Source: Corallococcus interemptor (GTDB lineage: Bacteria; Myxococcota; Myxococcia; Myxococcales; Myxococcaceae). Taken from it: a stretch of 64,000 bases of DNA. The position numbers were made by a program, and so were the translations under genes. Under the pieces are notes generated by a model. That model saw only the letters and a list, made by a program, of their open reading frames with translations, was not told the DNA's origin and did no database searches. The first letter of the stretch is position 1. Each line of letters begins with the position of its first letter. The stretch is taken from the NCBI RefSeq assembly GCF_042231085.1, contig NZ_CP102579.1; one strand, given 5' to 3'. This document shows, in pieces, positions 1-64,000 of the stretch.

Positions 1-918
1 CGCTCCCGCGTCAATCAGGCCCTGGTCCAGGGGACGAGCGACGCGAACTGCGCGCAGTTGGTGGGCGCGCTGCTCACCATCGTGGGCGAGTCCGCGCCGT
101 ACCTGCACAAGCGCGACGAGAACTTCTACCTGGACCCCGTGCTGATCCAGGCGCTGGGCACGCAGCTCTCCACGCCGCGCTTCCCGGCCAACATGTTCCT
201 GGTGTCGATGATGCGGCGGGTGCTCATCGACAAGCGGCTGCCGCCGGAGTGGATGCAGACGGCGGTGGCGCTCGCGCCGTACTACCCGCCGTTGGACCTG
301 AGCAAGCTGCGCTTCATCGCGGATGGCGTGAAGCCGGTGGACAGCTTCTTCTTCACGCTGCCCGCGATGCTGGAGCGCTACGACGTGGAGGTCCTCAAGG
401 CCAACACCACCGCGGCCAGCGTGGCGGACGCGAAGTTCCGCGACGACTACCTGGACAAGGAGGTCGCCTTCGCGGGGCTGGAGTTCGTCGACGCGAAGCT
501 GGAGAAGCCCAAGAAGAAGAGCAAGAAGGGCCCTCCGCCGGAGCCTCCCGCGCTGGTGGCCCGGCTCGTCTTCTACCTGCCGGATCCGGGCAATGACGGC
601 CTGCTGTCCGGGCTCACCTACGGCAAGCCCAAGGTGCGGCCCTCCATCAACATCACGGCGCGGCTGAAGGACGACCAGTACACGCCGCTGACGCAACTGC
701 CAAAGGGCGCGCGCGTGCTCCTGCGCGGCCGCTTCTGGGAGTACCGCAAGCAGCTCAAGGAGCTGGAGGTGCGCGACGCGTACCTCTTCCAGGACCGAGA
801 CTGGGCCCAGAACCCCGCGCTCGCGGATCCCAACGCCGTGGCGGCCTGCCCGCTCGCGTTCAACGACCTGACGGGCACCGCGCCCATGCAGCCGGGCGGC
901 TTCGGCAGCAAGCGCTGA
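1..918 (+). CDS. hypothetical protein (5'-truncated at window edge)
   Basis: The ORF runs in frame from position 1 with no upstream stop. The listed TTG at 58 is internal. GC3-rich codon usage. Lys-rich stretch KEKPKKKSKKGPPPEPP. No family recognised. Confidence 0.5.
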   Translation, partial: RSRVNQALVQGTSDANCAQLVGALLTIVGESAPYLHKRDENFYLDPVLIQALGTQLSTPRFPANMFLVSMMRRVLIDKRLPPEWMQTAVALAPYYPPLDLSKLRFIADGVKPVDSFFFTLPAMLERYDVEVLKANTTAASVADAKFRDDYLDKEVAFAGLEFVDAKLEKPKKKSKKGPPPEPPALVARLVFYLPDPGNDGLLSGLTYGKPKVRPSINITARLKDDQYTPLTQLPKGARVLLRGRFWEYRKQLKELEVRDAYLFQDRDWAQNPALADPNAVAACPLAFNDLTGTAPMQPGGFGSKR

Positions 919-1068
919 AGCGCGCCGTCCCGCGTTCCGCACGCCCATCCCGGGGGCGGCACCCCTGCCGTGCCGCCTCCGCCGCGCCCCCTCCTCCCGG
1001 GAGCGCGCCCCGCCCGACTGGCACGGCCGCTGCTCATGCCCGCGCATCCCTTGCGCGCGAGGCACGCC

Positions 1069-1887
1069 ATGAAGGTCGAAGGTCAGGACGCCCCTTCCGG
1101 AAACGAGAAGGTCCCCCCGGAGAAGGACGCGTTCCAACAGGTCCTCCAGCGGACCTCCGGACGGCCCGGCGCGCCACCGCGTCCCGGGCCCCGCCGCGAG
1201 CCGGTAACTCCAGGCCCCGTTCCGAAGCCCGGCCTGCTCCGCGCCGGTGGACAGGGAGCGGCGACGCGGGCGACTCCGGCGCTTCCCGGCGTCCGTGCGG
1301 CGGGGACCGTCCTCTCGACGACGCGCAGCGCGCTGGGGAGCCCGGAGACGCTCCGCCAGGCCCGGCAGGACATGCACGTGGAGGCGCGGCGGCTGGGGGC
1401 GGTGCGGCAGGAGGCGCTCGCGGAAGGCGGGACACAGGCCACCCATCGTGCGTCGGAGCTGCTGGCCCGCGAGGTGGAGCGCTCCTTCCGCGCGGAGCCC
1501 CGTCCCGTGCTGTCTCCCCTCCCCGCGTCCTCGCGGGATGACCGTTCCCCGGAAGGCCTGTCGCGCGGCCCCGCGCCCGAAGGTGCTCGCGTGGCGGGCG
1601 GCTCCGCGGAGGGTGCCGCACCGGCCGGCCCTCCCGTCGCCCAGGTCGAGTCCACCCTGGCCCTCATCGAGAAGATCGAGGTCTTCGTGAAGTCACAGCG
1701 GCCGGCGCTGGGCCTCAGCCTGCGGGGGCCGCTGGAGGCCACCGTGGAGGTGGAGCGGACGGGGCCCCGGGAGGTGGCGCTGCGCATCCAGGGGCGCCAC
1801 GGGCCCGTTCCCGCCGAGGACGTGGCGCGGTTGCGCGACGCGTTGGAGGCGCGGGGGCTGCGGCTCAGCGTCCTCCAGGCGGGGTGA
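1069..1887 (+). CDS. Pro/Ala-rich hypothetical protein with FliK/Flg_hook-like C-terminal segment
   Basis: Best start is ATG 1069 (MKVEGQ), preceded by gcgagg 7 nt upstream. The longer 970 start lacks an RBS. The C-terminal ~70 aa (LGLSLRGPLEATVEVERTG...VALRIQGRHG...LRDALEARGLRLSVLQ) resembles the hook-length-control Flg_hook fold pattern. The match is weak. Confidence 0.45.
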   Translation: MKVEGQDAPSGNEKVPPEKDAFQQVLQRTSGRPGAPPRPGPRREPVTPGPVPKPGLLRAGGQGAATRATPALPGVRAAGTVLSTTRSALGSPETLRQARQDMHVEARRLGAVRQEALAEGGTQATHRASELLAREVERSFRAEPRPVLSPLPASSRDDRSPEGLSRGPAPEGARVAGGSAEGAAPAGPPVAQVESTLALIEKIEVFVKSQRPALGLSLRGPLEATVEVERTGPREVALRIQGRHGPVPAEDVARLRDALEARGLRLSVLQAG

Positions 1888-1999
1888 ACGTCCGGCGATG
1901 CCCCTCCCCCGCCAGCCTCCACGAACGATGAAAGCCCTCACGCCAGGGGGCGCAAGGGCCTTCATCACCACGGGCGCACTCGGGCGACTCGGCCCGCGC

Positions 2000-2335
2000 C
2001 TACTTCCCGGGCGCGGTGTTCAGCTCCGCGCGCTTGCCCTTCTTGTCCTTGTACTCCTCGGCCTCGGGCAGGGCGGCCTTCTTCTCCGCGATGTTGGGCC
2101 ACTTGGACGCGAAGTCGGTGTTGAGCTTCTTGTACTCCGACCACTCCGAGGGCAGCTCGGTCTCGGGGAAGATCGCCTTGGTCGGGCAGACGGGCTCGCA
2201 AGCGCCGCAGTCGATGCACTCGTCCGGGTGGATCACGAGGAAGTTCGCGCCCTCGTAGAAGCAGTTGACCGGGCACACCTCGACACAGTCGGTGTACTTG
2301 CACTTGATGCAAGGCTCGGCGACGACGTAGGCCAT
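2000..2335 (-). CDS. fdxA: 7Fe-type ferredoxin (3Fe-4S/4Fe-4S)
   Basis: [29 protein letters not shown]...[12 protein letters not shown] shows the classic CxxCxxCxxxCP plus CxxCxxCxxxCP motifs. The true start is ATG at ~2333-2335 with aggagag RBS. The ORF-track N-extension to 2410 is spurious. Confidence 0.85.
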
Positions 2336-2446
2336 GTTGATCTCTCCTCTGTGCGGATTTCCGCGCGTCCGTGGCCGCGCACAGTAGATGGTTGCGGCCG
2401 GGGTTGGCACCCTGAATTTAGGGGCCCACCCGGTCCGCTTCCCCGG

Positions 2447-3535
2447 TCAGCCCAGCAAGCCCTGCGCCCGAAGCAGCTCCGCCACCAGGATGGCGCCCTT
2501 CGCGGCCCCCATCTTGGTGTTGTGGGAGACGAGCACGTACTTGAAGCCGTTCTCCAGCACGCCGTCCTCGCGGATGCGGCCCACCGTGGTGGCCATGCCG
2601 CCGTGGGTGTCCCGGTCCATGCGGGGCTGGGGGCGGAACGGGTCGTCCAGCACTTCAATCCACCGGGGCGGAGCGGACGGCAGGTCCTTCGCCACCTGGG
2701 CGCCCTGCCACTCGCGCATCGCCTGGGCGACCTCCGCCACGGAGGCCTTCTTCCCGAGCGACACGAAGACGGACTCGGTGTGGCCCTCCAGGACGGCGAC
2801 GCGGGTGCAGGTGCAGGAGACGCGCACGTCGTGCGGGGTGAGCGCCGCGCCCGCGGGGTCGAGCGCCCCGAGGATCTTCTTCGTCTCCACCTCGACCTTG
2901 TGCTCCTCCTTGGGGATGTAGGGCACGACGTTGTCGAGGATGTCCAGGCCGATGACGCCGGGCGACCGTCCGGCGCCGGACATGGCCTGGAGGCTGGTCA
3001 TCAGCACGGCCTTCACGCCGAAGCGCTCGGCCAGGGGGGCCAGCGTCACGGCGAGGCCGGTGGTGGTGCAGTTGGGGATGGGGACGATGAAGCCCTTCCA
3101 CCCGCGCTGCCGGCGCTGCTCGTGGATGAGCGGGGCGTGGGCGGCGTTCACGGGGGGGATGAGCAGGGGCACGTCCGCGTCGTAGCGGAAGGCGCTCGCG
3201 GCGGAGAACACCGGGATGTCCCGGGCCAGGCGCGGCTCGATTTCACGGGCGACGTCCGCCTCCACGGCGGAGAAGGCGATGTCGTAGTCCTTCGCCTGGA
3301 CGGCGTCGCCGCTGACCACGGTCATGCGGGCGATGGCCTCCGGGAGCGGCTCCGGGACGAACCAGGCGAGCATGCCGTTGGAGGCGCGCAGGGCGTCCGC
3401 GTAGGTTTTTCCGGCGGAGCGGGGCGAAGCGGCGAGCCCGGTCAGCTCGATGAACGGGTGGTCCTTCAGGGCAGCGATGAACTGCTGGCCCGCGAGTCCG
3501 GTGGCGCCAATGAGTACGGCGCGAAGCTTGGCCAT
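2447..3535 (-). CDS. asd: aspartate-semialdehyde dehydrogenase
   Basis: N-terminal Rossmann motif MAKLRAVLIGATGLAGQQF. Active-site region IPNCTTTGLAVTLAPL with catalytic Cys. Full-length 362 aa. Confidence 0.9.
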   Translation of the reverse strand: MAKLRAVLIGATGLAGQQFIAALKDHPFIELTGLAASPRSAGKTYADALRASNGMLAWFVPEPLPEAIARMTVVSGDAVQAKDYDIAFSAVEADVAREIEPRLARDIPVFSAASAFRYDADVPLLIPPVNAAHAPLIHEQRRQRGWKGFIVPIPNCTTTGLAVTLAPLAERFGVKAVLMTSLQAMSGAGRSPGVIGLDILDNVVPYIPKEEHKVEVETKKILGALDPAGAALTPHDVRVSCTCTRVAVLEGHTESVFVSLGKKASVAEVAQAMREWQGAQVAKDLPSAPPRWIEVLDDPFRPQPRMDRDTHGGMATTVGRIREDGVLENGFKYVLVSHNTKMGAAKGAILVAELLRAQGLLG

Positions 3536-3604
3536 CGTGGAGGGTCTCCGGTGGAGGCGGCAGGGCGCTCCTTACACCGTTTCACGACGCGCTGCATCCG
3601 CCGC

Positions 3605-3991
3605 TCAACGGTGGGCGTGGGAGGGGGCGCGCGTGTGGCGTTCCGTGGGGTAGCCCCCCGTCACCCAGGCGTGGAGGCCGCCGGCGAGGCAGACGGCGTT
3701 GCGCCCCCGCAGGCGCAGCACGCGGCAGACGCGGCGGATGTCCGCGCAGTCCTGGGTGGTGCCGCAGAGGACGATGAGCTCGTCGTCCGGCAGCATCGCC
3801 AGGTCCCGCGCGATCTCCGAGGCCGTCATGCGCAGCGCGCCGGGGATGTGGATCTCGAACCGCTCCCAGTCCATCGCGTCGCGGCAATCCAGGACGAGCA
3901 CATCCTCGTCCCCCAGACGCATGAACAGCTCATCGCAAATGATGGTGGGCTCCACCGGGACCTCCCCGAGGCGACTGACTCCATCGAACAT
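3605..3991 (-). CDS. rhodanese-like domain protein
   Basis: 128 aa. The rhodanese fold pattern (VLVLDCRD...LIVLCGTTQDCADIRR) contains an active-site Cys loop. Confidence 0.7.
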   Translation of the reverse strand: MFDGVSRLGEVPVEPTIICDELFMRLGDEDVLVLDCRDAMDWERFEIHIPGALRMTASEIARDLAMLPDDELIVLCGTTQDCADIRRVCRVLRLRGRNAVCLAGGLHAWVTGGYPTERHTRAPSHAHR

Positions 3992-4060
3992 GAACCGGAG
4001 GGCTTCTTCCGCTCTTCCCGCCTGTCCGCCCGCCTGCTCCGGGGAGGCCCGCCGGGGGCG

Positions 4061-5212
4061 TCAGAGCCCCAGTTGCTTGGCGATGATTTCGTTCATCACC
4101 TCACTGGTGCCGCCGCCGATGGGCCCCAGCCGCGCGTCGCGCCAGTGACGCTGGATGTCGTACTCCATCATGTAGCCCGCGCCGCCGTGGAGCTGGAGGC
4201 ACTCGTCGGCCACGCGGCAGCAGGTCTCCGTGGCGACCTTCTTGGCCATGGAGGTCTGCGCGACGGCGTACTCGCCGGCCACGTGCAGGCGCAGCGCGTG
4301 GTAGGTGAGCTGCCGCGCGCATTCACGGGCGGTGTACAGGTCCGCCAGCTTGTGGCGCACCACCTGGAAGCCCGCCAGCGTCTGCCCGAAGGCGCGGCGC
4401 TGCTTCACGTGCTCGAGCACCGTCTCCAGCATGTCGTCCATGGCGCCCAGCGCGCCCAGCGCGAGCGACAGGCGCTCCCACTGGAAGTTGCCCATGATCT
4501 GCGAGAAGCCCTGGTTCTCCACGCCCAGCAGGTTCTCCGCGGGCACGCGGCAGTCCTCGAAGAAGAGCTCCGCCGTGTCGGACGCGCGCCAGCCCACCTT
4601 CTGGAGCTTGCGCCCCACGCTGAAGCCCGGCGTGCCCCGCTCCACCACCAGCATGGACAGGCCCTTGTGGCCGCGCGACGGGTCGGTCTTCACCGCCAGC
4701 ACCACGAAGTCCGCCCGCACCCCGTTGGTGATGTACGTCTTGGAGCCGTTGACGACGTAGTGGTCGCCGTCGCGGCGGGCGGTGGTGCGCAGCCCCGCCA
4801 CGTCCGAGCCGGCGTCCGGTTCGGAGATGCCCAGGGCGCCAATCTTCTCCCCCCGGATGGCGGGGGCCAGCCAGCGCTGCTTCTGGGCGTCCGTGCCGAA
4901 CAGGTGCACGGGGCCGGTCGCGATGGTGAACTGGCCCGCCAGCCCCGCGGCCACACCGCCGGAGCCGCAGCGGCCCAGCTCCTCCAGGAGCACCGCCTCG
5001 TACAGCTCCCCGGCCGCCGTGCCCCCGTAGGCCTCCGGGTACTTCAGGCCCAGGAAGCCCAGCTCGCCGAAGCGGGTGAAGAGCTCCCGGGGGAACTCCT
5101 CCCGGGCCTCCCAGTCCGCCGCGAACGGGCGCAGCTCCTTGTCCACCACCGCCCGGACGGTGCGGCGGAAGGCGTCGTGCTCCTCCTGGAAGACCCCATG
5201 GCCCTGCAGCAT
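4061..5212 (-). CDS. acyl-CoA dehydrogenase
   Basis: MLQGHGVFQEEHDAFRR...GSDVAGLRTTARRDGDHYVVNGSKTYITNG...QLHGGAGYMMEYDIQRHWRDAR shows canonical ACAD N-terminal, middle and C-terminal signatures. The start was moved to ATG ~5210-5212 (GGAGG RBS). The longer track ORF would overlap the tRNA-Cys. Confidence 0.85.
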   Translation of the reverse strand: MLQGHGVFQEEHDAFRRTVRAVVDKELRPFAADWEAREEFPRELFTRFGELGFLGLKYPEAYGGTAAGELYEAVLLEELGRCGSGGVAAGLAGQFTIATGPVHLFGTDAQKQRWLAPAIRGEKIGALGISEPDAGSDVAGLRTTARRDGDHYVVNGSKTYITNGVRADFVVLAVKTDPSRGHKGLSMLVVERGTPGFSVGRKLQKVGWRASDTAELFFEDCRVPAENLLGVENQGFSQIMGNFQWERLSLALGALGAMDDMLETVLEHVKQRRAFGQTLAGFQVVRHKLADLYTARECARQLTYHALRLHVAGEYAVAQTSMAKKVATETCCRVADECLQLHGGAGYMMEYDIQRHWRDARLGPIGGGTSEVMNEIIAKQLGL

Positions 5213-5344
5213 CGTGTGCTCCCTCGCTCGCTGGGGGCTGACGCCCCGCGCCGCATGGTAGCGGGACGAGAAGCACGACTGGATGGTGTTGCTTCCTTGA
5301 CCGGCTCCTGCCGGGCTGCGTATAACCCCGGCCCCAATCGCTGC

Positions 5345-5416
5345 GGCGCCATAGCCAAGTGGTAAGGCAAAGGTCTGCAAAACCTTCATTCCCCGGTTCG
5401 AATCCGGGTGGCGCCT
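5345..5416 (+). tRNA. tRNA-Cys (anticodon GCA)
   Basis: GGCGCCA/TGGCGCC form a 7-bp acceptor stem. D-arm GCC-AAGTGGTAA-GGC. Anticodon stem AAGGT/ACCTT with loop CTGCAAA (U33, GCA, A37). T-arm CCCGG-TTCGAAT-CCGGG. Discriminator U73 is typical of tRNA-Cys. No encoded CCA. Confidence 0.85.
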
Positions 5417-5492
5417 CACAGACAAAAGGCCCGATGCGGAAGTCTCCGCATCGGGCCTTCTGCTTTTCCGGGGGGTGTCTTCCCGGGCGGGC

Positions 5493-7172
5493 CTAGCAGC
5501 CCAGTTCCACCGCGCCGATGTCCGGGGCCGCGCCGCAGAAGGGCTGGCCCTGGTCCAGGCCCTTGTCCTGGGCGGCGGGGGACGGGGCGAAGGTGTCCGA
5601 CACCGTCACGTCACCGCCGTTGGAGGTGGTGTCCCCGGTGGCGGCCTTGAAGGCGTCCAGGGCCTGGAGCTGGCCGTTGTGCTTGAACTGCGTGCCGGCC
5701 GGATAGAGGTTGTTGCTCATGTGGAGGCCGGGGGCCTGGCCGCCCACGTCCACGCTGACGGGCGCGTCCACCAGGTTGTTCTCCACGCGCAGCGTCTCCG
5801 TGGGGCCGCCCGTGCCGTGGCCCAGGATGATGCCGGCCTTGGCGCGGGTGATGGTGTTGTTCACCACCACGGTGCCCTTGGAGTTCTCCAGGCGGATGGC
5901 GGTGCCTTCGCCGCCGCCCGCGTCGGTGATGTCGTGCACGCGGTTGCGGCGCACGACGACGGACTGGGGCACGGGGCCCTCGTGGTTGCCGCCCACGGAG
6001 ATGCCCTTGGCGCCGTCATACAGCTCGTTGTCCTCCACCAGCACGTTGTTGGCGGAGTAGTGGATGACGAGCACGTCGCCCTTCGCCGTCTCCGACGGCC
6101 GGAACTGGTGCATCCGGTTGTTGCGGATGATGACGTCGCGGCACGTCTTGATGTCCACGGCGTTCTCCCGGTTGTTGAAGAAGTGGTTGTTCTCCACCAG
6201 CAGGCCCGTGGCGGGCGGCAGGTCGCTGAAGCCCTCCGGCCCCAGGCACTGCACGGAGTCACCGGACACGTCGTGGATGTCGTTGTTGCGCACCGTCACG
6301 TCGTAGGACGCGGGCTGCATCACGACGCCGTGCGAGTCCTTGTTGCCGGTGGTCCGCACGAAGTCGTGGATGTTGTTGTTCTCGAGGGTGGCGCCCTTGG
6401 CGTTGTTGAACAGGGTGACGCCCGCGCCGCCGGTGCCGTTGTGCAGCTCCGAGTTGGCGAGCACCGTGCCCTGCACGTCGCCCTCGAAGGTGACGCCGAA
6501 GATGGGCTGCCCCTCCACGTCGATGTCGAACCCGTCGATGACCCAGTTCGCGCGGCGCACCTGCACCGCCGCGCCGGAGCCGCTGCCCGGGGTGAGCTTG
6601 GGACGGCCCTCGCCCTGGAGGGTGATCTTCGCCTCGGGCGTGCCGGCCTGGGCGTTGTCGCCCAGCACCACGCGCTCGGCGTAGGTGCCCGCGAGCACGC
6701 GGATGCGGTCGCCGGGGCCGGCCTTGCTCACCGCCATGGCGATGGTGCGCAGCGGCGCGGCCTCCGTGCCCTCGGCGCCGTCGTCGCCGTTGGGCGACAC
6801 CACCCAGTCATGGGCGGGCGTGGTAACGGGCGTCTCCGCCATGGCCTGGGCGCTGACGGCGGGCTGGGGACCGGGCTCCGCGATGGGCGCGTGGTCCGCG
6901 TGGTCCGGCAGTTGCGCGGCGGGCGTGTTCTCCACCGGCTGCACGCCGATGGGCGGCGCCTTGCCCGGAGCGGCGGGCGCCTTCTCGACTTGTCCTGAGG
7001 GGCCCGCGTTCGTCGCGGGGGCCTGGGTACCGGCGTTCGAGGAACCGCCGGTGCCTCCGCCAGCGCCACCGCCGGCGCCACAAGCAGTCGTCCCAAGCGC
7101 CAGGGTGCAGGCGGCCAGGGAGGCCATCAGGGTGTGTCGCGTCTTCAATCCGTTGCCTCCAAGAATTCGCAT
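5493..7172 (-). CDS. secreted/lipoprotein right-handed parallel beta-helix repeat protein
   Basis: N-terminal MASLAACTLALGTTACG is a lipobox-like signal. A Pro/Ala-rich linker follows. Then repeated NN-(R/V/I) beta-helix rungs (NNRENAVDIKTCRDVIIRNNRMH, NNVLVEDNELYDG, NNTITRAKAGIILG), typical of pectate-lyase-like PbH1 repeats. The start is uncertain (7172, 7127 or 7184). Confidence 0.6.
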   Translation of the reverse strand: MRILGGNGLKTRHTLMASLAACTLALGTTACGAGGGAGGGTGGSSNAGTQAPATNAGPSGQVEKAPAAPGKAPPIGVQPVENTPAAQLPDHADHAPIAEPGPQPAVSAQAMAETPVTTPAHDWVVSPNGDDGAEGTEAAPLRTIAMAVSKAGPGDRIRVLAGTYAERVVLGDNAQAGTPEAKITLQGEGRPKLTPGSGSGAAVQVRRANWVIDGFDIDVEGQPIFGVTFEGDVQGTVLANSELHNGTGGAGVTLFNNAKGATLENNNIHDFVRTTGNKDSHGVVMQPASYDVTVRNNDIHDVSGDSVQCLGPEGFSDLPPATGLLVENNHFFNNRENAVDIKTCRDVIIRNNRMHQFRPSETAKGDVLVIHYSANNVLVEDNELYDGAKGISVGGNHEGPVPQSVVVRRNRVHDITDAGGGEGTAIRLENSKGTVVVNNTITRAKAGIILGHGTGGPTETLRVENNLVDAPVSVDVGGQAPGLHMSNNLYPAGTQFKHNGQLQALDAFKAATGDTTSNGGDVTVSDTFAPSPAAQDKGLDQGQPFCGAAPDIGAVELGC

Positions 7173-7293
7173 GAGCAGGGGCAACGCACGGTGTCGGGCG
7201 TTCTATTCACTGCCGGTCATCCAGGGCCAGACGCGCCGCAGCGGGAGGGAGAACCGTGACGCTCGGCCCCATGGCGGCTACGGTGCCGCCGCC

Positions 7294-9036
7294 GTGTCCA
7301 AAGCCGTCCTGCTCCTGACCGCCCTGCTGCTCGCCTCCTGCGCCACGCCGGCGCCCTCACCTGCCCCGAGCACCCGGGGCCTGGGCGAGCCGGAGGTCTC
7401 CGTCCCCGCCAAGCCCGCCGACGCGGGCGTGACGCCCCCTGCCCCGAGTGGCCTGGAGGATCCGCTCACGTCGGGTCTGCCCGGGCCGCAGGACCTGAAG
7501 CGCCTGGACTTCCGCAACGGCGAGCCGCGCCTCCCCATCAAGCTGATGGAGGGGCGCGAGGTCGTGACGTTCTCGCCGCGCGCGCGGATGCGGCTGCGCT
7601 TCGGCGGACCGGGGGACAAGGTGCTGGACGCGCCCGCGGGCTCGCGCTGGACGGTGCGGGTGACGCAGGGCGAGCCGGCCCAGTGGAGCGCGCGGCTGCA
7701 ACTGGGCGAGTTCCGCTTCGCGGACAAGGCGGGGCTCGCGGAGGCGCAGGAGACGTGGCGCGCGCGGGGGCTCGCGGTGCGCACGCACACGCTGGGCTCC
7801 GTGTACGGCATCGCCGGGAAGGTCATCGACAACCGGCGCTACCTCCTGCTGGGGGAGGAGGCGCTGACGCCCGAGGCCGCGGCGAAACAGCAGACGGAGC
7901 TGCTGCGCCGCTACGGCCTGCGCACCACGCTCTTCGAGGAGGTCCGCAAGCCCTCCCGCGCCATCCTGGAGCTGAAGGACGAGAACGACGCCGTGGTGGG
8001 CCTGGCGCAGGACCGGCTGGACGCGGAGACGCCGGACGGCAGCGGCTTCGACGTGCGGCAGGTGGAGTACGGCGTGGGCTACGACTTCCACGCCTTCGAG
8101 GACCGAAGCTTCCGGGGCGCGCTCCAGTTCGCCGTGGACCGGAGCGGCAAGCTCGCGGTGGTGAACGTGGTGGGCCTGGAGGACCTGCTCAAGGGGCTGG
8201 TGCCGTCCGAAATCTTCGCGCGCGCGCACCCGGAGGCGCTCAAGGCCCAGGCCGTCACCGCGCGCGGCGAGGTGCTGGCGAAGGTGGGCATCAAGCACCT
8301 GGCGGATCCATACCTCCTCTGCTCGGAGCAGCACTGCGCGGTGTACCGGGGCCGCACCGGCGAGGCGGCCAGCACCACCGCCGCGGTGGAGGCCACCCGG
8401 GGCCAGGCGCTCTTCAGTCAGGACGGCCGGCTGGTGGACTCCGTCTACAGCGCCGTGTGCGGCGGCCACACCGAGGACAACGACGTGGTGTGGGGCGGCC
8501 CGCCGGACCCCAGCCTGCGCGGCCGGCCGGACCTGCTGGAGCCCGCGCCGGACGTGCCCGGCCCGTCCAACCTCAAGGCCTGGCTGGCGACGGCGGACGT
8601 GCCCGCCGCGTGCAGGCTGTCCAGCTTCGCGCAGCCCACGAAGTTCCGGTGGGAGAAGCGCTTCACGCAGGCCCAGGTGGACGCGCTCACGGAGAAGCTG
8701 GGGGTGGGGTCCATCCAGGGGCTCGCCCTGTCCGAGCGCGGGGTGTCCGGGCGCGCCCGGCTGCTCACCCTGTCAGGCACGCGGGGCGCCACCCAGGTGC
8801 GCGGGGAGCTGAACATCCGGCGGCTCTTCGGGATGCTCAACAGCAGCATGGCCACCGTGGAGCCCGAGCGGGACGCCGAGGGCCGGCTCACCGGATGGCT
8901 GTTCCGGGGCGGCGGCTGGGGCCACGGCGTGGGCATGTGTCAGACAGGCGCCATCGGCCGGGCGGAGGCGGGCCAGACCTATCCGGAGATCCTGCGCTTC
9001 TACTTCAATGGGGCGCAGGTGGCCCCCATCTACTGA
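7294..9036 (+). CDS. SpoIID/LytB domain lipoprotein
   Basis: The internal GTG start gives MSKAVLLLTALLLASC (lipobox LASC). The C-terminus CGGHTEDNDVVWGG...GGGWGHGVGMCQTGAIGRAEAG matches the SpoIID/LytB amidase-enhancer signature. The 5' part of the 6685 ORF overlaps the opposite-strand gene and is non-coding. Confidence 0.65.
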   Translation: MSKAVLLLTALLLASCATPAPSPAPSTRGLGEPEVSVPAKPADAGVTPPAPSGLEDPLTSGLPGPQDLKRLDFRNGEPRLPIKLMEGREVVTFSPRARMRLRFGGPGDKVLDAPAGSRWTVRVTQGEPAQWSARLQLGEFRFADKAGLAEAQETWRARGLAVRTHTLGSVYGIAGKVIDNRRYLLLGEEALTPEAAAKQQTELLRRYGLRTTLFEEVRKPSRAILELKDENDAVVGLAQDRLDAETPDGSGFDVRQVEYGVGYDFHAFEDRSFRGALQFAVDRSGKLAVVNVVGLEDLLKGLVPSEIFARAHPEALKAQAVTARGEVLAKVGIKHLADPYLLCSEQHCAVYRGRTGEAASTTAAVEATRGQALFSQDGRLVDSVYSAVCGGHTEDNDVVWGGPPDPSLRGRPDLLEPAPDVPGPSNLKAWLATADVPAACRLSSFAQPTKFRWEKRFTQAQVDALTEKLGVGSIQGLALSERGVSGRARLLTLSGTRGATQVRGELNIRRLFGMLNSSMATVEPERDAEGRLTGWLFRGGGWGHGVGMCQTGAIGRAEAGQTYPEILRFYFNGAQVAPIY

Positions 9037-9154
9037 GGTCCAGGGAACAAATCGCGCGACCGGCGAGCCGTCTCGTGAATCTCTTTGATGTCCCGGGTGT
9101 TACGGGGCGCGCGTTCGGGACTGAAGAAGCGGTCCGGAGGTTTATCATCAGGCC

Positions 9155-10399
9155 GTGGGCACGGGTTCCTCGACAGACTGGCGTCAGCGGCGCGCGCGCA
9201 GGCAGCGGGCGCCCTTGCGCTACCTGGTGGCGGGCATCCTGGCGCTCCTGGCCCAGGCCGCCTTCGTGGGCTTCGTCCTCCTGGTGTCGGCCGTGCAGGC
9301 GAACCTCCCGCATGAGAAGCGCCCCGCGCGGCCCACGTCCGTGGCGGTGAGGCCGCTCACGTCGGACCAGTGGGCGAAGAACCGGGGGAACGCCACCCCG
9401 CAGCAGACGAAGCCCCGCCCCACGGAGAAGCGCGAGCCGAAGGAAGAGAAGAAGCCGGACGAGACGAAGCCCCAGGGCCAGGTGGTGGACGTGGCGCCGG
9501 GGAATGATCAGCAGTCCCCGGACGCGAAGTACCTGGCCGAGCACAACAACACGGTGGAGAAGGAGACGCGGGCGCGGGAGCAGACGGCCCACTACCGCAA
9601 CGCCATGCCCCAGCGGACCGCGCCCCAGAAGCAGGAGGGCGCGGCGCAGGACCAGGTGCAGCCCCCGCGCGTGTCGGGCAACAACGGCCAGGGCGCGGAC
9701 GACCGGACCCCGTCCCAGGGCGGCAAGAAGCCCGTCTTCGAGATGCCGGAGACGCGCCGCAAGCAGGAGATCGCCATGAAGACGGATCCGCGCGAGCGCG
9801 GCCCGGGCATGGCGGTGAAGAACCAGTCGGAGAGCGACGCCACGCAGGGAAACGCGAAGCGCCTGCGCATCCAGCCCGGCCAGGGCGAGGACAGCGAGCA
9901 GGAGGGCTCCGCGGGCCGCGTGGGCTCCCCGGGCCTGGCCACGCTGATGCCGTCGCAGGCGGCCATGGACAAGGTGGTGGGCGCGGCGCCCAACGACATG
10001 CTCCGGGACCAGGAGGAGGGCGACGGCACCTTCCTCAACACGCGCGAGTGGAAGTACGCCAGCTTCTTCAACCGCGTGAAGCAGAGCGTGGGCATGCACT
10101 GGAACCCCAACGAGCAACTGCGCATGCGCGACCCGACGGGGAACATCTACTCCGGGCGAGACCGCCAGACGCTGCTCACCATCACCCTGGACGAGCGCGG
10201 CGCGGTGAAGGACATCCAGGTGGAGAAGAGCAGCGGCCTGGACTTCCTGGACATGGAGGCCGTGGCGTCCTTCAAGCGCGCGCAGCCCTTCCCCAACCCG
10301 CCGTCCGGCCTGCTGGGCCAGGACGCGACGGTGCGCTTCCAGTTCGGCTTCTTCCTGGAGATGGGCGGCGGCCCCCGGATGAGGCTGTTCCGACAGTAG
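9155..10399 (+). CDS. TonB family energy transducer
   Basis: N-terminal TM anchor (LRYLVAGILALLAQAAFVGFVLLV), a long Pro/Lys/Glu-rich spacer, and a C-terminal TonB_C-like domain (WKYASFFNRVKQSVGMHWNP...GAVKDIQVEKSSGLDFLDMEAVASFKRAQPFPNPP). Confidence 0.7.
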   Translation: MGTGSSTDWRQRRARRQRAPLRYLVAGILALLAQAAFVGFVLLVSAVQANLPHEKRPARPTSVAVRPLTSDQWAKNRGNATPQQTKPRPTEKREPKEEKKPDETKPQGQVVDVAPGNDQQSPDAKYLAEHNNTVEKETRAREQTAHYRNAMPQRTAPQKQEGAAQDQVQPPRVSGNNGQGADDRTPSQGGKKPVFEMPETRRKQEIAMKTDPRERGPGMAVKNQSESDATQGNAKRLRIQPGQGEDSEQEGSAGRVGSPGLATLMPSQAAMDKVVGAAPNDMLRDQEEGDGTFLNTREWKYASFFNRVKQSVGMHWNPNEQLRMRDPTGNIYSGRDRQTLLTITLDERGAVKDIQVEKSSGLDFLDMEAVASFKRAQPFPNPPSGLLGQDATVRFQFGFFLEMGGGPRMRLFRQ

Positions 10400-10418
10400 G
10401 CCTCACGGAATCCTCGCG

Positions 10419-11351
10419 GTGGACGGCGCGGAGGCACTACCCTGCCCCGCCGTGGAAGCCTCCATCGTCGACCGCAGCGCCGCGCTCCAGGAGCGCAACC
10501 GGAAGGTCCGCTTCGTCCTCTTGGCCATCCTCGGGGCCAACTGGGTGGTGGCCGCCGCCAAGCTCGTCTTCGGCCTCATGGCCCAGTCCGCGTCGGTGAC
10601 GGCGGACGGACTGCACTCGTTCATCGACGGCGGCTCCAACGTGCTGGGGCTGGTCGCCATGGGCGTGGCGTCGCGGCCGGCGGACGCGGACCACCCCTAC
10701 GGCCACGGCAAGTTCGAGGCGCTCGCGTCGCTGGGCATCGGCGCGATGATTGGCGTGGGCATGCTGGAGCTGGGGCGCATGGCGCTCGACTCGCTCCTGC
10801 ACGACAAGCACCCCACGGTGACGGTGACGATGGCGGCGGTGATGGTCTTCACGCTCGTCATCAACCTCGCCGTCACCCGCGTGGAGCGGCACTACGGGGA
10901 GAAGTACAAGAGCTCGCTGCTGCTCGCGGACGCGCAGCACACGCTGTCCGACGTGTTCGTGACCATCGCCGTGCTCGGCTCCATCGCCCTGGTGGCGCTG
11001 GGCTTCCCGCGCGCGGACGGCCTGGTGGCCCTGGCGGTGATGGTCTTCGTGGCGCGGGTGGCCTACGGCATCGTCCGGCAGGCGGTGGGCATCCTCTCCG
11101 ACACCGCGCGCCTGGACCCGGCGCAGGTGTCCCAGCACACGCTGTCCGTGGCCGGGGTGCGCTCCTGCCGCGACGTGCGCAGCCGGGGCATGGAGGAGAG
11201 CGTCTACGTGGACCTGAAGATTGAGGTCGACCCGCAGCTCACCACCTCGCAGGCCCACGAGGTGGCCGACAAGGTGGAGGAGACGCTGCACGGCGCCTAC
11301 CCCCAGGTGGTGGACGTGGTGGTCCACGTGGAGCCCGCGAAGGCCCGCTAG
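10419..11351 (+). CDS. cation diffusion facilitator (CDF) family transporter
   Basis: TM helices with the HSFIDGGSN...DADHPYGHGKFE CDF signature. C-terminal cytoplasmic domain. Confidence 0.8.
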   Translation: MDGAEALPCPAVEASIVDRSAALQERNRKVRFVLLAILGANWVVAAAKLVFGLMAQSASVTADGLHSFIDGGSNVLGLVAMGVASRPADADHPYGHGKFEALASLGIGAMIGVGMLELGRMALDSLLHDKHPTVTVTMAAVMVFTLVINLAVTRVERHYGEKYKSSLLLADAQHTLSDVFVTIAVLGSIALVALGFPRADGLVALAVMVFVARVAYGIVRQAVGILSDTARLDPAQVSQHTLSVAGVRSCRDVRSRGMEESVYVDLKIEVDPQLTTSQAHEVADKVEETLHGAYPQVVDVVVHVEPAKAR

Positions 11352-11418
11352 AAACACGAGGGCCGCCTTCCGGTGCGCTGGAAGACGGCCCTGGTGACAG
11401 CGGCTGTCGAAGCTGGCC

Positions 11419-14322
11419 TTACGCGACCTTCTGCGCGGGCGTGTCGTAGTCCTCGATGGGAGGGCACGAGCACACCAGCTTGCGGTCACCGAGCACGTTG
11501 TTCAGGCGTCCCACGGACGGCCAGAACTTGTTGTCCCGCACCCACGGCGTGGGGAACACGGCCTGCTCGCGGGAGTACGGGCGGTTCCACTCCGGCGCGG
11601 TGAGCGTGCGCGCGGTGTGCGGCGCGTTCTTCAGGACGTTGTTGTCCTTGGGCGCGCGGCCCTCCTCCACGTCGCGGATCTCCTGGCGGATGGCGATCAT
11701 CGCCTCGCAGAAGCGGTCCAGCTCCGCCTTGGACTCGGACTCCGTGGGCTCGATCATCAGCGTGCCCGCCACCGGGAACGACACGGTGGGCGCGTGGAAG
11801 CCGTAGTCCATCAGGCGCTTGGCCACGTCCTCCACCTCCACGCCCGCGGTCTTCTTGAGCGGGCGCAGGTCCACGATGCACTCGTGGGCCACCCGGCCGC
11901 GCTTGCCCCGGTAGAGCACCGGGTAGTGCGGCTGGAGCCGCTCCGCGACGTAGTTGGCGTTGAGGATGGCCATCTTCGTGGCCTGCGTCAGGCCCTCGCC
12001 GCCCATCATCTGGATGTACATCCAGGAGATGAGCAGGATGCTGGCGCTGCCCCACGGCGCCGCGGAGATGGCGCCGATGGCGTCCGCCCCGCCCGTCTGG
12101 ATGACCGGGTGCCCGGGGAGGAACTTCACCAGGTGGGACGCCACGCAGATGGGGCCCATGCCCGGGCCGCCACCGCCGTGCGGGATGCAGAACGTCTTGT
12201 GCAGGTTGATGTGGCAGACGTCCGCGCCCACCAGGCCCGGCGCGGTGAGGCCCACCTGCGCGTTGAGGTTGGCGCCGTCCATGTACACCTGGCCGCCGCG
12301 CTCGTGGATGGTGGAGCAGATCTCCCGGATCTCCTCCTCGAACACGCCGTGCGTGGACGGGTACGTCACCATCAGCGCGGCGAGCTTGTCCTTGTGCTCG
12401 TCCGCCTTGGCGCGCAGGTCGCTCAGGTCGATGTTGCCGTTCTCGTCGCACTTCGTGACGACGACGCGGTAGCCCGCCATCACCGCGGAGGCGGGGTTGG
12501 TGCCGTGCGCGGAGGACGGGATGAGGCACACGTCGCGGTGCCCCTGCCCTCGCGCCTGGTGGTAGGCGCGGATGACGAGCAGGCCCGCGTACTCGCCCTG
12601 GCTGCCCGCGTTGGGCTGGAGCGAGCACCCGGCGAAGCCCGTCACCTGGGACAGCGCGTGCTCGAGCTGCTCGAAGACGACCTTGTAGCCGGCCGCCTGC
12701 GAGGTGGGCGCGAACGGGTGCAGCTTGCTGAACTGGGGCCACGTCACGGGGATCATCTCCGCGGTGGCGTTGAGCTTCATGGTGCAGCTCCCCAGCGGAA
12801 TCATGGAGTGCGTGAGGGACAGGTCCTTCGCCTCCAGCCGGCGCACGTACCGCAGCATCTCCGTCTCGGAGTGGTAGCGGTTGAAGACGGGGTGCGTGAG
12901 GTACGCGCTCGAGCGGCGCAGCTCGGGGACGAGCGGGCTCTCCAGGCCCTCGGCGGCCTCGTCCAGGTTCACCGGGGACGCGGACTTGTTCGCGCCCTGG
13001 ATGAAGGCCGCGAGGATGTCCTCCACGTCCTTGGCGCGCGTCGTCTCGTCGAGCGACAGGCCGAGCGTCTTCTCGTCGATGCGGCGGAAGTTCATCTTCG
13101 CGGCTTCCGCGGCGGACAGCACGCCCCGGACCTGCGCGGGCGTCAGCTCCACGCGCAGCGTGTCGAAGAACTGCTCGTGCTTCGGCTTGAAGCCCAGCTT
13201 CGCCAGCCCCCGCGACAGCACCACCGTGAGCCCGTGCACGCGCTCCGCGATGGCCTTGAGCCCCTCCGGCCCGTGGTAGACGGCGTACATGCCGGCCATC
13301 ACGGCCAGCAGCACCTGCGCGGTGCAGATGTTGCTCGTGGCCTTCTCACGGCGGATGTGCTGCTCGCGCGTCTGCAACGCCATGCGCAGCGCGGGCCGGC
13401 CCTGCGCGTCCTCGGACACGCCGATGAGGCGGCCCGGCATCACGCGGGTGTAGGCGTTCTTCGTGGCGAAGTAGGCGGCGTGCGGGCCGCCGTAGCCCAG
13501 CGGCACGCCGAAGCGCTGCGCGCTGCCCACCACCACGTCCGCGCCGAACTCGCCGGGCGCCGTGAGCAGCGTCAGGGCCAGGAGGTCCGCCGCGACGACG
13601 AGCAGGCCGCCCGCCGCGTGCACCTTCTCACCGAACGCGCGGTAGTCATGCACCACGCCGTCCGTGGCCGGGTACTGCACCAGCGCGCCGAAGAACTTCT
13701 TCTGGGACAGGTCCACCGTGCGGTGGTCGCCCACGACGACCTCCACGCCCAGCGGGATGGCGCGCGTGCGCACCACGTCCACCGTCTGCGGATGGCAGCC
13801 GTCGGAGACGAAGAACGCGCCCGCGTCGCTGTCGCCCTTGGCGTGGATCGCGAGCGCCATGGCCTCCGCCGCGGCGGTGCCTTCATCCAGCATGGAGGCG
13901 TTCGCCACCTCCATGCCGGTGAGGTCCGTCACCATCGTCTGGAAGTTGAGCAGCGCCTCCAGCCGGCCCTGGGCGATCTCCGCCTGGTAGGGCGTGTACT
14001 GGGTGTACCAGCCCGGGTTCTGGAAGATGTTGCGCAGGATGACGTTGGGGACGTGGGTGTCGGAGTAGCCCATGCCGATGAAGGACCGGAACACCTGGTT
14101 CTTCGCGGCGATGGCCTCCAACTGCGCCAGCACCTCGTTCTCCCCCTTGCCAGCGGGCAGCCGCAGGGGCTCCTGCGCGCGGATGACCGGCGGCACGGCG
14201 GACTCGATGAAGGCGTCCAGCGAGTCCACGCCCAGCGTGGACAGCATCTGCTTCACTTCAGGGGTCTCCGGACCGATGTGCCGGCCGGCGAAGGACTCCT
14301 GGTACTTCCAGTTGAGGGACAT
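11419..14322 (-). CDS. gcvP: glycine dehydrogenase (decarboxylating), P-protein
   Basis: 967 aa. [19 protein letters not shown]-terminus. PLP-Lys region [20 protein letters not shown]. Fully collinear with GcvP. Confidence 0.95.
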
Positions 14323-14434
14323 GGTCGAAGGGGCTCGCGTGAGGTGCGGTAGGAAGTTCGGCGTCCGAGCGGGCTCGGCGCTCCATGGAGCGTCTCTAAC
14401 AACGGGGACGCCCGACTTCTTGCGCGCGCGGTGG

Positions 14435-14818
14435 CTACTTGGTGAGCGGCTCGTAGGCGGCGGCGTCCAGGAGCTTGCCCACCTGCCCGGCGTCCGAGGG
14501 CTCGACCTCCACGATCCACCCCTGCCCGTACGGGTCGGAGTTGATGAGGGACGGGTTGCCCGTGAGCGCGTCGTTCACCTTCACCACGGTGCCGGAGATG
14601 GGCGCGAACAGGTCCGACACGGCCTTGGTGGACTCGATGACGCCGAAGTTCTTGCCCTCGGTGAGGGTGGCGCCCAGCTTCGGCAGCTCCACGTAGACGA
14701 CGTCGCCCAGCGACTCCTGGGCGTGGTGCGTGACGCCCACCACCACCGTCTTGCCCGTGACGCGGGCCCACTCGTGTTCCTTCGTGTACTTCAGGTCCTG
14801 CGGGATGTTGTCAGACAT
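14435..14818 (-). CDS. gcvH: glycine cleavage system H protein
   Basis: 127 aa [20 protein letters not shown]...[14 protein letters not shown] carries the lipoyl-lysine motif ESTK. The start was chosen at the internal ATG. The upstream extension in the track is antisense of gcvT. Confidence 0.9.
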
Positions 14819-14856
14819 GGAGGCGGCTCCTCGCGACGGGTGCGGATGGGAGGGAA

Positions 14857-15942
14857 TCAGGACTTCTTGAGGAAGGGGGTCTTCACGACGACCGCGGGCA
14901 CGGCGCGGCCGCGGATCTCCACGTCGAAGGTGGAGCCTTCGGTGGCCAGGTTCGCGGGCACGTAGCCCATGCCGATGGGCTTCTTCACCGTGGGGCCCTG
15001 CGTGCCGCTGGTGACCTCGCCCACGCGGACGCCGTCCTTGAGGATGGGGTAGCCGTGGCGCGGGATGCCGGCGCCGGTCAGCTCGAAGCCCACCAGCTTG
15101 CGCGGCACGCCCGCGGCCTTCTGCGCGACGAGCGCGTCCTTGCCGATGAAGCCGCCCGCCTTGTCCAGCTTGACGATCCACCCCAGGCCCGCCTCCAGGG
15201 CGGTGTGCGCGTCGTCGATGTCGTTGCCGTACAGCGCGTACTTCATCTCCGTGCGCAGCGAGTCGCGCGCGCCCAGGCCGCAGGGCTTCACGCCGTCCGG
15301 CTGCCCGGCCTCCAGCAGCGCGTCCCAGAGCTTCACGCCGTCGCTGGCGGCGCAGTACAGCTCGAAGCCGTCCTCGCCGGTGTAGCCCGTGCGGGAGATG
15401 ATGGCCTTCACGCCGGCCACCTCCCCTTCGGTGAAGCGGTAGGTGCCCACCTGGGACAGGTCCGACTTCGTCAGGCGCTGCACCAACCCCACGGCCCTGG
15501 GGCCCTGGACGGCGATCTGCGCGTACTCGTCGCTCCGGTCCACGGGCTTGACGCCCTCCGCGCGCGCGCTCATCCAGGCGAAGTCCTTCTCGCGGTTGCT
15601 GGAGTTGACGCAGATGAGGATGCGCTCGGGGCTGAAGCGGTAGGCGACGACGTCATCCACGAAGCCGCCCAGGTCGTTGAGCAGGCCCGCGTAGACGGCC
15701 TGGCCGTCCTGGCAGCGGGAGAGGTCGTTGGAGATGAGCCGGTTCACGGTCTCCAGGGCGCCCGGGCCGGTGAACTCGATTTCTCCCATGTGGGAGACGT
15801 CGAAGAGGCCGACGGCGGTGCGCACGGCCTCGTGCTCGGCGATGACGGACGAGTACTGCACCGGCATGTCCCAGCCGGCGAAGTCGACCATGCGGGCCCC
15901 CAGCTTGCGGTGGGCCTCGTTGAGGGGCGTACGCCGGGTCAT
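14857..15942 (-). CDS. gcvT: glycine cleavage system T protein (aminomethyltransferase)
   Basis: [30 protein letters not shown] aligns to GcvT N-termini. The second in-frame ATG (15942) has a GGAGAAG RBS. The ATG at 15954 does not. Confidence 0.9.
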
Positions 15943-16044
15943 TGACTTCTCCATGGTGGGCAGGGGGTGGTGAAACGGCGCGGACTATAGCGGCGCACCT
16001 TCTCCGATCAAGGCCGACGCGGAAGGGACTAAACTCATCCCGAC

Positions 16045-16917
16045 ATGAAGATTCGCAACTGCCTCAACCCCTCCAAGCCGAGCTTCTCCTTCGAGTTTTT
16101 TCCTCCCAAGACGGACGCGGGCGTGGCCTCGCTCCTGCGCACGGTGGAGGAGCTTGCGCCGCTGGAGCCGGGGTTCGTGTCGGTGACGTACGGGGCGGGC
16201 GGGAGCACGCGCGACCGGACGGTGGACCTGGTCACGCACATCAAGCAGCGCACCGGCATCGAGGCGATGGCGCACCTGACGTGCGTGGGACACACCCGCG
16301 ACGAGCTTCGTGACGTGCTGCGCCGGCTCGACGCGGCAGGCATCGAGAACGTGCTCCTCCTGCGCGGGGACCCGCCCCAGGGGCAGACGACCTTCGAGCC
16401 GGTGCCGGGGGGCTTCCGCTACGCCGAGGAGTTGGTCCGATTCGTTCGAGAAGAGGATTTCAACTTCTGCCTGGGGGGTGCGTGCTATCCGGAGGGGCAC
16501 GTGGAGACGGCGTCGCGCGAGGACGACCTGCGGCACCTGAAGGCCAAGGTGGATGCGGGGATGGACTTCGTGGTGACGCAGCTCTTCTTCGACAACGCCT
16601 TCTACTTCGACTTCGTGGAGCGGGCGCGGCGGGTGGGCATCAACGTCCCCATCGTCCCCGGCATCATGCCCATCACCAACTACGAGCAGGTCCAGCGCTT
16701 CACGCGCATGTGCGGCGCGACGGTGCCCATGCGGCTGGCGTTGCAGATGGAGCGCGTGAAGGATCAGCCGGACGCCGTGGTGCAGTTGGGCGTGGCGCAC
16801 GCCACGGTGCAGTGCATGGAGCTGCTCGCGCGCGGCGTGCCGGGCATCCACTTCTACACGCTGAACAAGTCTCCCGCGACGCGGATGATCGTGGGCGCGC
16901 TGAAGGGGCGGTCATGA
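16045..16917 (+). CDS. metF: 5,10-methylenetetrahydrofolate reductase
   Basis: FSFEFFPPKTDAG...VSVTYGAGGSTRDRT...LRGDPP matches MetF signatures throughout. Confidence 0.9.
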   Translation: MKIRNCLNPSKPSFSFEFFPPKTDAGVASLLRTVEELAPLEPGFVSVTYGAGGSTRDRTVDLVTHIKQRTGIEAMAHLTCVGHTRDELRDVLRRLDAAGIENVLLLRGDPPQGQTTFEPVPGGFRYAEELVRFVREEDFNFCLGGACYPEGHVETASREDDLRHLKAKVDAGMDFVVTQLFFDNAFYFDFVERARRVGINVPIVPGIMPITNYEQVQRFTRMCGATVPMRLALQMERVKDQPDAVVQLGVAHATVQCMELLARGVPGIHFYTLNKSPATRMIVGALKGRS

Positions 16918-17336
16918 GCGGTCCAGGTCCTCAGCTCGCGCCGGGCGACCCGCGCATCAAGATCTTCCAGATCGTGCGCTTCCCGGCGTTCTTCCTGCTC
17001 ATCGTCGGCGTGCTGCACGTCACCTTCAGCCTGCTGGGCGGGGTGCTGGCGGCGCTGAAGGTGGCGTCGCCCTTCTCCACGCCGGGGCAGGCCCCGGTGG
17101 TGCTGGAGTTCACGACGGGCTTCACGCTGGCCATCGTGGGCGGCATCCTCTGCGGGGTGCTGGCCGTCTGGGGCGCGTGGAACGCGATGAACCTCAAGGG
17201 CTACGGCCTGGCGACGGTGGGCGCCATCTGCGCCATGTACACGCTGACGCCGGGCTGCTTCGTGGGCGTGCCGGTGGCCGTGTGGATGCTCTTCACGCTG
17301 CGCCGGGATGGCGTGCGCGAGGCCTTCGCACCATGA
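16914..17336 (+). CDS. small integral membrane protein (hypothetical)
   Basis: The ATG overlaps the metF stop (ATGA). 140 aa with three or four hydrophobic helices (FPAFFLLIVGVLHVTFSLLGGVLAAL; FTLAIVGGILCGVLAVWGAW; PGCFVGVPVAVWMLF). Its stop overlaps the next ATG. Confidence 0.5.
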   Translation: MSGPGPQLAPGDPRIKIFQIVRFPAFFLLIVGVLHVTFSLLGGVLAALKVASPFSTPGQAPVVLEFTTGFTLAIVGGILCGVLAVWGAWNAMNLKGYGLATVGAICAMYTLTPGCFVGVPVAVWMLFTLRRDGVREAFAP

Positions 17337-18388
17337 ACCCGCGCGCCGTCCGCACGGTGCGCTTCCTGCTCACGGGCCTGGGGAACGTGGGCGTGCCGCT
17401 CCTGGAGATCCTCCAGTCTCGCGCGTCGCTCCTGATGGAGCGCTACCGGCTGGAGCTGCTGCCGGTGGGGCTGGCGGACTCGGGCGGCGCGGCGGTGTCG
17501 CCGTACGGGTTGGACCTCGGGGCGGTGCTGGCGGTGAAGCGGGCGCGGCACTCCGTGGCGTCGCTGCCGGTGGTGGGGCGTCCGGGGATGAGCGGGCGCG
17601 ACCTGGTGCGCGAGGTGAAGGCGGACCTGCTGCTGGAGGCCACGCCCACGAGCTTCCAGGACGGGCAGCCCGGGTTGGACATCACGCGCAACGCGCTGAT
17701 GCGGGGCATGGCGGCGGTGCTCGCGAGCAAGGGGCCGCTGGTGCTGGGGTTCCAGGAGCTGGCGGGCCTGAGCGACCTGGAGTCGCCGGGCCGCCCGCCC
17801 CTGCGCTTCAGCGCGGCGGTGGGCGCGTCCATGCCGCTGGTGAACGTGGGCCGCCGGGACCTGGCGCTCGGCAGGCTGGGCCGGTTCGAGGGCGTGCTCA
17901 ACAGCACCAGCCACCTGCTCCTGTGCCGCATGGCGGAGGGCCGGACGTACGAGGCCGCGCTGGCGGAGGCGCAGGCGCTGGGCATCGCGGAGACGGACCC
18001 CACGCTGGACGTGGACGGCTGGGACACGGCGGGCAAGCTGGTCATCCTGGCCAACGCGGTGATGCGCGTGCCCACGACGCTGAAGGATGTGTCCGTGACG
18101 GGCATGCGCGGCGTGACGCGCGCGGAGCTGGACGCGGCCAGGGCGAAGGGCGGGCAGGTGCTGCTGCTGGCGCGCGGCGAGCCCGTGGGCGCGGAGCGGT
18201 GGGAGTGGAGCGTGCGGCCCACCGCCGTGGACGCGGCCCATCCCCTGGCACGGCTGGGCGCGATGGAGATGGGCGCGGTGTTCCGCAGCGACCTGCACGG
18301 CGTGAACACCGTCATCAACGGTGAGCAGGGCGCCCGGGGCACGGGCGCGGCGATGCTGAAGGACGTGCTCGAGATCTTCCCGGACTGA
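17333..18388 (+). CDS. hom: homoserine dehydrogenase-like NAD(P)-dependent oxidoreductase
   Basis: Rossmann N-terminus VRFLLTGLGNVGVPLLE. Catalytic-domain motif DVDGWDTAGKLVILAN. The start at the internal ATG overlaps the upstream stop (ATGA). Confidence 0.7.
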   Translation: MNPRAVRTVRFLLTGLGNVGVPLLEILQSRASLLMERYRLELLPVGLADSGGAAVSPYGLDLGAVLAVKRARHSVASLPVVGRPGMSGRDLVREVKADLLLEATPTSFQDGQPGLDITRNALMRGMAAVLASKGPLVLGFQELAGLSDLESPGRPPLRFSAAVGASMPLVNVGRRDLALGRLGRFEGVLNSTSHLLLCRMAEGRTYEAALAEAQALGIAETDPTLDVDGWDTAGKLVILANAVMRVPTTLKDVSVTGMRGVTRAELDAARAKGGQVLLLARGEPVGAERWEWSVRPTAVDAAHPLARLGAMEMGAVFRSDLHGVNTVINGEQGARGTGAAMLKDVLEIFPD

Positions 18389-18391
18389 AGC

Positions 18392-19327
18392 TCAGCCCAG
18401 GGACTTCATGAGGCGCGCCAGGAGCGGCTCCACCAGCTCCTGGCCCCGCAACCGCGAGCGCCAGCGGTGGGGAATCCCGTTCAGGCCGTGGATGAGGCCC
18501 GCGATGCCGCCCGCCACGCAGGCCGTGGTGTCCGTGTCGTGGCCCAGCCGGATGGCGGCTTTGACGACCTCTTCGTAGGTCTTCCCGTTCGCCACGCAGG
18601 CGCGGGCGGAGCGCAGGCAGTCCACGACGTAGCCTCCGCCCGTCCCCGGCGCCGGGTCGTCCGGTCGGATGTGGGCCTCCATTTCCTCCCGCTGCGGGAA
18701 GCCTTCCACGTACAGGTCCCGGAAGGTGGCCACGGCTTCGGCCCACGGATCCGCCGCGCCCTCCAAGATGCGGCGGGCCCAGAGGCAGTACAGCGCGCAG
18801 CACACCTGGGCGCGCACGTGGCCATGTGTCACGCGAGACTGGGCCATGGCATCCGAAACGAGCGCCGCGTCCTTGCCCTGGTGCCACAGGGCCAATGGCA
18901 ACACACGCATCAGTGAGCCATTGCCGTTGTCCAGGGTGCCGTTGGGGCCGGCGAGCATCGCGGGCGTGCCGTCCCGCAACCGGCGCAGGGCGGTACTGGT
19001 CTGGATGCCCACGTCGAACACGTCACCGTCCACGGCGAGGTAGCCCCAGTCCTGCCAGTTCACCAGCCGCCGGCCCAGGTCCTCGCAGTCGAGCCGCTTC
19101 TGATACGTCAGGGAGTCCAGCAGGCACAGCGCGTGGGCACCGTCGTCCGACCACGTGCCCGGTGGGACGCGGTCATGCGCGCGAGTGAAGCCCGGAGGTG
19201 GGTCGTACTCGATGGCCTCCGGGGCCGGTATCGCTTCGGGCCGGTGGAACTCATAGGGCACCCCGAGCGCGTCTCCGACGAGCAGCCCATACAGTCCCCC
19301 CGCGATGCGCTCCTCGCGCCTCACCAT
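18392..19327 (-). CDS. ADP-ribosylglycohydrolase family protein
   Basis: GGLYGLLVGDALGVPYEF...GTWSDDGAHALCL...LGHDTDTTACVAGGIAGLIHG shows DraG/ARH-type metal-binding motifs. Confidence 0.75.
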   Translation of the reverse strand: MVRREERIAGGLYGLLVGDALGVPYEFHRPEAIPAPEAIEYDPPPGFTRAHDRVPPGTWSDDGAHALCLLDSLTYQKRLDCEDLGRRLVNWQDWGYLAVDGDVFDVGIQTSTALRRLRDGTPAMLAGPNGTLDNGNGSLMRVLPLALWHQGKDAALVSDAMAQSRVTHGHVRAQVCCALYCLWARRILEGAADPWAEAVATFRDLYVEGFPQREEMEAHIRPDDPAPGTGGGYVVDCLRSARACVANGKTYEEVVKAAIRLGHDTDTTACVAGGIAGLIHGLNGIPHRWRSRLRGQELVEPLLARLMKSLG

Positions 19328-19483
19328 GTGACAACCTCCCAGGTCCGTGACCCCGACCCATCGTGTACCCAGAACACCATCCTTGTAAAGGCTGATGGGT
19401 CGCGTTGTGTTGATGATTCATGCGAAGCTCTCGCGCCCTTTCTTCCTGGGACGGGCTTCCCAATTCTCACGAGAGGCGCTCCG

Positions 19484-22400
19484 ATGCGTCGACTCACCCT
19501 GCTGGCTGCTCTCTGCCTGTCTGTCCTTGCCTCCTGTTCCCCCGTGGAGCCCGAGGCGCCGGCGTCGCCCGAGACGCTTGGCGAGGCCTCGCGGTCCCAA
19601 TCCCTGACAGTGGTCAAGGATTACTTCCTTGAGCTGACCTGGGACGGAGCCACGAAGTGCCCCACCTGTGATCGCACGACCTATGCGTGCTCGGACAACA
19701 CCGGGAATTGGAACGGGGGCGTCCGGAGCTTCACGGATCCCGTCGCCAAGGGTTGGAGGGTGACTGGCGCGGAGGTGGAGATCATTGGCCGTGGCTACGA
19801 CGGCGGGCTCACGACCGTCCTGCTGAACAGCCAGGTCCTGGGGACCTACGGCATGGCCCCGAATCCCTTCCGCGTGTGCGGTGGCTGCGAGACGCCGGAG
19901 CTCGGCTACAAGGCGCCCGACTCCATGGGGATCCCTGGCTACCGATACGGCGACATCAATACCTTCGCGCTGCGTCCGGAGCGGACCAACTGCATCGCCG
20001 CCGCCCGGATCCGCCTGAGGACGGGGCGGCCCCTGCTCAGGGTCAACCCGACGAGCCTGTCCTTCGGATCGATCGCGGTGGGCGCGTCCGCCTCGCAGAA
20101 GGTGCGGCTGACCAACGAGGGCGTCGTCCCGCTGGTCATCGACGCCATGTCGCTCCCCCTCCCCTTCAAGCTGGCGCCGGTGTCCCTGCCCTTCACGCTC
20201 AAGGAGGGCGCGACCCTGGACGTGACCGTCACGTACGCGCCCACGGCCGACCGCGTTGACTCCGGAATCCTGAGCCTGCTGAGCAACGACCCCGACAACG
20301 GCTCCCTGCCCATCAAGCTCGAGGGCACGGGCGGTGCCCCGAAGCTCGAGCTCGCGCCGACCGCGCTCGACTTCGGCACCGTGCGCGTGGGCGCGAGCAG
20401 CAACCTGCTGCTCCAGGTGAAGAACGTGGGGAGCCTGCCGCTCACGATTCCCGCCGTGCTGACGCAGGCGCCCTTCAGCGTGAGCGGCCTGGCTCCGGGA
20501 GGCAGCGTCGTGCAGCCAGGCACGGTCCTGCCGCTCACGGTGACCTTCAAGGCGACGGCGGGCGCGTTCTCCCTGCCGATGTACATCCAGGCCCAGGGGT
20601 CCGCCACGCCGCTCGCGGAGGTCTCCCTGCGGGGCACGGGCATCGAACCCGCCATCGTCGTGGCGGCGACCGCGATGGACTTCGGTGTGCACACCGCGGG
20701 GGTCGACCCTGTTCGCAAGACGCTGGCGGTCAGCAACACGGGACTGGACGACCTCGTCCTCACCGCCTTCGACGTCGAGGCGCCCTTCACGGTGGAGTCC
20801 GGCCTTCCGCTGACCATCAAGGCCCGGGAACAGGCGAACCTGACGGTGGCCTATGCCCCGGTGGCGGGCCGCGCCGCGAAGGACCTCACCCTGCGGAGCA
20901 ATGATCCGCGCACCCCGGTCGTGAAGGTGGCGCTCACCGGCACGGGCGTGGCGGTCCCCGCGCTCAAGGTCACCGCACCCGATGGTGGTACGGCGCTGGA
21001 CTTCGGCTCGCGCGAGGTCGGCTCCGTGAGCGCGCCCCAGGCCTTGACGCTCAAGAACGAGGGGGCCGGAACGCTGGTGGTGGAGTCCATCCAGGCGCCC
21101 ACGGGCTTCGCGGTCACCCCCGCGGGACGGTTCAGCCTGGCCCCCGGTGCCACGACCCAGGTCCAGGTGACCTTCGAGCCTCCGCATATCGCCCGGTTCG
21201 CACCGGAGCTGCTGCTGAGCGCGGACGGCCCGGGTGGCTCCACCCAGACCGTGCTGCTCAGCGGACAAGGCGTCGAAGGAAAGGTGACCGCCACCCCCTC
21301 GGCGCTGTCCTTCGCGCGGACGGAGGTGGGGAACACCAGCAAGGCGGTGCAGGTGACGATCGTCAATTCGGGGACGGACACGCTCACCATCAGCACCATC
21401 GCGGTGGCGGGGCCGTTCTCGCTGGTGCTCCCGAAGCTGCCGAAGGAGCTCCCGCCGCGCGACGCCTTCACGATGGAGGCGACCTTCGTCCCGGTCGAGG
21501 ACGGCGCCGCGTCCGGCGCGCTCCGCGTGTTCTCGAACGCGCCGTCGTCTCCCACGGTGGTGAAGCTGGACGGTGAGGGGCTCCAGGCCGTCTCCCGGAT
21601 GGCGAGCGACGTGATGGAGTTCGGCGGCCAGCGCGTGGGAGGCCTGAGCGCGCCCCGGGAGCTCACGCTGTTCAACATGGGCAGCGAGTCGCTGAACGTG
21701 ACGGCGGTGAACGTGAGCGGACCGTTCCAGGTGTCAGGGCTCAACGTGGGCACCAGCGTGCCGCCGCTCGGAAACCGCACGTTCCAGGTCAGCTACAAGC
21801 CCACCGAGGCCACCTCGGAGAACGGCGTGCTGGAGGTCCAGAGCAACGCGCCGCGCGCCGCCCAGGTGACGCTGCGGGGCACGGGGACCACGGCCTCGAT
21901 GGAGACGTCCGTGACGGCGCTGACCTTCGGCTCCCAGTTCCTCGGAGGGACCTCGCAGCGCGTCGTGGAGCTGCGCAACACCGGCACGAGCCCCGTCACC
22001 ATCACGGGAGTGGATCCGGTGGACGGGTTCTCCCTGTCGGGGCTCCCGCTGCCCCATGTCGTGGAGCCCCGCACCAGCCACCCCTTCTACGTCGTCTTCG
22101 AGCCACCGCGGCCGGGCGACTACGCGGGGTCGCTCGCGGTGCGGCACGACGCGTCCTCCACGCCGCTGATGGTCGCGGTGCAGGGCACGGGCGTGGCGCA
22201 GGAGCTGACGGTGACGCCCGGCGCCATCGTGTTTGGCAACCAGCGGGTGGACGCCACCAGCCAGCCCCTTTCGTTGGAGCTCGTCAACACGGGCAACGTG
22301 CCCGTCACCGTGCAGGTGACCTCCTCCGATGCCGCCTTCCGTGTGGACATGAGCGCGGCGAGCGGTGCCATCCCGGCCGGGGGCCGCGCCTCCGTCCCGG

Positions 22401-22621
22401 TGACGTTCCACCCGACGCGCACGGGCACGGTGCGCGGCGAGGTCCGCGTGGTGCCGAGCGGAGGCGGACTGGGCCCCACGGTCGTTCCCGTGGAGGGCAT
22501 TGGTGAAGCCGTCACGGTGGAGGGCAGCGGCTGCGCGGTGGGTGGGTCCGGAGGGGTCTGGGTGCTCGCGGCGTGGGTGCTGGCCAGGCGGAGGGCCCGG
22601 CGCGGTCAGCAGACCCGCTAA
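19484..22621 (+). CDS. large surface lipoprotein with tandem choice-of-anchor-D (ASH-like) Ig repeats and MYXO-CTERM
   Basis: ATG 19484 with gagagg RBS. MRRLTLLAALCLSVLASCSP lipoprotein signal. At least eight ~100-aa repeats of the form (L/M)xFGxxxVGxxSxxxxLxLxNxGxxPLxI. The C-terminus GSGCAVGGSGGVWVLAAWVLARRRARRG is a MYXO-CTERM-like sorting signal. Confidence 0.75.
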   Translation: MRRLTLLAALCLSVLASCSPVEPEAPASPETLGEASRSQSLTVVKDYFLELTWDGATKCPTCDRTTYACSDNTGNWNGGVRSFTDPVAKGWRVTGAEVEIIGRGYDGGLTTVLLNSQVLGTYGMAPNPFRVCGGCETPELGYKAPDSMGIPGYRYGDINTFALRPERTNCIAAARIRLRTGRPLLRVNPTSLSFGSIAVGASASQKVRLTNEGVVPLVIDAMSLPLPFKLAPVSLPFTLKEGATLDVTVTYAPTADRVDSGILSLLSNDPDNGSLPIKLEGTGGAPKLELAPTALDFGTVRVGASSNLLLQVKNVGSLPLTIPAVLTQAPFSVSGLAPGGSVVQPGTVLPLTVTFKATAGAFSLPMYIQAQGSATPLAEVSLRGTGIEPAIVVAATAMDFGVHTAGVDPVRKTLAVSNTGLDDLVLTAFDVEAPFTVESGLPLTIKAREQANLTVAYAPVAGRAAKDLTLRSNDPRTPVVKVALTGTGVAVPALKVTAPDGGTALDFGSREVGSVSAPQALTLKNEGAGTLVVESIQAPTGFAVTPAGRFSLAPGATTQVQVTFEPPHIARFAPELLLSADGPGGSTQTVLLSGQGVEGKVTATPSALSFARTEVGNTSKAVQVTIVNSGTDTLTISTIAVAGPFSLVLPKLPKELPPRDAFTMEATFVPVEDGAASGALRVFSNAPSSPTVVKLDGEGLQAVSRMASDVMEFGGQRVGGLSAPRELTLFNMGSESLNVTAVNVSGPFQVSGLNVGTSVPPLGNRTFQVSYKPTEATSENGVLEVQSNAPRAAQVTLRGTGTTASMETSVTALTFGSQFLGGTSQRVVELRNTGTSPVTITGVDPVDGFSLSGLPLPHVVEPRTSHPFYVVFEPPRPGDYAGSLAVRHDASSTPLMVAVQGTGVAQELTVTPGAIVFGNQRVDATSQPLSLELVNTGNVPVTVQVTSSDAAFRVDMSAASGAIPAGGRASVPVTFHPTRTGTVRGEVRVVPSGGGLGPTVVPVEGIGEAVTVEGSGCAVGGSGGVWVLAAWVLARRRARRGQQTR

Positions 22622-22667
22622 CCCCCCGGATGTCCGCGGGGTGCGCCCCCGGGCCCGGTGCGGCCAG

Positions 22668-22692
22668 AACCTGTCCGACTGTCGGACAGGTT
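22668..22692. terminator. perfect 25-bp palindrome between convergent genes (candidate bidirectional terminator or operator)
   Basis: AACCTGTCCGAC-T-GTCGGACAGGTT lies between the 3' ends of the 19484-22621 and 22732-24282 genes. Additional GC hairpins follow (GGGGAGGCCCTCCCC). Confidence 0.35.
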
Positions 22693-22731
22693 TCCGCAGG
22701 GTGCCTCCGCCGGGGAGGCCCTCCCCTGGAC

Positions 22732-24282
22732 TCAGGGGGGAGGAGGCGCGGGGACGGTGCGGGCCGAAGTGGGCTCGCCCAGGGTCAACAGAAGCTCCGC
22801 TCGGCGGTTCTCCCCCCGGCCCGCTGGCGTACCGTTGGAGCCTGCGGGCCGGCGCGCACCGAGGCCCCGGGCTTCCAAGCGGTGAGCTGGAACGCCCTTT
22901 CGCACCAGGTAGTCGCGGACTGCTTCCGCGCGAGCGAGGGACAGACGCTGGTTGGAGGCGGTGGAGCCTTCCGCGTCCGTGTGCCCTTCGATGACGACGC
23001 GCTCCACCTCCGGATGCTCCAGCAGCACCCGCGCCACCTGATCCAGGACGCGAGAGCGCCCCGGCACCGTCGTCACGCCGACCTCGAAGAAGACCTGGCC
23101 ATGGAGGACGAGGCGCTCGCGGGTCAGGGAGACGAGCGAGTCACCAGTCTCCGGGCAGCCGCCGTGTTCGCGGGTCCCCCGCTCGTGGATGCAGGCGTCC
23201 AACACGTCCACGACACCATCGCCGTCCGTGTCGGTCTCGGAGACAGGCTCATCCCTGGCGGGCTCGGGAGGCGGAGGTTCGGAAGGCGTGGGTTCGGGTT
23301 CGAGCTGGGGGGCGGCGGGAGCACGCGGGAGCCCCTGGACCAGCTCGTAGACGATGTCCTCCGGGGGCGGAGGCGGTGGCTTGTCGAAGAGCAGCGCGAA
23401 TCCCGCGAGCACCCGGAAGCGAGGGGCTCCCGGCTCCGCGCCCAGGCCCGCCCCACCCAATGCGAAGAACTCCCAGGGCCGGGAGGGCGCGTAGCGCAGG
23501 CCGCCCAGCAGCTCGCCGCTGGTGCGCTGCTGCCGCCACGAGTACGCGCCGAGCGCCGACACCTCCGCCCGCAGGGCGTACCCCACCGTCAGGCCCACCC
23601 CGGCGCGAAGCTCGTTGCCCACGCCGTTGAGGCTGTCCACGCCGGAGTCCGTCGAGACGGCGTGACGCAGGAGCACGCCCACTTCCAGCGCCGGAGCCAC
23701 GGGCCCCCAGCGCTTGCCCATCATGAGGCGTCCCTGTCCCCGGACGCCCTGGTCGCGAGCGAGCGCCCCCGATCCGCCCACGGGCAACCGCACATCCAGG
23801 TCGAGCGCCAGGTGGAAGGCCTCGGGAGCGGAGGTCCCCAGCAAGCCCAGCCGGGCCGCGAGTCGTGGCGCGCCCAGGCCGCTCCGCGACGGGGAGGAGA
23901 TGGACAGCACGGTGCTCACGTCCGCGCCGCTCTGATGGATGACGCCAGGGAGCTGGGCCTGAAGCTCCAGCCAGGGAAGCACGCCCACGGCCAGCGACAC
24001 CACGCCGGTGGTCCGGGACAGGACGAGCGGGTATTCGTCCGGCCCGTTGCGGACCGTGAGTGACTTCCGCTGGTAGTGCGCCAGCAGGGAGATGCGAAGG
24101 GCTCCAGGTGCGAGCAGCTCCCCGCTGCCCATCGTCAGGGGGCCCAGGCCCGGGTTCGGGTCCAGGCGCTCCAGGGAGAACGTGGGCAGGGGCGTGGCGT
24201 CCTGGGCACGCGCGGGGGATGCGAACAGCAGCAGTCCCAGCGCGGCCCCGCCCACTGCGCATCGGTGCAAGGCCGGACCCAT
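22732..24282 (-). CDS. OmpA-family outer-membrane protein
   Basis: Signal peptide MGPALHRCAVGGAALGLLLFASPARAQD. Thrombospondin-type Ca-binding DTDGDGVVD. C-terminal OmpA_C (HTDAEGSTASNQRLSLARAEAVRDYLV...NRRAEL). The start was chosen at the internal ATG before the signal peptide. Confidence 0.8.
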   Translation of the reverse strand: MGPALHRCAVGGAALGLLLFASPARAQDATPLPTFSLERLDPNPGLGPLTMGSGELLAPGALRISLLAHYQRKSLTVRNGPDEYPLVLSRTTGVVSLAVGVLPWLELQAQLPGVIHQSGADVSTVLSISSPSRSGLGAPRLAARLGLLGTSAPEAFHLALDLDVRLPVGGSGALARDQGVRGQGRLMMGKRWGPVAPALEVGVLLRHAVSTDSGVDSLNGVGNELRAGVGLTVGYALRAEVSALGAYSWRQQRTSGELLGGLRYAPSRPWEFFALGGAGLGAEPGAPRFRVLAGFALLFDKPPPPPPEDIVYELVQGLPRAPAAPQLEPEPTPSEPPPPEPARDEPVSETDTDGDGVVDVLDACIHERGTREHGGCPETGDSLVSLTRERLVLHGQVFFEVGVTTVPGRSRVLDQVARVLLEHPEVERVVIEGHTDAEGSTASNQRLSLARAEAVRDYLVRKGVPAHRLEARGLGARRPAGSNGTPAGRGENRRAELLLTLGEPTSARTVPAPPPP

Positions 24283-24444
24283 GCGCCCATCTTCCGTCAG
24301 GTCCCGCCCGGGGCGAAGGGGAATGGCGGGGAGAAGCTCCATCTCCGCTCGAAGACACGGCCATGCAAATGAGACCGTTGATGTCGAAACGCCCGATGCG
24401 AGCGATGACACCGAAAGGACCAGGGCGGACCTACGACTCCAACG

Positions 24445-25536
24445 TCAGAAGGGGTCGAGCCTCGGGCAGGTACCAGCGAAGGGCTTCATCAACATTCGCA
24501 AGCTTTTTTCGGAGACCCTCCACCAAAGGTACTCAGGATTCATCTTCGCCAAGGCAAGAAAGGGCTCCCAAGCATCAAGCAGCTTGGGGTCCAGTTGTAA
24601 TGCACGGCATGTGTCGCCTGCCATCCGACTGATGATCCCCGCGCCGATGTCGGCAACCTGCACTCCTAGCGAACTCTCCGAGGAGACTTCCATCCGCTCC
24701 AGTAACTGAGTCGCGGGCCCTGGCATGGCAAAGGTGTAATGTGCATCGTCGCGCTCATCGCTCTTCGCCAGCATCAAAGAGAAACTCAAGCTCTCGCCAA
24801 ATTGGCGATCAGTATCTGAGACAATGCGCGCCACTTCGCCTCGCCCGCCCAAATCCTGACTGATGGCCCGGAGCATGATCGCAAACTCCGTGACTGCTGG
24901 CGTAGGACGCTCGCTTCGTGGCGGTGCATCGGGACGAACCAAACCGTAGCGGAACACATTTCCCAGACCTGACTCCACCATCCTCCAGGACTCCGTGACG
25001 CGAGAATCAGGGTGGAGCTTGAGCAACCACACCAGCGACTCACCTACTCGCCGTGTAGCCTCCGGGTCATCCGAACGAATTGCCGACTGCAGGTCCATCA
25101 GCAACTGATCTGGGACAGCATCAAAGACTTTGTTCGTCAGCCACCTGCGCCATCCCGGGCGCTCGGACTCAAGCGGCGCGCTTGGATTCAAATCGACATC
25201 CAAGAAGGTCTCGACCAGAAGATGACAGGCCAAGTATCGCTTTTCGGTAATGCCAAAATAGATCCGAGCCCCAGCGGACAATAATGACTGACCGACAGCG
25301 CGAACCACCTTCAGCCCCATTGTCGTCTTGCCTAGCTTTTGAAACTTCATCTCCCTTTGAAGCAGATCTCGATTTTTGTTCCGCAGGTCCGCGACCACAG
25401 CCTCAAGTTCATGCTCCTGCTCTGAACTCAAGAGGATCAAACAAGTCACAGCAAACGGCTGCTTCGTCTCGAACAGGTCCGCGCCCGTGCCTCCACTCTC
25501 GTCAGAGTAGAGAGTGCGCACCAATGAATTTGACAT
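24445..25536 (-). CDS. hypothetical protein with N-terminal YxDESG motif (DUF3800-like?) in low-GC islet
   Basis: 363 aa. The GC content of this gene is conspicuously lower than the flanks (~50-55% versus ~70%). The N-terminus LYSDESGGTG resembles the acidic motif of DUF3800-type proteins. The family assignment is tentative. Confidence 0.5.
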   Translation of the reverse strand: MSNSLVRTLYSDESGGTGADLFETKQPFAVTCLILLSSEQEHELEAVVADLRNKNRDLLQREMKFQKLGKTTMGLKVVRAVGQSLLSAGARIYFGITEKRYLACHLLVETFLDVDLNPSAPLESERPGWRRWLTNKVFDAVPDQLLMDLQSAIRSDDPEATRRVGESLVWLLKLHPDSRVTESWRMVESGLGNVFRYGLVRPDAPPRSERPTPAVTEFAIMLRAISQDLGGRGEVARIVSDTDRQFGESLSFSLMLAKSDERDDAHYTFAMPGPATQLLERMEVSSESSLGVQVADIGAGIISRMAGDTCRALQLDPKLLDAWEPFLALAKMNPEYLWWRVSEKSLRMLMKPFAGTCPRLDPF

Positions 25537-25704
25537 TAAACAATCCTCTTACTGTCGAGCGAGGGCTGTTCAGGACGATAGAGACCTCCGCACACGTAAA
25601 ACAGGCTCACCCGACACTCACTCGCATGACTCTGTGCCTGCGAGACCCAGGGTGATCCGTACGTCTGCGTCTGTGACGAAATCCGCCTCTCTGCCCTCTT
25701 CATG

Positions 25705-26981
25705 CTGAGGCATCCCCTCATCTGAATCAGATAAGCCCGAAGGCTTCGCGGAACACGGCGTGCTCGCGTACCAACTGACCAAACCGCTCCACCAGCGGGA
25801 GTAGACGTTCATCGCTCATGCGTGGCATGGCCATGAAGTAGTAGGCGCCTTGAGTAAAGAGCGAGTGAGTCCGCTTCTTCACGGTATTTACCTTCAGGTG
25901 CTTGTCATAGCCGAGCGCCTCGCCCGCGGCGCCCAGCAGCGTCAGCAGCACCTGTGCCAGGGCGGAAATGAGCAGCAGTCGATCTCTGCGGTCCGGTGTC
26001 TTCACGCGCACCTGCTTGAGGCCCATGCCAGACTTGAGGTCCTTCACGTCTCGGAAGGTCTCCTCGATGGTGAAGCGGCGGGCGTAGGCGTCCATCACTT
26101 CCTGGGCCGTAGCCTCATTGAAGCTGGTGGACAGGCACCAGGACTCCTTCATCCCCTTGCGCTTCACACACACCACCGCTCCGACTTGGGCCCCTGCCGC
26201 GGTGACGCGTGCGCCCCGCAGCACCTTCGCTCGGCCACCCTCCGGCACCCACTGGGCCGCAGGCTTCGTTTCTCCTTCCTCCGAGGTGACGATTACGTCC
26301 GAGCGGAAGCGCACCACGTACTCGAAGTCGAGCTGCTTCAAGAGCGCGTAGAACTTCGCATCCGCGAAGCCCCGGTCCGCCAGCACCGTCACCTGCACGT
26401 GGGAGGGAATCAACTCCCGCAGCCGCTGGAGGACCAGGTCCTCAGCGAGCTGCCGGTTGCCCGCGGAGGCCGATTTCTCCAGCGTCGTCCATAGCAGCGG
26501 CGTCGCGCGTCCATGACGAGTGACGAGGCTTGCCACCAGGGACTCCTGGTCGTCCTTCTCGAAATCCGTCCAGTCCAGTGCGACGACAGCCTCCGTACGC
26601 TCGGCCAGCACGAACGGCACCCAGGCTCCAAAGAGCTTCCAGACCTCAATGCCCCCATTGGAGAGCAGTCGGTCCACCTGCTTCACCGCGTGCTTGGAGG
26701 TGATGTCCTCGCCTCTCGCCCACGCCATGGCCTTGCCGATTGCCGCGATGGACAGGCTCGCCGCCTGCACCGCGCCTGGCGTCGCGTGCGAGAGGGACAG
26801 GATGCGTTTGACGTGCAGGTCGTCCTCGAACACCTCCGTCAAGAACGACCGCACCTGCTCTTCGTCGATGGCCACCTTGCGCGTCATGGTGGCTGCCTCT
26901 TTGCGCTGACTCCAGCGCCTTCGCACGTAGCCGTCGAGCGAGCGTGTGCTGATCAACTCGCTAGATGAGGGGATCCTTCAG
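25705..26981. mobile_element. IS4-family insertion sequence (1277 bp) with imperfect terminal inverted repeats and 9-bp target-site duplication
   Basis: Left end CTGAGGCATCCCCTCATCTGA. Right end (reverse complement) CTGAAGGATCCCCTCATCTAG, giving ~17/19 identity. Flanked by the direct repeat CTCTTCATG at 25696-25704 and 26982-26990. Contains a single DDE transposase ORF. Confidence 0.75.
25727..26887 (-). CDS. IS4-family DDE transposase
   Basis: MTRKVAIDEEQVRSFL... with DDE-region motifs LDWTDF, VLADRGFADAKFY and a C-terminal YxxRxxIEExF-like (YARRFTIEETFRDVK) signature of IS4/IS5 transposases. Confidence 0.8.
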   Translation of the reverse strand: MTRKVAIDEEQVRSFLTEVFEDDLHVKRILSLSHATPGAVQAASLSIAAIGKAMAWARGEDITSKHAVKQVDRLLSNGGIEVWKLFGAWVPFVLAERTEAVVALDWTDFEKDDQESLVASLVTRHGRATPLLWTTLEKSASAGNRQLAEDLVLQRLRELIPSHVQVTVLADRGFADAKFYALLKQLDFEYVVRFRSDVIVTSEEGETKPAAQWVPEGGRAKVLRGARVTAAGAQVGAVVCVKRKGMKESWCLSTSFNEATAQEVMDAYARRFTIEETFRDVKDLKSGMGLKQVRVKTPDRRDRLLLISALAQVLLTLLGAAGEALGYDKHLKVNTVKKRTHSLFTQGAYYFMAMPRMSDERLLPLVERFGQLVREHAVFREAFGLI

Positions 26982-27013
26982 CTCTTCATGGGCAGAGAGG
27001 TCCGACAATCACA

Positions 27014-27865
27014 TCATTTCCCCGCGCGCTGAGCCGCCTCCAGCGTGTTCTTCATCAGCATGGCAATCGTCATCGGGCCCACCCCACCCGGCACCGGCGT
27101 GATGAACGACGCGCGCTCCGCCGCGGCGGCGAACTCCACGTCCCCCACCAGCTTGCCGTCCGCCTTGCGGTTCATGCCCACGTCAATCACCACCGCGCCG
27201 GGCTTGATCCACGCGCCCTTCACCAGCTCCGGCACGCCCACCGCCACCACCAGGATGTCCGCCTGCGCCACCTCCGACGGCAGGTCGCTCTTGCGGTGGC
27301 ACACCGTCACCGTCGCGTCCTTCTGGAGCAGCATCAGCGCCTGCGGCTTGCCCACGATGTTGCTGCGGCCCACCACCACCGCGCGCTTTCCCGCCGGATT
27401 GCACCCCACCTCCTCCAACAGCCGCATCACCCCGTAGGGCGTGCACGCCCGCGTCGCCGGGCGGCCCAGCAGCAGGTTGCCCGCGTTCATCGGGTGGAAG
27501 CCGTCCGCGTCCTTCTCCGGCTTCACCGCCGCGATGATGGCGTCCGCGTCGATGTGCTTGGGCAACGGCAACTGCACCAGGATGCCGTGCACCGCCGGGT
27601 CCTCGTTCAGCCGGTGCACCAGCGCCAGGAGCTCGGCCTGGGTGATGGTCTCGTCCGGGTGGTGCTCCCAGGAGTTGAAGCCCACCTCCTCGGCGGCCTT
27701 CTTCTTGCCCGTCACGTAGATTTTCGACGCCGGGTCCTCGCCCACGCGCACCACGGCGAGCCCCGGGGTGATGCCGCGCTCCGCCTTCAGGCGCGCCACC
27801 TCCTCCTTGATCTCCGCCCGCACGCGCGCCGCCACTGCCTTGCCGTCAATCAACTGAGCCGTCAT
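27014..27865 (-). CDS. folD: bifunctional methylenetetrahydrofolate dehydrogenase/methenyl-THF cyclohydrolase
   Basis: 283 aa [20 protein letters not shown]...[11 protein letters not shown]...[15 protein letters not shown] is collinear with FolD. The ORF-track N-extension to 28663 is spurious. Confidence 0.9.
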
Positions 27866-27916
27866 ACGCCCCACCTTATGCAAGACTGGCCCGGCACAAG
27901 GGAGCGAAGCGAAGGC

Positions 27917-28753
27917 ATGGGCGCGGGAAAAGTTCTCGGGGCGATGTTGGGTCTCATGGCCGGCCTCCTCATTGGCGGCCCCTGGGCCATCGTGCTCGCC
28001 CTCATCGTGGGCACGGGCCTGGGCCACTACTTCGACGAACAGCACGCCGCGCCCCCGGACTTCCCTGAAATCTTCAGCGACTTCCCCGTCACCTTCGAGC
28101 CGCCTCCCAAGCAGGCCCCCCTCTCCCAGGGCCCCGGCGAGTTCCCCATCGTCCAGGCCCCGGACGAGGACCCGCTCGACCGCGACATCACCGCCCTCTT
28201 CGTGGACGTGGCCCGCGCCGACGGCGACATGCGCCGCGAGGAGGTCCGCGAGGTCCGCCGCTACTTCGAGGAGGTCCTCCACGCCGACGCCCACACCGTC
28301 CAGGCCGTGCGCCGCCACCTCAAGGACTTCCTCTCCCACCCCGCCTCCCTGGACGCCCCCGCCGCCCTCGCCTCCTGCCTGGACTCCCTGCCTTCGGGCG
28401 AACGGCTCCGCCTGCTGGACGCCCTCTACGAGATGGCGCTCGCGGACGGCCCCCTCCAGCGCTCCGAACGCGAGGCCCTGAAGCGCATGGCCGAGGGACT
28501 GGACGTCCCCGACGCCAAGGTCCAGGCCCTGGCCGAGCAGCACCTGGGCGACGCCACCGCCCACTACCAGACGCTGGGCCTCCCCCCGGACGCCACCGAC
28601 GCGGAGGTGAAGAGCGCCTACCGCAAGCTCGCCGCCCGCTTCCACCCGGACAAGGCCAGCCACCTGGCGCCCAGGGCCGCCGAGCAGGCCGCCCGCCGGT
28701 TCCAGGCCGTCCGCGACGCCTACGAGGAAATCCGCAGGCTGCGCGGCCTGTAG
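27917..28753 (+). CDS. DjlA-like co-chaperone (TM anchor + TerB-like + C-terminal J domain)
   Basis: N-terminal TM segment [29 protein letters not shown]. Central TerB-like region. C-terminal J domain [31 protein letters not shown]. The internal ATG 27917 is in frame with the longer track ORF. Confidence 0.7.
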
Positions 28754-28777
28754 CCCGGGTTAGAAGACAGGAATCCC

Positions 28778-29482
28778 ATGAGCCAGCGTCCCCCCAAGAA
28801 GAAGGAAGCGGAGTTCCAGAACAACCCGTTCAAGTCCGCCATCAAGACGCTTCAGGATCAGCAGAAGCAGGAGAAGGAAGCCGCCGCCGCCCAGGCCGCC
28901 GCGAAGAAGAAGGCCGCCGCGCCGAAGCCCACCAAGGCCCCCAAGGCCCGTCCGGAGGACGACGACGTGGGCCTCTTCTTCTCCGCCATGGACGGCGTGC
29001 AGCAGATCACCAACCGCGGGGAGGCCCCCAAGACGAACCCGCGCCTGCCGGAGCTCATCGACGACAACGCGGAGGCGCTCGCGCAGCTCTCCGACCTGGT
29101 CGCCGTGGACGGGCCGCTGTCCTTCACCGGCTCGGACGAGTCCTTCGAGGGCGCCTCCCCCGGCACCGACCCCAACCTGCTGCGCTCGCTGCGCCGGGGC
29201 GACTTCTCCGTGCAGGACCGGCTGGACCTCCACGGGAAGACGCAGCGCGAGGCCCAGGCCGCCGTGGAGCGCTTCCTGTCCGACAGCCGCCGCGCCAAGC
29301 GCCGCTGCGTGCTCATCGTCCACGGGCGCGGTTTGAATTCCAAGGATCAGATCCCGGTGCTCAAGGACGCGGTGAGGGATCTGCTGTCGCAGAAGCGGCT
29401 GGAGCGGATGGTGCTGGCGTTCTCCACTGCCCGTCCGCAGGACGGCGGGGCTGGCGCCGTCTACGTGCTGCTGCGCCGATAG
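28778..29482 (+). CDS. Smr (MutS2 C-terminal-like) domain protein
   Basis: Lys/Ala-rich N-terminus. C-terminal Smr domain LDLHGKTQREAQAAVERFL...CVLIVHGRGLNS. Confidence 0.7.
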   Translation: MSQRPPKKKEAEFQNNPFKSAIKTLQDQQKQEKEAAAAQAAAKKKAAAPKPTKAPKARPEDDDVGLFFSAMDGVQQITNRGEAPKTNPRLPELIDDNAEALAQLSDLVAVDGPLSFTGSDESFEGASPGTDPNLLRSLRRGDFSVQDRLDLHGKTQREAQAAVERFLSDSRRAKRRCVLIVHGRGLNSKDQIPVLKDAVRDLLSQKRLERMVLAFSTARPQDGGAGAVYVLLRR

Positions 29483-29518
29483 CTTTACGCGTGGCCGTGG
29501 CTGTGCATACATGCCGCC

Positions 29519-30511
29519 ATGGTTCGCGACCTCATTGACCTCCACATCCACGTGGGTGGCGCGGTGGCTCCGCACATCCTGTGGTCCATCGCCCACCAGC
29601 AGGGCTTCAAGCTCCCCGTCAAGAACTACTTCGACTTCGTCGAGCTGATCACCTCCCGTCCGGGCAAGGTGGGCAGCCTCGACGACTACCTGAAGATCCT
29701 CCACACCTGGACGGAGAAGATCCAATCGTCTCCCAGCGCCATCGAGCGCTCCGTCTACGAGGTGATTGGCAAGGAGTACCGGGGCAGCCGCGTCACCCAG
29801 ATCGAGCTGCGCTTCAACCCGATGAAGCGCAACCTCTCCAGCGAGCTGGACCTGGACCACATCATCCACGCGGCGCTGCGGGGCATGGACCGCGCGACGC
29901 TGGAGTACGGCGTGAAGGTGGGCCTCATCTTCTGCCTGGCCCGCGAGTTCGACCACAAGCTCAACAGCATCATCGTGGAGAAGGCCATCAAGTACCGCTC
30001 GCGCGGCGTGTACGGCATCGACCTGGCCGGCACGGAGCGCGACGCGATGGAGCACAAGCCCTCGCTCTCCGAGTACGAGGACCTCTACGCCCGCGCGCGC
30101 AAGGGCGGCCTCAAGTGCACCGTGCACACCGGCGAGACGGCCGGCACGGGCGCGGGCGGCCTGATGGCGGCGGTGGAGAGGCTCAAGCCCCACCGCATCG
30201 GCCACGGCATCCGCGCCGCGTACGACGAGTCCGCGATGAAGATTTTGCGTGAGAACAACATCACGCTGGAGCTCTGCCCCACGTCCAACATCCACACCAA
30301 GGCCGTGGAGGGTCTGCAGGAGCTCAAGCACATCATGCAGACGTTCTGGGACCGCAAGGTGAAGTTCACCATCAACACGGACGGCCCCTACCTGCTGGAG
30401 ACGGACATGCGGCGGGAGATTGAGATCGTCGAGTCCAACGGCCTGCTCACCCCCGAGCAGGTGGACCAGGCACTCGCGTGGGCGCGCGAGGCGTCCTTCA
30501 TCCCGGCCTGA
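29519..30511 (+). CDS. adenosine/adenine deaminase family protein
   Basis: N-terminal metal-binding HIHVGG. HTGE motif. C-terminal FTINTDGP (the SLNTDDP equivalent). Confidence 0.8.
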   Translation: MVRDLIDLHIHVGGAVAPHILWSIAHQQGFKLPVKNYFDFVELITSRPGKVGSLDDYLKILHTWTEKIQSSPSAIERSVYEVIGKEYRGSRVTQIELRFNPMKRNLSSELDLDHIIHAALRGMDRATLEYGVKVGLIFCLAREFDHKLNSIIVEKAIKYRSRGVYGIDLAGTERDAMEHKPSLSEYEDLYARARKGGLKCTVHTGETAGTGAGGLMAAVERLKPHRIGHGIRAAYDESAMKILRENNITLELCPTSNIHTKAVEGLQELKHIMQTFWDRKVKFTINTDGPYLLETDMRREIEIVESNGLLTPEQVDQALAWAREASFIPA

Positions 30512-30514
30512 CGC

Positions 30515-31603
30515 ATGTACGGCCTGACTCGCGCATTGCTCTTCAGCCTGCCCCCGGAGCCCGCGCACCGGCTGGGCATGTCGGGGCTCGCGGCCCTGGG
30601 GAAGTGGAACGCCCGCTGCCGCGCCATGCGCGAGCACACGCTGCGCCTGGCGCCCATGGACCTGTCCGTGGAGCTGGCGGGGCTGAAGTTCGCCCACCCG
30701 GTGGCGCTCGCCGCCGGGCTGGACAAGGACGCGGAGGCCGTGGACGGGCTGTTCGCCTGCGGCTTCTCCGCGGTGGAGATCGGCACCGTCACGCCGAAGC
30801 CCCAGCCCGGCAACCCGAAGCCGCGCCTGTTCCGCCTGCCGGAGCACCGCGCGGTCATCAACCGCATGGGCTTCAACAACCACGGCGCGGCCACCGCGGC
30901 GGAGCGCCTCAAGGCCCGCGAGTGGAAGCCCGGCCCGCTGGGCGTGAACATCGGCAAGAACAAGGACACGCCGCTGGAGCGCGCGGTGGACGACTACGTG
31001 GCGTGCGTGGACGCGCTCGCGCCGCTGGGGGACTACGTCGTCGTCAACGCGTCGTCACCCAACACGCCGGGCCTGCGCAAGCTCCAGGAGCCGGAGGCGC
31101 TGTCCGCGCTGCTGCTCGCGGTGCGCGAGCGGATGGACGCCGTGGCCCCGGGCACGCCGCTGTTCCTGAAGATCGCCCCGGACCTCACGCCCGAGGCCGT
31201 GGATGAGGTCGTGGACGTGGCGATGGCGCGCGGGCTGTCCGGGCTCATCGCCACCAACACCACCCTCACCCGCCCCTTCGAGCACAAGCACTCGAAGGAG
31301 GCCGGCGGCCTGTCCGGCGCCCCCGTGCGCGAGCTGTCCAACGCCGTCATCCGCCGCGCGTACCAGCGGAGCCAGGGCGCCCTGCCCCTCATCGGCGTGG
31401 GCGGGGTGTTCACCGCGCAGGACGTCTACGAGAAGCTGCGCGCGGGCGCCACGGTGGTGCAGGTGTACACGGGCTTCATCTACGAGGGCCCGGGCATGGT
31501 GGACCGCATCCTCCCGGAGCTGGGCGCCCTGCTGGCCCGCGACGGCTTCGCCTCCGTGCGCGACGTCATTGGCGTGGACGCTCGCGAGGGCACGCCCGCG
31601 TAG
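30515..31603 (+). CDS. pyrD: dihydroorotate dehydrogenase (quinone), class 2
   Basis: N-terminal membrane-association extension. AAGLDKD, GFSAVEIGTVTPKPQPGNPKPRLFRL, NRMGFNN and NASSPNTPGLR motifs. Confidence 0.9.
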   Translation: MYGLTRALLFSLPPEPAHRLGMSGLAALGKWNARCRAMREHTLRLAPMDLSVELAGLKFAHPVALAAGLDKDAEAVDGLFACGFSAVEIGTVTPKPQPGNPKPRLFRLPEHRAVINRMGFNNHGAATAAERLKAREWKPGPLGVNIGKNKDTPLERAVDDYVACVDALAPLGDYVVVNASSPNTPGLRKLQEPEALSALLLAVRERMDAVAPGTPLFLKIAPDLTPEAVDEVVDVAMARGLSGLIATNTTLTRPFEHKHSKEAGGLSGAPVRELSNAVIRRAYQRSQGALPLIGVGGVFTAQDVYEKLRAGATVVQVYTGFIYEGPGMVDRILPELGALLARDGFASVRDVIGVDAREGTPA

Positions 31604-31678
31604 CCTCCGGTGGCTTCGAGCACGGCCCCCGCGGCGCGGGGCCGGAGGCGATGGACTCCGGCCCGACGCGAGAGCGGC

Positions 31679-32092
31679 TCAGCAACTGATGCAGCTACTG
31701 GCGTAGTTCCGGTATTGGTATTCCGTGTGCGTGTAGTTGCCGGCGTCGTCGTAGCAGGCCCGGTATTGGAATTGATAACGCATCATCCCCAGGTTGGTGT
31801 ACGGGACCGCCACCTGGCCCGAGGGGCACACCGGCGGCCGCTGCTGGGGTCCCTCATCGAGGGACGGAGCCGCGTCGGCCGTCAGCCTCGGCTCACAGAC
31901 CCAGGTGGTCCCACAGATTGAACTGGCCATGCACCGCTCCAGGCCGGTGTCACTCCATCCAACCCATTCACCACACGAGCTCAGCGCGGCCTCGGACGTG
32001 GCCAGCGCCGCCGACTCCTCGGGCGTCATCGCTCCACCGCACGCCGTCAATGCCAGACCCGTGCACAGCAGCAACGCCATTCCAGACTTCAT
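31679..32092 (-). CDS. small cysteine-rich lipoprotein (hypothetical)
   Basis: MKSGMALLLCTGLALTACGG lipobox. ~10 Cys in a 137-aa mature chain, ending CISC. No recognised family. Confidence 0.45.
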   Translation of the reverse strand: MKSGMALLLCTGLALTACGGAMTPEESAALATSEAALSSCGEWVGWSDTGLERCMASSICGTTWVCEPRLTADAAPSLDEGPQQRPPVCPSGQVAVPYTNLGMMRYQFQYRACYDDAGNYTHTEYQYRNYASSCISC

Positions 32093-32283
32093 GGAGGACT
32101 CCTTGTCCCAGGAGGACGCCGGCATGGCGCCCGGCCTTCCGACAAGGCCGCATGTTAGGCAATCCGGATTTCACAGACAAACCAGTTCTGCCTGACGGGA
32201 GTCGTGAGGGTGGAAATGGCCAATGGCAGACATTGCACATCGGGCGCGTGCGCGGGCAAGGGCGGTTGGGTATAGCGGCGCCC

Positions 32284-33246
32284 ATGCCCACCCTCCTCCT
32301 CAGCGCCAGGGATTTGCGCGGCCTCTACACCGTCGAGCTCGGACTGGAAGCCGTCGAGCGTGCGTTCCTGGCCCATGGCCGCGGTGACGCGCTCATGCCC
32401 CCCAAGGTGTACCTGTCCCTGCCGAAGTACGACGGCGACTTCCGCGCCATGCCCGCGTTCCTGGACGGCGCGGCCGGCGTGAAGTGGGTCAACGCCCATC
32501 CCCAGAACCCGCGCAAGCACGGCCTGCCCACGGTGCGCGCCGTGTACGTGCTCAGCGACCCGGACACCGCGTCTCCGCTGGCCATCCTGGACGGCACGCT
32601 GCTCACCGCGTGGCGCACCGGCGCCGCCGGCGGCATCGCGTCCAAGTACCTGGCCCGGAAGCAGCCCCGCACGCTGGGGCTCGTGGGCTGCGGCGTGCAG
32701 GCGCGCGTCCTCATCGACGCGCACCGCGCCCTCTTCGGGGACCTGGAGCTGCTGATGGCGGACGTGTCCTCGCAGGCTGCGGAGGCGCTCCAGAGGGAGA
32801 AGGGCGGCCGCGTGGTGAGCCTCCAGGAGGCCTCCGGCGCGGACATCGTCTGCTCCGCCACGCCCGCGCGCGCCCCGGTGGTCCGCCGTGAGTGGGTCCA
32901 GGCCGGCGCGCACCTCAACGCCATGGGCGCGGACGCCCCCGGCAAGCAGGAGCTGGATCCCCGGCTGCTCGTCGAAGGGCGCGTCTTCATCGACGACGCG
33001 GATCAGGCGCTCCACTCCGGCGAGGTCAACGTCCCGCTCCACGACGGGCTCATCCAGGCCCATCAGCTCGCCGGCACCCTGGGAGAGGTCGTCGCCGGCC
33101 GCAAGCCGGGCCGCACCGGCTCCGAGATCACCGTCTTCGACTCCACGGGCCTCGCCGTGCAGGACGTGGCCCTGGCGCGCGCGCTCTACGACGTCGCCCT
33201 GGCGAAGGGCGTGGGCCAGAAGTTCGACCTGGTCGACGAAGGCTGA
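32284..33246 (+). CDS. ornithine cyclodeaminase / mu-crystallin family protein
   Basis: MPTLLLSARDLRG... NAD-binding LGLVGCGVQARVLIDAH. OCD/mu-crystallin architecture. The start is an internal ATG in frame with the track ORF. Confidence 0.75.
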   Translation: MPTLLLSARDLRGLYTVELGLEAVERAFLAHGRGDALMPPKVYLSLPKYDGDFRAMPAFLDGAAGVKWVNAHPQNPRKHGLPTVRAVYVLSDPDTASPLAILDGTLLTAWRTGAAGGIASKYLARKQPRTLGLVGCGVQARVLIDAHRALFGDLELLMADVSSQAAEALQREKGGRVVSLQEASGADIVCSATPARAPVVRREWVQAGAHLNAMGADAPGKQELDPRLLVEGRVFIDDADQALHSGEVNVPLHDGLIQAHQLAGTLGEVVAGRKPGRTGSEITVFDSTGLAVQDVALARALYDVALAKGVGQKFDLVDEG

Positions 33247-33458
33247 AGCACCCCGACGTCACCCGGAGCGGCGGCGTGAATCCCTCCGCGCAGGAGGTGC
33301 CCGGCGGGAATTCCACGCGCGGGCGTCCGGCGAGAACGGCTCCGCGTCCTCCTGGAACGCAGTCGGGGGGGCGGCGCGGAGGAGCCTCAGCGGAACGGGA
33401 GTGGGGCGCATGACTTGCATTGGGGCCACGCATTCCTCCTGCCCCCGAGGCAAGGCCC

Positions 33459-36400
33459 ATGGCTCCTTCCCCTTCGTCCGCGCGCAGCCTCCAGCCCCCA
33501 CACCCTCGCGAGATCTTCGATCCTGGCGCCGCGGCGCCGGGCCGCCTCTATCAAGGCGCCCGCACCTACCGGCTGCGGACGAAGGACGCGGAGCATCCGC
33601 TCCGCATCACCCTCGTCTTCGATGGGGAGGACAAGCGAGCCCCCTCCCAGCTCCTGGTGGGCCACGTGCAGGTCCCCGCCGGGAGCTGGGGCTTCGCGCA
33701 CCGGAGCGGCACGTTGTATTGGCGCTTCCAGGGGGAGAAGGCCCTGCACGCGGGACGGCTCCTGTTCGAGGAGGGCGGCGCCACCGCCACCGGCTTCGTG
33801 AGCGAAGGGGGCGAACGGCTCCAGGTCACCGCGTCGCTCCCGCCCATCACCTATGAGTGCGCGGTCGCGCAGCAGGTGGGGGGCTACGTCACCGGCCAGC
33901 CTCCCGCGCTGCAGCTCCACTGCGACACCACCAGCCCGTCGTGGAGCCACGCGACGTGGGTGCCGTCCGCCTTCCAGTTCACCTACCAGATGCAGCAGCA
34001 GATCATCGTCGGGCAGGAGTTCTGGAACTTCTACGTTTCCTTCCATGACCTCCAGACCGGCGTGAGCTGGACACCGAAGCAGGGCACCTTCGGGGCCCTG
34101 GTCGACGCCAACATGGTCTTCACGCTCTCGGCCGCCTCGGGCATCGCGCCGCCGGCCGACAACCGCCAGGGCCTGGCGGATCCGGCCGCGCGAGCCATCA
34201 CCACCGTCTTCCCCTTCCAGCTCAGCTTCCAGCTCAGCCCCACCGCGCTCTCGCTCGCCGGGAGCATGCTCACCGTGGTGGACGCGCAGAACGGCGTGGT
34301 GCTCGGCGTCCAGGGGCAGGTGCCGAACCCGTCGGTGGCCGGGTACTACGCGCTCGCTGGCGAAGGGGCCACGGCCTCGTTCGCCGTGCACGAGGGGACG
34401 CTCCATGTCGGTGGGGCACCGGTGCAGGCCGCGCGGCTGCGGGGCAACTCGCTCGGCTTCAGCGGGCTCTCCGCCGCGCAGCAGGCGGCGGGCGGGCTGC
34501 CCGCGGCGGGCACGCTCGAGTTCAGCGATGACGGTTCGCGGGTGCGGCTGGCCGACGGCCGGTCCGGCGCGCGCCTGGGCGCGGACTCGCACGTCGCGCG
34601 CCCCGCGCCCACGGCCAGCACCTCGCCGCTCAACCTCCAGACCCTCGCGCTGATGACCCCCTTCGAGCAGCAAGCCGGTCCGCAGGGCCCGACGTGGGTG
34701 GACGCCGTCCAGCAGGCCTCGATGGCGGACTTCAACCAGCTCCTGCTCTACTTCATGGATCCGCAGTTGCGGCAGACCTACTGGAGCCAGGGCCAGCCCG
34801 TCCTCTCTCCGGAGCTCCAGCGGATCGCGACCCTGGCTCCGCCGGGGAGCTCTCCGGCGGAGTGGTACGGCTCGCTGTCGGTCTCCTTCCTGACCGACGT
34901 GCTCTCCACCTGGGAGCAGCCCGGGGCCGACACGCTCAACGCCCTGCGGGCGCAGACCTGGCTCAAGGAGCAGGTCGCGGCGAGCGACGTGTACCGCGTG
35001 CAGATGCCGGCGCTCTACCAGCTCGAATGGACCCGCCGCTTCCCGGCCATCACCGCCTTCCTCGCGGACCAGCGTGAGAACGCGACGAGCTACGCCTCGC
35101 TCATCGCGAGCGACGCGGCGGCCTGGAAGCAGGAGCTGGCCCAGGAGATCGCGGATCCGGACTCGCTCCAGGCGATGCAGTCCCTGGTGGACAACCTGGC
35201 GGCGACCGCGGCGCAGTCCGGGCTCTACTGGGCCTACGCGTACTTCCGCTACGCCACCCAGCCGGCGGCCTTCACCGAGCTGGGGCTCTTCAGCCTGGAT
35301 CCGGACGGCTCGGCCTTCATGCGCCGCGTCCAGTCGGACATGGCGGTGCTCACCAGCCTGGACCCGAGCACCCTCTTCGCCCAGCAGTACGCGTCCGCCG
35401 TCAACACGATGCTCTACGGGAACGTGGTGCCGTCGCTGGCGGACTACGGCGGCGGCCCCGTCGGGATGGACGGCGCGGTCGCGCTGGTGATGCAGGGCAT
35501 CGTCTCCGACGTCGCGGGGAGCACCGACCCGGCGCTCGTGAGCATTGGCGCCGAGGCGCGGGCCCTGGCCTCGCGGAGCGACCTGCCGGCCCTGGTCGCC
35601 CGCGTGCAGGCCGCCGCTTCTGGCTGCGCGACGGGCGCCAGTTGGTCGACGGCGGCCCCAGTGATGCAAGCGGCGGTGGAGGACGCGGTCGGGACGCTGG
35701 GCGCCCAACTGATCTGCCTGTCGCTCGCGGGCCTCACCACCAGCGCCGTCGTCCACGGGGTGGCAGACTTCACGCCCCCCGAGACCACCGCGCGGGTCGC
35801 CGTGTCGCCAGGGCTCATCGTCGTGGCCGTCAACTACACGGTGCAGGTCGCGGCCGGGGTCGTGAAGTGGGGGGTGATCTTCGCCAACGCGCTCGACAGC
35901 TACGCCACCCCCTGGGTCGCGATGCGCGCGCTCTTCACCACCGACATGCTCGACGCGGCCAACGCCGCCGTCGACACCGGGCTCACCAAGTGGCTCATCG
36001 GCAACCGGATCATCCCCGAGTCGGAGATGTTCGGCTCGATGTTCGACGAGGCGGCGGCCCAGGGCGAGACGGTCGTCACCCGCGTCTTCGGGCGGAACCT
36101 CGATGACTTCGTCGCGCTCCGGCTGGGCGCGGTGTTCGCGCTCGCCAGCCTCATCGCCGGCGCCTTCGCCCTGGCCCACAGCGCCACGGTGGACCAGGAG
36201 GTGGTGGCCGCGCTCAGCGTGACCTCTGGCGCGCTCAACCTCATCGCCACCGCTGGCGGCTGGGCCGCCGACGCGTTCGGCGTCACCGAAATCGGAGGGC
36301 TGGCGGTCTCCTCCCTCTTCAGCGTGTTCAGCGTCCTGTCCATCCTCGCCGCCGTCGCGGGCGTGGTGCTGATGATCGTCCAGTGGTGGAAGGCACGCCC

Positions 36401-37271
36401 GTCACCGGTGCAGAAGTTCGCCACCACTTATGCGCAGCCCGCGGGCTTCTACATGCCCCATGGCAGCGCCATCGACGCGTTCACCGGCTACACGCCCCCG
36501 GGAGGGCTCGCGCGGCTCGGCGTCTCGCTCGCGGTCCCGGACACGAAGGGCGCGGTGCTTCGCGCCGGCGACGACGGCACCCTGGGCAGCGGGCCGCTCG
36601 ACTACAGCCAAGCCACGGTGTTCTTCCCCTCGACGGACGGGCAAGGCCGCTCCCAGCTCGTGGCGCTCATGGGCGGCGGGGACTCGGCGCGCGCCTTCGC
36701 GCTCACGGGCTCCAGCGGTGGGGTGTCCTTCCAGCCGCTCCTCCCGTCCACCGACCCGGCGGCCGCGACGCAGCTCTGGACCATCACCCTGGTGGGGAGC
36801 CCCACGTGGGACGGCGACGCGCCCGAGTCAGGCCCCTTCACGCTCACCCTGTGGGGGACGGACCAGGCGCTGGTCTGGACCGGCCACGGCGTCACGCTCG
36901 GCACGTCCGCTTCGCGGTTCACGCTCCAGCAGCAGCCGATGGCACCCCAGGGGCTGTCGATGAGCAACGCGACGCTCTACACGTTCTCCCAGGGCGTGAG
37001 CTTCATCCCTCGCCTGGCGCAGGCGGGGAGCACGCCCCAGACGTGGGCCATCTCCCCGCCGCTGCCGGCGTTCCTGTCGCTCGATGCCGCGACCGGCGTC
37101 ATCACCGAGCCGCTGAGCGCGCCGCAGCCGCTGCCGGTGACCCCGGCGGCGACCTACGTCCTGTCCGTCACGAACCCGCTGCTCACCCGCCCCCTCCAGA
37201 CGACGTTCGCCCTCCAGGTGCTGCCGGCGCCCTCCAGCACCGGGACCGGGCTCGTCGCGCTCGCCGTCTGA
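33459..37271 (+). CDS. giant hypothetical protein A (putative pore-forming/toxin-like; hydrophobic helical core + C-terminal He_PIG/dystroglycan-type Ig motif)
   Basis: ATG 33459 with GAGG RBS. 1270 aa with no signal peptide. Long paralogy with the 39744 gene (YECAVAQQ.../YDCAVALD..., DFNQLLLYFMDPQLRQTYW.../DFNQVMMYYLPSNLRQTYF..., GLYWAYAYFRY). Helix-rich hydrophobic region ~aa 780-1000. C-terminal PPLPAFLSLDAATGVITEP motif. Confidence 0.7.
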   Translation: MAPSPSSARSLQPPHPREIFDPGAAAPGRLYQGARTYRLRTKDAEHPLRITLVFDGEDKRAPSQLLVGHVQVPAGSWGFAHRSGTLYWRFQGEKALHAGRLLFEEGGATATGFVSEGGERLQVTASLPPITYECAVAQQVGGYVTGQPPALQLHCDTTSPSWSHATWVPSAFQFTYQMQQQIIVGQEFWNFYVSFHDLQTGVSWTPKQGTFGALVDANMVFTLSAASGIAPPADNRQGLADPAARAITTVFPFQLSFQLSPTALSLAGSMLTVVDAQNGVVLGVQGQVPNPSVAGYYALAGEGATASFAVHEGTLHVGGAPVQAARLRGNSLGFSGLSAAQQAAGGLPAAGTLEFSDDGSRVRLADGRSGARLGADSHVARPAPTASTSPLNLQTLALMTPFEQQAGPQGPTWVDAVQQASMADFNQLLLYFMDPQLRQTYWSQGQPVLSPELQRIATLAPPGSSPAEWYGSLSVSFLTDVLSTWEQPGADTLNALRAQTWLKEQVAASDVYRVQMPALYQLEWTRRFPAITAFLADQRENATSYASLIASDAAAWKQELAQEIADPDSLQAMQSLVDNLAATAAQSGLYWAYAYFRYATQPAAFTELGLFSLDPDGSAFMRRVQSDMAVLTSLDPSTLFAQQYASAVNTMLYGNVVPSLADYGGGPVGMDGAVALVMQGIVSDVAGSTDPALVSIGAEARALASRSDLPALVARVQAAASGCATGASWSTAAPVMQAAVEDAVGTLGAQLICLSLAGLTTSAVVHGVADFTPPETTARVAVSPGLIVVAVNYTVQVAAGVVKWGVIFANALDSYATPWVAMRALFTTDMLDAANAAVDTGLTKWLIGNRIIPESEMFGSMFDEAAAQGETVVTRVFGRNLDDFVALRLGAVFALASLIAGAFALAHSATVDQEVVAALSVTSGALNLIATAGGWAADAFGVTEIGGLAVSSLFSVFSVLSILAAVAGVVLMIVQWWKARPSPVQKFATTYAQPAGFYMPHGSAIDAFTGYTPPGGLARLGVSLAVPDTKGAVLRAGDDGTLGSGPLDYSQATVFFPSTDGQGRSQLVALMGGGDSARAFALTGSSGGVSFQPLLPSTDPAAATQLWTITLVGSPTWDGDAPESGPFTLTLWGTDQALVWTGHGVTLGTSASRFTLQQQPMAPQGLSMSNATLYTFSQGVSFIPRLAQAGSTPQTWAISPPLPAFLSLDAATGVITEPLSAPQPLPVTPAATYVLSVTNPLLTRPLQTTFALQVLPAPSSTGTGLVALAV

Positions 37272-37284
37272 CCCGGAGACCGCC

Positions 37285-46807: not shown

Positions 46808-48469
46808 CTACGGGACCGGGGCGCTCTCCATCGGTAGCACCGCGGAGGCGATCAGATCCAGGCGCCCCTCGCGCAGCCACGCCGGGCCCAGCTCCAAGAG
46901 CAGGCGCGCCAGCGTGACGTTCACCACCCGACGCAGCTCTTCACGCGCGGCCTCCGGCACCTCGGGCGACAGCGCCGCCACCGCGCGCTCCGCCGCGCTC
47001 ACGCGCAGGCGAGGCGCCTCCGGGGTGCCCTCGAACAGGCGCTGGCCCAGCTCCACCGTGCGCCCCAGCGGCACGGGCCGCACGTCCACGCGCTCCTCCA
47101 GCACGGCCATGCCCACCACGGCCGCCCACAGCCGCTCCACGCCCAGCACGTCCAGCGACACGCCGAAGCGCGCCAGCACGGTGTGCGCCGCGTCCTCGGA
47201 GCCGCCCAGGAGCGCGCTAAGCGCCGCCACCTGTGCCTCCGCCCGCGCGAGCAGCCCCTCCGAGGCGGCCACCTCCCGCAGTGAACGGAACGGGACGGCT
47301 TCCGCGCCCGGGACGCGCAGCGCCCGCCGGGGGCGCTTGCGCCGCAGGGCCTCCAGCGCGGCGGCCTCCTCCGGGAGCACCAGCGGCACGTCGTCCAGCT
47401 TCACGAAGGGCGCCTTGAAGAGGCGGTCCGCGCGGTACTTGAGCTGGAGCGTCAGCGTGAAGCCCACCTGGAAGACGCGGCGCAGGGGCGTGTCCCGCAG
47501 CGCCTCCGGCGCCTTCGCGGGGTCGCCGCCCGTCAGGTGCTCCAGGCCCAGCGACAGGTAGTCGCGCACCCACTCGCCCACGCGGCGCACGGCCTCCAGG
47601 TCGCCCGGGTCGCCCAGCTCCGCGACGAGCACCGCGTTGGCCACCTCCCGCAGCTCGTCCTCCGCGTTCATCCGCTCCACGTCGGACAGGTCCCGGAAGG
47701 CCGCCTCCAGGTAGTCCACGTGGCCGCCCGTGGCGGTGAGCGCGGGCGTCCCGGGCCCGGTGGGGCGCGGCGGCACGTCCACGCGGCTGAAGAGCGCGAG
47801 CGCGTCCTCCAGCGACGGGAAGCCCAGGTCGGCCAGGCGCGCGCGGCGGAACTGGAACGCGGTCTCCTCCAGCTCGGAAGGGATCTCCCAGCGCACCGCC
47901 TCGAAGAGGCGCACCGCCTCGAAGGGGTTCTCCGCGATGAGGTCGTTGAGGAGCGCGCGCATGGCGGACATCTCCACGCCCTCCACCTTCAGCTCCACCA
48001 GGTAGCGGCCCTCCGGGGTCTCCAGCGTCACGCCCTGCGGGTTGACGTCCGGGTTCTCCTCCAGGTCGTGGACGACGGTGAACTCCTTGAGGAGCGTCTC
48101 CACCACCTCCAGGTCCACCGCGTGCACCTTGCGCAGGAAGTCCTCCTGCTCGTCGCCGCGCGCGGCGCGCAGCCAGGTGAGGACGGCGTGCGGGTCCAGC
48201 TTGTCCTTCGCCCAGCCGCCCAGGTCCACGAAGGTGCGGAACTGCGCGGGCGACGCGAGCTGCACGAGCTCCGTCGTGTCCGCCAGCCCCACCTCCTGGA
48301 TGGTGACGTAGAGGTCCTCCGCGGGCAGCGAGCGCACCAGCGCGGCCGTGTCCTCCGCGTCATAGAGCGCCGCCACCCGCTGGCGCGGGGACAGGCGCAT
48401 CAACCGCTGACGCTCCTCGCGGGGAGCGAGGGGCGAAACACCACCGTTCGTCTTGCCGTTCTGGGACAC
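46808..48469 (-). CDS. hypothetical protein (acidic, Leu/Glu/Ala-rich)
   Basis: 553-aa ORF with genome-typical codon usage. No TM segments, no signal peptide and no recognisable motif. Confidence 0.5.
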   Translation of the reverse strand: MSQNGKTNGGVSPLAPREERQRLMRLSPRQRVAALYDAEDTAALVRSLPAEDLYVTIQEVGLADTTELVQLASPAQFRTFVDLGGWAKDKLDPHAVLTWLRAARGDEQEDFLRKVHAVDLEVVETLLKEFTVVHDLEENPDVNPQGVTLETPEGRYLVELKVEGVEMSAMRALLNDLIAENPFEAVRLFEAVRWEIPSELEETAFQFRRARLADLGFPSLEDALALFSRVDVPPRPTGPGTPALTATGGHVDYLEAAFRDLSDVERMNAEDELREVANAVLVAELGDPGDLEAVRRVGEWVRDYLSLGLEHLTGGDPAKAPEALRDTPLRRVFQVGFTLTLQLKYRADRLFKAPFVKLDDVPLVLPEEAAALEALRRKRPRRALRVPGAEAVPFRSLREVAASEGLLARAEAQVAALSALLGGSEDAAHTVLARFGVSLDVLGVERLWAAVVGMAVLEERVDVRPVPLGRTVELGQRLFEGTPEAPRLRVSAAERAVAALSPEVPEAAREELRRVVNVTLARLLLELGPAWLREGRLDLIASAVLPMESAPVP

Positions 48470-48508
48470 GGCGGGGGTGCTACCACAGCGCGCCCGCCCC
48501 CGGCAGCC

Positions 48509-49129
48509 TCAGACGCGGGTGGCCTTGCCGAAGGTGTCCAGCAGCGTGCCCCACACCTCCTCCACGCCCAGCTTCTCCGTGGAGGAGAACGGGATGACCG
48601 CCTCGCGGGGCAGTTCCAACTGCTCCGCCAGCTTGTGCAGCCGGGGCTTGCGCTGCGCCTTCGTCAGCCGGTCCACCTTGGTGGCGACCACGAGGATGCG
48701 GCGGTTGTGCTCCTGGAGGTAGTCCAGCGTCTGCAGGTCCTCCGGCGAGGGCCCCACCTCCGCGTCGATGATGCTCACCACCACCTCCAACCGGTGCCGG
48801 TTCTTGAGGTAGGTGGTGATCATCTCCTGCCACTGGGCCTTGTCCGCCTTGCTCGCCCTGGCGAAGCCGTAGCCGGGCAGGTCCGCCAGGCGCACCGTGT
48901 GGCGCACGCCGTCGCGGTCCAGGTCCACGTCGAAGAAGTTGAGCGTCCGGGTGCGCCCCGGCGTGTTGGACACGCGCACCAGCTTCCGCCGGTTCGTCAG
49001 GGCGTTGATCATGGACGACTTGCCGACGTTGGAGCGGCCGACGAAGGCCACCTCCGCGGCGTGGTCCGTGGGCAGCCCCTTGAGCTCCACGGCGGTGGTG
49101 ACGAAGCGGGAGTCGAGGATCTTGATCAA
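48509..49129 (-). CDS. engB: ribosome biogenesis GTP-binding protein YsxC/EngB
   Basis: G1 GRSNVGKSS. G3 DLPGYG. G4 TKVD. Overall EngB collinearity. Confidence 0.9.
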   Translation of the reverse strand: MIKILDSRFVTTAVELKGLPTDHAAEVAFVGRSNVGKSSMINALTNRRKLVRVSNTPGRTRTLNFFDVDLDRDGVRHTVRLADLPGYGFARASKADKAQWQEMITTYLKNRHRLEVVVSIIDAEVGPSPEDLQTLDYLQEHNRRILVVATKVDRLTKAQRKPRLHKLAEQLELPREAVIPFSSTEKLGVEEVWGTLLDTFGKATRV

Positions 49130-49140
49130 GCGGGGGTCAC

Positions 49141-49650
49141 TTACTTCTTCGCCGTGGCCGGAGCCGGCGTGGAGGGGGCCGCGTCCGCGCGGGTCTGCTT
49201 GCGGGCGCGTTCGGCGGACCAGTGGTCGATGGCCTTCAGCGCTTCCTTGAAGTCGAACGGGCGCAGGGACGGCGAGGACGCGTCATGGCAGGTGCGGCAC
49301 TGCTTCTCCGACGGGTCCACCAGACCCACCAGCCGCGCCAGCTCCGGGTCCTTCATCACGTAGGACGGCGAGTAGTACTGCCCGCCGCCATGGCACGTCT
49401 CGCAGGTGACGGCCGAAAGCTGCTGCTCCGCCTGGTCCGGCGCGTGGCAGGACAGACACCGCGCGTCCTTCTTCTGGCTGTCCGCCAGCGTCTCCGTCGC
49501 ACGGGCGTGCTTGGACTTCATCCACGCGTCGTATGCCTCCGGGTGGCAACCCTTGCAGCTATCGGGGCCCGTGAAGTCCGCGGCGCCGGCGAGGCCGCCA
49601 CCGAGGGCGAGCAGGAGGGCGGAAAAGACCCGGAAGGCACGAGGAGACAT
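49141..49650 (-). CDS. periplasmic multihaem (tetrahaem) c-type cytochrome
   Basis: Signal peptide MSPRAFRVFSALLLALGGGLAGAAD. Four CxxCH motifs (CKGCH, CLSCH, CETCH, CRTCH) in 169 aa. Confidence 0.75.
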   Translation of the reverse strand: MSPRAFRVFSALLLALGGGLAGAADFTGPDSCKGCHPEAYDAWMKSKHARATETLADSQKKDARCLSCHAPDQAEQQLSAVTCETCHGGGQYYSPSYVMKDPELARLVGLVDPSEKQCRTCHDASSPSLRPFDFKEALKAIDHWSAERARKQTRADAAPSTPAPATAKK

Positions 49651-49785
49651 GCCTTGTGCACGTAGCAGAGGCCCCTGGAGGGGGCAAGGCGTCTCGTTCG
49701 TGATTGAATACCGGGTGGACAGGCGCGTGGCTTGAGGTAACGGACCTTGAGGCGTGCCTGCCTGATCCGCTAGGGAGGAGTCGAG

Positions 49786-50268
49786 ATGCGGACCCCCGTG
49801 ATTGCCGTCCTGTGTGCCGTCGCCGTCCTTGCCTTCTGCCTGCCCGCCTCCGCCAAGCCGTGGCAGGGCATCGAGCCCGGGTCCTCCAAGAAGGAGGACG
49901 TGGTGAAGAAGTTCGGGGAGCCGTCCCGGACCATGAGCCAGGACGGCAAGGAGATCCTGGCCTACTTCTCCAAGGAGGCCATCAAGGGCACCACCCAGGC
50001 CCAGTTCAAGGTGGACCCGGCCACCCAGTTGGTGGAGCGCATCGACGTGTTCCCCGGGCCCGTCATCGAGAAGGACACCATCGAGAACAGCTACGGCCCC
50101 GCCTGCCCGGCCGGCGCCATGCCCGCCACGCCCTGCTACCTGCGCAAGCTGACGGACGACTTCCGCACCTACTTCCTCTACGTGAAGCTGGGCGTGGCCA
50201 TCTTCTTCAACGAGGACGGCAAGACGGTGCAGTCCTTCGTCTTCACCACGCCCAAGGCCGCGAAGTAG
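49786..50268 (+). CDS. secreted hypothetical protein
   Basis: Signal peptide MRTPVIAVLCAVAVLAFCLPASAKP. 160 aa with no recognised domain. Confidence 0.5.
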   Translation: MRTPVIAVLCAVAVLAFCLPASAKPWQGIEPGSSKKEDVVKKFGEPSRTMSQDGKEILAYFSKEAIKGTTQAQFKVDPATQLVERIDVFPGPVIEKDTIENSYGPACPAGAMPATPCYLRKLTDDFRTYFLYVKLGVAIFFNEDGKTVQSFVFTTPKAAK

Positions 50269-50270
50269 CC

Positions 50271-50867
50271 GTGCACGTCTTCGGCCTGACGGGCGGCATC
50301 GCCTCCGGCAAGAGCACGGTGAGCCGGATGCTGCGGGAGCTGGGCGCGCGCGTGCTGGACGCGGACGTGCTCGCCCGCGAGGTGGTGGAGCCCGGCACGC
50401 CCGGCCTGAGGCGCATCGACGAGCGCTTCCCCGGCGTGGTGGGCCCGGACGGCCGCCTGGACCGGGTGAAGCTGGGCGCGCACATCTTCGCGGACCCCGG
50501 GGAGCGGGCCGCCCTCAACGCCATCGTGCACCCGGAGGTGCGCGCCCTCTTCCTCCAGAAGCTCCAGGCGCTGGAGGCCGAAGGCGTCACCCACGCCGTG
50601 TACGACGTGCCGCTGCTCATCGAAACGGGCCTGCACCAGGCGATGGAGGGCGTGGCCGTGGTGTGGGTGCCCCGGGACGTGCAGAAGGCGCGGCTGATGG
50701 CGCGCGACGGGCTCTCCGCGGACCAGGCGGAGGCGCGGCTTGGGGCGCAGATGCCGCTGGACGACAAGCGCGCCCACGCGACGTGGGTCATCGACAACAG
50801 CGGCGCGCCGGAGGCCACCCGTCCACAGGTGGAAGCGGTGTGGCGGGCGATGCTCGCGCACGGCTGA
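50271..50867 (+). CDS. coaE: dephospho-CoA kinase
   Basis: The GTG start immediately follows the upstream stop. P-loop GLTGGIASGKST. CoaE-like throughout. Confidence 0.8.
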   Translation: MHVFGLTGGIASGKSTVSRMLRELGARVLDADVLAREVVEPGTPGLRRIDERFPGVVGPDGRLDRVKLGAHIFADPGERAALNAIVHPEVRALFLQKLQALEAEGVTHAVYDVPLLIETGLHQAMEGVAVVWVPRDVQKARLMARDGLSADQAEARLGAQMPLDDKRAHATWVIDNSGAPEATRPQVEAVWRAMLAHG

Positions 50868-50890
50868 CGGGCGGTTATGCTGCGCCGCGC

Positions 50891-52060
50891 ATGAGCGAGA
50901 CGTCGAAGACGCGGCAGGTCCCTGGCACCTACTTCATCACCGGCTACCCGGGCTTCATCGGCAAGCGGCTGGTGGAGCACATCGCGCGGGAGGACCCGAA
51001 AGGGCACATCTACGCGCTCGTGCAGCCCAAGGCCTTCAAGGAGGCACAGGCGCTCGCGGCGAAGGTGAAGGGCGCGCGCGTGGAGCTGCTCACCGGTGAC
51101 GCGGTGGACATGCACCTGGGCCTGTCCGGCGAGGAGTACCAGCGCCTGTGCGAGCGGGTGACGGACATCTTCCACCTGGCCGCCGTCTCCCAGTTGGGCG
51201 TGCCCAAGGAGACCGCGTGGCGCGTGAACGTGGACGGCACGCGCAACCTGCTGGAGCTGGCGCGCGACTGCGAGAACCTCGCCCGCTTCAACCACTTCTC
51301 CACCTGCTACGTGTCCGGCGACCGCGTGGGCGTCATCGCCGAGGACGAGCTGGACCGGGGCCAGTCCTTCCGCAACGCCTACGAGGAGACGAAGTTCCAG
51401 GCGGAGCGGCTGGTGCAGCGCGCCTCCGCCACCCTCCCCGTCACCATCTTCCGCCCGTCCAGCGTGGTGGGCGACTCGCGCACGGGGGAGATCGACCGCT
51501 TCGAGGGCCCCTACTACCTGGGCATCCTGCTCGTCACGTCCCCGCTGGTGGTGCCGCTGCCCCTGCCGGGCAACGGCGTGGCGCCGCTCAACGTCGTCCC
51601 GGTGGACTTCGTGGTGGAGGCGGTGTGGCGGCTGTCGCGCGATGAAAGGGCGAAGGGGCGCACCTTCCACCTGGTGGACCCCAACCCCATGAGCGCGCGG
51701 CGCGTGTACGAGCTCATCGCGGAGAAGGCCCACAAGCGGCTGCCGCGCTTCAACCTGTCCGCGCGCGCCGCGGACGTGATGCTGCGGCTGCCCGTGCTGG
51801 AGAAGCTGGCCCGGCCCCAGCGCGCCGCCATCAGCTACGTGAACCACCTGGCCATCTACAACTGCCACAACACGCTGGAGCTGCTCGACGGCACCGGCGT
51901 GCGCTGCCCGCCGCTGTCGACGTACCTGGATCAGCTCGTCGCCTACGTGCGCGAACAGTACAAGCAGCGCAAGGAGGGCGCGGAGGTCGAGGACCCGCTG
52001 GACCACGGCCCACTGCCCTCTTCGGAGGAAGGCGCGCCGGCGCCGCGCTCGCGCCGCTGA
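50891..52060 (+). CDS. SDR-family NAD-dependent epimerase/thioester-reductase-like protein
   Basis: N-terminal TGYPGFIGKRLVEH is a Rossmann GxxGxxG-type motif. YxxxK-like catalytic region. Extended (~390 aa) form typical of fatty-acyl-CoA/thioester reductases. Confidence 0.7.
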   Translation: MSETSKTRQVPGTYFITGYPGFIGKRLVEHIAREDPKGHIYALVQPKAFKEAQALAAKVKGARVELLTGDAVDMHLGLSGEEYQRLCERVTDIFHLAAVSQLGVPKETAWRVNVDGTRNLLELARDCENLARFNHFSTCYVSGDRVGVIAEDELDRGQSFRNAYEETKFQAERLVQRASATLPVTIFRPSSVVGDSRTGEIDRFEGPYYLGILLVTSPLVVPLPLPGNGVAPLNVVPVDFVVEAVWRLSRDERAKGRTFHLVDPNPMSARRVYELIAEKAHKRLPRFNLSARAADVMLRLPVLEKLARPQRAAISYVNHLAIYNCHNTLELLDGTGVRCPPLSTYLDQLVAYVREQYKQRKEGAEVEDPLDHGPLPSSEEGAPAPRSRR

Positions 52061-52605
52061 ACAGGGTTTCCGCCCGCACGCAAGGTGCGGCGCGGCACCT
52101 GTGTCATGGCCACGCATGCCTGGTTGCTACGGCTTATTCCAGACTGACAATTGTTACTGGGTTGCTAACGCAAAGTTGCAGGGGCCCCCCTCTTTTCAAC
52201 GAAACAGTGTCCTGGTTAGCATGCGCTCCCACTGAACCCGGCGCGGTGAAGACAACCGCGCCTGGAAGAGTGGGTTGGAGAGCAGCGCTTGCCGGTGACC
52301 GTTGACAGTCGATTCGGATGGGCCGCCCCGGGTTCGGGTGTGGCGCCCGGGCTGTCCGGCCAGTCGCAGCGCTTCGCACCCGTCCTGGTCGCCTCGCGCG
52401 TCCCGCCTTCGCACGCTGAAGTCCCCGCGCACGTCGCCCATGCGACCTGTGGCGTTGGGCAGCGTTTCCTATCGGGCTGTCGTCCATCCACGGTCCGCCA
52501 TCCGTAGCGGGGCGGTCCGCCTCCCCCGGCGGACCTCTCCTCTTGCAGTCGTCGTCTCTCGCAGTCCCCTCGTCCGGCAGTACATACCCCCAAGAAGGAA
52601 GGCGC

Positions 52606-55600
52606 ATGCGTCTCAGGGAAAAGCTGTTGACCAGCCTGCTGCTGGTGCCCATCGCGGGTACCAGCGCGTGGGCCAAGGAGCGGTCGAACTACGACGCGTT
52701 CCTGGAGCAGCGGGACTCCCGCTCTCTCGCCGTGGATTCGAACACGGCGGTGTCCCGCGGGCTTCGCATCGAGCAGTCCGAGCAGCGGCTCGGCGTGCCG
52801 ACGTTCGCGTGGGCCACGCAGGACGGCGCGCAGTCCAAGTCCGTCATCCGCTCCGGCATGACGGTGGAGGGCGCGGCGCGCGCGCACCTGCAGACCGTGG
52901 CGGACAACTACCGCCTGACGCGTGAGGATGTCGCGGGCGCGAACCTGCGCTCGGTGCACAACACCGGCAAGGGCGCCATCGTCGCGACCTTCAACCAGTC
53001 GGTGGGCGGCATCCCCGTCTTCCGCAATGAGATCAAGGTCATCATGGGCCAGGACCTGCGCCTGGTGGCCGTGAGCGGCTACCTGGCCCCGTCCGAGCTG
53101 GCGCTGTCCGCCCGCACCAAGGCGCGCGCCGGCTTCAACCTGGGCGCCGCGGACGCGGTGTCCGGCGCGTTCAAGGACCTGACGGGCTCCGGCACGCAGG
53201 CCACCTCGTTCATCAACGCGGGCACGCGCGGTGACGACACCTTCTTCGAGCTGGCCCCCGGCGCGAAGTCCGCGCTGCCGCAGGACCTGGCCACCCCGGC
53301 CCGCGCCCGGCAGGTGTTCTTCATGCTGGCCGGCAACCTGGAGCCGGCCTGGTACGTGGAAGTGAACGCCGGCCCCAAGGCCGCGCGCTCCAGCCAGTAC
53401 TTCGGCTACGTCATCTCCGCCGCCACCGGCCAGGTGCTCTTCCGCAACGACCTGTCCGCGGACGCCGGCACGGCCTTCACGTACAAGGTCTGGGCGGACA
53501 CGGCGTCCCCGTTCATCCCGGAGGACGGTCCCCAGGGCAACGACGCGACCCCGCACCCCACGGGCACGCGCGACGGCTACCAGGCCCCGCTGAACCGCCC
53601 GGCGAACGACATCACCCTGGCCAACAGCCCCTACAGCAAGAACGACCCCTGGCTGCCGGCCAACGCCACGCAGACCACGGGTAACAACGTGGACGCGTAC
53701 GCGGACCTGAACGCGCCGGACGGCTTCCAGCCCGGCACCAACGACACCCGCGCGGAGACGACGAGCGAAAACACCTTCGCGTACGTCTACGACACGACCA
53801 AGGCCCCGGGCACCAGCACCGAGCAGATCAAGGCCTCGGTGGTGAACCTGTTCTACGTGAACAACTTCCTGCACGACTGGTTCTACGACGCCGGCTTCGA
53901 CGAGGCCGCGGGCAACGCCCAGTCGTTCAACTTCGGCCGTGGCGGCGTGGAGGGCGACCCCCTCCAGGCCCAGGCGCAGGACTACGGCGGCCGCAACAAC
54001 GCGAACATGAGCACGCCGGCGGACGGTGCGTCCCCGCGCATGCAGATGTACGTGTTCGACGGCACGCCCGAGCTGTCCGTCACCGCGCCCGCGGCGCTGG
54101 CCGGTATCTACGAGGCCGGCTCCGCCAGCTACGGCAAGCAGGCGTACGACGTCACGGGTGAGATCAAGGTCCCGGAGACCAACAAGGACGGCTGCGCCGC
54201 GTTCGACCCGGGCTACTTCACCGGGAAGATCGCCCTCATCGACCGCGGGACGTGCAACTTCGTCATCAAGTCGCTCAACGCGCAGAACGCGGGCGCCATC
54301 GCCACGGTCATCGCGAACAACGCCGCCGGCAGCACCATCAGCATGGGCGGCAACGGCACGGATGACGCGAAGATCAACACGCCGTCCCTGATGATCACCC
54401 AGGCCGCGGGCACCGCGTGGAAGGCGGCGGCGGCCACCGAGCCGGTGTCCGTGCACTTCCTGCGCGCGCCGGACCAGGACCGCGACGGTACGCTCGACAA
54501 CGGCATCATCGCGCACGAGTGGGGTCACTACATCAGCAACCGCCTCGTCGGTAACGCCGCGGGCCTGAGCAACAACCAGGGCCGCTCCATGGGCGAGGGC
54601 TGGGGCGACTTCCACGCCATGCTGATGCAGGTGCGTGAGTCCGACCGGACCAAGGCGGGCAACAACAACTGGCAGGGCGTCTACAGCACCGCCGGCTACG
54701 TCACGAGCGGTGGCAAGAACCAGGGCTACTACTACGGCATCCGTCGCCTGCCCTACACGACGGACATGAGCAAGAACGGCTACACGTTCCGCCACATCGC
54801 CAACTTCACGACCCTGCCCAACGAGCTGGCGACGGCGAGCACCGCCAACAACAGCGAGGTCCACAACAGCGGTGAGGTGTGGGCCACGGCGCTGTGGGAG
54901 TGCTACACGAGCCTGCTGAACGCGCACCCGTTCCAGGAGGCGCAGGACCGCATGAAGCGGTACCTCGTCGCCTCCTACAAGGCGACGCCGAACGCGCCGA
55001 CCTTCACGGAAGCGCGTGACGCGGTGCTGGCCGTGGCGCTCGCGAGCGACCCGGCGGACTACCAGCGCTTCGTGGCGGCCTTCGCCAAGCGCGGCCTCGG
55101 CTTCGGCGCCAAGTCGCCGGACCGCGACGCGTTCGACCACATCGGCGTGACGGAGAGCTTCGCCTCGGCCGGCAACCTGGAGGTCACCAGCATCACGCTG
55201 GCGGACAGCGCGGGCGGCTGCGACCAGGACGGCATCCTCGACATCGGTGAGCAGGGTGAGCTGAAGATCACCGTGCGCAACGTGGGCGGCAACGGGCTGA
55301 GCGCCTTCTCCGGCACCGTCAGCAGCACCAGCACCACGGCGACGCTGGAGTTCCCGAACGGCGCGGCGATCAACGTCCCCGCCCTGTCCCGCGGCGCCTC
55401 GGCGACGATCACCGTGCCCGTCAACGTCACCGCGGTCTCCGGCTCGCCCGCGCGCGCCGGCATCAAGGTGGTCTTCGACACCAACGAGATCCCGGCGGCG
55501 GCGAAGACGGTGACGTTCGACCCGCGCGTCAACTACGACCACGTCCCCACCACCAGCAACACGGAGACGTTCGAGTCCGGCCTGCGCGGGTGGACGGTGT

Positions 55601-64000: not shown

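What the first reader, a model, noticed from the sequence alone, without database searches (positions are those of the whole stretch)
24420..25700. Low-GC islet carrying a DESG-motif gene (DUF3800-like?) between ompA-family and folD genes
GC content drops visibly (runs such as aacattcgcaagcttttttcggagaccctccaccaaaggtactcaggattcatcttcgcc) against a ~70% background. That marks horizontally acquired DNA.

The single gene on it (24445-25536, minus strand) begins ...LYSDESGGTGADLFE. Its overall composition is reminiscent of DUF3800-type proteins, which are common cargo of mobile and defence islands and have been proposed to have an RNase-H-like fold.

It sits directly beside an intact IS. A single-gene low-GC insertion in this position is a plausible stand-alone phage-defence or abortive-infection gene.
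Basis: partly seen in the sequence, partly recalled or inferred. Interest (0 to 1): 0.6.

Follow-up and report, generated by a model that had tools for sequence, protein, structure and literature searches.

The report
Foreign DUF3800 nuclease gene islet
A single foreign gene for a predicted RNase H-like nuclease (family DUF3800, no tested function) sits in a spot of a Corallococcus chromosome where every related species carries different cargo; it may defend against phages, but that rests only on which genes its relatives sit beside.

Summary
Window 24420-25700 is the lowest-GC, most compositionally atypical stretch of the 64 kb: GC 0.56 against 0.70, GC3 0.65 against 0.94 (z -6.1), tetranucleotide z +5.4.

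The gene at 24445-25536(-) encodes the stated DESG protein. It lies between folD and an OmpA-family gene and next to an intact IS4-family element.

Comparison with other genomes shows horizontal acquisition. The folD-OmpA interval holds different cargo in every Corallococcus species, about 84 bp in one. A 98-99% identical strain (KYC2213) has a four-deletion remnant of this gene and no IS. The foreign DNA is about 1.2 kb (about 24441-25635), bracketed by scraps of a native lipoprotein gene.

The defence role is only circumstantial. Relatives sit among restriction-modification, Abi, GmrSD and TIR genes and match untested PADLOC candidates. This protein matches no defence model significantly, has no partner gene or RNA, and its neighbours here are housekeeping genes.

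Verdict: an ordinary accessory islet carrying a rare long-form member of a known, uncharacterised family.

The parts
24441..25635 (-). Foreign insert proper, about 1.2 kb: the DUF3800 ORF plus its roughly 100-nt leader. GC 0.558.
   Evidence: It is bounded on both sides by remnants of a native lipoprotein gene. The insert is absent from other Corallococcus species.
24445..25536 (-). DUF3800-family gene, 363 aa (WP_375745702.1), a predicted RNase H2-like nuclease. Invariant residues in the family are D12, G15, G18, E98, D113, D241, A295 and D296. E13 (second residue of the DE motif) is not an invariant column; Q293 (QxAD) is conserved in at least 90% of sequences.
25545..25550 (-). Shine-Dalgarno-like AAGAGG, 8 nt upstream of the ATG.
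   Evidence: Read directly from the sequence.
25537..25635 (-). Foreign 5' leader, GC 0.525. No detectable conserved or stable RNA structure.
   Evidence: Fold z -1.45 for the 167-nt upstream region. No conservation with the relatives' upstream regions. No Rfam match.
25636..25668 (+). Remnant A: the 3' end of a native small Cys-rich lipoprotein gene (ACETQGDPYVC).
   Evidence: tblastn match to the C-terminus of the L011/L007 lipoproteins. Local alignment to the L011 site scores 41, reached by 0 of 500 shuffles.
24360..24440 (+). Remnant B: a heavily deleted, frameshifted second copy of the lipoprotein gene (MQMRPLMSK..RPMRAMTP..KDQGGP).
   Evidence: Frame translations and comparison with the L011/L007 proteins. 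Local alignment scores 34, reached by 0 of 500 shuffles.
25704..26982 (-). Intact IS4-family insertion sequence, 1279 bp. Terminal inverted repeats at 25704-25723 and 26963-26982. Transposase ORF 25727-26956(-) as listed; probable ATG start at 26886.
   Evidence: NF033591 at 4.9e-67. PF01609. Inverted-repeat pair I2, 20 nt, 90% complementary. Single copy in the window. Absent from KYC2213.
25697..25703 (-). Target-site duplication ATGAAGA(G), copy on the gene side. The other copy is at 26983-26989.
   Evidence: Read directly from the sequence.
26983..27000 (-). Left arm (26990-27000) of the hairpin that follows folD, plus the folD-side copy of the target duplication. The right arm is at 25686-25696. 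The IS split the loop.
   Evidence: Inverted-repeat pair I15, 11 nt, 100% complementary. The rebuilt site folds at -33.6 kcal/mol, z -4.9. A homologous hairpin is present in L005, L006, L008 and L011.
27014..27865 (-). folD (283 aa), the conserved left border of the hotspot.
   Evidence: 93-99% DNA identity to all Corallococcus loci. Start mapped.
22732..24282 (-). OmpA-family outer-membrane protein gene, the conserved right border. The probable start is the ATG at 24282. The conserved leader begins at about 24329.
   Evidence: PF00691 at 2.3e-20. Synteny. Leader alignment.

Best explanation
The locus is a single horizontally acquired gene with its own roughly 100-nt leader, about 1.2 kb in all. 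It was inserted by illegitimate recombination into a hypervariable spot between folD and an OmpA-family gene of a Corallococcus chromosome.

The gene encodes a long-form DUF3800 protein. This has an RNase H fold closest to type 2 RNases H. It keeps acidic residues in the same order along the fold as the RNase HII catalytic residues: D12-E13 on strand 1, D241 at the end of strand 4, and D296 in the helix after strand 5. A family-specific helical insert of about 130 aa lies between strands 3 and 4.

The most likely function is a metal-dependent nuclease acting on RNA or RNA/DNA hybrids, serving alone as an effector against phages or other mobile elements. This step is inferred, not shown.

An IS4-family element later inserted into the loop of the hairpin that follows folD, 160 nt upstream of the gene. 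It is unrelated to the gene's arrival. In the sister strain KYC2213 the gene has been reduced to a roughly 200-bp remnant, so it is dispensable accessory DNA with a rapid turnover.
For: Foreign origin: composition z-scores of -4.5 to -6.1. The gene is absent from the same site in C. interemptor AB047A, C. exercitus (two strains), C. carmarthensis, C. aberystwythensis and C. sp. RDP092CA, each of which has different content or about 84 bp. Only three relatives above 50% identity exist among 5.8 billion proteins, all from metagenomes. The relative on L001 also sits in a low-GC patch of a 0.71-GC contig.

Borders: both flanks match one site in L011 that is the 3' end of a lipoprotein gene.

Defence association: relatives lie next to AbiEii and a Schlafen-like protein, GmrSD, a type I restriction fragment and DUF499/DUF3780, and FRG. 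One lies in an AAA/PP2C/DUF3800 operon with a PIN gene beside it. Neighbours of six further loci include restriction-modification enzymes, AbiTii, PbeA, bSEFIR/TIR, Mrr, PDC-S06 and integrases. 20 of 33 relatives match PADLOC PDC-M04A and 8 of 33 match PDC-S51.

Order of events: KYC2213 has the remnant but no IS. The IS has its own target duplication.
Against: No stand-alone DUF3800 protein has been shown to defend against phage in anything I could find. The PDC systems are explicitly untested.

The window protein itself reaches only E=0.02 (12.3 bits) against PDC-M04A and nothing else in PADLOC. It has no NCBIfam hit.

Its surroundings here are housekeeping genes, not a defence island. The other cargoes at this hotspot are an eCIS_core toxin-like protein, a trypsin-like protease and unknowns, not defence genes.

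The gene decayed in KYC2213, so selection to keep it is weak or intermittent.

Similarity to RNase HII is structural only; hhalign probability is 0.3%. The Pfam score is marginal for this protein (21.6 against 21).
Confidence: 0.5

Rival explanations
1. The gene is functionless or neutral cargo: an intact but unselected leftover of a mobile element, on its way to being lost and contributing nothing to the host at present.
For: The same insertion has been cut to about 200 bp by four deletions in a 98-99% identical strain. The site is a graveyard of decayed lipoprotein gene copies. No recognisable sigma-70 promoter was found. The exact protein occurs in one genome only.
Against: The ORF is full length with a good Shine-Dalgarno sequence. 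It keeps every residue that is invariant across 33 relatives down to 21% identity. The model is confident throughout.
Confidence: 0.22
2. The protein works with an RNA partner, as the 11 DUF3800-associated ncRNA motifs suggest for other family members, and acts as an RNA-processing or RNA-guided nuclease. The partner would be in the leader or elsewhere in the genome.
For: Eleven unrelated structured RNA motifs associate with DUF3800 genes (PMC5737381). DUF3800 domains accompany retron reverse transcriptases and RNA-targeting Cas12a2 and Cas13 loci. The foreign insert carries a 100-nt non-coding leader.
Against: No Rfam DUF3800 motif is present in the window or in 12 relatives' loci. Neither flank folds better than shuffled controls, z -1.45 and -0.5. 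The flanks are not conserved among the four closest relatives. There is no reverse transcriptase, CRISPR array or repeat nearby.
Confidence: 0.1
3. The gene is a toxin or effector in interbacterial conflict or an addiction module, rather than an anti-phage gene.
For: The same hotspot holds an eCIS_core (DUF4157) toxin-like protein with a partner in two species. Relatives lie next to SMI1_KNR4 and next to a Tox-REase-5/Imm52 type VI secretion cassette.
Against: There is no signal peptide, PAAR, Rhs or other delivery domain (only DUF3800 in Pfam). The 1.2-kb insert has no room for an adjacent small immunity or antitoxin ORF. Restriction-modification and Abi neighbours are more frequent among relatives.
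Confidence: 0.1
4. The gene is a housekeeping RNase H paralogue of the host, and its low GC merely reflects low expression.
For: The best structural matches are RNase HII/HIII.
Against: It is absent from the site in all other Corallococcus species. There is no sequence-level similarity to RNase HII. GC3 is 0.65 against 0.94, far outside the host range. Its nearest relatives are scattered metagenome sequences.
Confidence: 0.02
5. The gene is the transposase or recombinase of its own small mobile element, since DDE enzymes also have an RNase H fold.
For: It has an RNase H-like fold with conserved carboxylates. It arrived as a single gene.
Confidence: 0.03

Closest known systems
Pfam PF12686 (DUF3800), stand-alone proteins
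   Same: The HMM match is above the gathering score. The N-terminal DE motif and C-terminal QxxD motif are present. The fold is predicted RNase H-like. The genes occur on mobile elements and in defence islands. NCBI uses the same name for this protein.
   Different: This is a long form of about 360 aa. The 149-position Pfam domain is split by a helical insert of about 130 aa (residues 99-231), so the match spans residues 9-304. The subfamily is rare: 168 representatives at E<1e-3 among 1.84 billion. No associated RNA motif was found.
Type 2 RNases H (RNase HII/HIII, human H2A; PDB 1io2, 4py5, 2d0a, 3puf)
   Different: There is no detectable sequence homology. Additional invariant residues E98 and D113 are present. 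There is a large helical insert. The gene is not housekeeping or syntenic. The literature notes a rearranged catalytic site in DUF3800 (PMC10910872; PMC7736814).
Retron type VII effector (DUF3800 fused to, or next to, the reverse transcriptase)
   Same: Same Pfam family and the same predicted RNase H2-like fold.
   Different: There is no reverse transcriptase or msr/msd here. The retron-linked proteins lack the Q of QxxD, whereas this protein keeps Q293.
TPR-DUF3800 accessory proteins of Cas12a2, Cas12a3 and VI-F CRISPR loci
   Same: Same domain family, a predicted nuclease accessory to immune systems.
   Different: There is no TPR domain and no cas genes or CRISPR array within 10 kb on either side.
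PADLOC phage defence candidates PDC-M04A and PDC-S51
   Same: 20 of 33 and 8 of 33 members of this protein's family match these models. Like them, relatives are embedded among restriction and BREX-type genes.
   Different: The window protein itself reaches only E=0.02 for PDC-M04A and does not match PDC-S51. The candidates are untested.

Membership tests
Pfam DUF3800 (PF12686) | HMM score at or above the gathering threshold | tested here: met
   21.6 bits against 21, E=3.8e-4, profile positions 2-148 of 149. This is marginal for the protein itself, but 33 of 33 aligned relatives match, best 2.4e-14.
Pfam DUF3800 (PF12686) | N-terminal DE motif and C-terminal QxxD motif, as described in PMC7736814 | tested here: met
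   D12-E13 (DESG) and Q293-V-A-D296. D12 and D296 are invariant and Q293 is conserved in at least 90% of 33 sequences. Motif definition.
Pfam DUF3800 (PF12686) | RNase H-like fold | tested here: met
Pfam DUF3800 (PF12686) | Nearby DUF3800-I to XI RNA motif (frequent in the family, not obligatory) | tested here: not met
   No Rfam match at E<=10 in 24200-27100. No match at gathering score in the window or in 12 relatives' loci.
Type 2 RNase H (RNase HII/HIII) | Sequence or profile homology to RNase HII | tested here: not met
   hhalign of the family profile against 1io2_A gives probability 0.3%, E 0.18. No PDB sequence hit.
Type 2 RNase H (RNase HII/HIII) | DEDD carboxylates in catalytic geometry | tested here: inconclusive
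   D12/E13, D241 and D296 lie on strand 1, at the end of strand 4 and in the helix after strand 5, the same order as D7/E8, D105 and D135 of Tk-RNase HII.
Type 2 RNase H (RNase HII/HIII) | Conserved housekeeping gene in related genomes | tested here: not met
   Absent from the same site in six other Corallococcus genomes. Single-genome occurrence.
PADLOC PDC-M04 / PDC-S51 (untested defence candidates) | Significant match to the candidate's protein model | tested here: not met
   PDC-M04A at E=0.02, 12.3 bits, N-terminal 66 residues only. No PDC-S51 hit at E<=1. Relatives do match.
PADLOC PDC-M04 / PDC-S51 (untested defence candidates) | Partner gene(s) of the multi-gene candidate PDC-M04 next to it | not tested
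   The make-up of PDC-M04 is not in the papers I could read. The 1.2-kb insert holds no second gene.
Retron type VII | Adjacent or fused retron reverse transcriptase with msr/msd | tested here: not met
   The only genes in the interval are the DUF3800 gene and a DDE transposase. No retron RNA in Rfam.
CRISPR-associated TPR-DUF3800 | TPR fusion and a neighbouring cas12a2/cas13 gene with a CRISPR array | tested here: not met
   No TPR in Pfam. No arrays or spaced repeats in 14000-36000.
IS4-family insertion sequence (the neighbour) | DDE transposase, terminal inverted repeats, target-site duplication | tested here: met
   NF033591 at 226 bits against a cut-off of 152. 20-nt inverted repeats, 90% complementary. 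ATGAAGA(G) duplicated at both ends.

The most novel reading that the evidence does not exclude
Long-form stand-alone DUF3800 proteins are a new single-gene immune system. In this reading an RNase H2-like nuclease destroys RNA/DNA hybrids or RNA of invading phages or plasmids, and its family-specific helical insert of about 130 aa acts as the sensor. This myxobacterial copy, with a natural null allele in strain KYC2213, would be a ready-made test pair.
Probability: 0.3. Interest if true: 0.55.

Novelty: new member of a known kind. Interest (0 to 1): 0.3.

Why it matters
DUF3800 is a widespread family with no tested function. It turns up beside retrons, Cas12a2/Cas13 loci, eleven orphan RNA motifs and restriction systems, so any tractable member is useful.

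This copy is a clean single-gene insert with defined borders. A naturally decayed allele exists in a near-identical strain, which makes a gain-or-loss experiment simple.

Apart from that, the locus is a routine example of accessory-gene turnover. The protein is already annotated as DUF3800 in public databases, so the finding adds little that is new by itself.

The folD-OmpA interval is a modest by-product that may be useful for studies of myxobacterial genome plasticity: it lacks an integrase or a nearby tRNA gene, yet carries different cargo in every Corallococcus species.

Tried and rejected
(1) Flanking direct repeats as att-like sites. Both flanks match one 35-nt site in L011, but that site is the 3' end of a small lipoprotein gene. 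The flanks are therefore remnants of two decayed host gene copies, not recombination sites. They are not significantly similar to each other, and the repeat finder shows nothing at the ends.

(2) An associated ncRNA. Rfam found nothing. Folding z-scores are -1.45 and -0.5. The flank alignments show no conservation.

(3) The DUF3800 gene as a passenger of the IS. Rejected: the target duplication brackets only the 1279-bp IS, and KYC2213 has the gene remnant without the IS.

(4) Sequence homology to RNase HII. hhalign was not significant.

(5) Phage origin. No tblastn hit in 50,697 phage records or in IMG/VR. Only a structural match to a phage DUF3800 protein.

(6) More close relatives. The metagenome scan with the single protein found none. 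Alignments A1 and A4 were too divergent to give search patterns. Alignment A5 gave only distant loci. The profile search of the 5.8-billion-protein collection added two proteins.

(7) Domain fusions as clues. Longer relatives have extra regions of about 270 aa with no Pfam match, and one has a SEC-C motif.

(9) A sigma-70 promoter scan found nothing. This is of little weight for a myxobacterium.
Full report
OBSERVATION

The window is a Corallococcus chromosome. The exact protein is WP_375745702.1 of C. interemptor, on a 9.45-Mb contig.

GC falls from 0.70-0.75 to 0.53-0.59 across about 24300-25800. The stated interval has GC 0.564 against a window mean of 0.703 (sd 0.029 for 1280-bp windows). 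It is the only such trough in the 64 kb.

For the gene, GC3 is 0.647 against 0.937 +/- 0.047 in 35 reference genes (z -6.1). Codon adaptation is 0.254 against 0.744 (z -4.5). Tetranucleotide distance has z +5.4, the highest in the window.

The ORF 24445-25536(-) encodes 363 aa beginning MSNSLVRTLYSDESGGTGADLFE. It has an AAGAGG Shine-Dalgarno sequence 8 nt upstream.

All four genes are on the minus strand, in this order:
- folD, 27014-27865;
- an IS4-family element, 25704-26982;
- the gene in question;
- an OmpA-family gene, 22732-24282.

WHAT THE PROTEIN IS

Pfam gives a single hit, DUF3800 (PF12686). It scores 21.6 bits against a gathering score of 21, and nearly the whole 149-position profile is spread over residues 9-304. 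NCBIfam has nothing. PHROGs gives weak N-terminal hits to families of unknown function. PADLOC gives only PDC-M04A at E=0.02.

An exhaustive HMMER search of 1.84 billion representatives found 168 relatives at E<1e-3. Of these, 38 have E<1e-10. Most are 350-375 aa and align end to end. Only three are above 50% identity, all from metagenomes.

In an alignment of 33 of the relatives, D12, G15, G18, E98, D113, D241, A295 and D296 are invariant. Q293, K99 and S286 are nearly so. These correspond to the N-terminal DE motif and C-terminal QxxD motif that define DUF3800 in PMC7736814. All 33 match the Pfam model, best 2.4e-14.

The order of secondary-structure elements is:
- strand 1 (residues 5-14, carrying D12-E13);
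- strand 2 (28-36);
- helices;
- strand 3 (91-98, ending in E98);
- an all-helical insert (99-231);
- strand 4 (234-241, ending in D241);
- a helix;
- strand 5 (278-284);
- a helix (290-310, carrying Q293 and D296).

This parallels RNase HII, whose catalytic residues are D7/E8, D105 and D135. That mapping is my inference. It rests, on the 1io2 sequence verified, and on the published active site of RNase HII.

There is no sequence-level homology to RNase HII, and no solved structure of any relative exists. I could not measure active-site distances.

Published analyses reach the same fold prediction. They note a rearranged or DEED-type site in some DUF3800 proteins.

HOW IT GOT THERE

I fetched the same locus from other Corallococcus genomes through the OmpA-family neighbour. 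Homology on the folD side ends just after the folD stop codon, and homology on the OmpA side starts at window position about 24329. Between these points every genome differs:

| Locus | Organism | Interval |
|---|---|---|
| L009 | C. sp. RDP092CA | about 84 bp |
| L005 | C. interemptor AB047A | 2.9 kb: an eCIS_core (DUF4157) protein and a 469-aa unknown |
| L008 | C. exercitus AB043A | 2.2 kb: a 457-aa unknown resembling the 469-aa protein of L005 (translations; not formally aligned), and a 177-aa ORF |
| L006 | C. exercitus SDU142 | 2.5 kb: two unknowns, local GC 0.47-0.57 |
| L007 | C. carmarthensis | at least 2.1 kb: a 272-aa unknown, GC 0.53 |
| L011 | C. aberystwythensis | 4.6 kb: a secreted trypsin-like protease, a 277-aa unknown and a partial folD duplicate |

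None of the cargo proteins matches a known defence model convincingly. The interval is therefore a general accessory-gene hotspot, with no integrase. The only tRNA in the window is 19 kb away.

Most loci keep a GC-rich hairpin directly after folD. The rebuilt hairpin in the window folds at -33.6 kcal/mol, z -4.9.

Several genomes also carry copies of a small Cys-rich lipoprotein gene on the opposite strand, ending in ...DACKNQGGPYVCGL*:
- L011 has two copies;
- L007 has three;
- L006 has a pseudogene;
- L008 has a fragment.

In the window only scraps of two copies remain. One lies upstream of the DUF3800 leader (25636-25668, ACETQGDPYVC). The other lies just downstream of the stop codon (24360-24440, frameshifted). 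Both match the same L011 segment far better than shuffled controls do, with 0 of 500 shuffles reaching either score.

The foreign DNA is thus about 24441-25635, GC 0.558. It holds one gene and a leader of about 100 nt, with no inverted or direct terminal repeats of its own. Illegitimate recombination is the simplest reading.

ORDER OF EVENTS

C. coralloides KYC2213 (L010) is 98-99% identical in both flanks. In place of the gene it has about 200 bp. These consist of the Shine-Dalgarno sequence and start codon, joined to a piece matching 25227-25105 (92.7% identity), then to a piece matching 24668-24597 (87.5%), then to position 24395 and onward.

Relative to the window this amounts to four deletions. 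Two of them lie at microhomologies (AAGAGG and TGTCA). There is no IS. The insertion therefore predates the split of the two strains and has decayed in one of them.

The IS4-family element is complete. It has a transposase above the NCBIfam cut-off, 20-nt inverted repeats and an ATGAAGA(G) target duplication. It landed later, in the loop of the hairpin that follows folD. It is single-copy in the window and has no close match in PLSDB. It is a neighbour of the gene, not a vehicle for it.

WHAT IT PROBABLY DOES

No DUF3800 protein has a demonstrated activity in the literature I could search. The family accompanies type VII retrons, Cas12a2, Cas12a3 and VI-F CRISPR loci as a TPR fusion, and eleven unrelated orphan RNA motifs.

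For this subfamily the genomic company is often defence-like:
- AbiEii and a Schlafen/AlbA_2 protein;
- GmrSD, a type I restriction fragment and DUF499/DUF3780;
- FRG;
- an AAA/PP2C/DUF3800 operon with a PIN gene beside it, on a Sinorhizobium plasmid.

Other relatives sit beside SMI1_KNR4 or a Tox-REase-5/Imm52 cassette.

I also scanned 41 neighbours of six more distant loci. They include restriction-modification enzymes, AbiTii, PbeA, bSEFIR/TIR, Mrr, PDC-S06, PDC-S66, integrases, a resolvase and PcfK.

Of the 33 relatives, 20 match PADLOC PDC-M04A and 8 match PDC-S51. These candidates were proposed because they are embedded in BREX, DISARM or type I restriction loci, and they have not been tested.

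Against this, the window protein does not itself reach significance for any defence model. Its neighbours here are housekeeping genes. It has no partner gene, reverse transcriptase, CRISPR array or detectable RNA. And it has been lost in the sister strain.

My confidence, step by step:
- foreign single-gene insert: about 0.95, shown;
- DUF3800 member with an RNase H2-like fold: about 0.9, shown on a predicted structure;
- active metal-dependent nuclease: about 0.6, inferred from invariant carboxylates;
- anti-phage or anti-mobile-element role: about 0.4-0.5, inferred from association only.

COMPARISON AND NOVELTY

The gene is a member of a known but uncharacterised family, and it is already annotated as such. 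It differs from the typical short DUF3800 proteins by the 130-aa helical insert, and from the retron and CRISPR forms by standing alone.

I rate it a new member of a known kind. Its defence interpretation is plausible but unproven. The IS is incidental.

Interest is modest (0.3). The main value is a clean natural presence/absence pair for testing a DUF3800 protein.

Noticed in passing
window 24283-27013, and the matching intervals L005:1376-4262, L006:7529-9999, L007:1-2123, L008:1334-3534, L009:9915-9999, L011:1388-6017: The folD-OmpA intergenic interval is a hypervariable hotspot. Every Corallococcus species examined carries different, mostly lower-GC cargo there, or about 84 bp in one. No integrase or nearby tRNA is present.
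   Followed up: partly
L011:1419-1730 and 4965-5348; L007:1182-2012; L006:7559-7845; window 25636-25668 and 24360-24440: A family of small secreted Cys-rich lipoproteins (about 105-128 aa, ending ...DACKNQGGPYVCGL) occurs at this site in one to three tandem copies, as pseudogenes or as scraps. It has no Pfam assignment and its function is unknown.
   Followed up: partly
window 25686-25696 and 26990-27000: The IS4-family element inserted exactly into the 7-nt loop of a perfect 11-bp GC-rich hairpin that follows folD and is conserved in four other species. This may reflect a preference of this IS for hairpin targets.
   Followed up: partly
L011:3279-3569: A 291-bp partial duplicate of folD (94.5% identical to window 27532-27820) lies inside the cargo of C. 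aberystwythensis. It is bracketed by two 49-nt repeats that are 94% identical (1422-1470 and 4968-5016), which suggests a duplication-mediated rearrangement.
   Followed up: no
L005:1403-2548(-) and 2598-4007(+); L008:1961-3334(+): Two species carry an eCIS_core (DUF4157) protein and/or a 457-469 aa protein with no Pfam match at the hotspot. This could be a toxin/immunity-like pair.
   Followed up: no
L084:299-7098 (Sinorhizobium chiapasense plasmid NZ_CP133151.1): A DUF3800 gene ends a four-gene run of overlapping ORFs (AAA-domain protein of about 1150 aa, a hypothetical protein, PP2C phosphatase, DUF3800), with a PIN-domain gene next to it. A second Sinorhizobium plasmid also pairs PP2C with DUF3800 (H3). 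This is a candidate multi-gene system.
   Followed up: no
L092:1781-4679, L093:1557-4455, L094:333-3231: A GmrSD_N (DUF262) gene, a 54-aa ORF and a DUF3800 gene lie on the same strand in three contigs, next to a fragment of a type I restriction R subunit and DUF499/DUF3780 genes.
   Followed up: no
L001:8452-9684(-): The closest relative with context (54% identity) shares its low-GC patch with a divergently transcribed 410-aa gene. That gene has a sub-threshold match to nucleoside 2-deoxyribosyltransferase (22.5 bits against 28.8).
   Followed up: no
L102:7986-9023 and L110:7977-9074: Distant DUF3800 genes are compositional outliers in their own contigs too: GC 0.32 in a 0.45-0.50 background, and GC 0.53 inside a 0.32-0.38 patch.
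   Followed up: no
window 19133-22621(+): A 1162-aa ORF with many repeated units of about 100 aa and a C-terminal hydrophobic, arginine-rich tail lies next to the OmpA-family gene. It was not analysed.
   Followed up: no
window 5345-5416(+): This is the only Rfam match in the window at gathering score: a tRNA, 69.4 bits.
   Followed up: no

What the first reader, a model, noticed from the sequence alone, without database searches (positions are those of the whole stretch)
25696..26990. Intact IS4-family element with recognisable inverted repeats and 9-bp target-site duplication (recent transposition)
The direct repeat CTCTTCATG occurs at 25696-25704 and 26982-26990. It brackets a 1277-bp unit whose termini are imperfect inverted repeats (CTGAGGCATCCCCTCATCTGA versus CTGAAGGATCCCCTCATCTAG on the other end, reverse-complemented). 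The unit encodes one DDE transposase.

An intact duplication means no subsequent deletion or recombination has occurred. The element is probably active and likely present in other copies. The insertion point is ~30 bp downstream of folD's stop and next to the low-GC gene. It could supply outward promoter activity toward either.
Basis: seen in the sequence. Interest (0 to 1): 0.5.

Follow-up and report, generated by a model that had tools for sequence, protein, structure and literature searches.

The report
Recently inserted IS10-like insertion sequence
This is an ordinary but intact 1277-bp jumping gene of the IS4 family (IS10 type) that recently landed just downstream of folD in a Corallococcus genome; closely related strains still carry the unoccupied site.

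Summary
A 1277-bp element (25705-26981) has imperfect 21-bp terminal inverted repeats. It is flanked by CTCTTCATG at 25696-25704 and 26982-26990, the only two copies of that 9-mer in the window.

It carries one unbroken 386-aa gene on the minus strand. The protein passes the NCBIfam IS4-family model and has the DDE triad and the Y-(2)-R-(3)-E-(6)-K signature. Size, 5'-CT ends and 9-bp duplication match the published IS10 subgroup. One terminus matches an IS10A terminus at 17 of 17 bases.

- Two closely related genomes, including C. coralloides KYC2213, are 99.4-99.5% identical over the 4 kb on the folD side. They read CTCTTCATG once, with no element.
- Homology to copies in other Corallococcus and Myxococcus genomes stops exactly at the proposed termini.
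- Four other insertions also have perfect 9-bp duplications.

It lies in the same orientation as folD.

Copy number in the host genome and any outward promoter activity remain unshown. This is a new, unnamed member of a well-known kind, of low interest.

The parts
25705..26981 (-). Complete insertion sequence, 1277 bp (IS4 family, IS10 subgroup)
   Evidence: blastn homology to seven full-length copies (L001, L002, L004, L005, L048, L049 and others) spans element positions 1-1277. Flanks differ at every copy.
25727..26887 (-). Transposase gene, 386 aa plus stop. The ATG at 26887 follows AAGAGG. The mechanical ORF extends to a TTG at 26956.
   Evidence: NF033591 IS4 family, 226 bits against a cut-off of 152. 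Pfam DDE_Tnp_1. D105, D171, E275 and Y268, R271, K282 are invariant in the alignment with IS10A and ISAs18. No internal stops; dN/dS is 0.08-0.10 against the closest copies.
26961..26981 (.). Terminal inverted repeat at the transposase 5' end (IRL by convention); reverse complement is CTGAAGGATCCCCTCATCTAG
   Evidence: The first 17 bases are identical to one terminus of IS10A in L046. Conserved in other copies.
25705..25725 (.). Terminal inverted repeat at the transposase 3' end (IRR): CTGAGGCATCCCCTCATCTGA
   Evidence: The same terminus is present in L001, L025, L027 and L039 and is near-identical in the others.
25696..25704 (.). Target-site duplication, left copy (CTCTTCATG)
   Evidence: A single copy is present in the empty sites L043 and L044 at 5205-5213.
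26982..26990 (.). Target-site duplication, right copy (CTCTTCATG)
25686..25696 (-). 3' arm (in folD sense) of the hairpin split by the insertion (CCTCTCTGCCC on the + strand)
   Evidence: Perfect 11-nt complement of 26990-27000 (I10). The reconstituted hairpin folds at -33.6 kcal/mol with z = -5.0.
26990..27000 (-). 5' arm (in folD sense) of the split hairpin, 13 nt after the folD stop codon
   Evidence: The motif is unique in the window.
27014..27880 (-). folD, the upstream neighbour in the same orientation as the transposase gene; not part of the element
   Evidence: Pfam THF_DHG_CYH and THF_DHG_CYH_C.
24445..25536 (-). Low-GC DUF3800 gene, the downstream neighbour in the same orientation; an independent indel, not part of the element
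   Evidence: Pfam DUF3800 at 21.6 bits, just above the cut-off of 21. GC is 52-58% against about 70-75% in the flanks. Absent from L043, with remnants in L044.

Best explanation
Window 25705-26981 is an intact, autonomous insertion sequence of the IS4 family, IS10 subgroup, belonging to a lineage that circulates in Corallococcus and Myxococcus.

Its single DDE transposase is inferred, by analogy with IS10 and IS50, to bind the roughly 21-bp terminal inverted repeats. It would excise the element by cut-and-paste through hairpin intermediates and join its 3' ends to target DNA with a 9-bp stagger. Repair of that stagger produced the CTCTTCATG duplication.

The insertion happened recently, after this strain diverged from strains whose flanking DNA is only about 0.5% different.

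It landed in the loop of an 11-bp-stem hairpin 23 nt downstream of the folD stop codon, probably folD's transcription terminator. The two 9-bp-staggered cuts fall symmetrically about the hairpin dyad: the duplication equals the closing C-G pair plus the 7-nt loop.

The hairpin is now split. The transposase gene lies in the same orientation as folD, so folD transcripts may read into the element and toward the downstream DUF3800 gene. This last step is inference only.
For: Shown:
- Family: NF033591 scores 226 bits against a cut-off of 152, and IS10A hits the same model. DDE and YREK residues are invariant.
- IS10-subgroup criteria from PMC2266710 Table 1 are all met: size 1200-1350 bp, 5'-CT ends, YREK motif, 9-bp direct repeat.
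- One terminus matches IS10A at 17 of 17 bases.
- Empty sites with a single CTCTTCATG occur in L043 and L044. Their folD-side flank is 99.4-99.5% identical over 4019 bp.
- Element boundaries are confirmed by seven full-length and 15 partial copies in other genomes.
- Perfect 9-bp duplications occur at four further independent insertions: L049, L004, L028/L029 and L030/L023.
- dN/dS is 0.08-0.10.
- The reconstituted hairpin folds at -33.6 kcal/mol, z = -5.0. In L043 the one stem difference keeps pairing as G-U.
Against: - No second copy lies in the window, and no identical protein is in the public collection. Current activity is therefore unproven.
- The terminal repeats differ at 4 of 21 positions.
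- Three related copies lack duplications (L002, L005, L048).
- The hairpin lacks a canonical U-tract and is not called a terminator by the simple scan.
- No promoter-like site and no Rfam RNA-OUT-like antisense RNA was detected. IS10-style regulation is not demonstrated.
Confidence: 0.93

Rival explanations
1. The 9-bp repeat is a coincidence or a by-product of the local palindrome, and the unit is an old, fixed transposase gene remnant rather than a recent insertion.
For: The repeat lies inside a palindromic context (I10). One of 100 shuffles gave two copies of the 9-mer somewhere in the window.
Against: The empty-site alleles read CTCTTCATG once, with the flanks joining exactly at the repeat. 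Four other insertions of the family have perfect 9-bp duplications. The ORF is intact.
Confidence: 0.01
2. The occupied site is ancestral, and the related strains lost the element by precise excision, through slippage between the 9-bp repeats. In that case the insertion is not recent.
For: Precise excision restores exactly a single copy of the duplication, so it cannot be told apart from an empty site by sequence alone. The same intergenic region has suffered deletions in L044.
Against: Two genomes with different states of the neighbouring DUF3800 gene both lack the element: absent in L043, remnant in L044. This would need two independent rare events. From general knowledge of Tn10/IS10, precise excision is orders of magnitude rarer than transposition. 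The duplication and inverted repeats are undecayed.
Confidence: 0.04
3. The element is structurally intact but no longer mobile in this host: a single, dead-end copy.
For: It is single-copy in the window. The closest complete genome has only a truncated copy. The inverted repeats have 4 mismatches. No promoter-like site was detected.
Against: The insertion is very recent. The ORF is full length with all catalytic residues. Both termini are the consensus termini of the family.
Confidence: 0.2

Closest known systems
IS10 / IS10A (Tn10), IS4 family, IS10 subgroup
   Same: - Single DDE transposase of about 390-400 aa that hits the same NCBIfam model, NF033591.
- DDE and YREK residues align.
- Size: 1277 bp against about 1328 bp.
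- 5'-CTGA...TCAG termini, with 17 of 17 identity of one end: CTGAAGGATCCCCTCAT.
- 9-bp target duplication (PMC2266710 Table 1).
- The transposase start lies about 95 nt from the end, similar to IS10 (the IS10 figure is from my own knowledge).
   Different: - Only 25% amino-acid identity.
- It lacks a roughly 24-aa insertion that IS10A has between the second D and the E.
- The five duplications seen do not resemble the IS10 hotspot NGCTNAGCN (from my own knowledge, compared).
- No RNA-OUT match in Rfam.
- The host is a 70% GC myxobacterium.
ISAs18 (Aeromonas; annotated 'IS4-like element ISAs18 family')
   Same: It is the closest named IS found: 42-44% amino-acid identity over nearly the full length. 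It hits the same NCBIfam model. Its terminus is similar...ATGAGGGGATCTCTGAG.
   Different: It comes from a different phylum and is carried on plasmids. Its ends and duplication were not analysed here.
Unnamed 'IS4 family transposase' elements of Corallococcus, Myxococcus, Stigmatella, Cystobacter and Sorangium
   Same: Same lineage: 93% (C. exercitus), 88-89% (C. exiguus, C. interemptor, RDP092CA), 64% (C. terminator, Stigmatella) and 50% (Sorangium) amino-acid identity. They share the same termini and 9-bp duplications.
   Different: No identical full-length copy is on record. The nearest DNA is a 468-bp truncated copy, 98.9% identical, at another locus of C. coralloides KYC2213.
IS50 / Tn5 transposase (solved structures 1MUH, 1MUS)
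   Same: Same family. The YREK region aligns.
   Different: The match is only marginal, E = 0.03-0.04 over 69 residues. It belongs to a different subgroup.

Membership tests
IS4 family | Single DDE transposase ORF without a frameshift | tested here: met
   One 386-aa ORF with no internal stops. D105, D171 and E275 are invariant against IS10A, ISAs18 and the myxobacterial relatives.
IS4 family | Y-(2)-R-(3)-E-(6)-K signature in region C1 (PMC2266710) | tested here: met
   YARRFTIEETFRDVK. Y268, R271, E275 and K282 are invariant columns. Definition taken.
IS4 family | Curated family HMM above its cut-off | tested here: met
   NF033591 scores 226.4 bits against a cut-off of 152. IS701, IS1380, IS1634 and ISH3 models all score far below their cut-offs.
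IS4 family | Target duplication of about 8-13 bp, against 4-6 bp in IS701, ISH3 and IS1634 | tested here: met
   9 bp in the window and at four other insertions.
IS10 subgroup of IS4 | Size 1200-1350 bp | tested here: met
   1277 bp. Range taken from PMC2266710 Table 1.
IS10 subgroup of IS4 | 5'-CT termini | tested here: met
   Both ends read CTGA.... One end matches IS10A at 17 of 17 bases.
IS10 subgroup of IS4 | 9-bp direct repeats | tested here: met
   Five of five insertions with a duplication have exactly 9 bp.
IS10 subgroup of IS4 | Transposase clusters with IS10 rather than with other subgroups | tested here: inconclusive
   It shares its best NCBIfam model with IS10A. BLASTP to IS10A gives E = 1e-32 at 25% identity, against E = 0.03 to IS50/Tn5. 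No formal tree with ISfinder reference sets could be built.
IS10 (the element itself) | Antisense RNA-OUT / pIN-pOUT regulation and Dam control | tested here: not met
   No Rfam match to any IS10-type RNA at E <= 10. No sigma-70-like promoters. The scans are crude, so functional analogues are not excluded. This feature defines IS10 itself, not the subgroup.
IS4 family | Cut-and-paste transposition via DNA hairpin intermediates | not testable with these tools
   Needs a biochemical or genetic assay.

The most novel reading that the evidence does not exclude
The transposase may choose targets by structure or symmetry. On this reading it was drawn to the loop of folD's terminator hairpin, with staggered cuts placed exactly on the dyad. 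The insertion would then abolish folD termination and couple transposase expression, and perhaps expression of the adjacent horizontally acquired DUF3800 gene, to folD read-through.

Only the window site of the five reconstructed target sites is significantly structured, so this is most likely a single coincidence.
Probability: 0.08. Interest if true: 0.35.

Novelty: new member of a known kind. Interest (0 to 1): 0.13.

Why it matters
The main value is for annotation and as a strain marker. It gives exact ends, inverted repeats and duplication length for an unnamed IS10-subgroup element of Corallococcus and Myxococcus. It also documents a very recent transposition event in a C. coralloides-like strain.

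A minor point is that it probably inactivates the hairpin after folD. It also lies in a small hypervariable gap between an OmpA-family gene and folD, which carries different low-GC cargo in different strains. None of this would surprise a specialist.

Tried and rejected
- Exact-protein look-ups of the transposase, FolD and the DUF3800 protein found nothing. The host genome is evidently not in that collection. The Smr neighbour worked instead.
- A look-up of P0006 failed.
- The Rfam scan for an IS10-like antisense RNA gave only chance-level hits.
- Sigma-70 promoter scans found nothing in the element or at the empty site. The hairpin is not called a terminator because it lacks a T-run.
- Fold-back sequestration of the transposase ribosome-binding site in folD read-through RNA: the fold is no more stable than shuffles (z = +1.2). 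Rejected as unsupported.
- General hairpin targeting: the four other reconstructed target sites are not significantly structured (z from -1.4 to +1.3). Not supported.
- The hairpin as a REP-like repeated element: it is unique in the window. Rejected.
- The element and the DUF3800 gene as one composite unit: rejected. The duplication flanks the element alone, and L044 has DUF3800 remnants without the element.
- The L025 copy as the same insertion: rejected. Its flank is different, and the apparent 7-bp extension of the match is a chance resemblance.
- PADLOC gave no hit for the DUF3800 protein.
- A literature search found no paper describing this element in Corallococcus.

Full report
**Observation**

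The 9-mer CTCTTCATG lies at 25696-25704 and 26982-26990. These are its only two occurrences on either strand of the 64-kb window, against 0.21 expected. The repeats directly abut imperfect inverted repeats: CTGAGGCATCCCCTCATCTGA at 25705-25725, and the reverse complement of 26961-26981, CTGAAGGATCCCCTCATCTAG. These match at 17 of 21 positions, and the repeat finder gives 20 nt at 90% (I2). The enclosed unit is 1277 bp. It contains one long minus-strand ORF, 25727-26956. The likely start is the ATG at 26887, preceded by AAGAGG, which gives 386 aa.

**What the protein is**

- It hits Pfam DDE_Tnp_1 at 1.4e-14.
- It hits the NCBIfam 'IS4 family transposase' model NF033591 at 226 bits against a cut-off of 152. 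Models for IS701, IS1380, IS1634 and ISH3 stay far below their cut-offs.
- An alignment with myxobacterial relatives, ISAs18 and IS10A has invariant D105, D171 and E275. It also has invariant Y268, R271, E275 and K282, the Y-(2)-R-(3)-E-(6)-K signature (YARRFTIEETFRDVK).
- That signature, plus an unframeshifted ORF, is the published hallmark of the IS4 family (PMC2266710).
- The only solved relatives are the Tn5 transposases, at a marginal E of 0.03-0.04 over the YREK region.

**Subgroup**

Table 1 of PMC2266710 characterises the IS10 subgroup by a size of 1200-1350 bp, 5'-CT ends, a YREK motif and 9-bp direct repeats. All four are met. IS10A, taken from plasmid NZ_KY200950.1 as L046, hits the same NCBIfam model at 407 bits. 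It aligns with the window protein at 25% identity, E = 1e-32. One IS10A terminus, CTGAAGGATCCCCTCAT, is identical at 17 of 17 bases to the window terminus at 26981. The closest named element found is ISAs18 of Aeromonas, at 42-44% identity.

**Other copies and true ends**

A scan of one genome per species found 42 related loci, mostly in Corallococcus, Myxococcus and Sorangium.

- blastn of the 1277-bp unit against them aligns positions 1-1277 with L001, L002, L004, L005, L048 and L049, and the flanks differ at each.
- Fifteen partial copies end at the same CTGA...TCAG termini.
- Perfect 9-bp duplications occur at L049 (CGTGCGGCC) and L004 (CGGTGCTTG).
- Two more are split over contig ends: L028/L029 (GGAGGATGG) and L030/L023 (CGCCGTGAC).
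- Three copies (L002, L005, L048) lack duplications, as expected after recombination or adjacent deletion.

The closest full-length proteins are 93% identical (C. exercitus, and a Logan assembly) and 88-89% identical (several Corallococcus). All are annotated only as 'IS4 family transposase'. No identical protein is on record. dN/dS against the nearest copies is 0.08-0.10, so the transposase is under purifying selection. Within the window the element is single-copy.

**Empty site**

Exact look-up of the neighbouring Smr protein retrieved three syntenic loci: L043 (GCA_020037015.1), L044 (C. coralloides KYC2213) and L045 (GCA_020036995.1).

- Window 26982-31000 aligns to L043 and L044 positions 5205-9223 at 99.5% and 99.4%.
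- Window 25646-25704 aligns to L043 5155-5213.
- L043 5205-5213 is therefore a single CTCTTCATG matched by both window flanks. L044 also has the 9-mer once.

It shows insertion after divergence from strains that differ by about 0.5% in flanking DNA. Precise excision in two lineages is the only alternative and is much less parsimonious. KYC2213 carries, at a different locus, a 468-bp truncated copy that is 98.9% identical. The element lineage is therefore resident in this species.

**Target**

The duplication is flanked by a perfect 11-nt inverted repeat, 25686-25696 and 26990-27000 (I10). Removing the element in silico gives, in folD sense, CCUCUCUGCCC-AUGAAGA-GGGCAGAGAGG. This begins 14 nt after the folD stop codon (27014-27016) and folds at -33.6 kcal/mol, z = -5.0. 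In L043 the one stem difference keeps pairing as G-U.

The duplication is exactly the closing C-G pair plus the 7-nt loop, so the staggered cuts are symmetric about the dyad. The hairpin is unique in the window. It lacks a T-run, so the simple scan does not call it a terminator. I infer that it is folD's terminator or a 3' stabiliser.

It is now split, and the transposase gene has the same orientation as folD. Read-through into the element is therefore plausible but unshown. The four other reconstructed target sites are not significantly structured, so hairpin targeting is not a general property.

- No sigma-70-like promoter was found in or around the element.
- No Rfam RNA-OUT-type antisense RNA was found.
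- folD lies upstream with its 3' end toward the element, so it cannot be activated in sense.
- The DUF3800 gene (24445-25536) starts 168 bp beyond the other end in the same orientation, so it could receive read-through.
- Copy number in the host genome could not be tested.

**Context**

The gap between the OmpA-family gene and folD is hypervariable.

- In L043 it is about 80 bp and bare.
- In L044 it holds DUF3800 remnants, with a deletion joining at CCTCTT microhomology.
- In the window it holds the intact low-GC DUF3800 gene plus the element.
- In L045 it holds about 3.3 kb of different low-GC DNA, including a 610-aa SIR2/TPR protein with PADLOC SIR2-type hits.

The element and the DUF3800 gene are independent events.

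**Verdict**

This is a textbook, recently inserted, apparently functional IS10-subgroup element. It is an unnamed new member of a well-known kind. Interest is low.

Noticed in passing
window 24396-25645; L043 5136-5154; L044 5005-5204; L045 1937-5240: The gap between the OmpA-family gene and folD is a hypervariable spot among strains that are about 99% identical. It is bare in L043. L044 has DUF3800 remnants. The window has an intact low-GC (52-58%) DUF3800 gene. L045 has about 3.3 kb of other low-GC DNA with a 610-aa SIR2/TPR protein that hits PADLOC SIR2-type defence models. It may be a small defence or cargo hotspot.
   Followed up: partly
L044 5185-5213 vs window 25530-25551 and 25694-25704: In C. 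coralloides KYC2213 the DUF3800 start region (TTGACATCAAACAATCCTCTT) is joined directly to CATGGGCAGAGAGG. This is a deletion with CCTCTT microhomology that removed the left hairpin arm but kept the 9-mer.
   Followed up: partly
window 25686-25696 / 26990-27000; L043 5195-5223: The 11-bp-stem hairpin after folD is perfect in the window. In L043 it carries one substitution that still pairs as G-U in folD sense. This is weak support that the stem is functional.
   Followed up: partly
window 26961-26981 vs L046 1603-1619: One terminus of enterobacterial IS10A and one terminus of this myxobacterial element are identical over 17 bases, including an internal GGATCC/GATC. The transposases share only 25% identity. 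In IS10 a terminal GATC is a Dam control site (from my own knowledge). Its relevance here is unknown.
   Followed up: no
L002, L005, L048: Three full-length related copies lack any target duplication (2-5 of 9 matches). This suggests recombination between copies or adjacent deletions in those genomes.
   Followed up: no
L011-L020 (Sorangium cellulosum So ceGT47): At least ten loci, all with essentially the same score, carry a 50%-identical relative in one Sorangium genome. Several lie within about 45 kb of each other (around 7.43-7.48 Mb). This indicates an expansion of the family there.
   Followed up: no
L038 (BNCN01000003.1, 'Comamonas sp. KCTC 72670'): A 253-bp fragment of this myxobacterial element type, 78% identical and including the terminus, sits in a record labelled Comamonas. 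This is either horizontal transfer or a mislabelled or contaminated assembly.
   Followed up: no
L001, L003 and many ~1.26-1.3 kb contigs: Many assemblies hold the element as a stand-alone contig of about its own length, for example the 1280-bp C. exercitus contig. This is the signature of a collapsed multicopy repeat in those genomes.
   Followed up: no

Follow-up and report, generated by a model that had tools for sequence, protein, structure and literature searches.

A hydrophobic stretch in the first of two giant paralogous proteins encoded in a 64,000-nucleotide window of the Corallococcus interemptor genome (contig NZ_CP102579.1) is genuine and forms the most strongly conserved part of an unnamed family of ~1,270-residue proteins. 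We read it, with moderate confidence, as the membrane-inserting core of a two-gene module, so far uncharacterised and mobile by horizontal transfer, which encodes this protein (A) and a Hint-domain protein (C). An initial annotation of the DNA had seen in it the hallmark of conditionally membrane-inserting toxin translocation domains, which is too strong, as the same features are found in ordinary membrane proteins that have large soluble domains and an N-terminus in the cytoplasm; nothing here shows that the stretch is a toxin translocation domain.

Genes at the locus and domain layout of protein A

All features described below are on the plus strand. Gene A (33459..37271; GC3 = 0.94) encodes the first giant paralog, 1270 aa from the ATG of an ORF that opens at a TTG at position 33420, and is represented in C. 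coralloides by a hypothetical protein with 99% identity (P0001). It is followed by gene C (37285..39705), the conserved partner of 806 aa with an N-terminal, a Hint and a C-terminal domain, and by gene B (39744..43655), the second giant paralog of 1303 aa. Over their full length A and B share 42% identity, and they are collinear throughout; P0003, 51% identical to B, is also the third gene of a metagenome contig with the A-C-B order.

The four peptides quoted in the initial annotation were all found in A, at aa 795-822 (nt 35802-35885), 902-922 (nt 36123-36185), 931-950 (nt 36210-36269) and 960-990 (nt 36297-36389), counted from the TTG at 33420. The flagged range of 34700-36420 holds only in its later part: nt ~35700-36390 are hydrophobic, but nt 34700-35700 encode a polar, all-helical soluble domain that AlphaFold2 (AF2) models with high confidence. 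Nor do short polar loops separate all of the segments: ~80 polar or amphipathic residues lie between the second and the third. The proteins had also been described as otherwise soluble-looking and devoid of a signal peptide, and both points stand: the remaining domains of A and B look soluble, and a signal-peptide-like N-terminus is seen neither in A and B nor in any of the family members (0/86).

Protein A is charge-poor, with a high content of Ala, Val, Leu and Gly. It begins with a beta-rich domain (aa ~101-390, 33759..34628; AF2 strands with pLDDT 75-94), although the N-terminus is replaced by an unrelated one in some family members (P0005, P0012, P0020 and others, whose profile match begins only at profile position ~280). 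Next comes the soluble all-alpha domain (aa ~395-745, 34641..35693; AF2 helices with pLDDT mostly 85-95), which accounts for the "helix-rich" opening kilobase of the flagged range and lacks hydrophobic character (family-mean Kyte-Doolittle hydropathy, KD, < 0.5). Beyond the hydrophobic helices lie a beta-trefoil (aa ~1015-1162, 36501..36944), with a single Q-x-W motif (Q1105-L-W1107) and boundaries assigned from the strand pattern, and a He_PIG/cadherin-like Ig domain (aa ~1170-1258, 36966..37232), detected by Pfam He_PIG in 20/30 scanned members (best E = 1.3e-6) and by Foldseek matches to cadherin EC domains. The succession of beta-rich N-terminus, long helical domain, hydrophobic helices, lectin-like beta-trefoil and Ig domain resembles the layout of AB toxins, and to this extent supports the toxin reading of the initial annotation.

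Hydrophobic helices and their conservation

We aligned 86 full-length relatives (21-47% identity) and found five hydrophobic or amphipathic helices kept at fixed positions across several phyla. H1 (aa 748-770, 35700..35768) is moderately hydrophobic, with a Hessa dG of +2.7 in A, a family median of +2.4 and a family-mean KD of 1.1-1.4. H2 (aa 787-808, 35817..35882), the VSPGLIVV... segment, is amphipathic, terminates in a conserved K-[RW]-G and is not transmembrane-grade (hydrophobic moment 0.34; median Hessa 19-mer dG about +8 kcal/mol across the family). The most conserved motif of the family, F-G-[RK]-N-L-[DE]-[ED]-F-x-A-x-R (FGRNLDEF; aa 873-888, 36075..36122), has the lowest column entropy of all regions (1.88 bits, with G878 in 82/86) and stands directly before H3 (aa 889-908, 36123..36182), a moderately hydrophobic helix with a dG of +1.3 in A and a family median of +3.0. 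H4 (aa 918-940, 36210..36278) is also moderately hydrophobic and nearly free of Lys and Arg (K+R 0.03 and D+E 1.7 per sequence), with an acidic or polar residue in mid-helix (position 927; E in 32, D in 13 and Q in 13 sequences) and W935 in 69/86. H5 (aa 950-977, 36306..36389) is clearly transmembrane-grade: it spans 28-33 residues in the 86 members, with a family-mean KD of 2.17 and 0% charged residues, and its dG is -2.4 in A, <= 0 in 80% and <= 1.5 in 98% of them. Lys or Arg directly after it and a P-[VI]-x-x-F motif follow the helix, and G968, P983 and F987 are found in 82/86, 80/86 and 85/86 sequences. Lys and Arg also flank H3 N-terminally, and the loop joining H3 to H4 is acidic.

H5 is alone among the five helices in showing clear transmembrane hydrophobicity, H1, H3 and H4 being only marginally hydrophobic (median dG +2.4 to +3.0). 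On Eisenberg scales, H5 is transmembrane-like (<H> 0.74, muH 0.07), and H3 and H4 have <H> of about 0.5 and muH of about 0.16, vs -0.08 to 0.27 for control helices of the soluble domain.

The collinear region of B, previously placed at roughly 42000-42800, corresponds to aa 774-1005 (nt about 42063-42758). It contains counterparts of H1 (aa 774-802, 42063..42149; dG +0.5, uncharged run of 29 residues), H3 (aa 917-940, 42492..42563; dG +1.3), H4 (aa 947-970, 42582..42653, LLVAASGLDLLATAGSWAL..., placed by alignment; dG +4.4) and H5 (aa 975-1005, 42666..42758; dG -3.0, maximum KD 2.74, p about 0.003 vs shuffles). A helical, conserved and collinear core is common to both paralogs. The VSPGLIVV... 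segment is not hydrophobic in B (LVSNAASFAIQATSSILKRGVALEA).

To gauge chance, we shuffled A or B 2000 times and scored 19-residue KD windows. Only the last segment went beyond chance in A and B (in A, maximum KD 2.83 vs 2.02 +/- 0.24 in shuffles, p about 0.005), and the remaining segments did not: windows with KD >= 1.6 were not in excess (4 vs a shuffled mean of 3.3, p = 0.43), nor were uncharged runs unusual relative to shuffles, with 16 of at least 22 residues spread along the full length of A. It is the persistence of hydrophobicity at the same five positions in 86 relatives that raises the observation above chance. Across the family, column entropy is lowest in the block at aa 873-1012 (motif-H3-H4-H5), at 1.9-2.2 bits vs 2.5-2.8 bits for the soluble domains, and the conserved positions include G878, N880, R888, S901, D/N917, E/D/Q927, W935, A965, G968, P983 and F987.

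Structure model and homology searches

The AF2 model, built from a 58-sequence alignment (mean pLDDT 79, pTM 0.65), is confident for the soluble domains, including the C-terminal beta-trefoil and Ig domain (flanking pLDDT above 85-90), and low pLDDT is confined to the hydrophobic region, where the helices reach only 29-68. H3 (residues 781-806 in model numbering, pLDDT 62-68), H4 and H5 appear as helices of 26, 29 and 31 residues with pLDDT 45-68, vs > 90 for the neighbouring domains. With such low values, the model does not bury these helices in a soluble fold with confidence; a soluble core, the outcome that would have spoken against the initial annotation, was not confidently predicted, as judged from pLDDT.

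Except for the C-terminal He_PIG Ig domain, the A family has no match in Pfam or NCBIfam. A Pfam scan of 30 members at E <= 0.1 returned nothing but He_PIG, so the toxin membrane-insertion models of Pfam (TcdA_TcdB_pore, Diphtheria_T, Colicin, Toxin_trans, Endotoxin_N and Bcl-2) did not match. A profile search of PDB sequences gave nothing, and fold searches recovered the beta-trefoil and Ig domains only, with no PDB match over the helical or hydrophobic part. Sequence and fold comparisons gave no link to the membrane-insertion domains of TcdB, diphtheria toxin or colicins. We found no enzymatic cargo domain in the N-terminus, including that of members with an alternative one.

Partner protein C and breadth of the family

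The Hint domain of C (aa 320 to ~485, 38242..38739; profile E = 1.6e-8 against the PI-SceI intein) carries Cys320 at the scissile bond and a block B T-x-x-H-P but no terminal His-Asn. Among 18 sequences of the C family, C320 is present in 18/18, P383, D456 and E483 are invariant and H382 is found in 16/18; the Hint catalytic motifs of C are intact. The domain is followed by a conserved region of ~320 residues, alignable from Corallococcus to amoeba. The N-terminal domain has a Cys115/His215 pair that is replaced in one subfamily. C itself has neither a transmembrane segment (lowest 19-mer dG +5.7) nor a signal peptide; transmembrane segments are absent from 18/18 sequences of its family, and signal peptides from the six N-termini read.

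An exhaustive HMMER search yielded 536 representatives of the A family (clusters at 50% identity) in several bacterial phyla and in the amoeba Willaertia. Members almost always adjoin a gene for a ~800-aa Hedgehog-type Hint protein: a family-C gene follows in all 16 loci with at least 1.5 kb of readable downstream DNA, and the start of C is also visible downstream in three others (L030, L042, L049). The pair occurs in Corallococcus, Pseudomonas/Aquipseudomonas, Ralstonia, Pantoea, Bermanella, SAR324, Chitinophaga, Cyclobacteriaceae, cyanobacteria and Actinomycetota, and in one eukaryote, Willaertia magna. In two putative natural fusions, both metagenomic gene calls (P0047, P0103), C or its N-terminal domain is joined after the Ig domain of A through a linker with no transmembrane segment.

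The distribution is patchy and transfer-like, with decayed copies (L021, L006) and a Pantoea plasmid copy adjoining a transposase and a recombinase. Comparison of two Corallococcus species, made without a control gene, gave dN/dS values of 0.58 (A) and 0.81 (C). The module was not found in viral contigs, PADLOC defence models gave no match beyond a weak Hint match, and no secretion, lysis or immunity genes were seen in six neighbourhoods for which annotation or domain calls were available. Some family loci have CRISPR-adjacent contexts, the association with defence genes being anecdotal.

Comparison with known systems

The delivery (pore-forming) region of TcdA/TcdB, with its hydrophobic stretch at ~956-1128 (Pfam TcdA_TcdB_pore), resembles the hydrophobic region of A in being a cluster of hydrophobic helices over 170-230 residues in the middle of a very large, signal-less, soluble-looking protein, followed by a carbohydrate- or receptor-binding C-terminal region. 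However, A, B and 28 other members show no sequence match to it and no fold match was reported, A lacks glucosyltransferase and cysteine-protease domains, and A is paired with a Hint-domain protein, a partner not known for TcdA/TcdB. Diphtheria T, colicin and Bcl-2 domains share with A the absence of a signal peptide and a moderately hydrophobic helix pair with acidic residues in or beside the loop (H3-loop-H4). They form compact bundles, with 170-200 residues in 10 helices or a similar arrangement, which predictors fold confidently around a buried hairpin; A instead has an 80-residue polar insert and a separate, far more hydrophobic H5, and its family has no Pfam or fold match. Membrane proteins whose N-terminus is cytoplasmic and whose lectin-type C-terminal domain is extracellular, such as RsgI anti-sigma factors with CBM42 beta-trefoils, are like A in their large N-terminal soluble part and lack of a signal peptide, but A has no anti-sigma domain, and to bring their C-terminus outside, such proteins must cross the membrane an odd number of times, whereas the A-C fusions and the signal-less C argue that both ends of A lie on the same side.

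C resembles Hedgehog/Hog and BIL Hint domains in its invariant scissile-bond Cys after small residues (G/S-S/C|C-F) and its T-x-x-H-P block B. It also lacks a C-terminal His-Asn, which leaves the N-terminal bond as the only one that can become an activated thioester, as in Hedgehog. It differs in lacking a signal peptide and in the central position of its Hint domain, the conserved region that follows being much longer than the sterol-recognition region of Hedgehog. In the bacterial Hint family of Buerglin 2008 (PMC2362128) the Hint domain is C-terminal and at least some proteins carry signal peptides; it is therefore a different family.

An immunity gene normally comes after that of a polymorphic toxin, but no immunity-like gene follows the module. 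What is shared with PT-HINT polymorphic toxins is a Hint autopeptidase encoded by a mobile bacterial gene of patchy distribution, beside a very large protein. In those toxins the Hint domain immediately precedes a C-terminal toxin domain that varies (Zhang et al. 2012, PMC3482391), whereas the post-Hint region of C, alignable from Corallococcus to amoeba, is conserved.

Alternative explanations

It is very unlikely that the segments stay out of membranes altogether, as hydrophobic helices in the interior of a soluble globular domain. The composition of A, with uncharged runs throughout and KD >= 1.6 windows at the shuffled level, and the positive predicted insertion free energies of H1, H3 and H4 would agree with it, but H5 keeps 28-33 uncharged residues in 86 sequences with dG <= 0 in 80% (p about 0.005 vs shuffled A), AF2 packs every domain confidently except these helices, and the flanking charges resemble those of a transmembrane segment. 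A doubtful, though not negligible, possibility is that A and B are released soluble AB-type toxins, whose latent translocation or pore-forming helices would enter a target membrane on a trigger such as low pH, with receptor binding by the trefoil and Ig domains and, as cargo, either the N-terminal region or the Hint partner. The acidic H3-H4 loop, the mid-helix Glu/Asp and the near-absence of Lys and Arg in H4 recall pH-sensing helical hairpins, low pLDDT is restricted to the hydrophobic region, and signal peptides are absent (0/86) despite domain types that are usually extracellular. The transfer-like spread with decayed copies and the transposase and recombinase beside the Pantoea plasmid copy point the same way, as do the dN/dS values, obtained without a control gene, and the processing of many secreted polymorphic toxins by Hint domains (PMC3482391). 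This reading is weakened by the lack of any Pfam toxin membrane-insertion match in 30 members, of a PDB match over the helical part, of an enzymatic domain in the N-terminus, alternative N-termini included, and of secretion, lysis or immunity genes in six neighbourhoods. The same two genes also occur in Gram-negatives, Actinomycetota, cyanobacteria and a eukaryote, a spread that no single known export route fits, and H5 is hydrophobic enough for co-translational capture by the signal recognition particle to be expected.

A spread over diderms, monoderms and an amoeba would fit an intracellular, gasdermin-like suicide or defence effector, a self-contained two-gene unit needing no envelope-specific machinery. 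Latent A would then insert into the producer's membrane from inside, with the Hint protein as trigger, processing partner or thioester donor. Export signals are absent from A and C, the fusions place both in one compartment, and the patchy distribution, mobile-element and CRISPR-adjacent contexts, pseudogenisation and apparently fast protein evolution are all consistent with this. We nevertheless consider it unlikely: PADLOC models and viral contigs gave no support, the neighbourhood association with defence genes is anecdotal, no sensor NTPase or protease is recognisable (Cys115/His215 of C being replaced in one subfamily), and no cleavage-site evidence was found in A.

A proposed membrane-inserting core of an A-C module

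In our preferred reading, the module has two partners: a multidomain protein of ~1,270 aa (A, joined in this genome by its paralog B) and a soluble protein of ~800 aa that carries a Hedgehog-type Hint autoprocessing domain (C). H5 would be a true bilayer-spanning helix of 28-33 uncharged residues, with H1, H3, H4 and the amphipathic H2 packing with it in or on the membrane. The N-terminal beta and helical domains of A and its C-terminal beta-trefoil and Ig domain would lie on the same membrane face as C, a topology suggested by the lack of a signal-like N-terminus in 86 A proteins, the lack of a transmembrane segment in C and the P0047 and P0103 fusions. If insertion is constitutive, soluble parts on the same face imply an even number of spans (two or four). 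Ricin-type beta-trefoil and He_PIG Ig folds are mostly extracellular and a cytoplasmic location would be unusual, a tension that favours either an extracellular C-terminus or release of the protein. As far as the sequence indicates, insertion may be co-translational (constitutive) or triggered, with roughly even odds.

Since the motif-H3-H4-H5 block is the most conserved part and retains polar or acidic and small residues, we infer a role for it beyond anchoring, the likeliest being that of an oligomeric pore or conduit acting together with C; membrane insertion, topology and oligomerisation of A are inferred from the evidence above, and pore or conduit activity is a conjecture built upon them. 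The A family is unnamed and uncharacterised, and we read its hydrophobic stretch as a functional module that would insert into membranes.

Genomic context of the A-C-B locus

By codon-position G+C we delimited three close-set, co-directional genes on the + strand of the window (G+C about 70%): gene A at 33459-37271 (1270 aa counted from its ATG), gene C at 37285-39705 (806 aa) and gene B at 39744-43655 (1303 aa), with gaps of 13 nt between A and C and 38 nt between C and B. A and B are 42% identical over their full length. The chromosome of Corallococcus coralloides KYC2213 matches the window at 99.6% identity in reverse orientation. Most genes flanking A-C-B have housekeeping or envelope functions, with folD, an Smr-domain gene, adenosine deaminase, dihydroorotate dehydrogenase and ornithine cyclodeaminase upstream, and a GT4 glycosyltransferase and a Wzy-like gene downstream. 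The exact product of gene B was absent from a large protein collection in which a near-identical ortholog of A was present, and the word-indexed search did not return B-type relatives even with B in the query alignment; the missing record may reflect a limit of the word index, or gene calling in the deposited genome may have passed over B.

Several other features of the window were recorded. A low-G+C island at 24445-26956 (- strand, 55-65% against about 70%) carries genes for a DDE transposase (25727-26956, -) and a DUF3800 protein (24445-25536, -) and is probably an insertion sequence with its cargo. On the + strand, 52543-57753 encodes a myxosortase-dependent M36 metallopeptidase of 1736 aa (NCBIfam NF038112, 2581 bits); it bears a MYXO-CTERM sorting signal and, as a protease that is secreted or displayed at the surface, may serve in predation. 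Also on the + strand, 19133-22621 encodes a 1162-aa protein of repeated HYDIN/ASH/Cep192-like Ig domains, matching Pfam families named after eukaryotic ciliary and centrosomal proteins. tRNA-Cys(GCA) at 5345-5417 (+) was predicted by both ARAGORN and Rfam, and tRNA-Ala(CGC) at 1003-1091 (-) by ARAGORN only, at 89 nt unusually long for a tRNA-Ala.

A large protein family and its conserved hydrophobic block

Word-indexed searches with A, with A, B and the A-family protein P0002, or with a 30-sequence alignment returned just two Corallococcus proteins and unrelated Ig-domain proteins, suggesting that A was an orphan gene. This was overturned by an exhaustive HMMER profile search, which brought in representatives of 536 clusters at E <= 1e-3, 180 of them at E <= 1e-30. 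The A family comprises at least 536 clusters (50% identity level), and most members are 1,200-1,340 aa long. For the analyses below we aligned 86 full-length members, 21-47% identical to A, and numbered residues from the ATG of A.

The initial annotation had described, at 34700-36420, a conserved hydrophobic core shared by A and B and made of consecutive uncharged segments separated by short polar loops. All four peptides quoted for it were found in A (nt 35802-36389), and a matching region exists in B (nt ~42063-42758). The range starts 1 kb too early, nt 34700-35700 encoding a polar domain that AF2 modelled confidently as all-alpha. Short loops do not separate segments 2 and 3, which lie ~80 polar residues apart, and in B the counterpart of the first quoted segment lacks hydrophobic character.

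Charged residues make up only 11-12% of A and of B, and 16 uncharged runs of at least 22 residues occur along A. Windows of 19 residues with Kyte-Doolittle (KD) hydropathy >= 1.6 were no more numerous in A than in shuffled sequences (p = 0.43), and the last segment alone beat chance (2.83 vs 2.02 +/- 0.24 in shuffles, p about 0.005). The Hessa insertion energy (dG) was likewise negative only for this last segment (-2.4 in A, -3.0 in B), the remaining segments of both proteins ranging from +0.5 to +4.4. Taken in a single sequence, the hydrophobic signal is mostly compositional.

The family alignment bears out the wording "conserved core", positions of five helices being hydrophobic or amphipathic across the 86 members. 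H1 (aa 748-770 of A), H3 (aa 889-908) and H4 (aa 918-940) are marginally hydrophobic, with median dG of +2.4 to +3.0; H2 (aa 787-808) is amphipathic, with a family median dG of about +8; H5 (aa 950-977) has a family-mean KD of 2.17 and no charged residue. H5 reaches a dG <= 0 in 80% of members and stays at or below 1.5 in 98%, and as an uncharged segment with predicted insertion dG <= 0 it has the character of a helix of an integral alpha-helical membrane protein. Because the hydrophobic positions are conserved, the observation is real at the level of the family.

The best-conserved stretch of the family is aa 873-1012, where column entropy is 1.9-2.2 bits, compared with 2.5-2.8 in the soluble domains. 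It contains the motif F-G-[RK]-N-L-x-E-F-x-A-x-R, then H3, H4, H5 and P-[VI]-x-x-F. Conserved positions lie inside the helices themselves (S901, D/N917, E/D/Q927, W935, A965 and G968), which argues for constraint beyond the needs of a passive anchor; the core genuinely exists and is under functional constraint. The H3-H4 loop carries on average 2.3 D/E and 0.5 K/R per sequence, and 58 of the 86 members have E, D or Q at position 927 within H4, a pattern suggestive of a pH-sensing hairpin tip but not specific to one. Small-xxx-small (GxxxG-like) motifs were considered in H1-H5 and set aside, as they were no more frequent than composition predicts.

Structure model of A

With a 3-sequence alignment AF2 gave an unusable model (pLDDT 36.7), and we adopted the model built from 58 family sequences (pLDDT 79, pTM 0.65). 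Its N-terminal beta-rich, helical and C-terminal beta domains are mostly at pLDDT > 85-90. The hydrophobic module as a whole ranges from 29 to 68, with residues 769-878 below 50, and the model makes H3, H4 and H5 helical over 26, 29 and 31 residues, with pLDDT 45-68. The C-terminal region has a beta-trefoil fold with one conserved Q1105-x-W1107, compared with a Q-x-W in each of the three repeats of ricin-B-type trefoils. Kinship of the N-terminal beta domain with the C-terminal trefoil or Ig domains was rejected (hhalign probability < 1%).

Comparison with toxin translocation domains

The hydrophobic segments had been called the hallmark of a conditionally membrane-inserting toxin translocation domain, a claim too strong for a tie that is one of analogy only: A may be likened to such proteins in its domain order, its acidic H3-H4 loop and its lack of a signal peptide. 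Pfam contains a TcdA_TcdB_pore model, which hmmscan against Pfam-A did not match in either paralog (E <= 1) or in any of 30 members (E <= 0.1). The C-terminal Ig domain He_PIG was the sole Pfam match in those 30 members, and hence no toxin membrane-insertion model was matched. We found neither sequence nor fold likeness of A to the diphtheria T domain, the colicin pore domain or Bcl-2-like pore formers. NCBIfam returned nothing for A or B, and the best hit of a PDB sequence profile search had E = 0.87. By these searches A belongs to none of the known translocation-domain families.

The Hint domain of the partner protein C

The Hint domain is central in C, flanked by conserved N- and C-terminal domains, and matches the PI-SceI intein with a profile E of 1.6e-8. 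Cys320, the putative block A nucleophile at +1, is present in 18/18 sequences, and the His of block B (T-x-x-H-P) in 16/18, with Gln in two. At its C-terminal end the domain reads [SA]-[SA]-E-x-P, in which E483 is invariant; Asn is absent and there is no terminal His-Asn. Full protein splicing needs a C-terminal His-Asn and a +1 nucleophile. By these residues the Hint domain of C is of the Hedgehog/BIL pattern, in which the N-terminal bond alone is predicted to be activated.

PT-HINT polymorphic toxins normally have a cognate immunity gene downstream. In the loci that we read, no small conserved or immunity-like gene was found downstream, and what follows Hint in C is conserved across phyla, the amoeba included. 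These two observations place C outside the PT-HINT architecture, in which a variable C-terminal toxin domain directly follows the Hint domain (PMC3482391). C also differs from the bacterial family noted by Buerglin, where the Hint domain is C-terminal (PMC2362128). Relatives of C are named "Hint domain-containing homing endonuclease" in RefSeq, probably a misnomer because an endonuclease domain was not detected; among PADLOC models, C matched just one for a homing-endonuclease Hint, and weakly (E = 0.077).

The residues C115, H215 and D268 suggested that the N-terminal domain of C might be a Cys-His-Asp enzyme, an idea rejected as not universal, since C115 and H215 are jointly replaced (T-D and N-L) in the subfamily of loci L014, L035 and L048. 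Downstream of the A-family gene of a Dinghuibacter sp. MAG (L029, 3379-5481), two tandem short ORFs match the N-terminal domain of C only (profile positions ~8-258), without Hint; this domain is apparently able to occur alone.

Distribution and fusions of the A-C pair

We scanned genome contigs with the back-translated pattern FG[RK]NLxEFxAxR, obtaining 59 matches, 22 of which were true family loci by our own HMMs; a pattern scan of viral contigs gave none. A relative of C follows the A-family gene in all loci with at least 1.5 kb of readable downstream DNA; in Willaertia the two genes are adjacent yet divergent. The pair occurs in Proteobacteria, Myxococcota, Bacteroidota, Cyanobacteria and Actinomycetota and in the heterolobosean amoeba Willaertia magna. 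Its hosts include C. exiguus, another Corallococcus species, a Polyangiaceae genome, Pseudomonas/Aquipseudomonas, Ralstonia syzygii, a Pantoea plasmid, Bermanella, SAR324, Chitinophaga, Cyclobacteriaceae, cyanobacteria (including a Gloeothece plasmid) and Actinomycetota (Tessaracoccus and metagenome-assembled genomes). The order A-C-B recurs in R. syzygii, in Corallococcus sp. and in a metagenome contig, where A-type and B-type copies hold the same positions as in the window. Literature searches returned no description of the A-C gene pair.

In P0047 (2214 aa, JGI metagenome) A is fused to the whole of C, and in P0103 (1625 aa) to the N-terminal domain of C alone; both are gene-call fusions and may be read-through artefacts. 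The Willaertia magna contig JBEGDK010000136.1 (L003) encodes at 5778-13747 the A-family protein P0030 (1248 aa) and a divergent 804-aa Hint protein. Eukaryote-type domain genes (ORC5_C, TRAM_LAG1_CLN8) lie on the same contig, which points to gene transfer between bacterium and eukaryote. The contig also carries a separate 359-aa gene matching the N-terminal domain of A only, and a further A-family accession, KAL9645936, which clusters with the first at 90% identity.

Topology and candidate explanations

Lys/Arg residues precede H3 and follow H5, the loop between H3 and H4 being acidic; these flanks fit a topology with both ends inside and do not fix the number of spans. The initial annotation rightly noted the lack of a signal peptide, a signal-like N-terminus being found in 0/86 A-family proteins. 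C has a transmembrane segment in 0/18 sequences and no signal peptide in the six N-termini read, and the linker between the Ig domain of A and C in the fusions contains no transmembrane segment. The absence of signal-like N-termini, the direct fusions and the Lys/Arg flanks together suggest, as the simplest reading, that C and the two ends of A share one side of a membrane; if insertion were constitutive, the number of spans would be even.

On balance we infer that the block inserts into membranes as a functional module of an undescribed two-gene system with a Hedgehog-type Hint partner, and that it is probably no plain anchor but a pore or conduit formed by oligomers, a reading we hold with about as much belief as doubt. 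That the segments form the hydrophobic core of a soluble domain, as their mostly compositional signal in single sequences could suggest, is very unlikely: this outcome of structure prediction, named initially as one that would speak against membrane insertion, did not arise, judging by the confidence values of H3-H5 alone. The usual place of ricin-type trefoils and He_PIG domains is outside the cell, which keeps alive models of a released toxin and of triggered insertion. TcdA and TcdB carry a glucosyltransferase and a cysteine protease in the same chain, whereas He_PIG is the sole Pfam domain found in the A family, and an enzymatic domain was not found in members with an alternative N-terminus; the released AB toxin with a translocation domain, as originally proposed, seems to us doubtful. 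That A is a latent effector acting inside the cell, like a gasdermin, is distinctly unlikely; A and B were unmatched by PADLOC models.

The membrane-inserting module of a Hint-partnered system can be extended, tentatively and at low probability, to a new two-component membrane-attack or export system, common to several bacterial phyla and the amoeba, in which a latent pore would be armed, gated or loaded by Hint thioester chemistry. The motif, H3, H4 and H5 of the giant protein would form the pore or conduit. Hint activity might release the 319-residue N-terminal domain of C or, alternatively, transfer it covalently onto a lipid or onto A. A-C fusions and split genes would then compare with autotransporters and two-partner secretion.

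Evolution and significance

Between the window and the C. exiguus locus L001, A is 90% identical in nucleotides but 82% in amino acids, an unusually fast protein divergence for the nucleotide distance. In this comparison dN/dS reaches 0.58 in A and 0.81 in C and falls to its minimum of 0.36 in the H3-H5 block, values that constitute weak evidence because they lack a housekeeping control gene and a GC3 of about 94% depresses dS. Decayed copies occur at two loci (L021 and L006), and mobile elements neighbour some copies. The patchy distribution, decayed copies, mobile-element neighbours and high dN/dS fit an accessory "conflict" role, without proving it.

Clusters of membrane-inserting helices within large multidomain proteins are already a known feature. 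The A family matches no Pfam (He_PIG aside), NCBIfam or PADLOC model and has no solved relative and no functional annotation. Its pairing with C points to a self-contained mechanism in which self-cleavage through a thioester is coupled to a membrane module. Should this module prove to be a pore or export conduit, the pair would represent a new toxin, defence or secretion principle, and would offer a prokaryotic setting for studying Hedgehog-like Hint chemistry.
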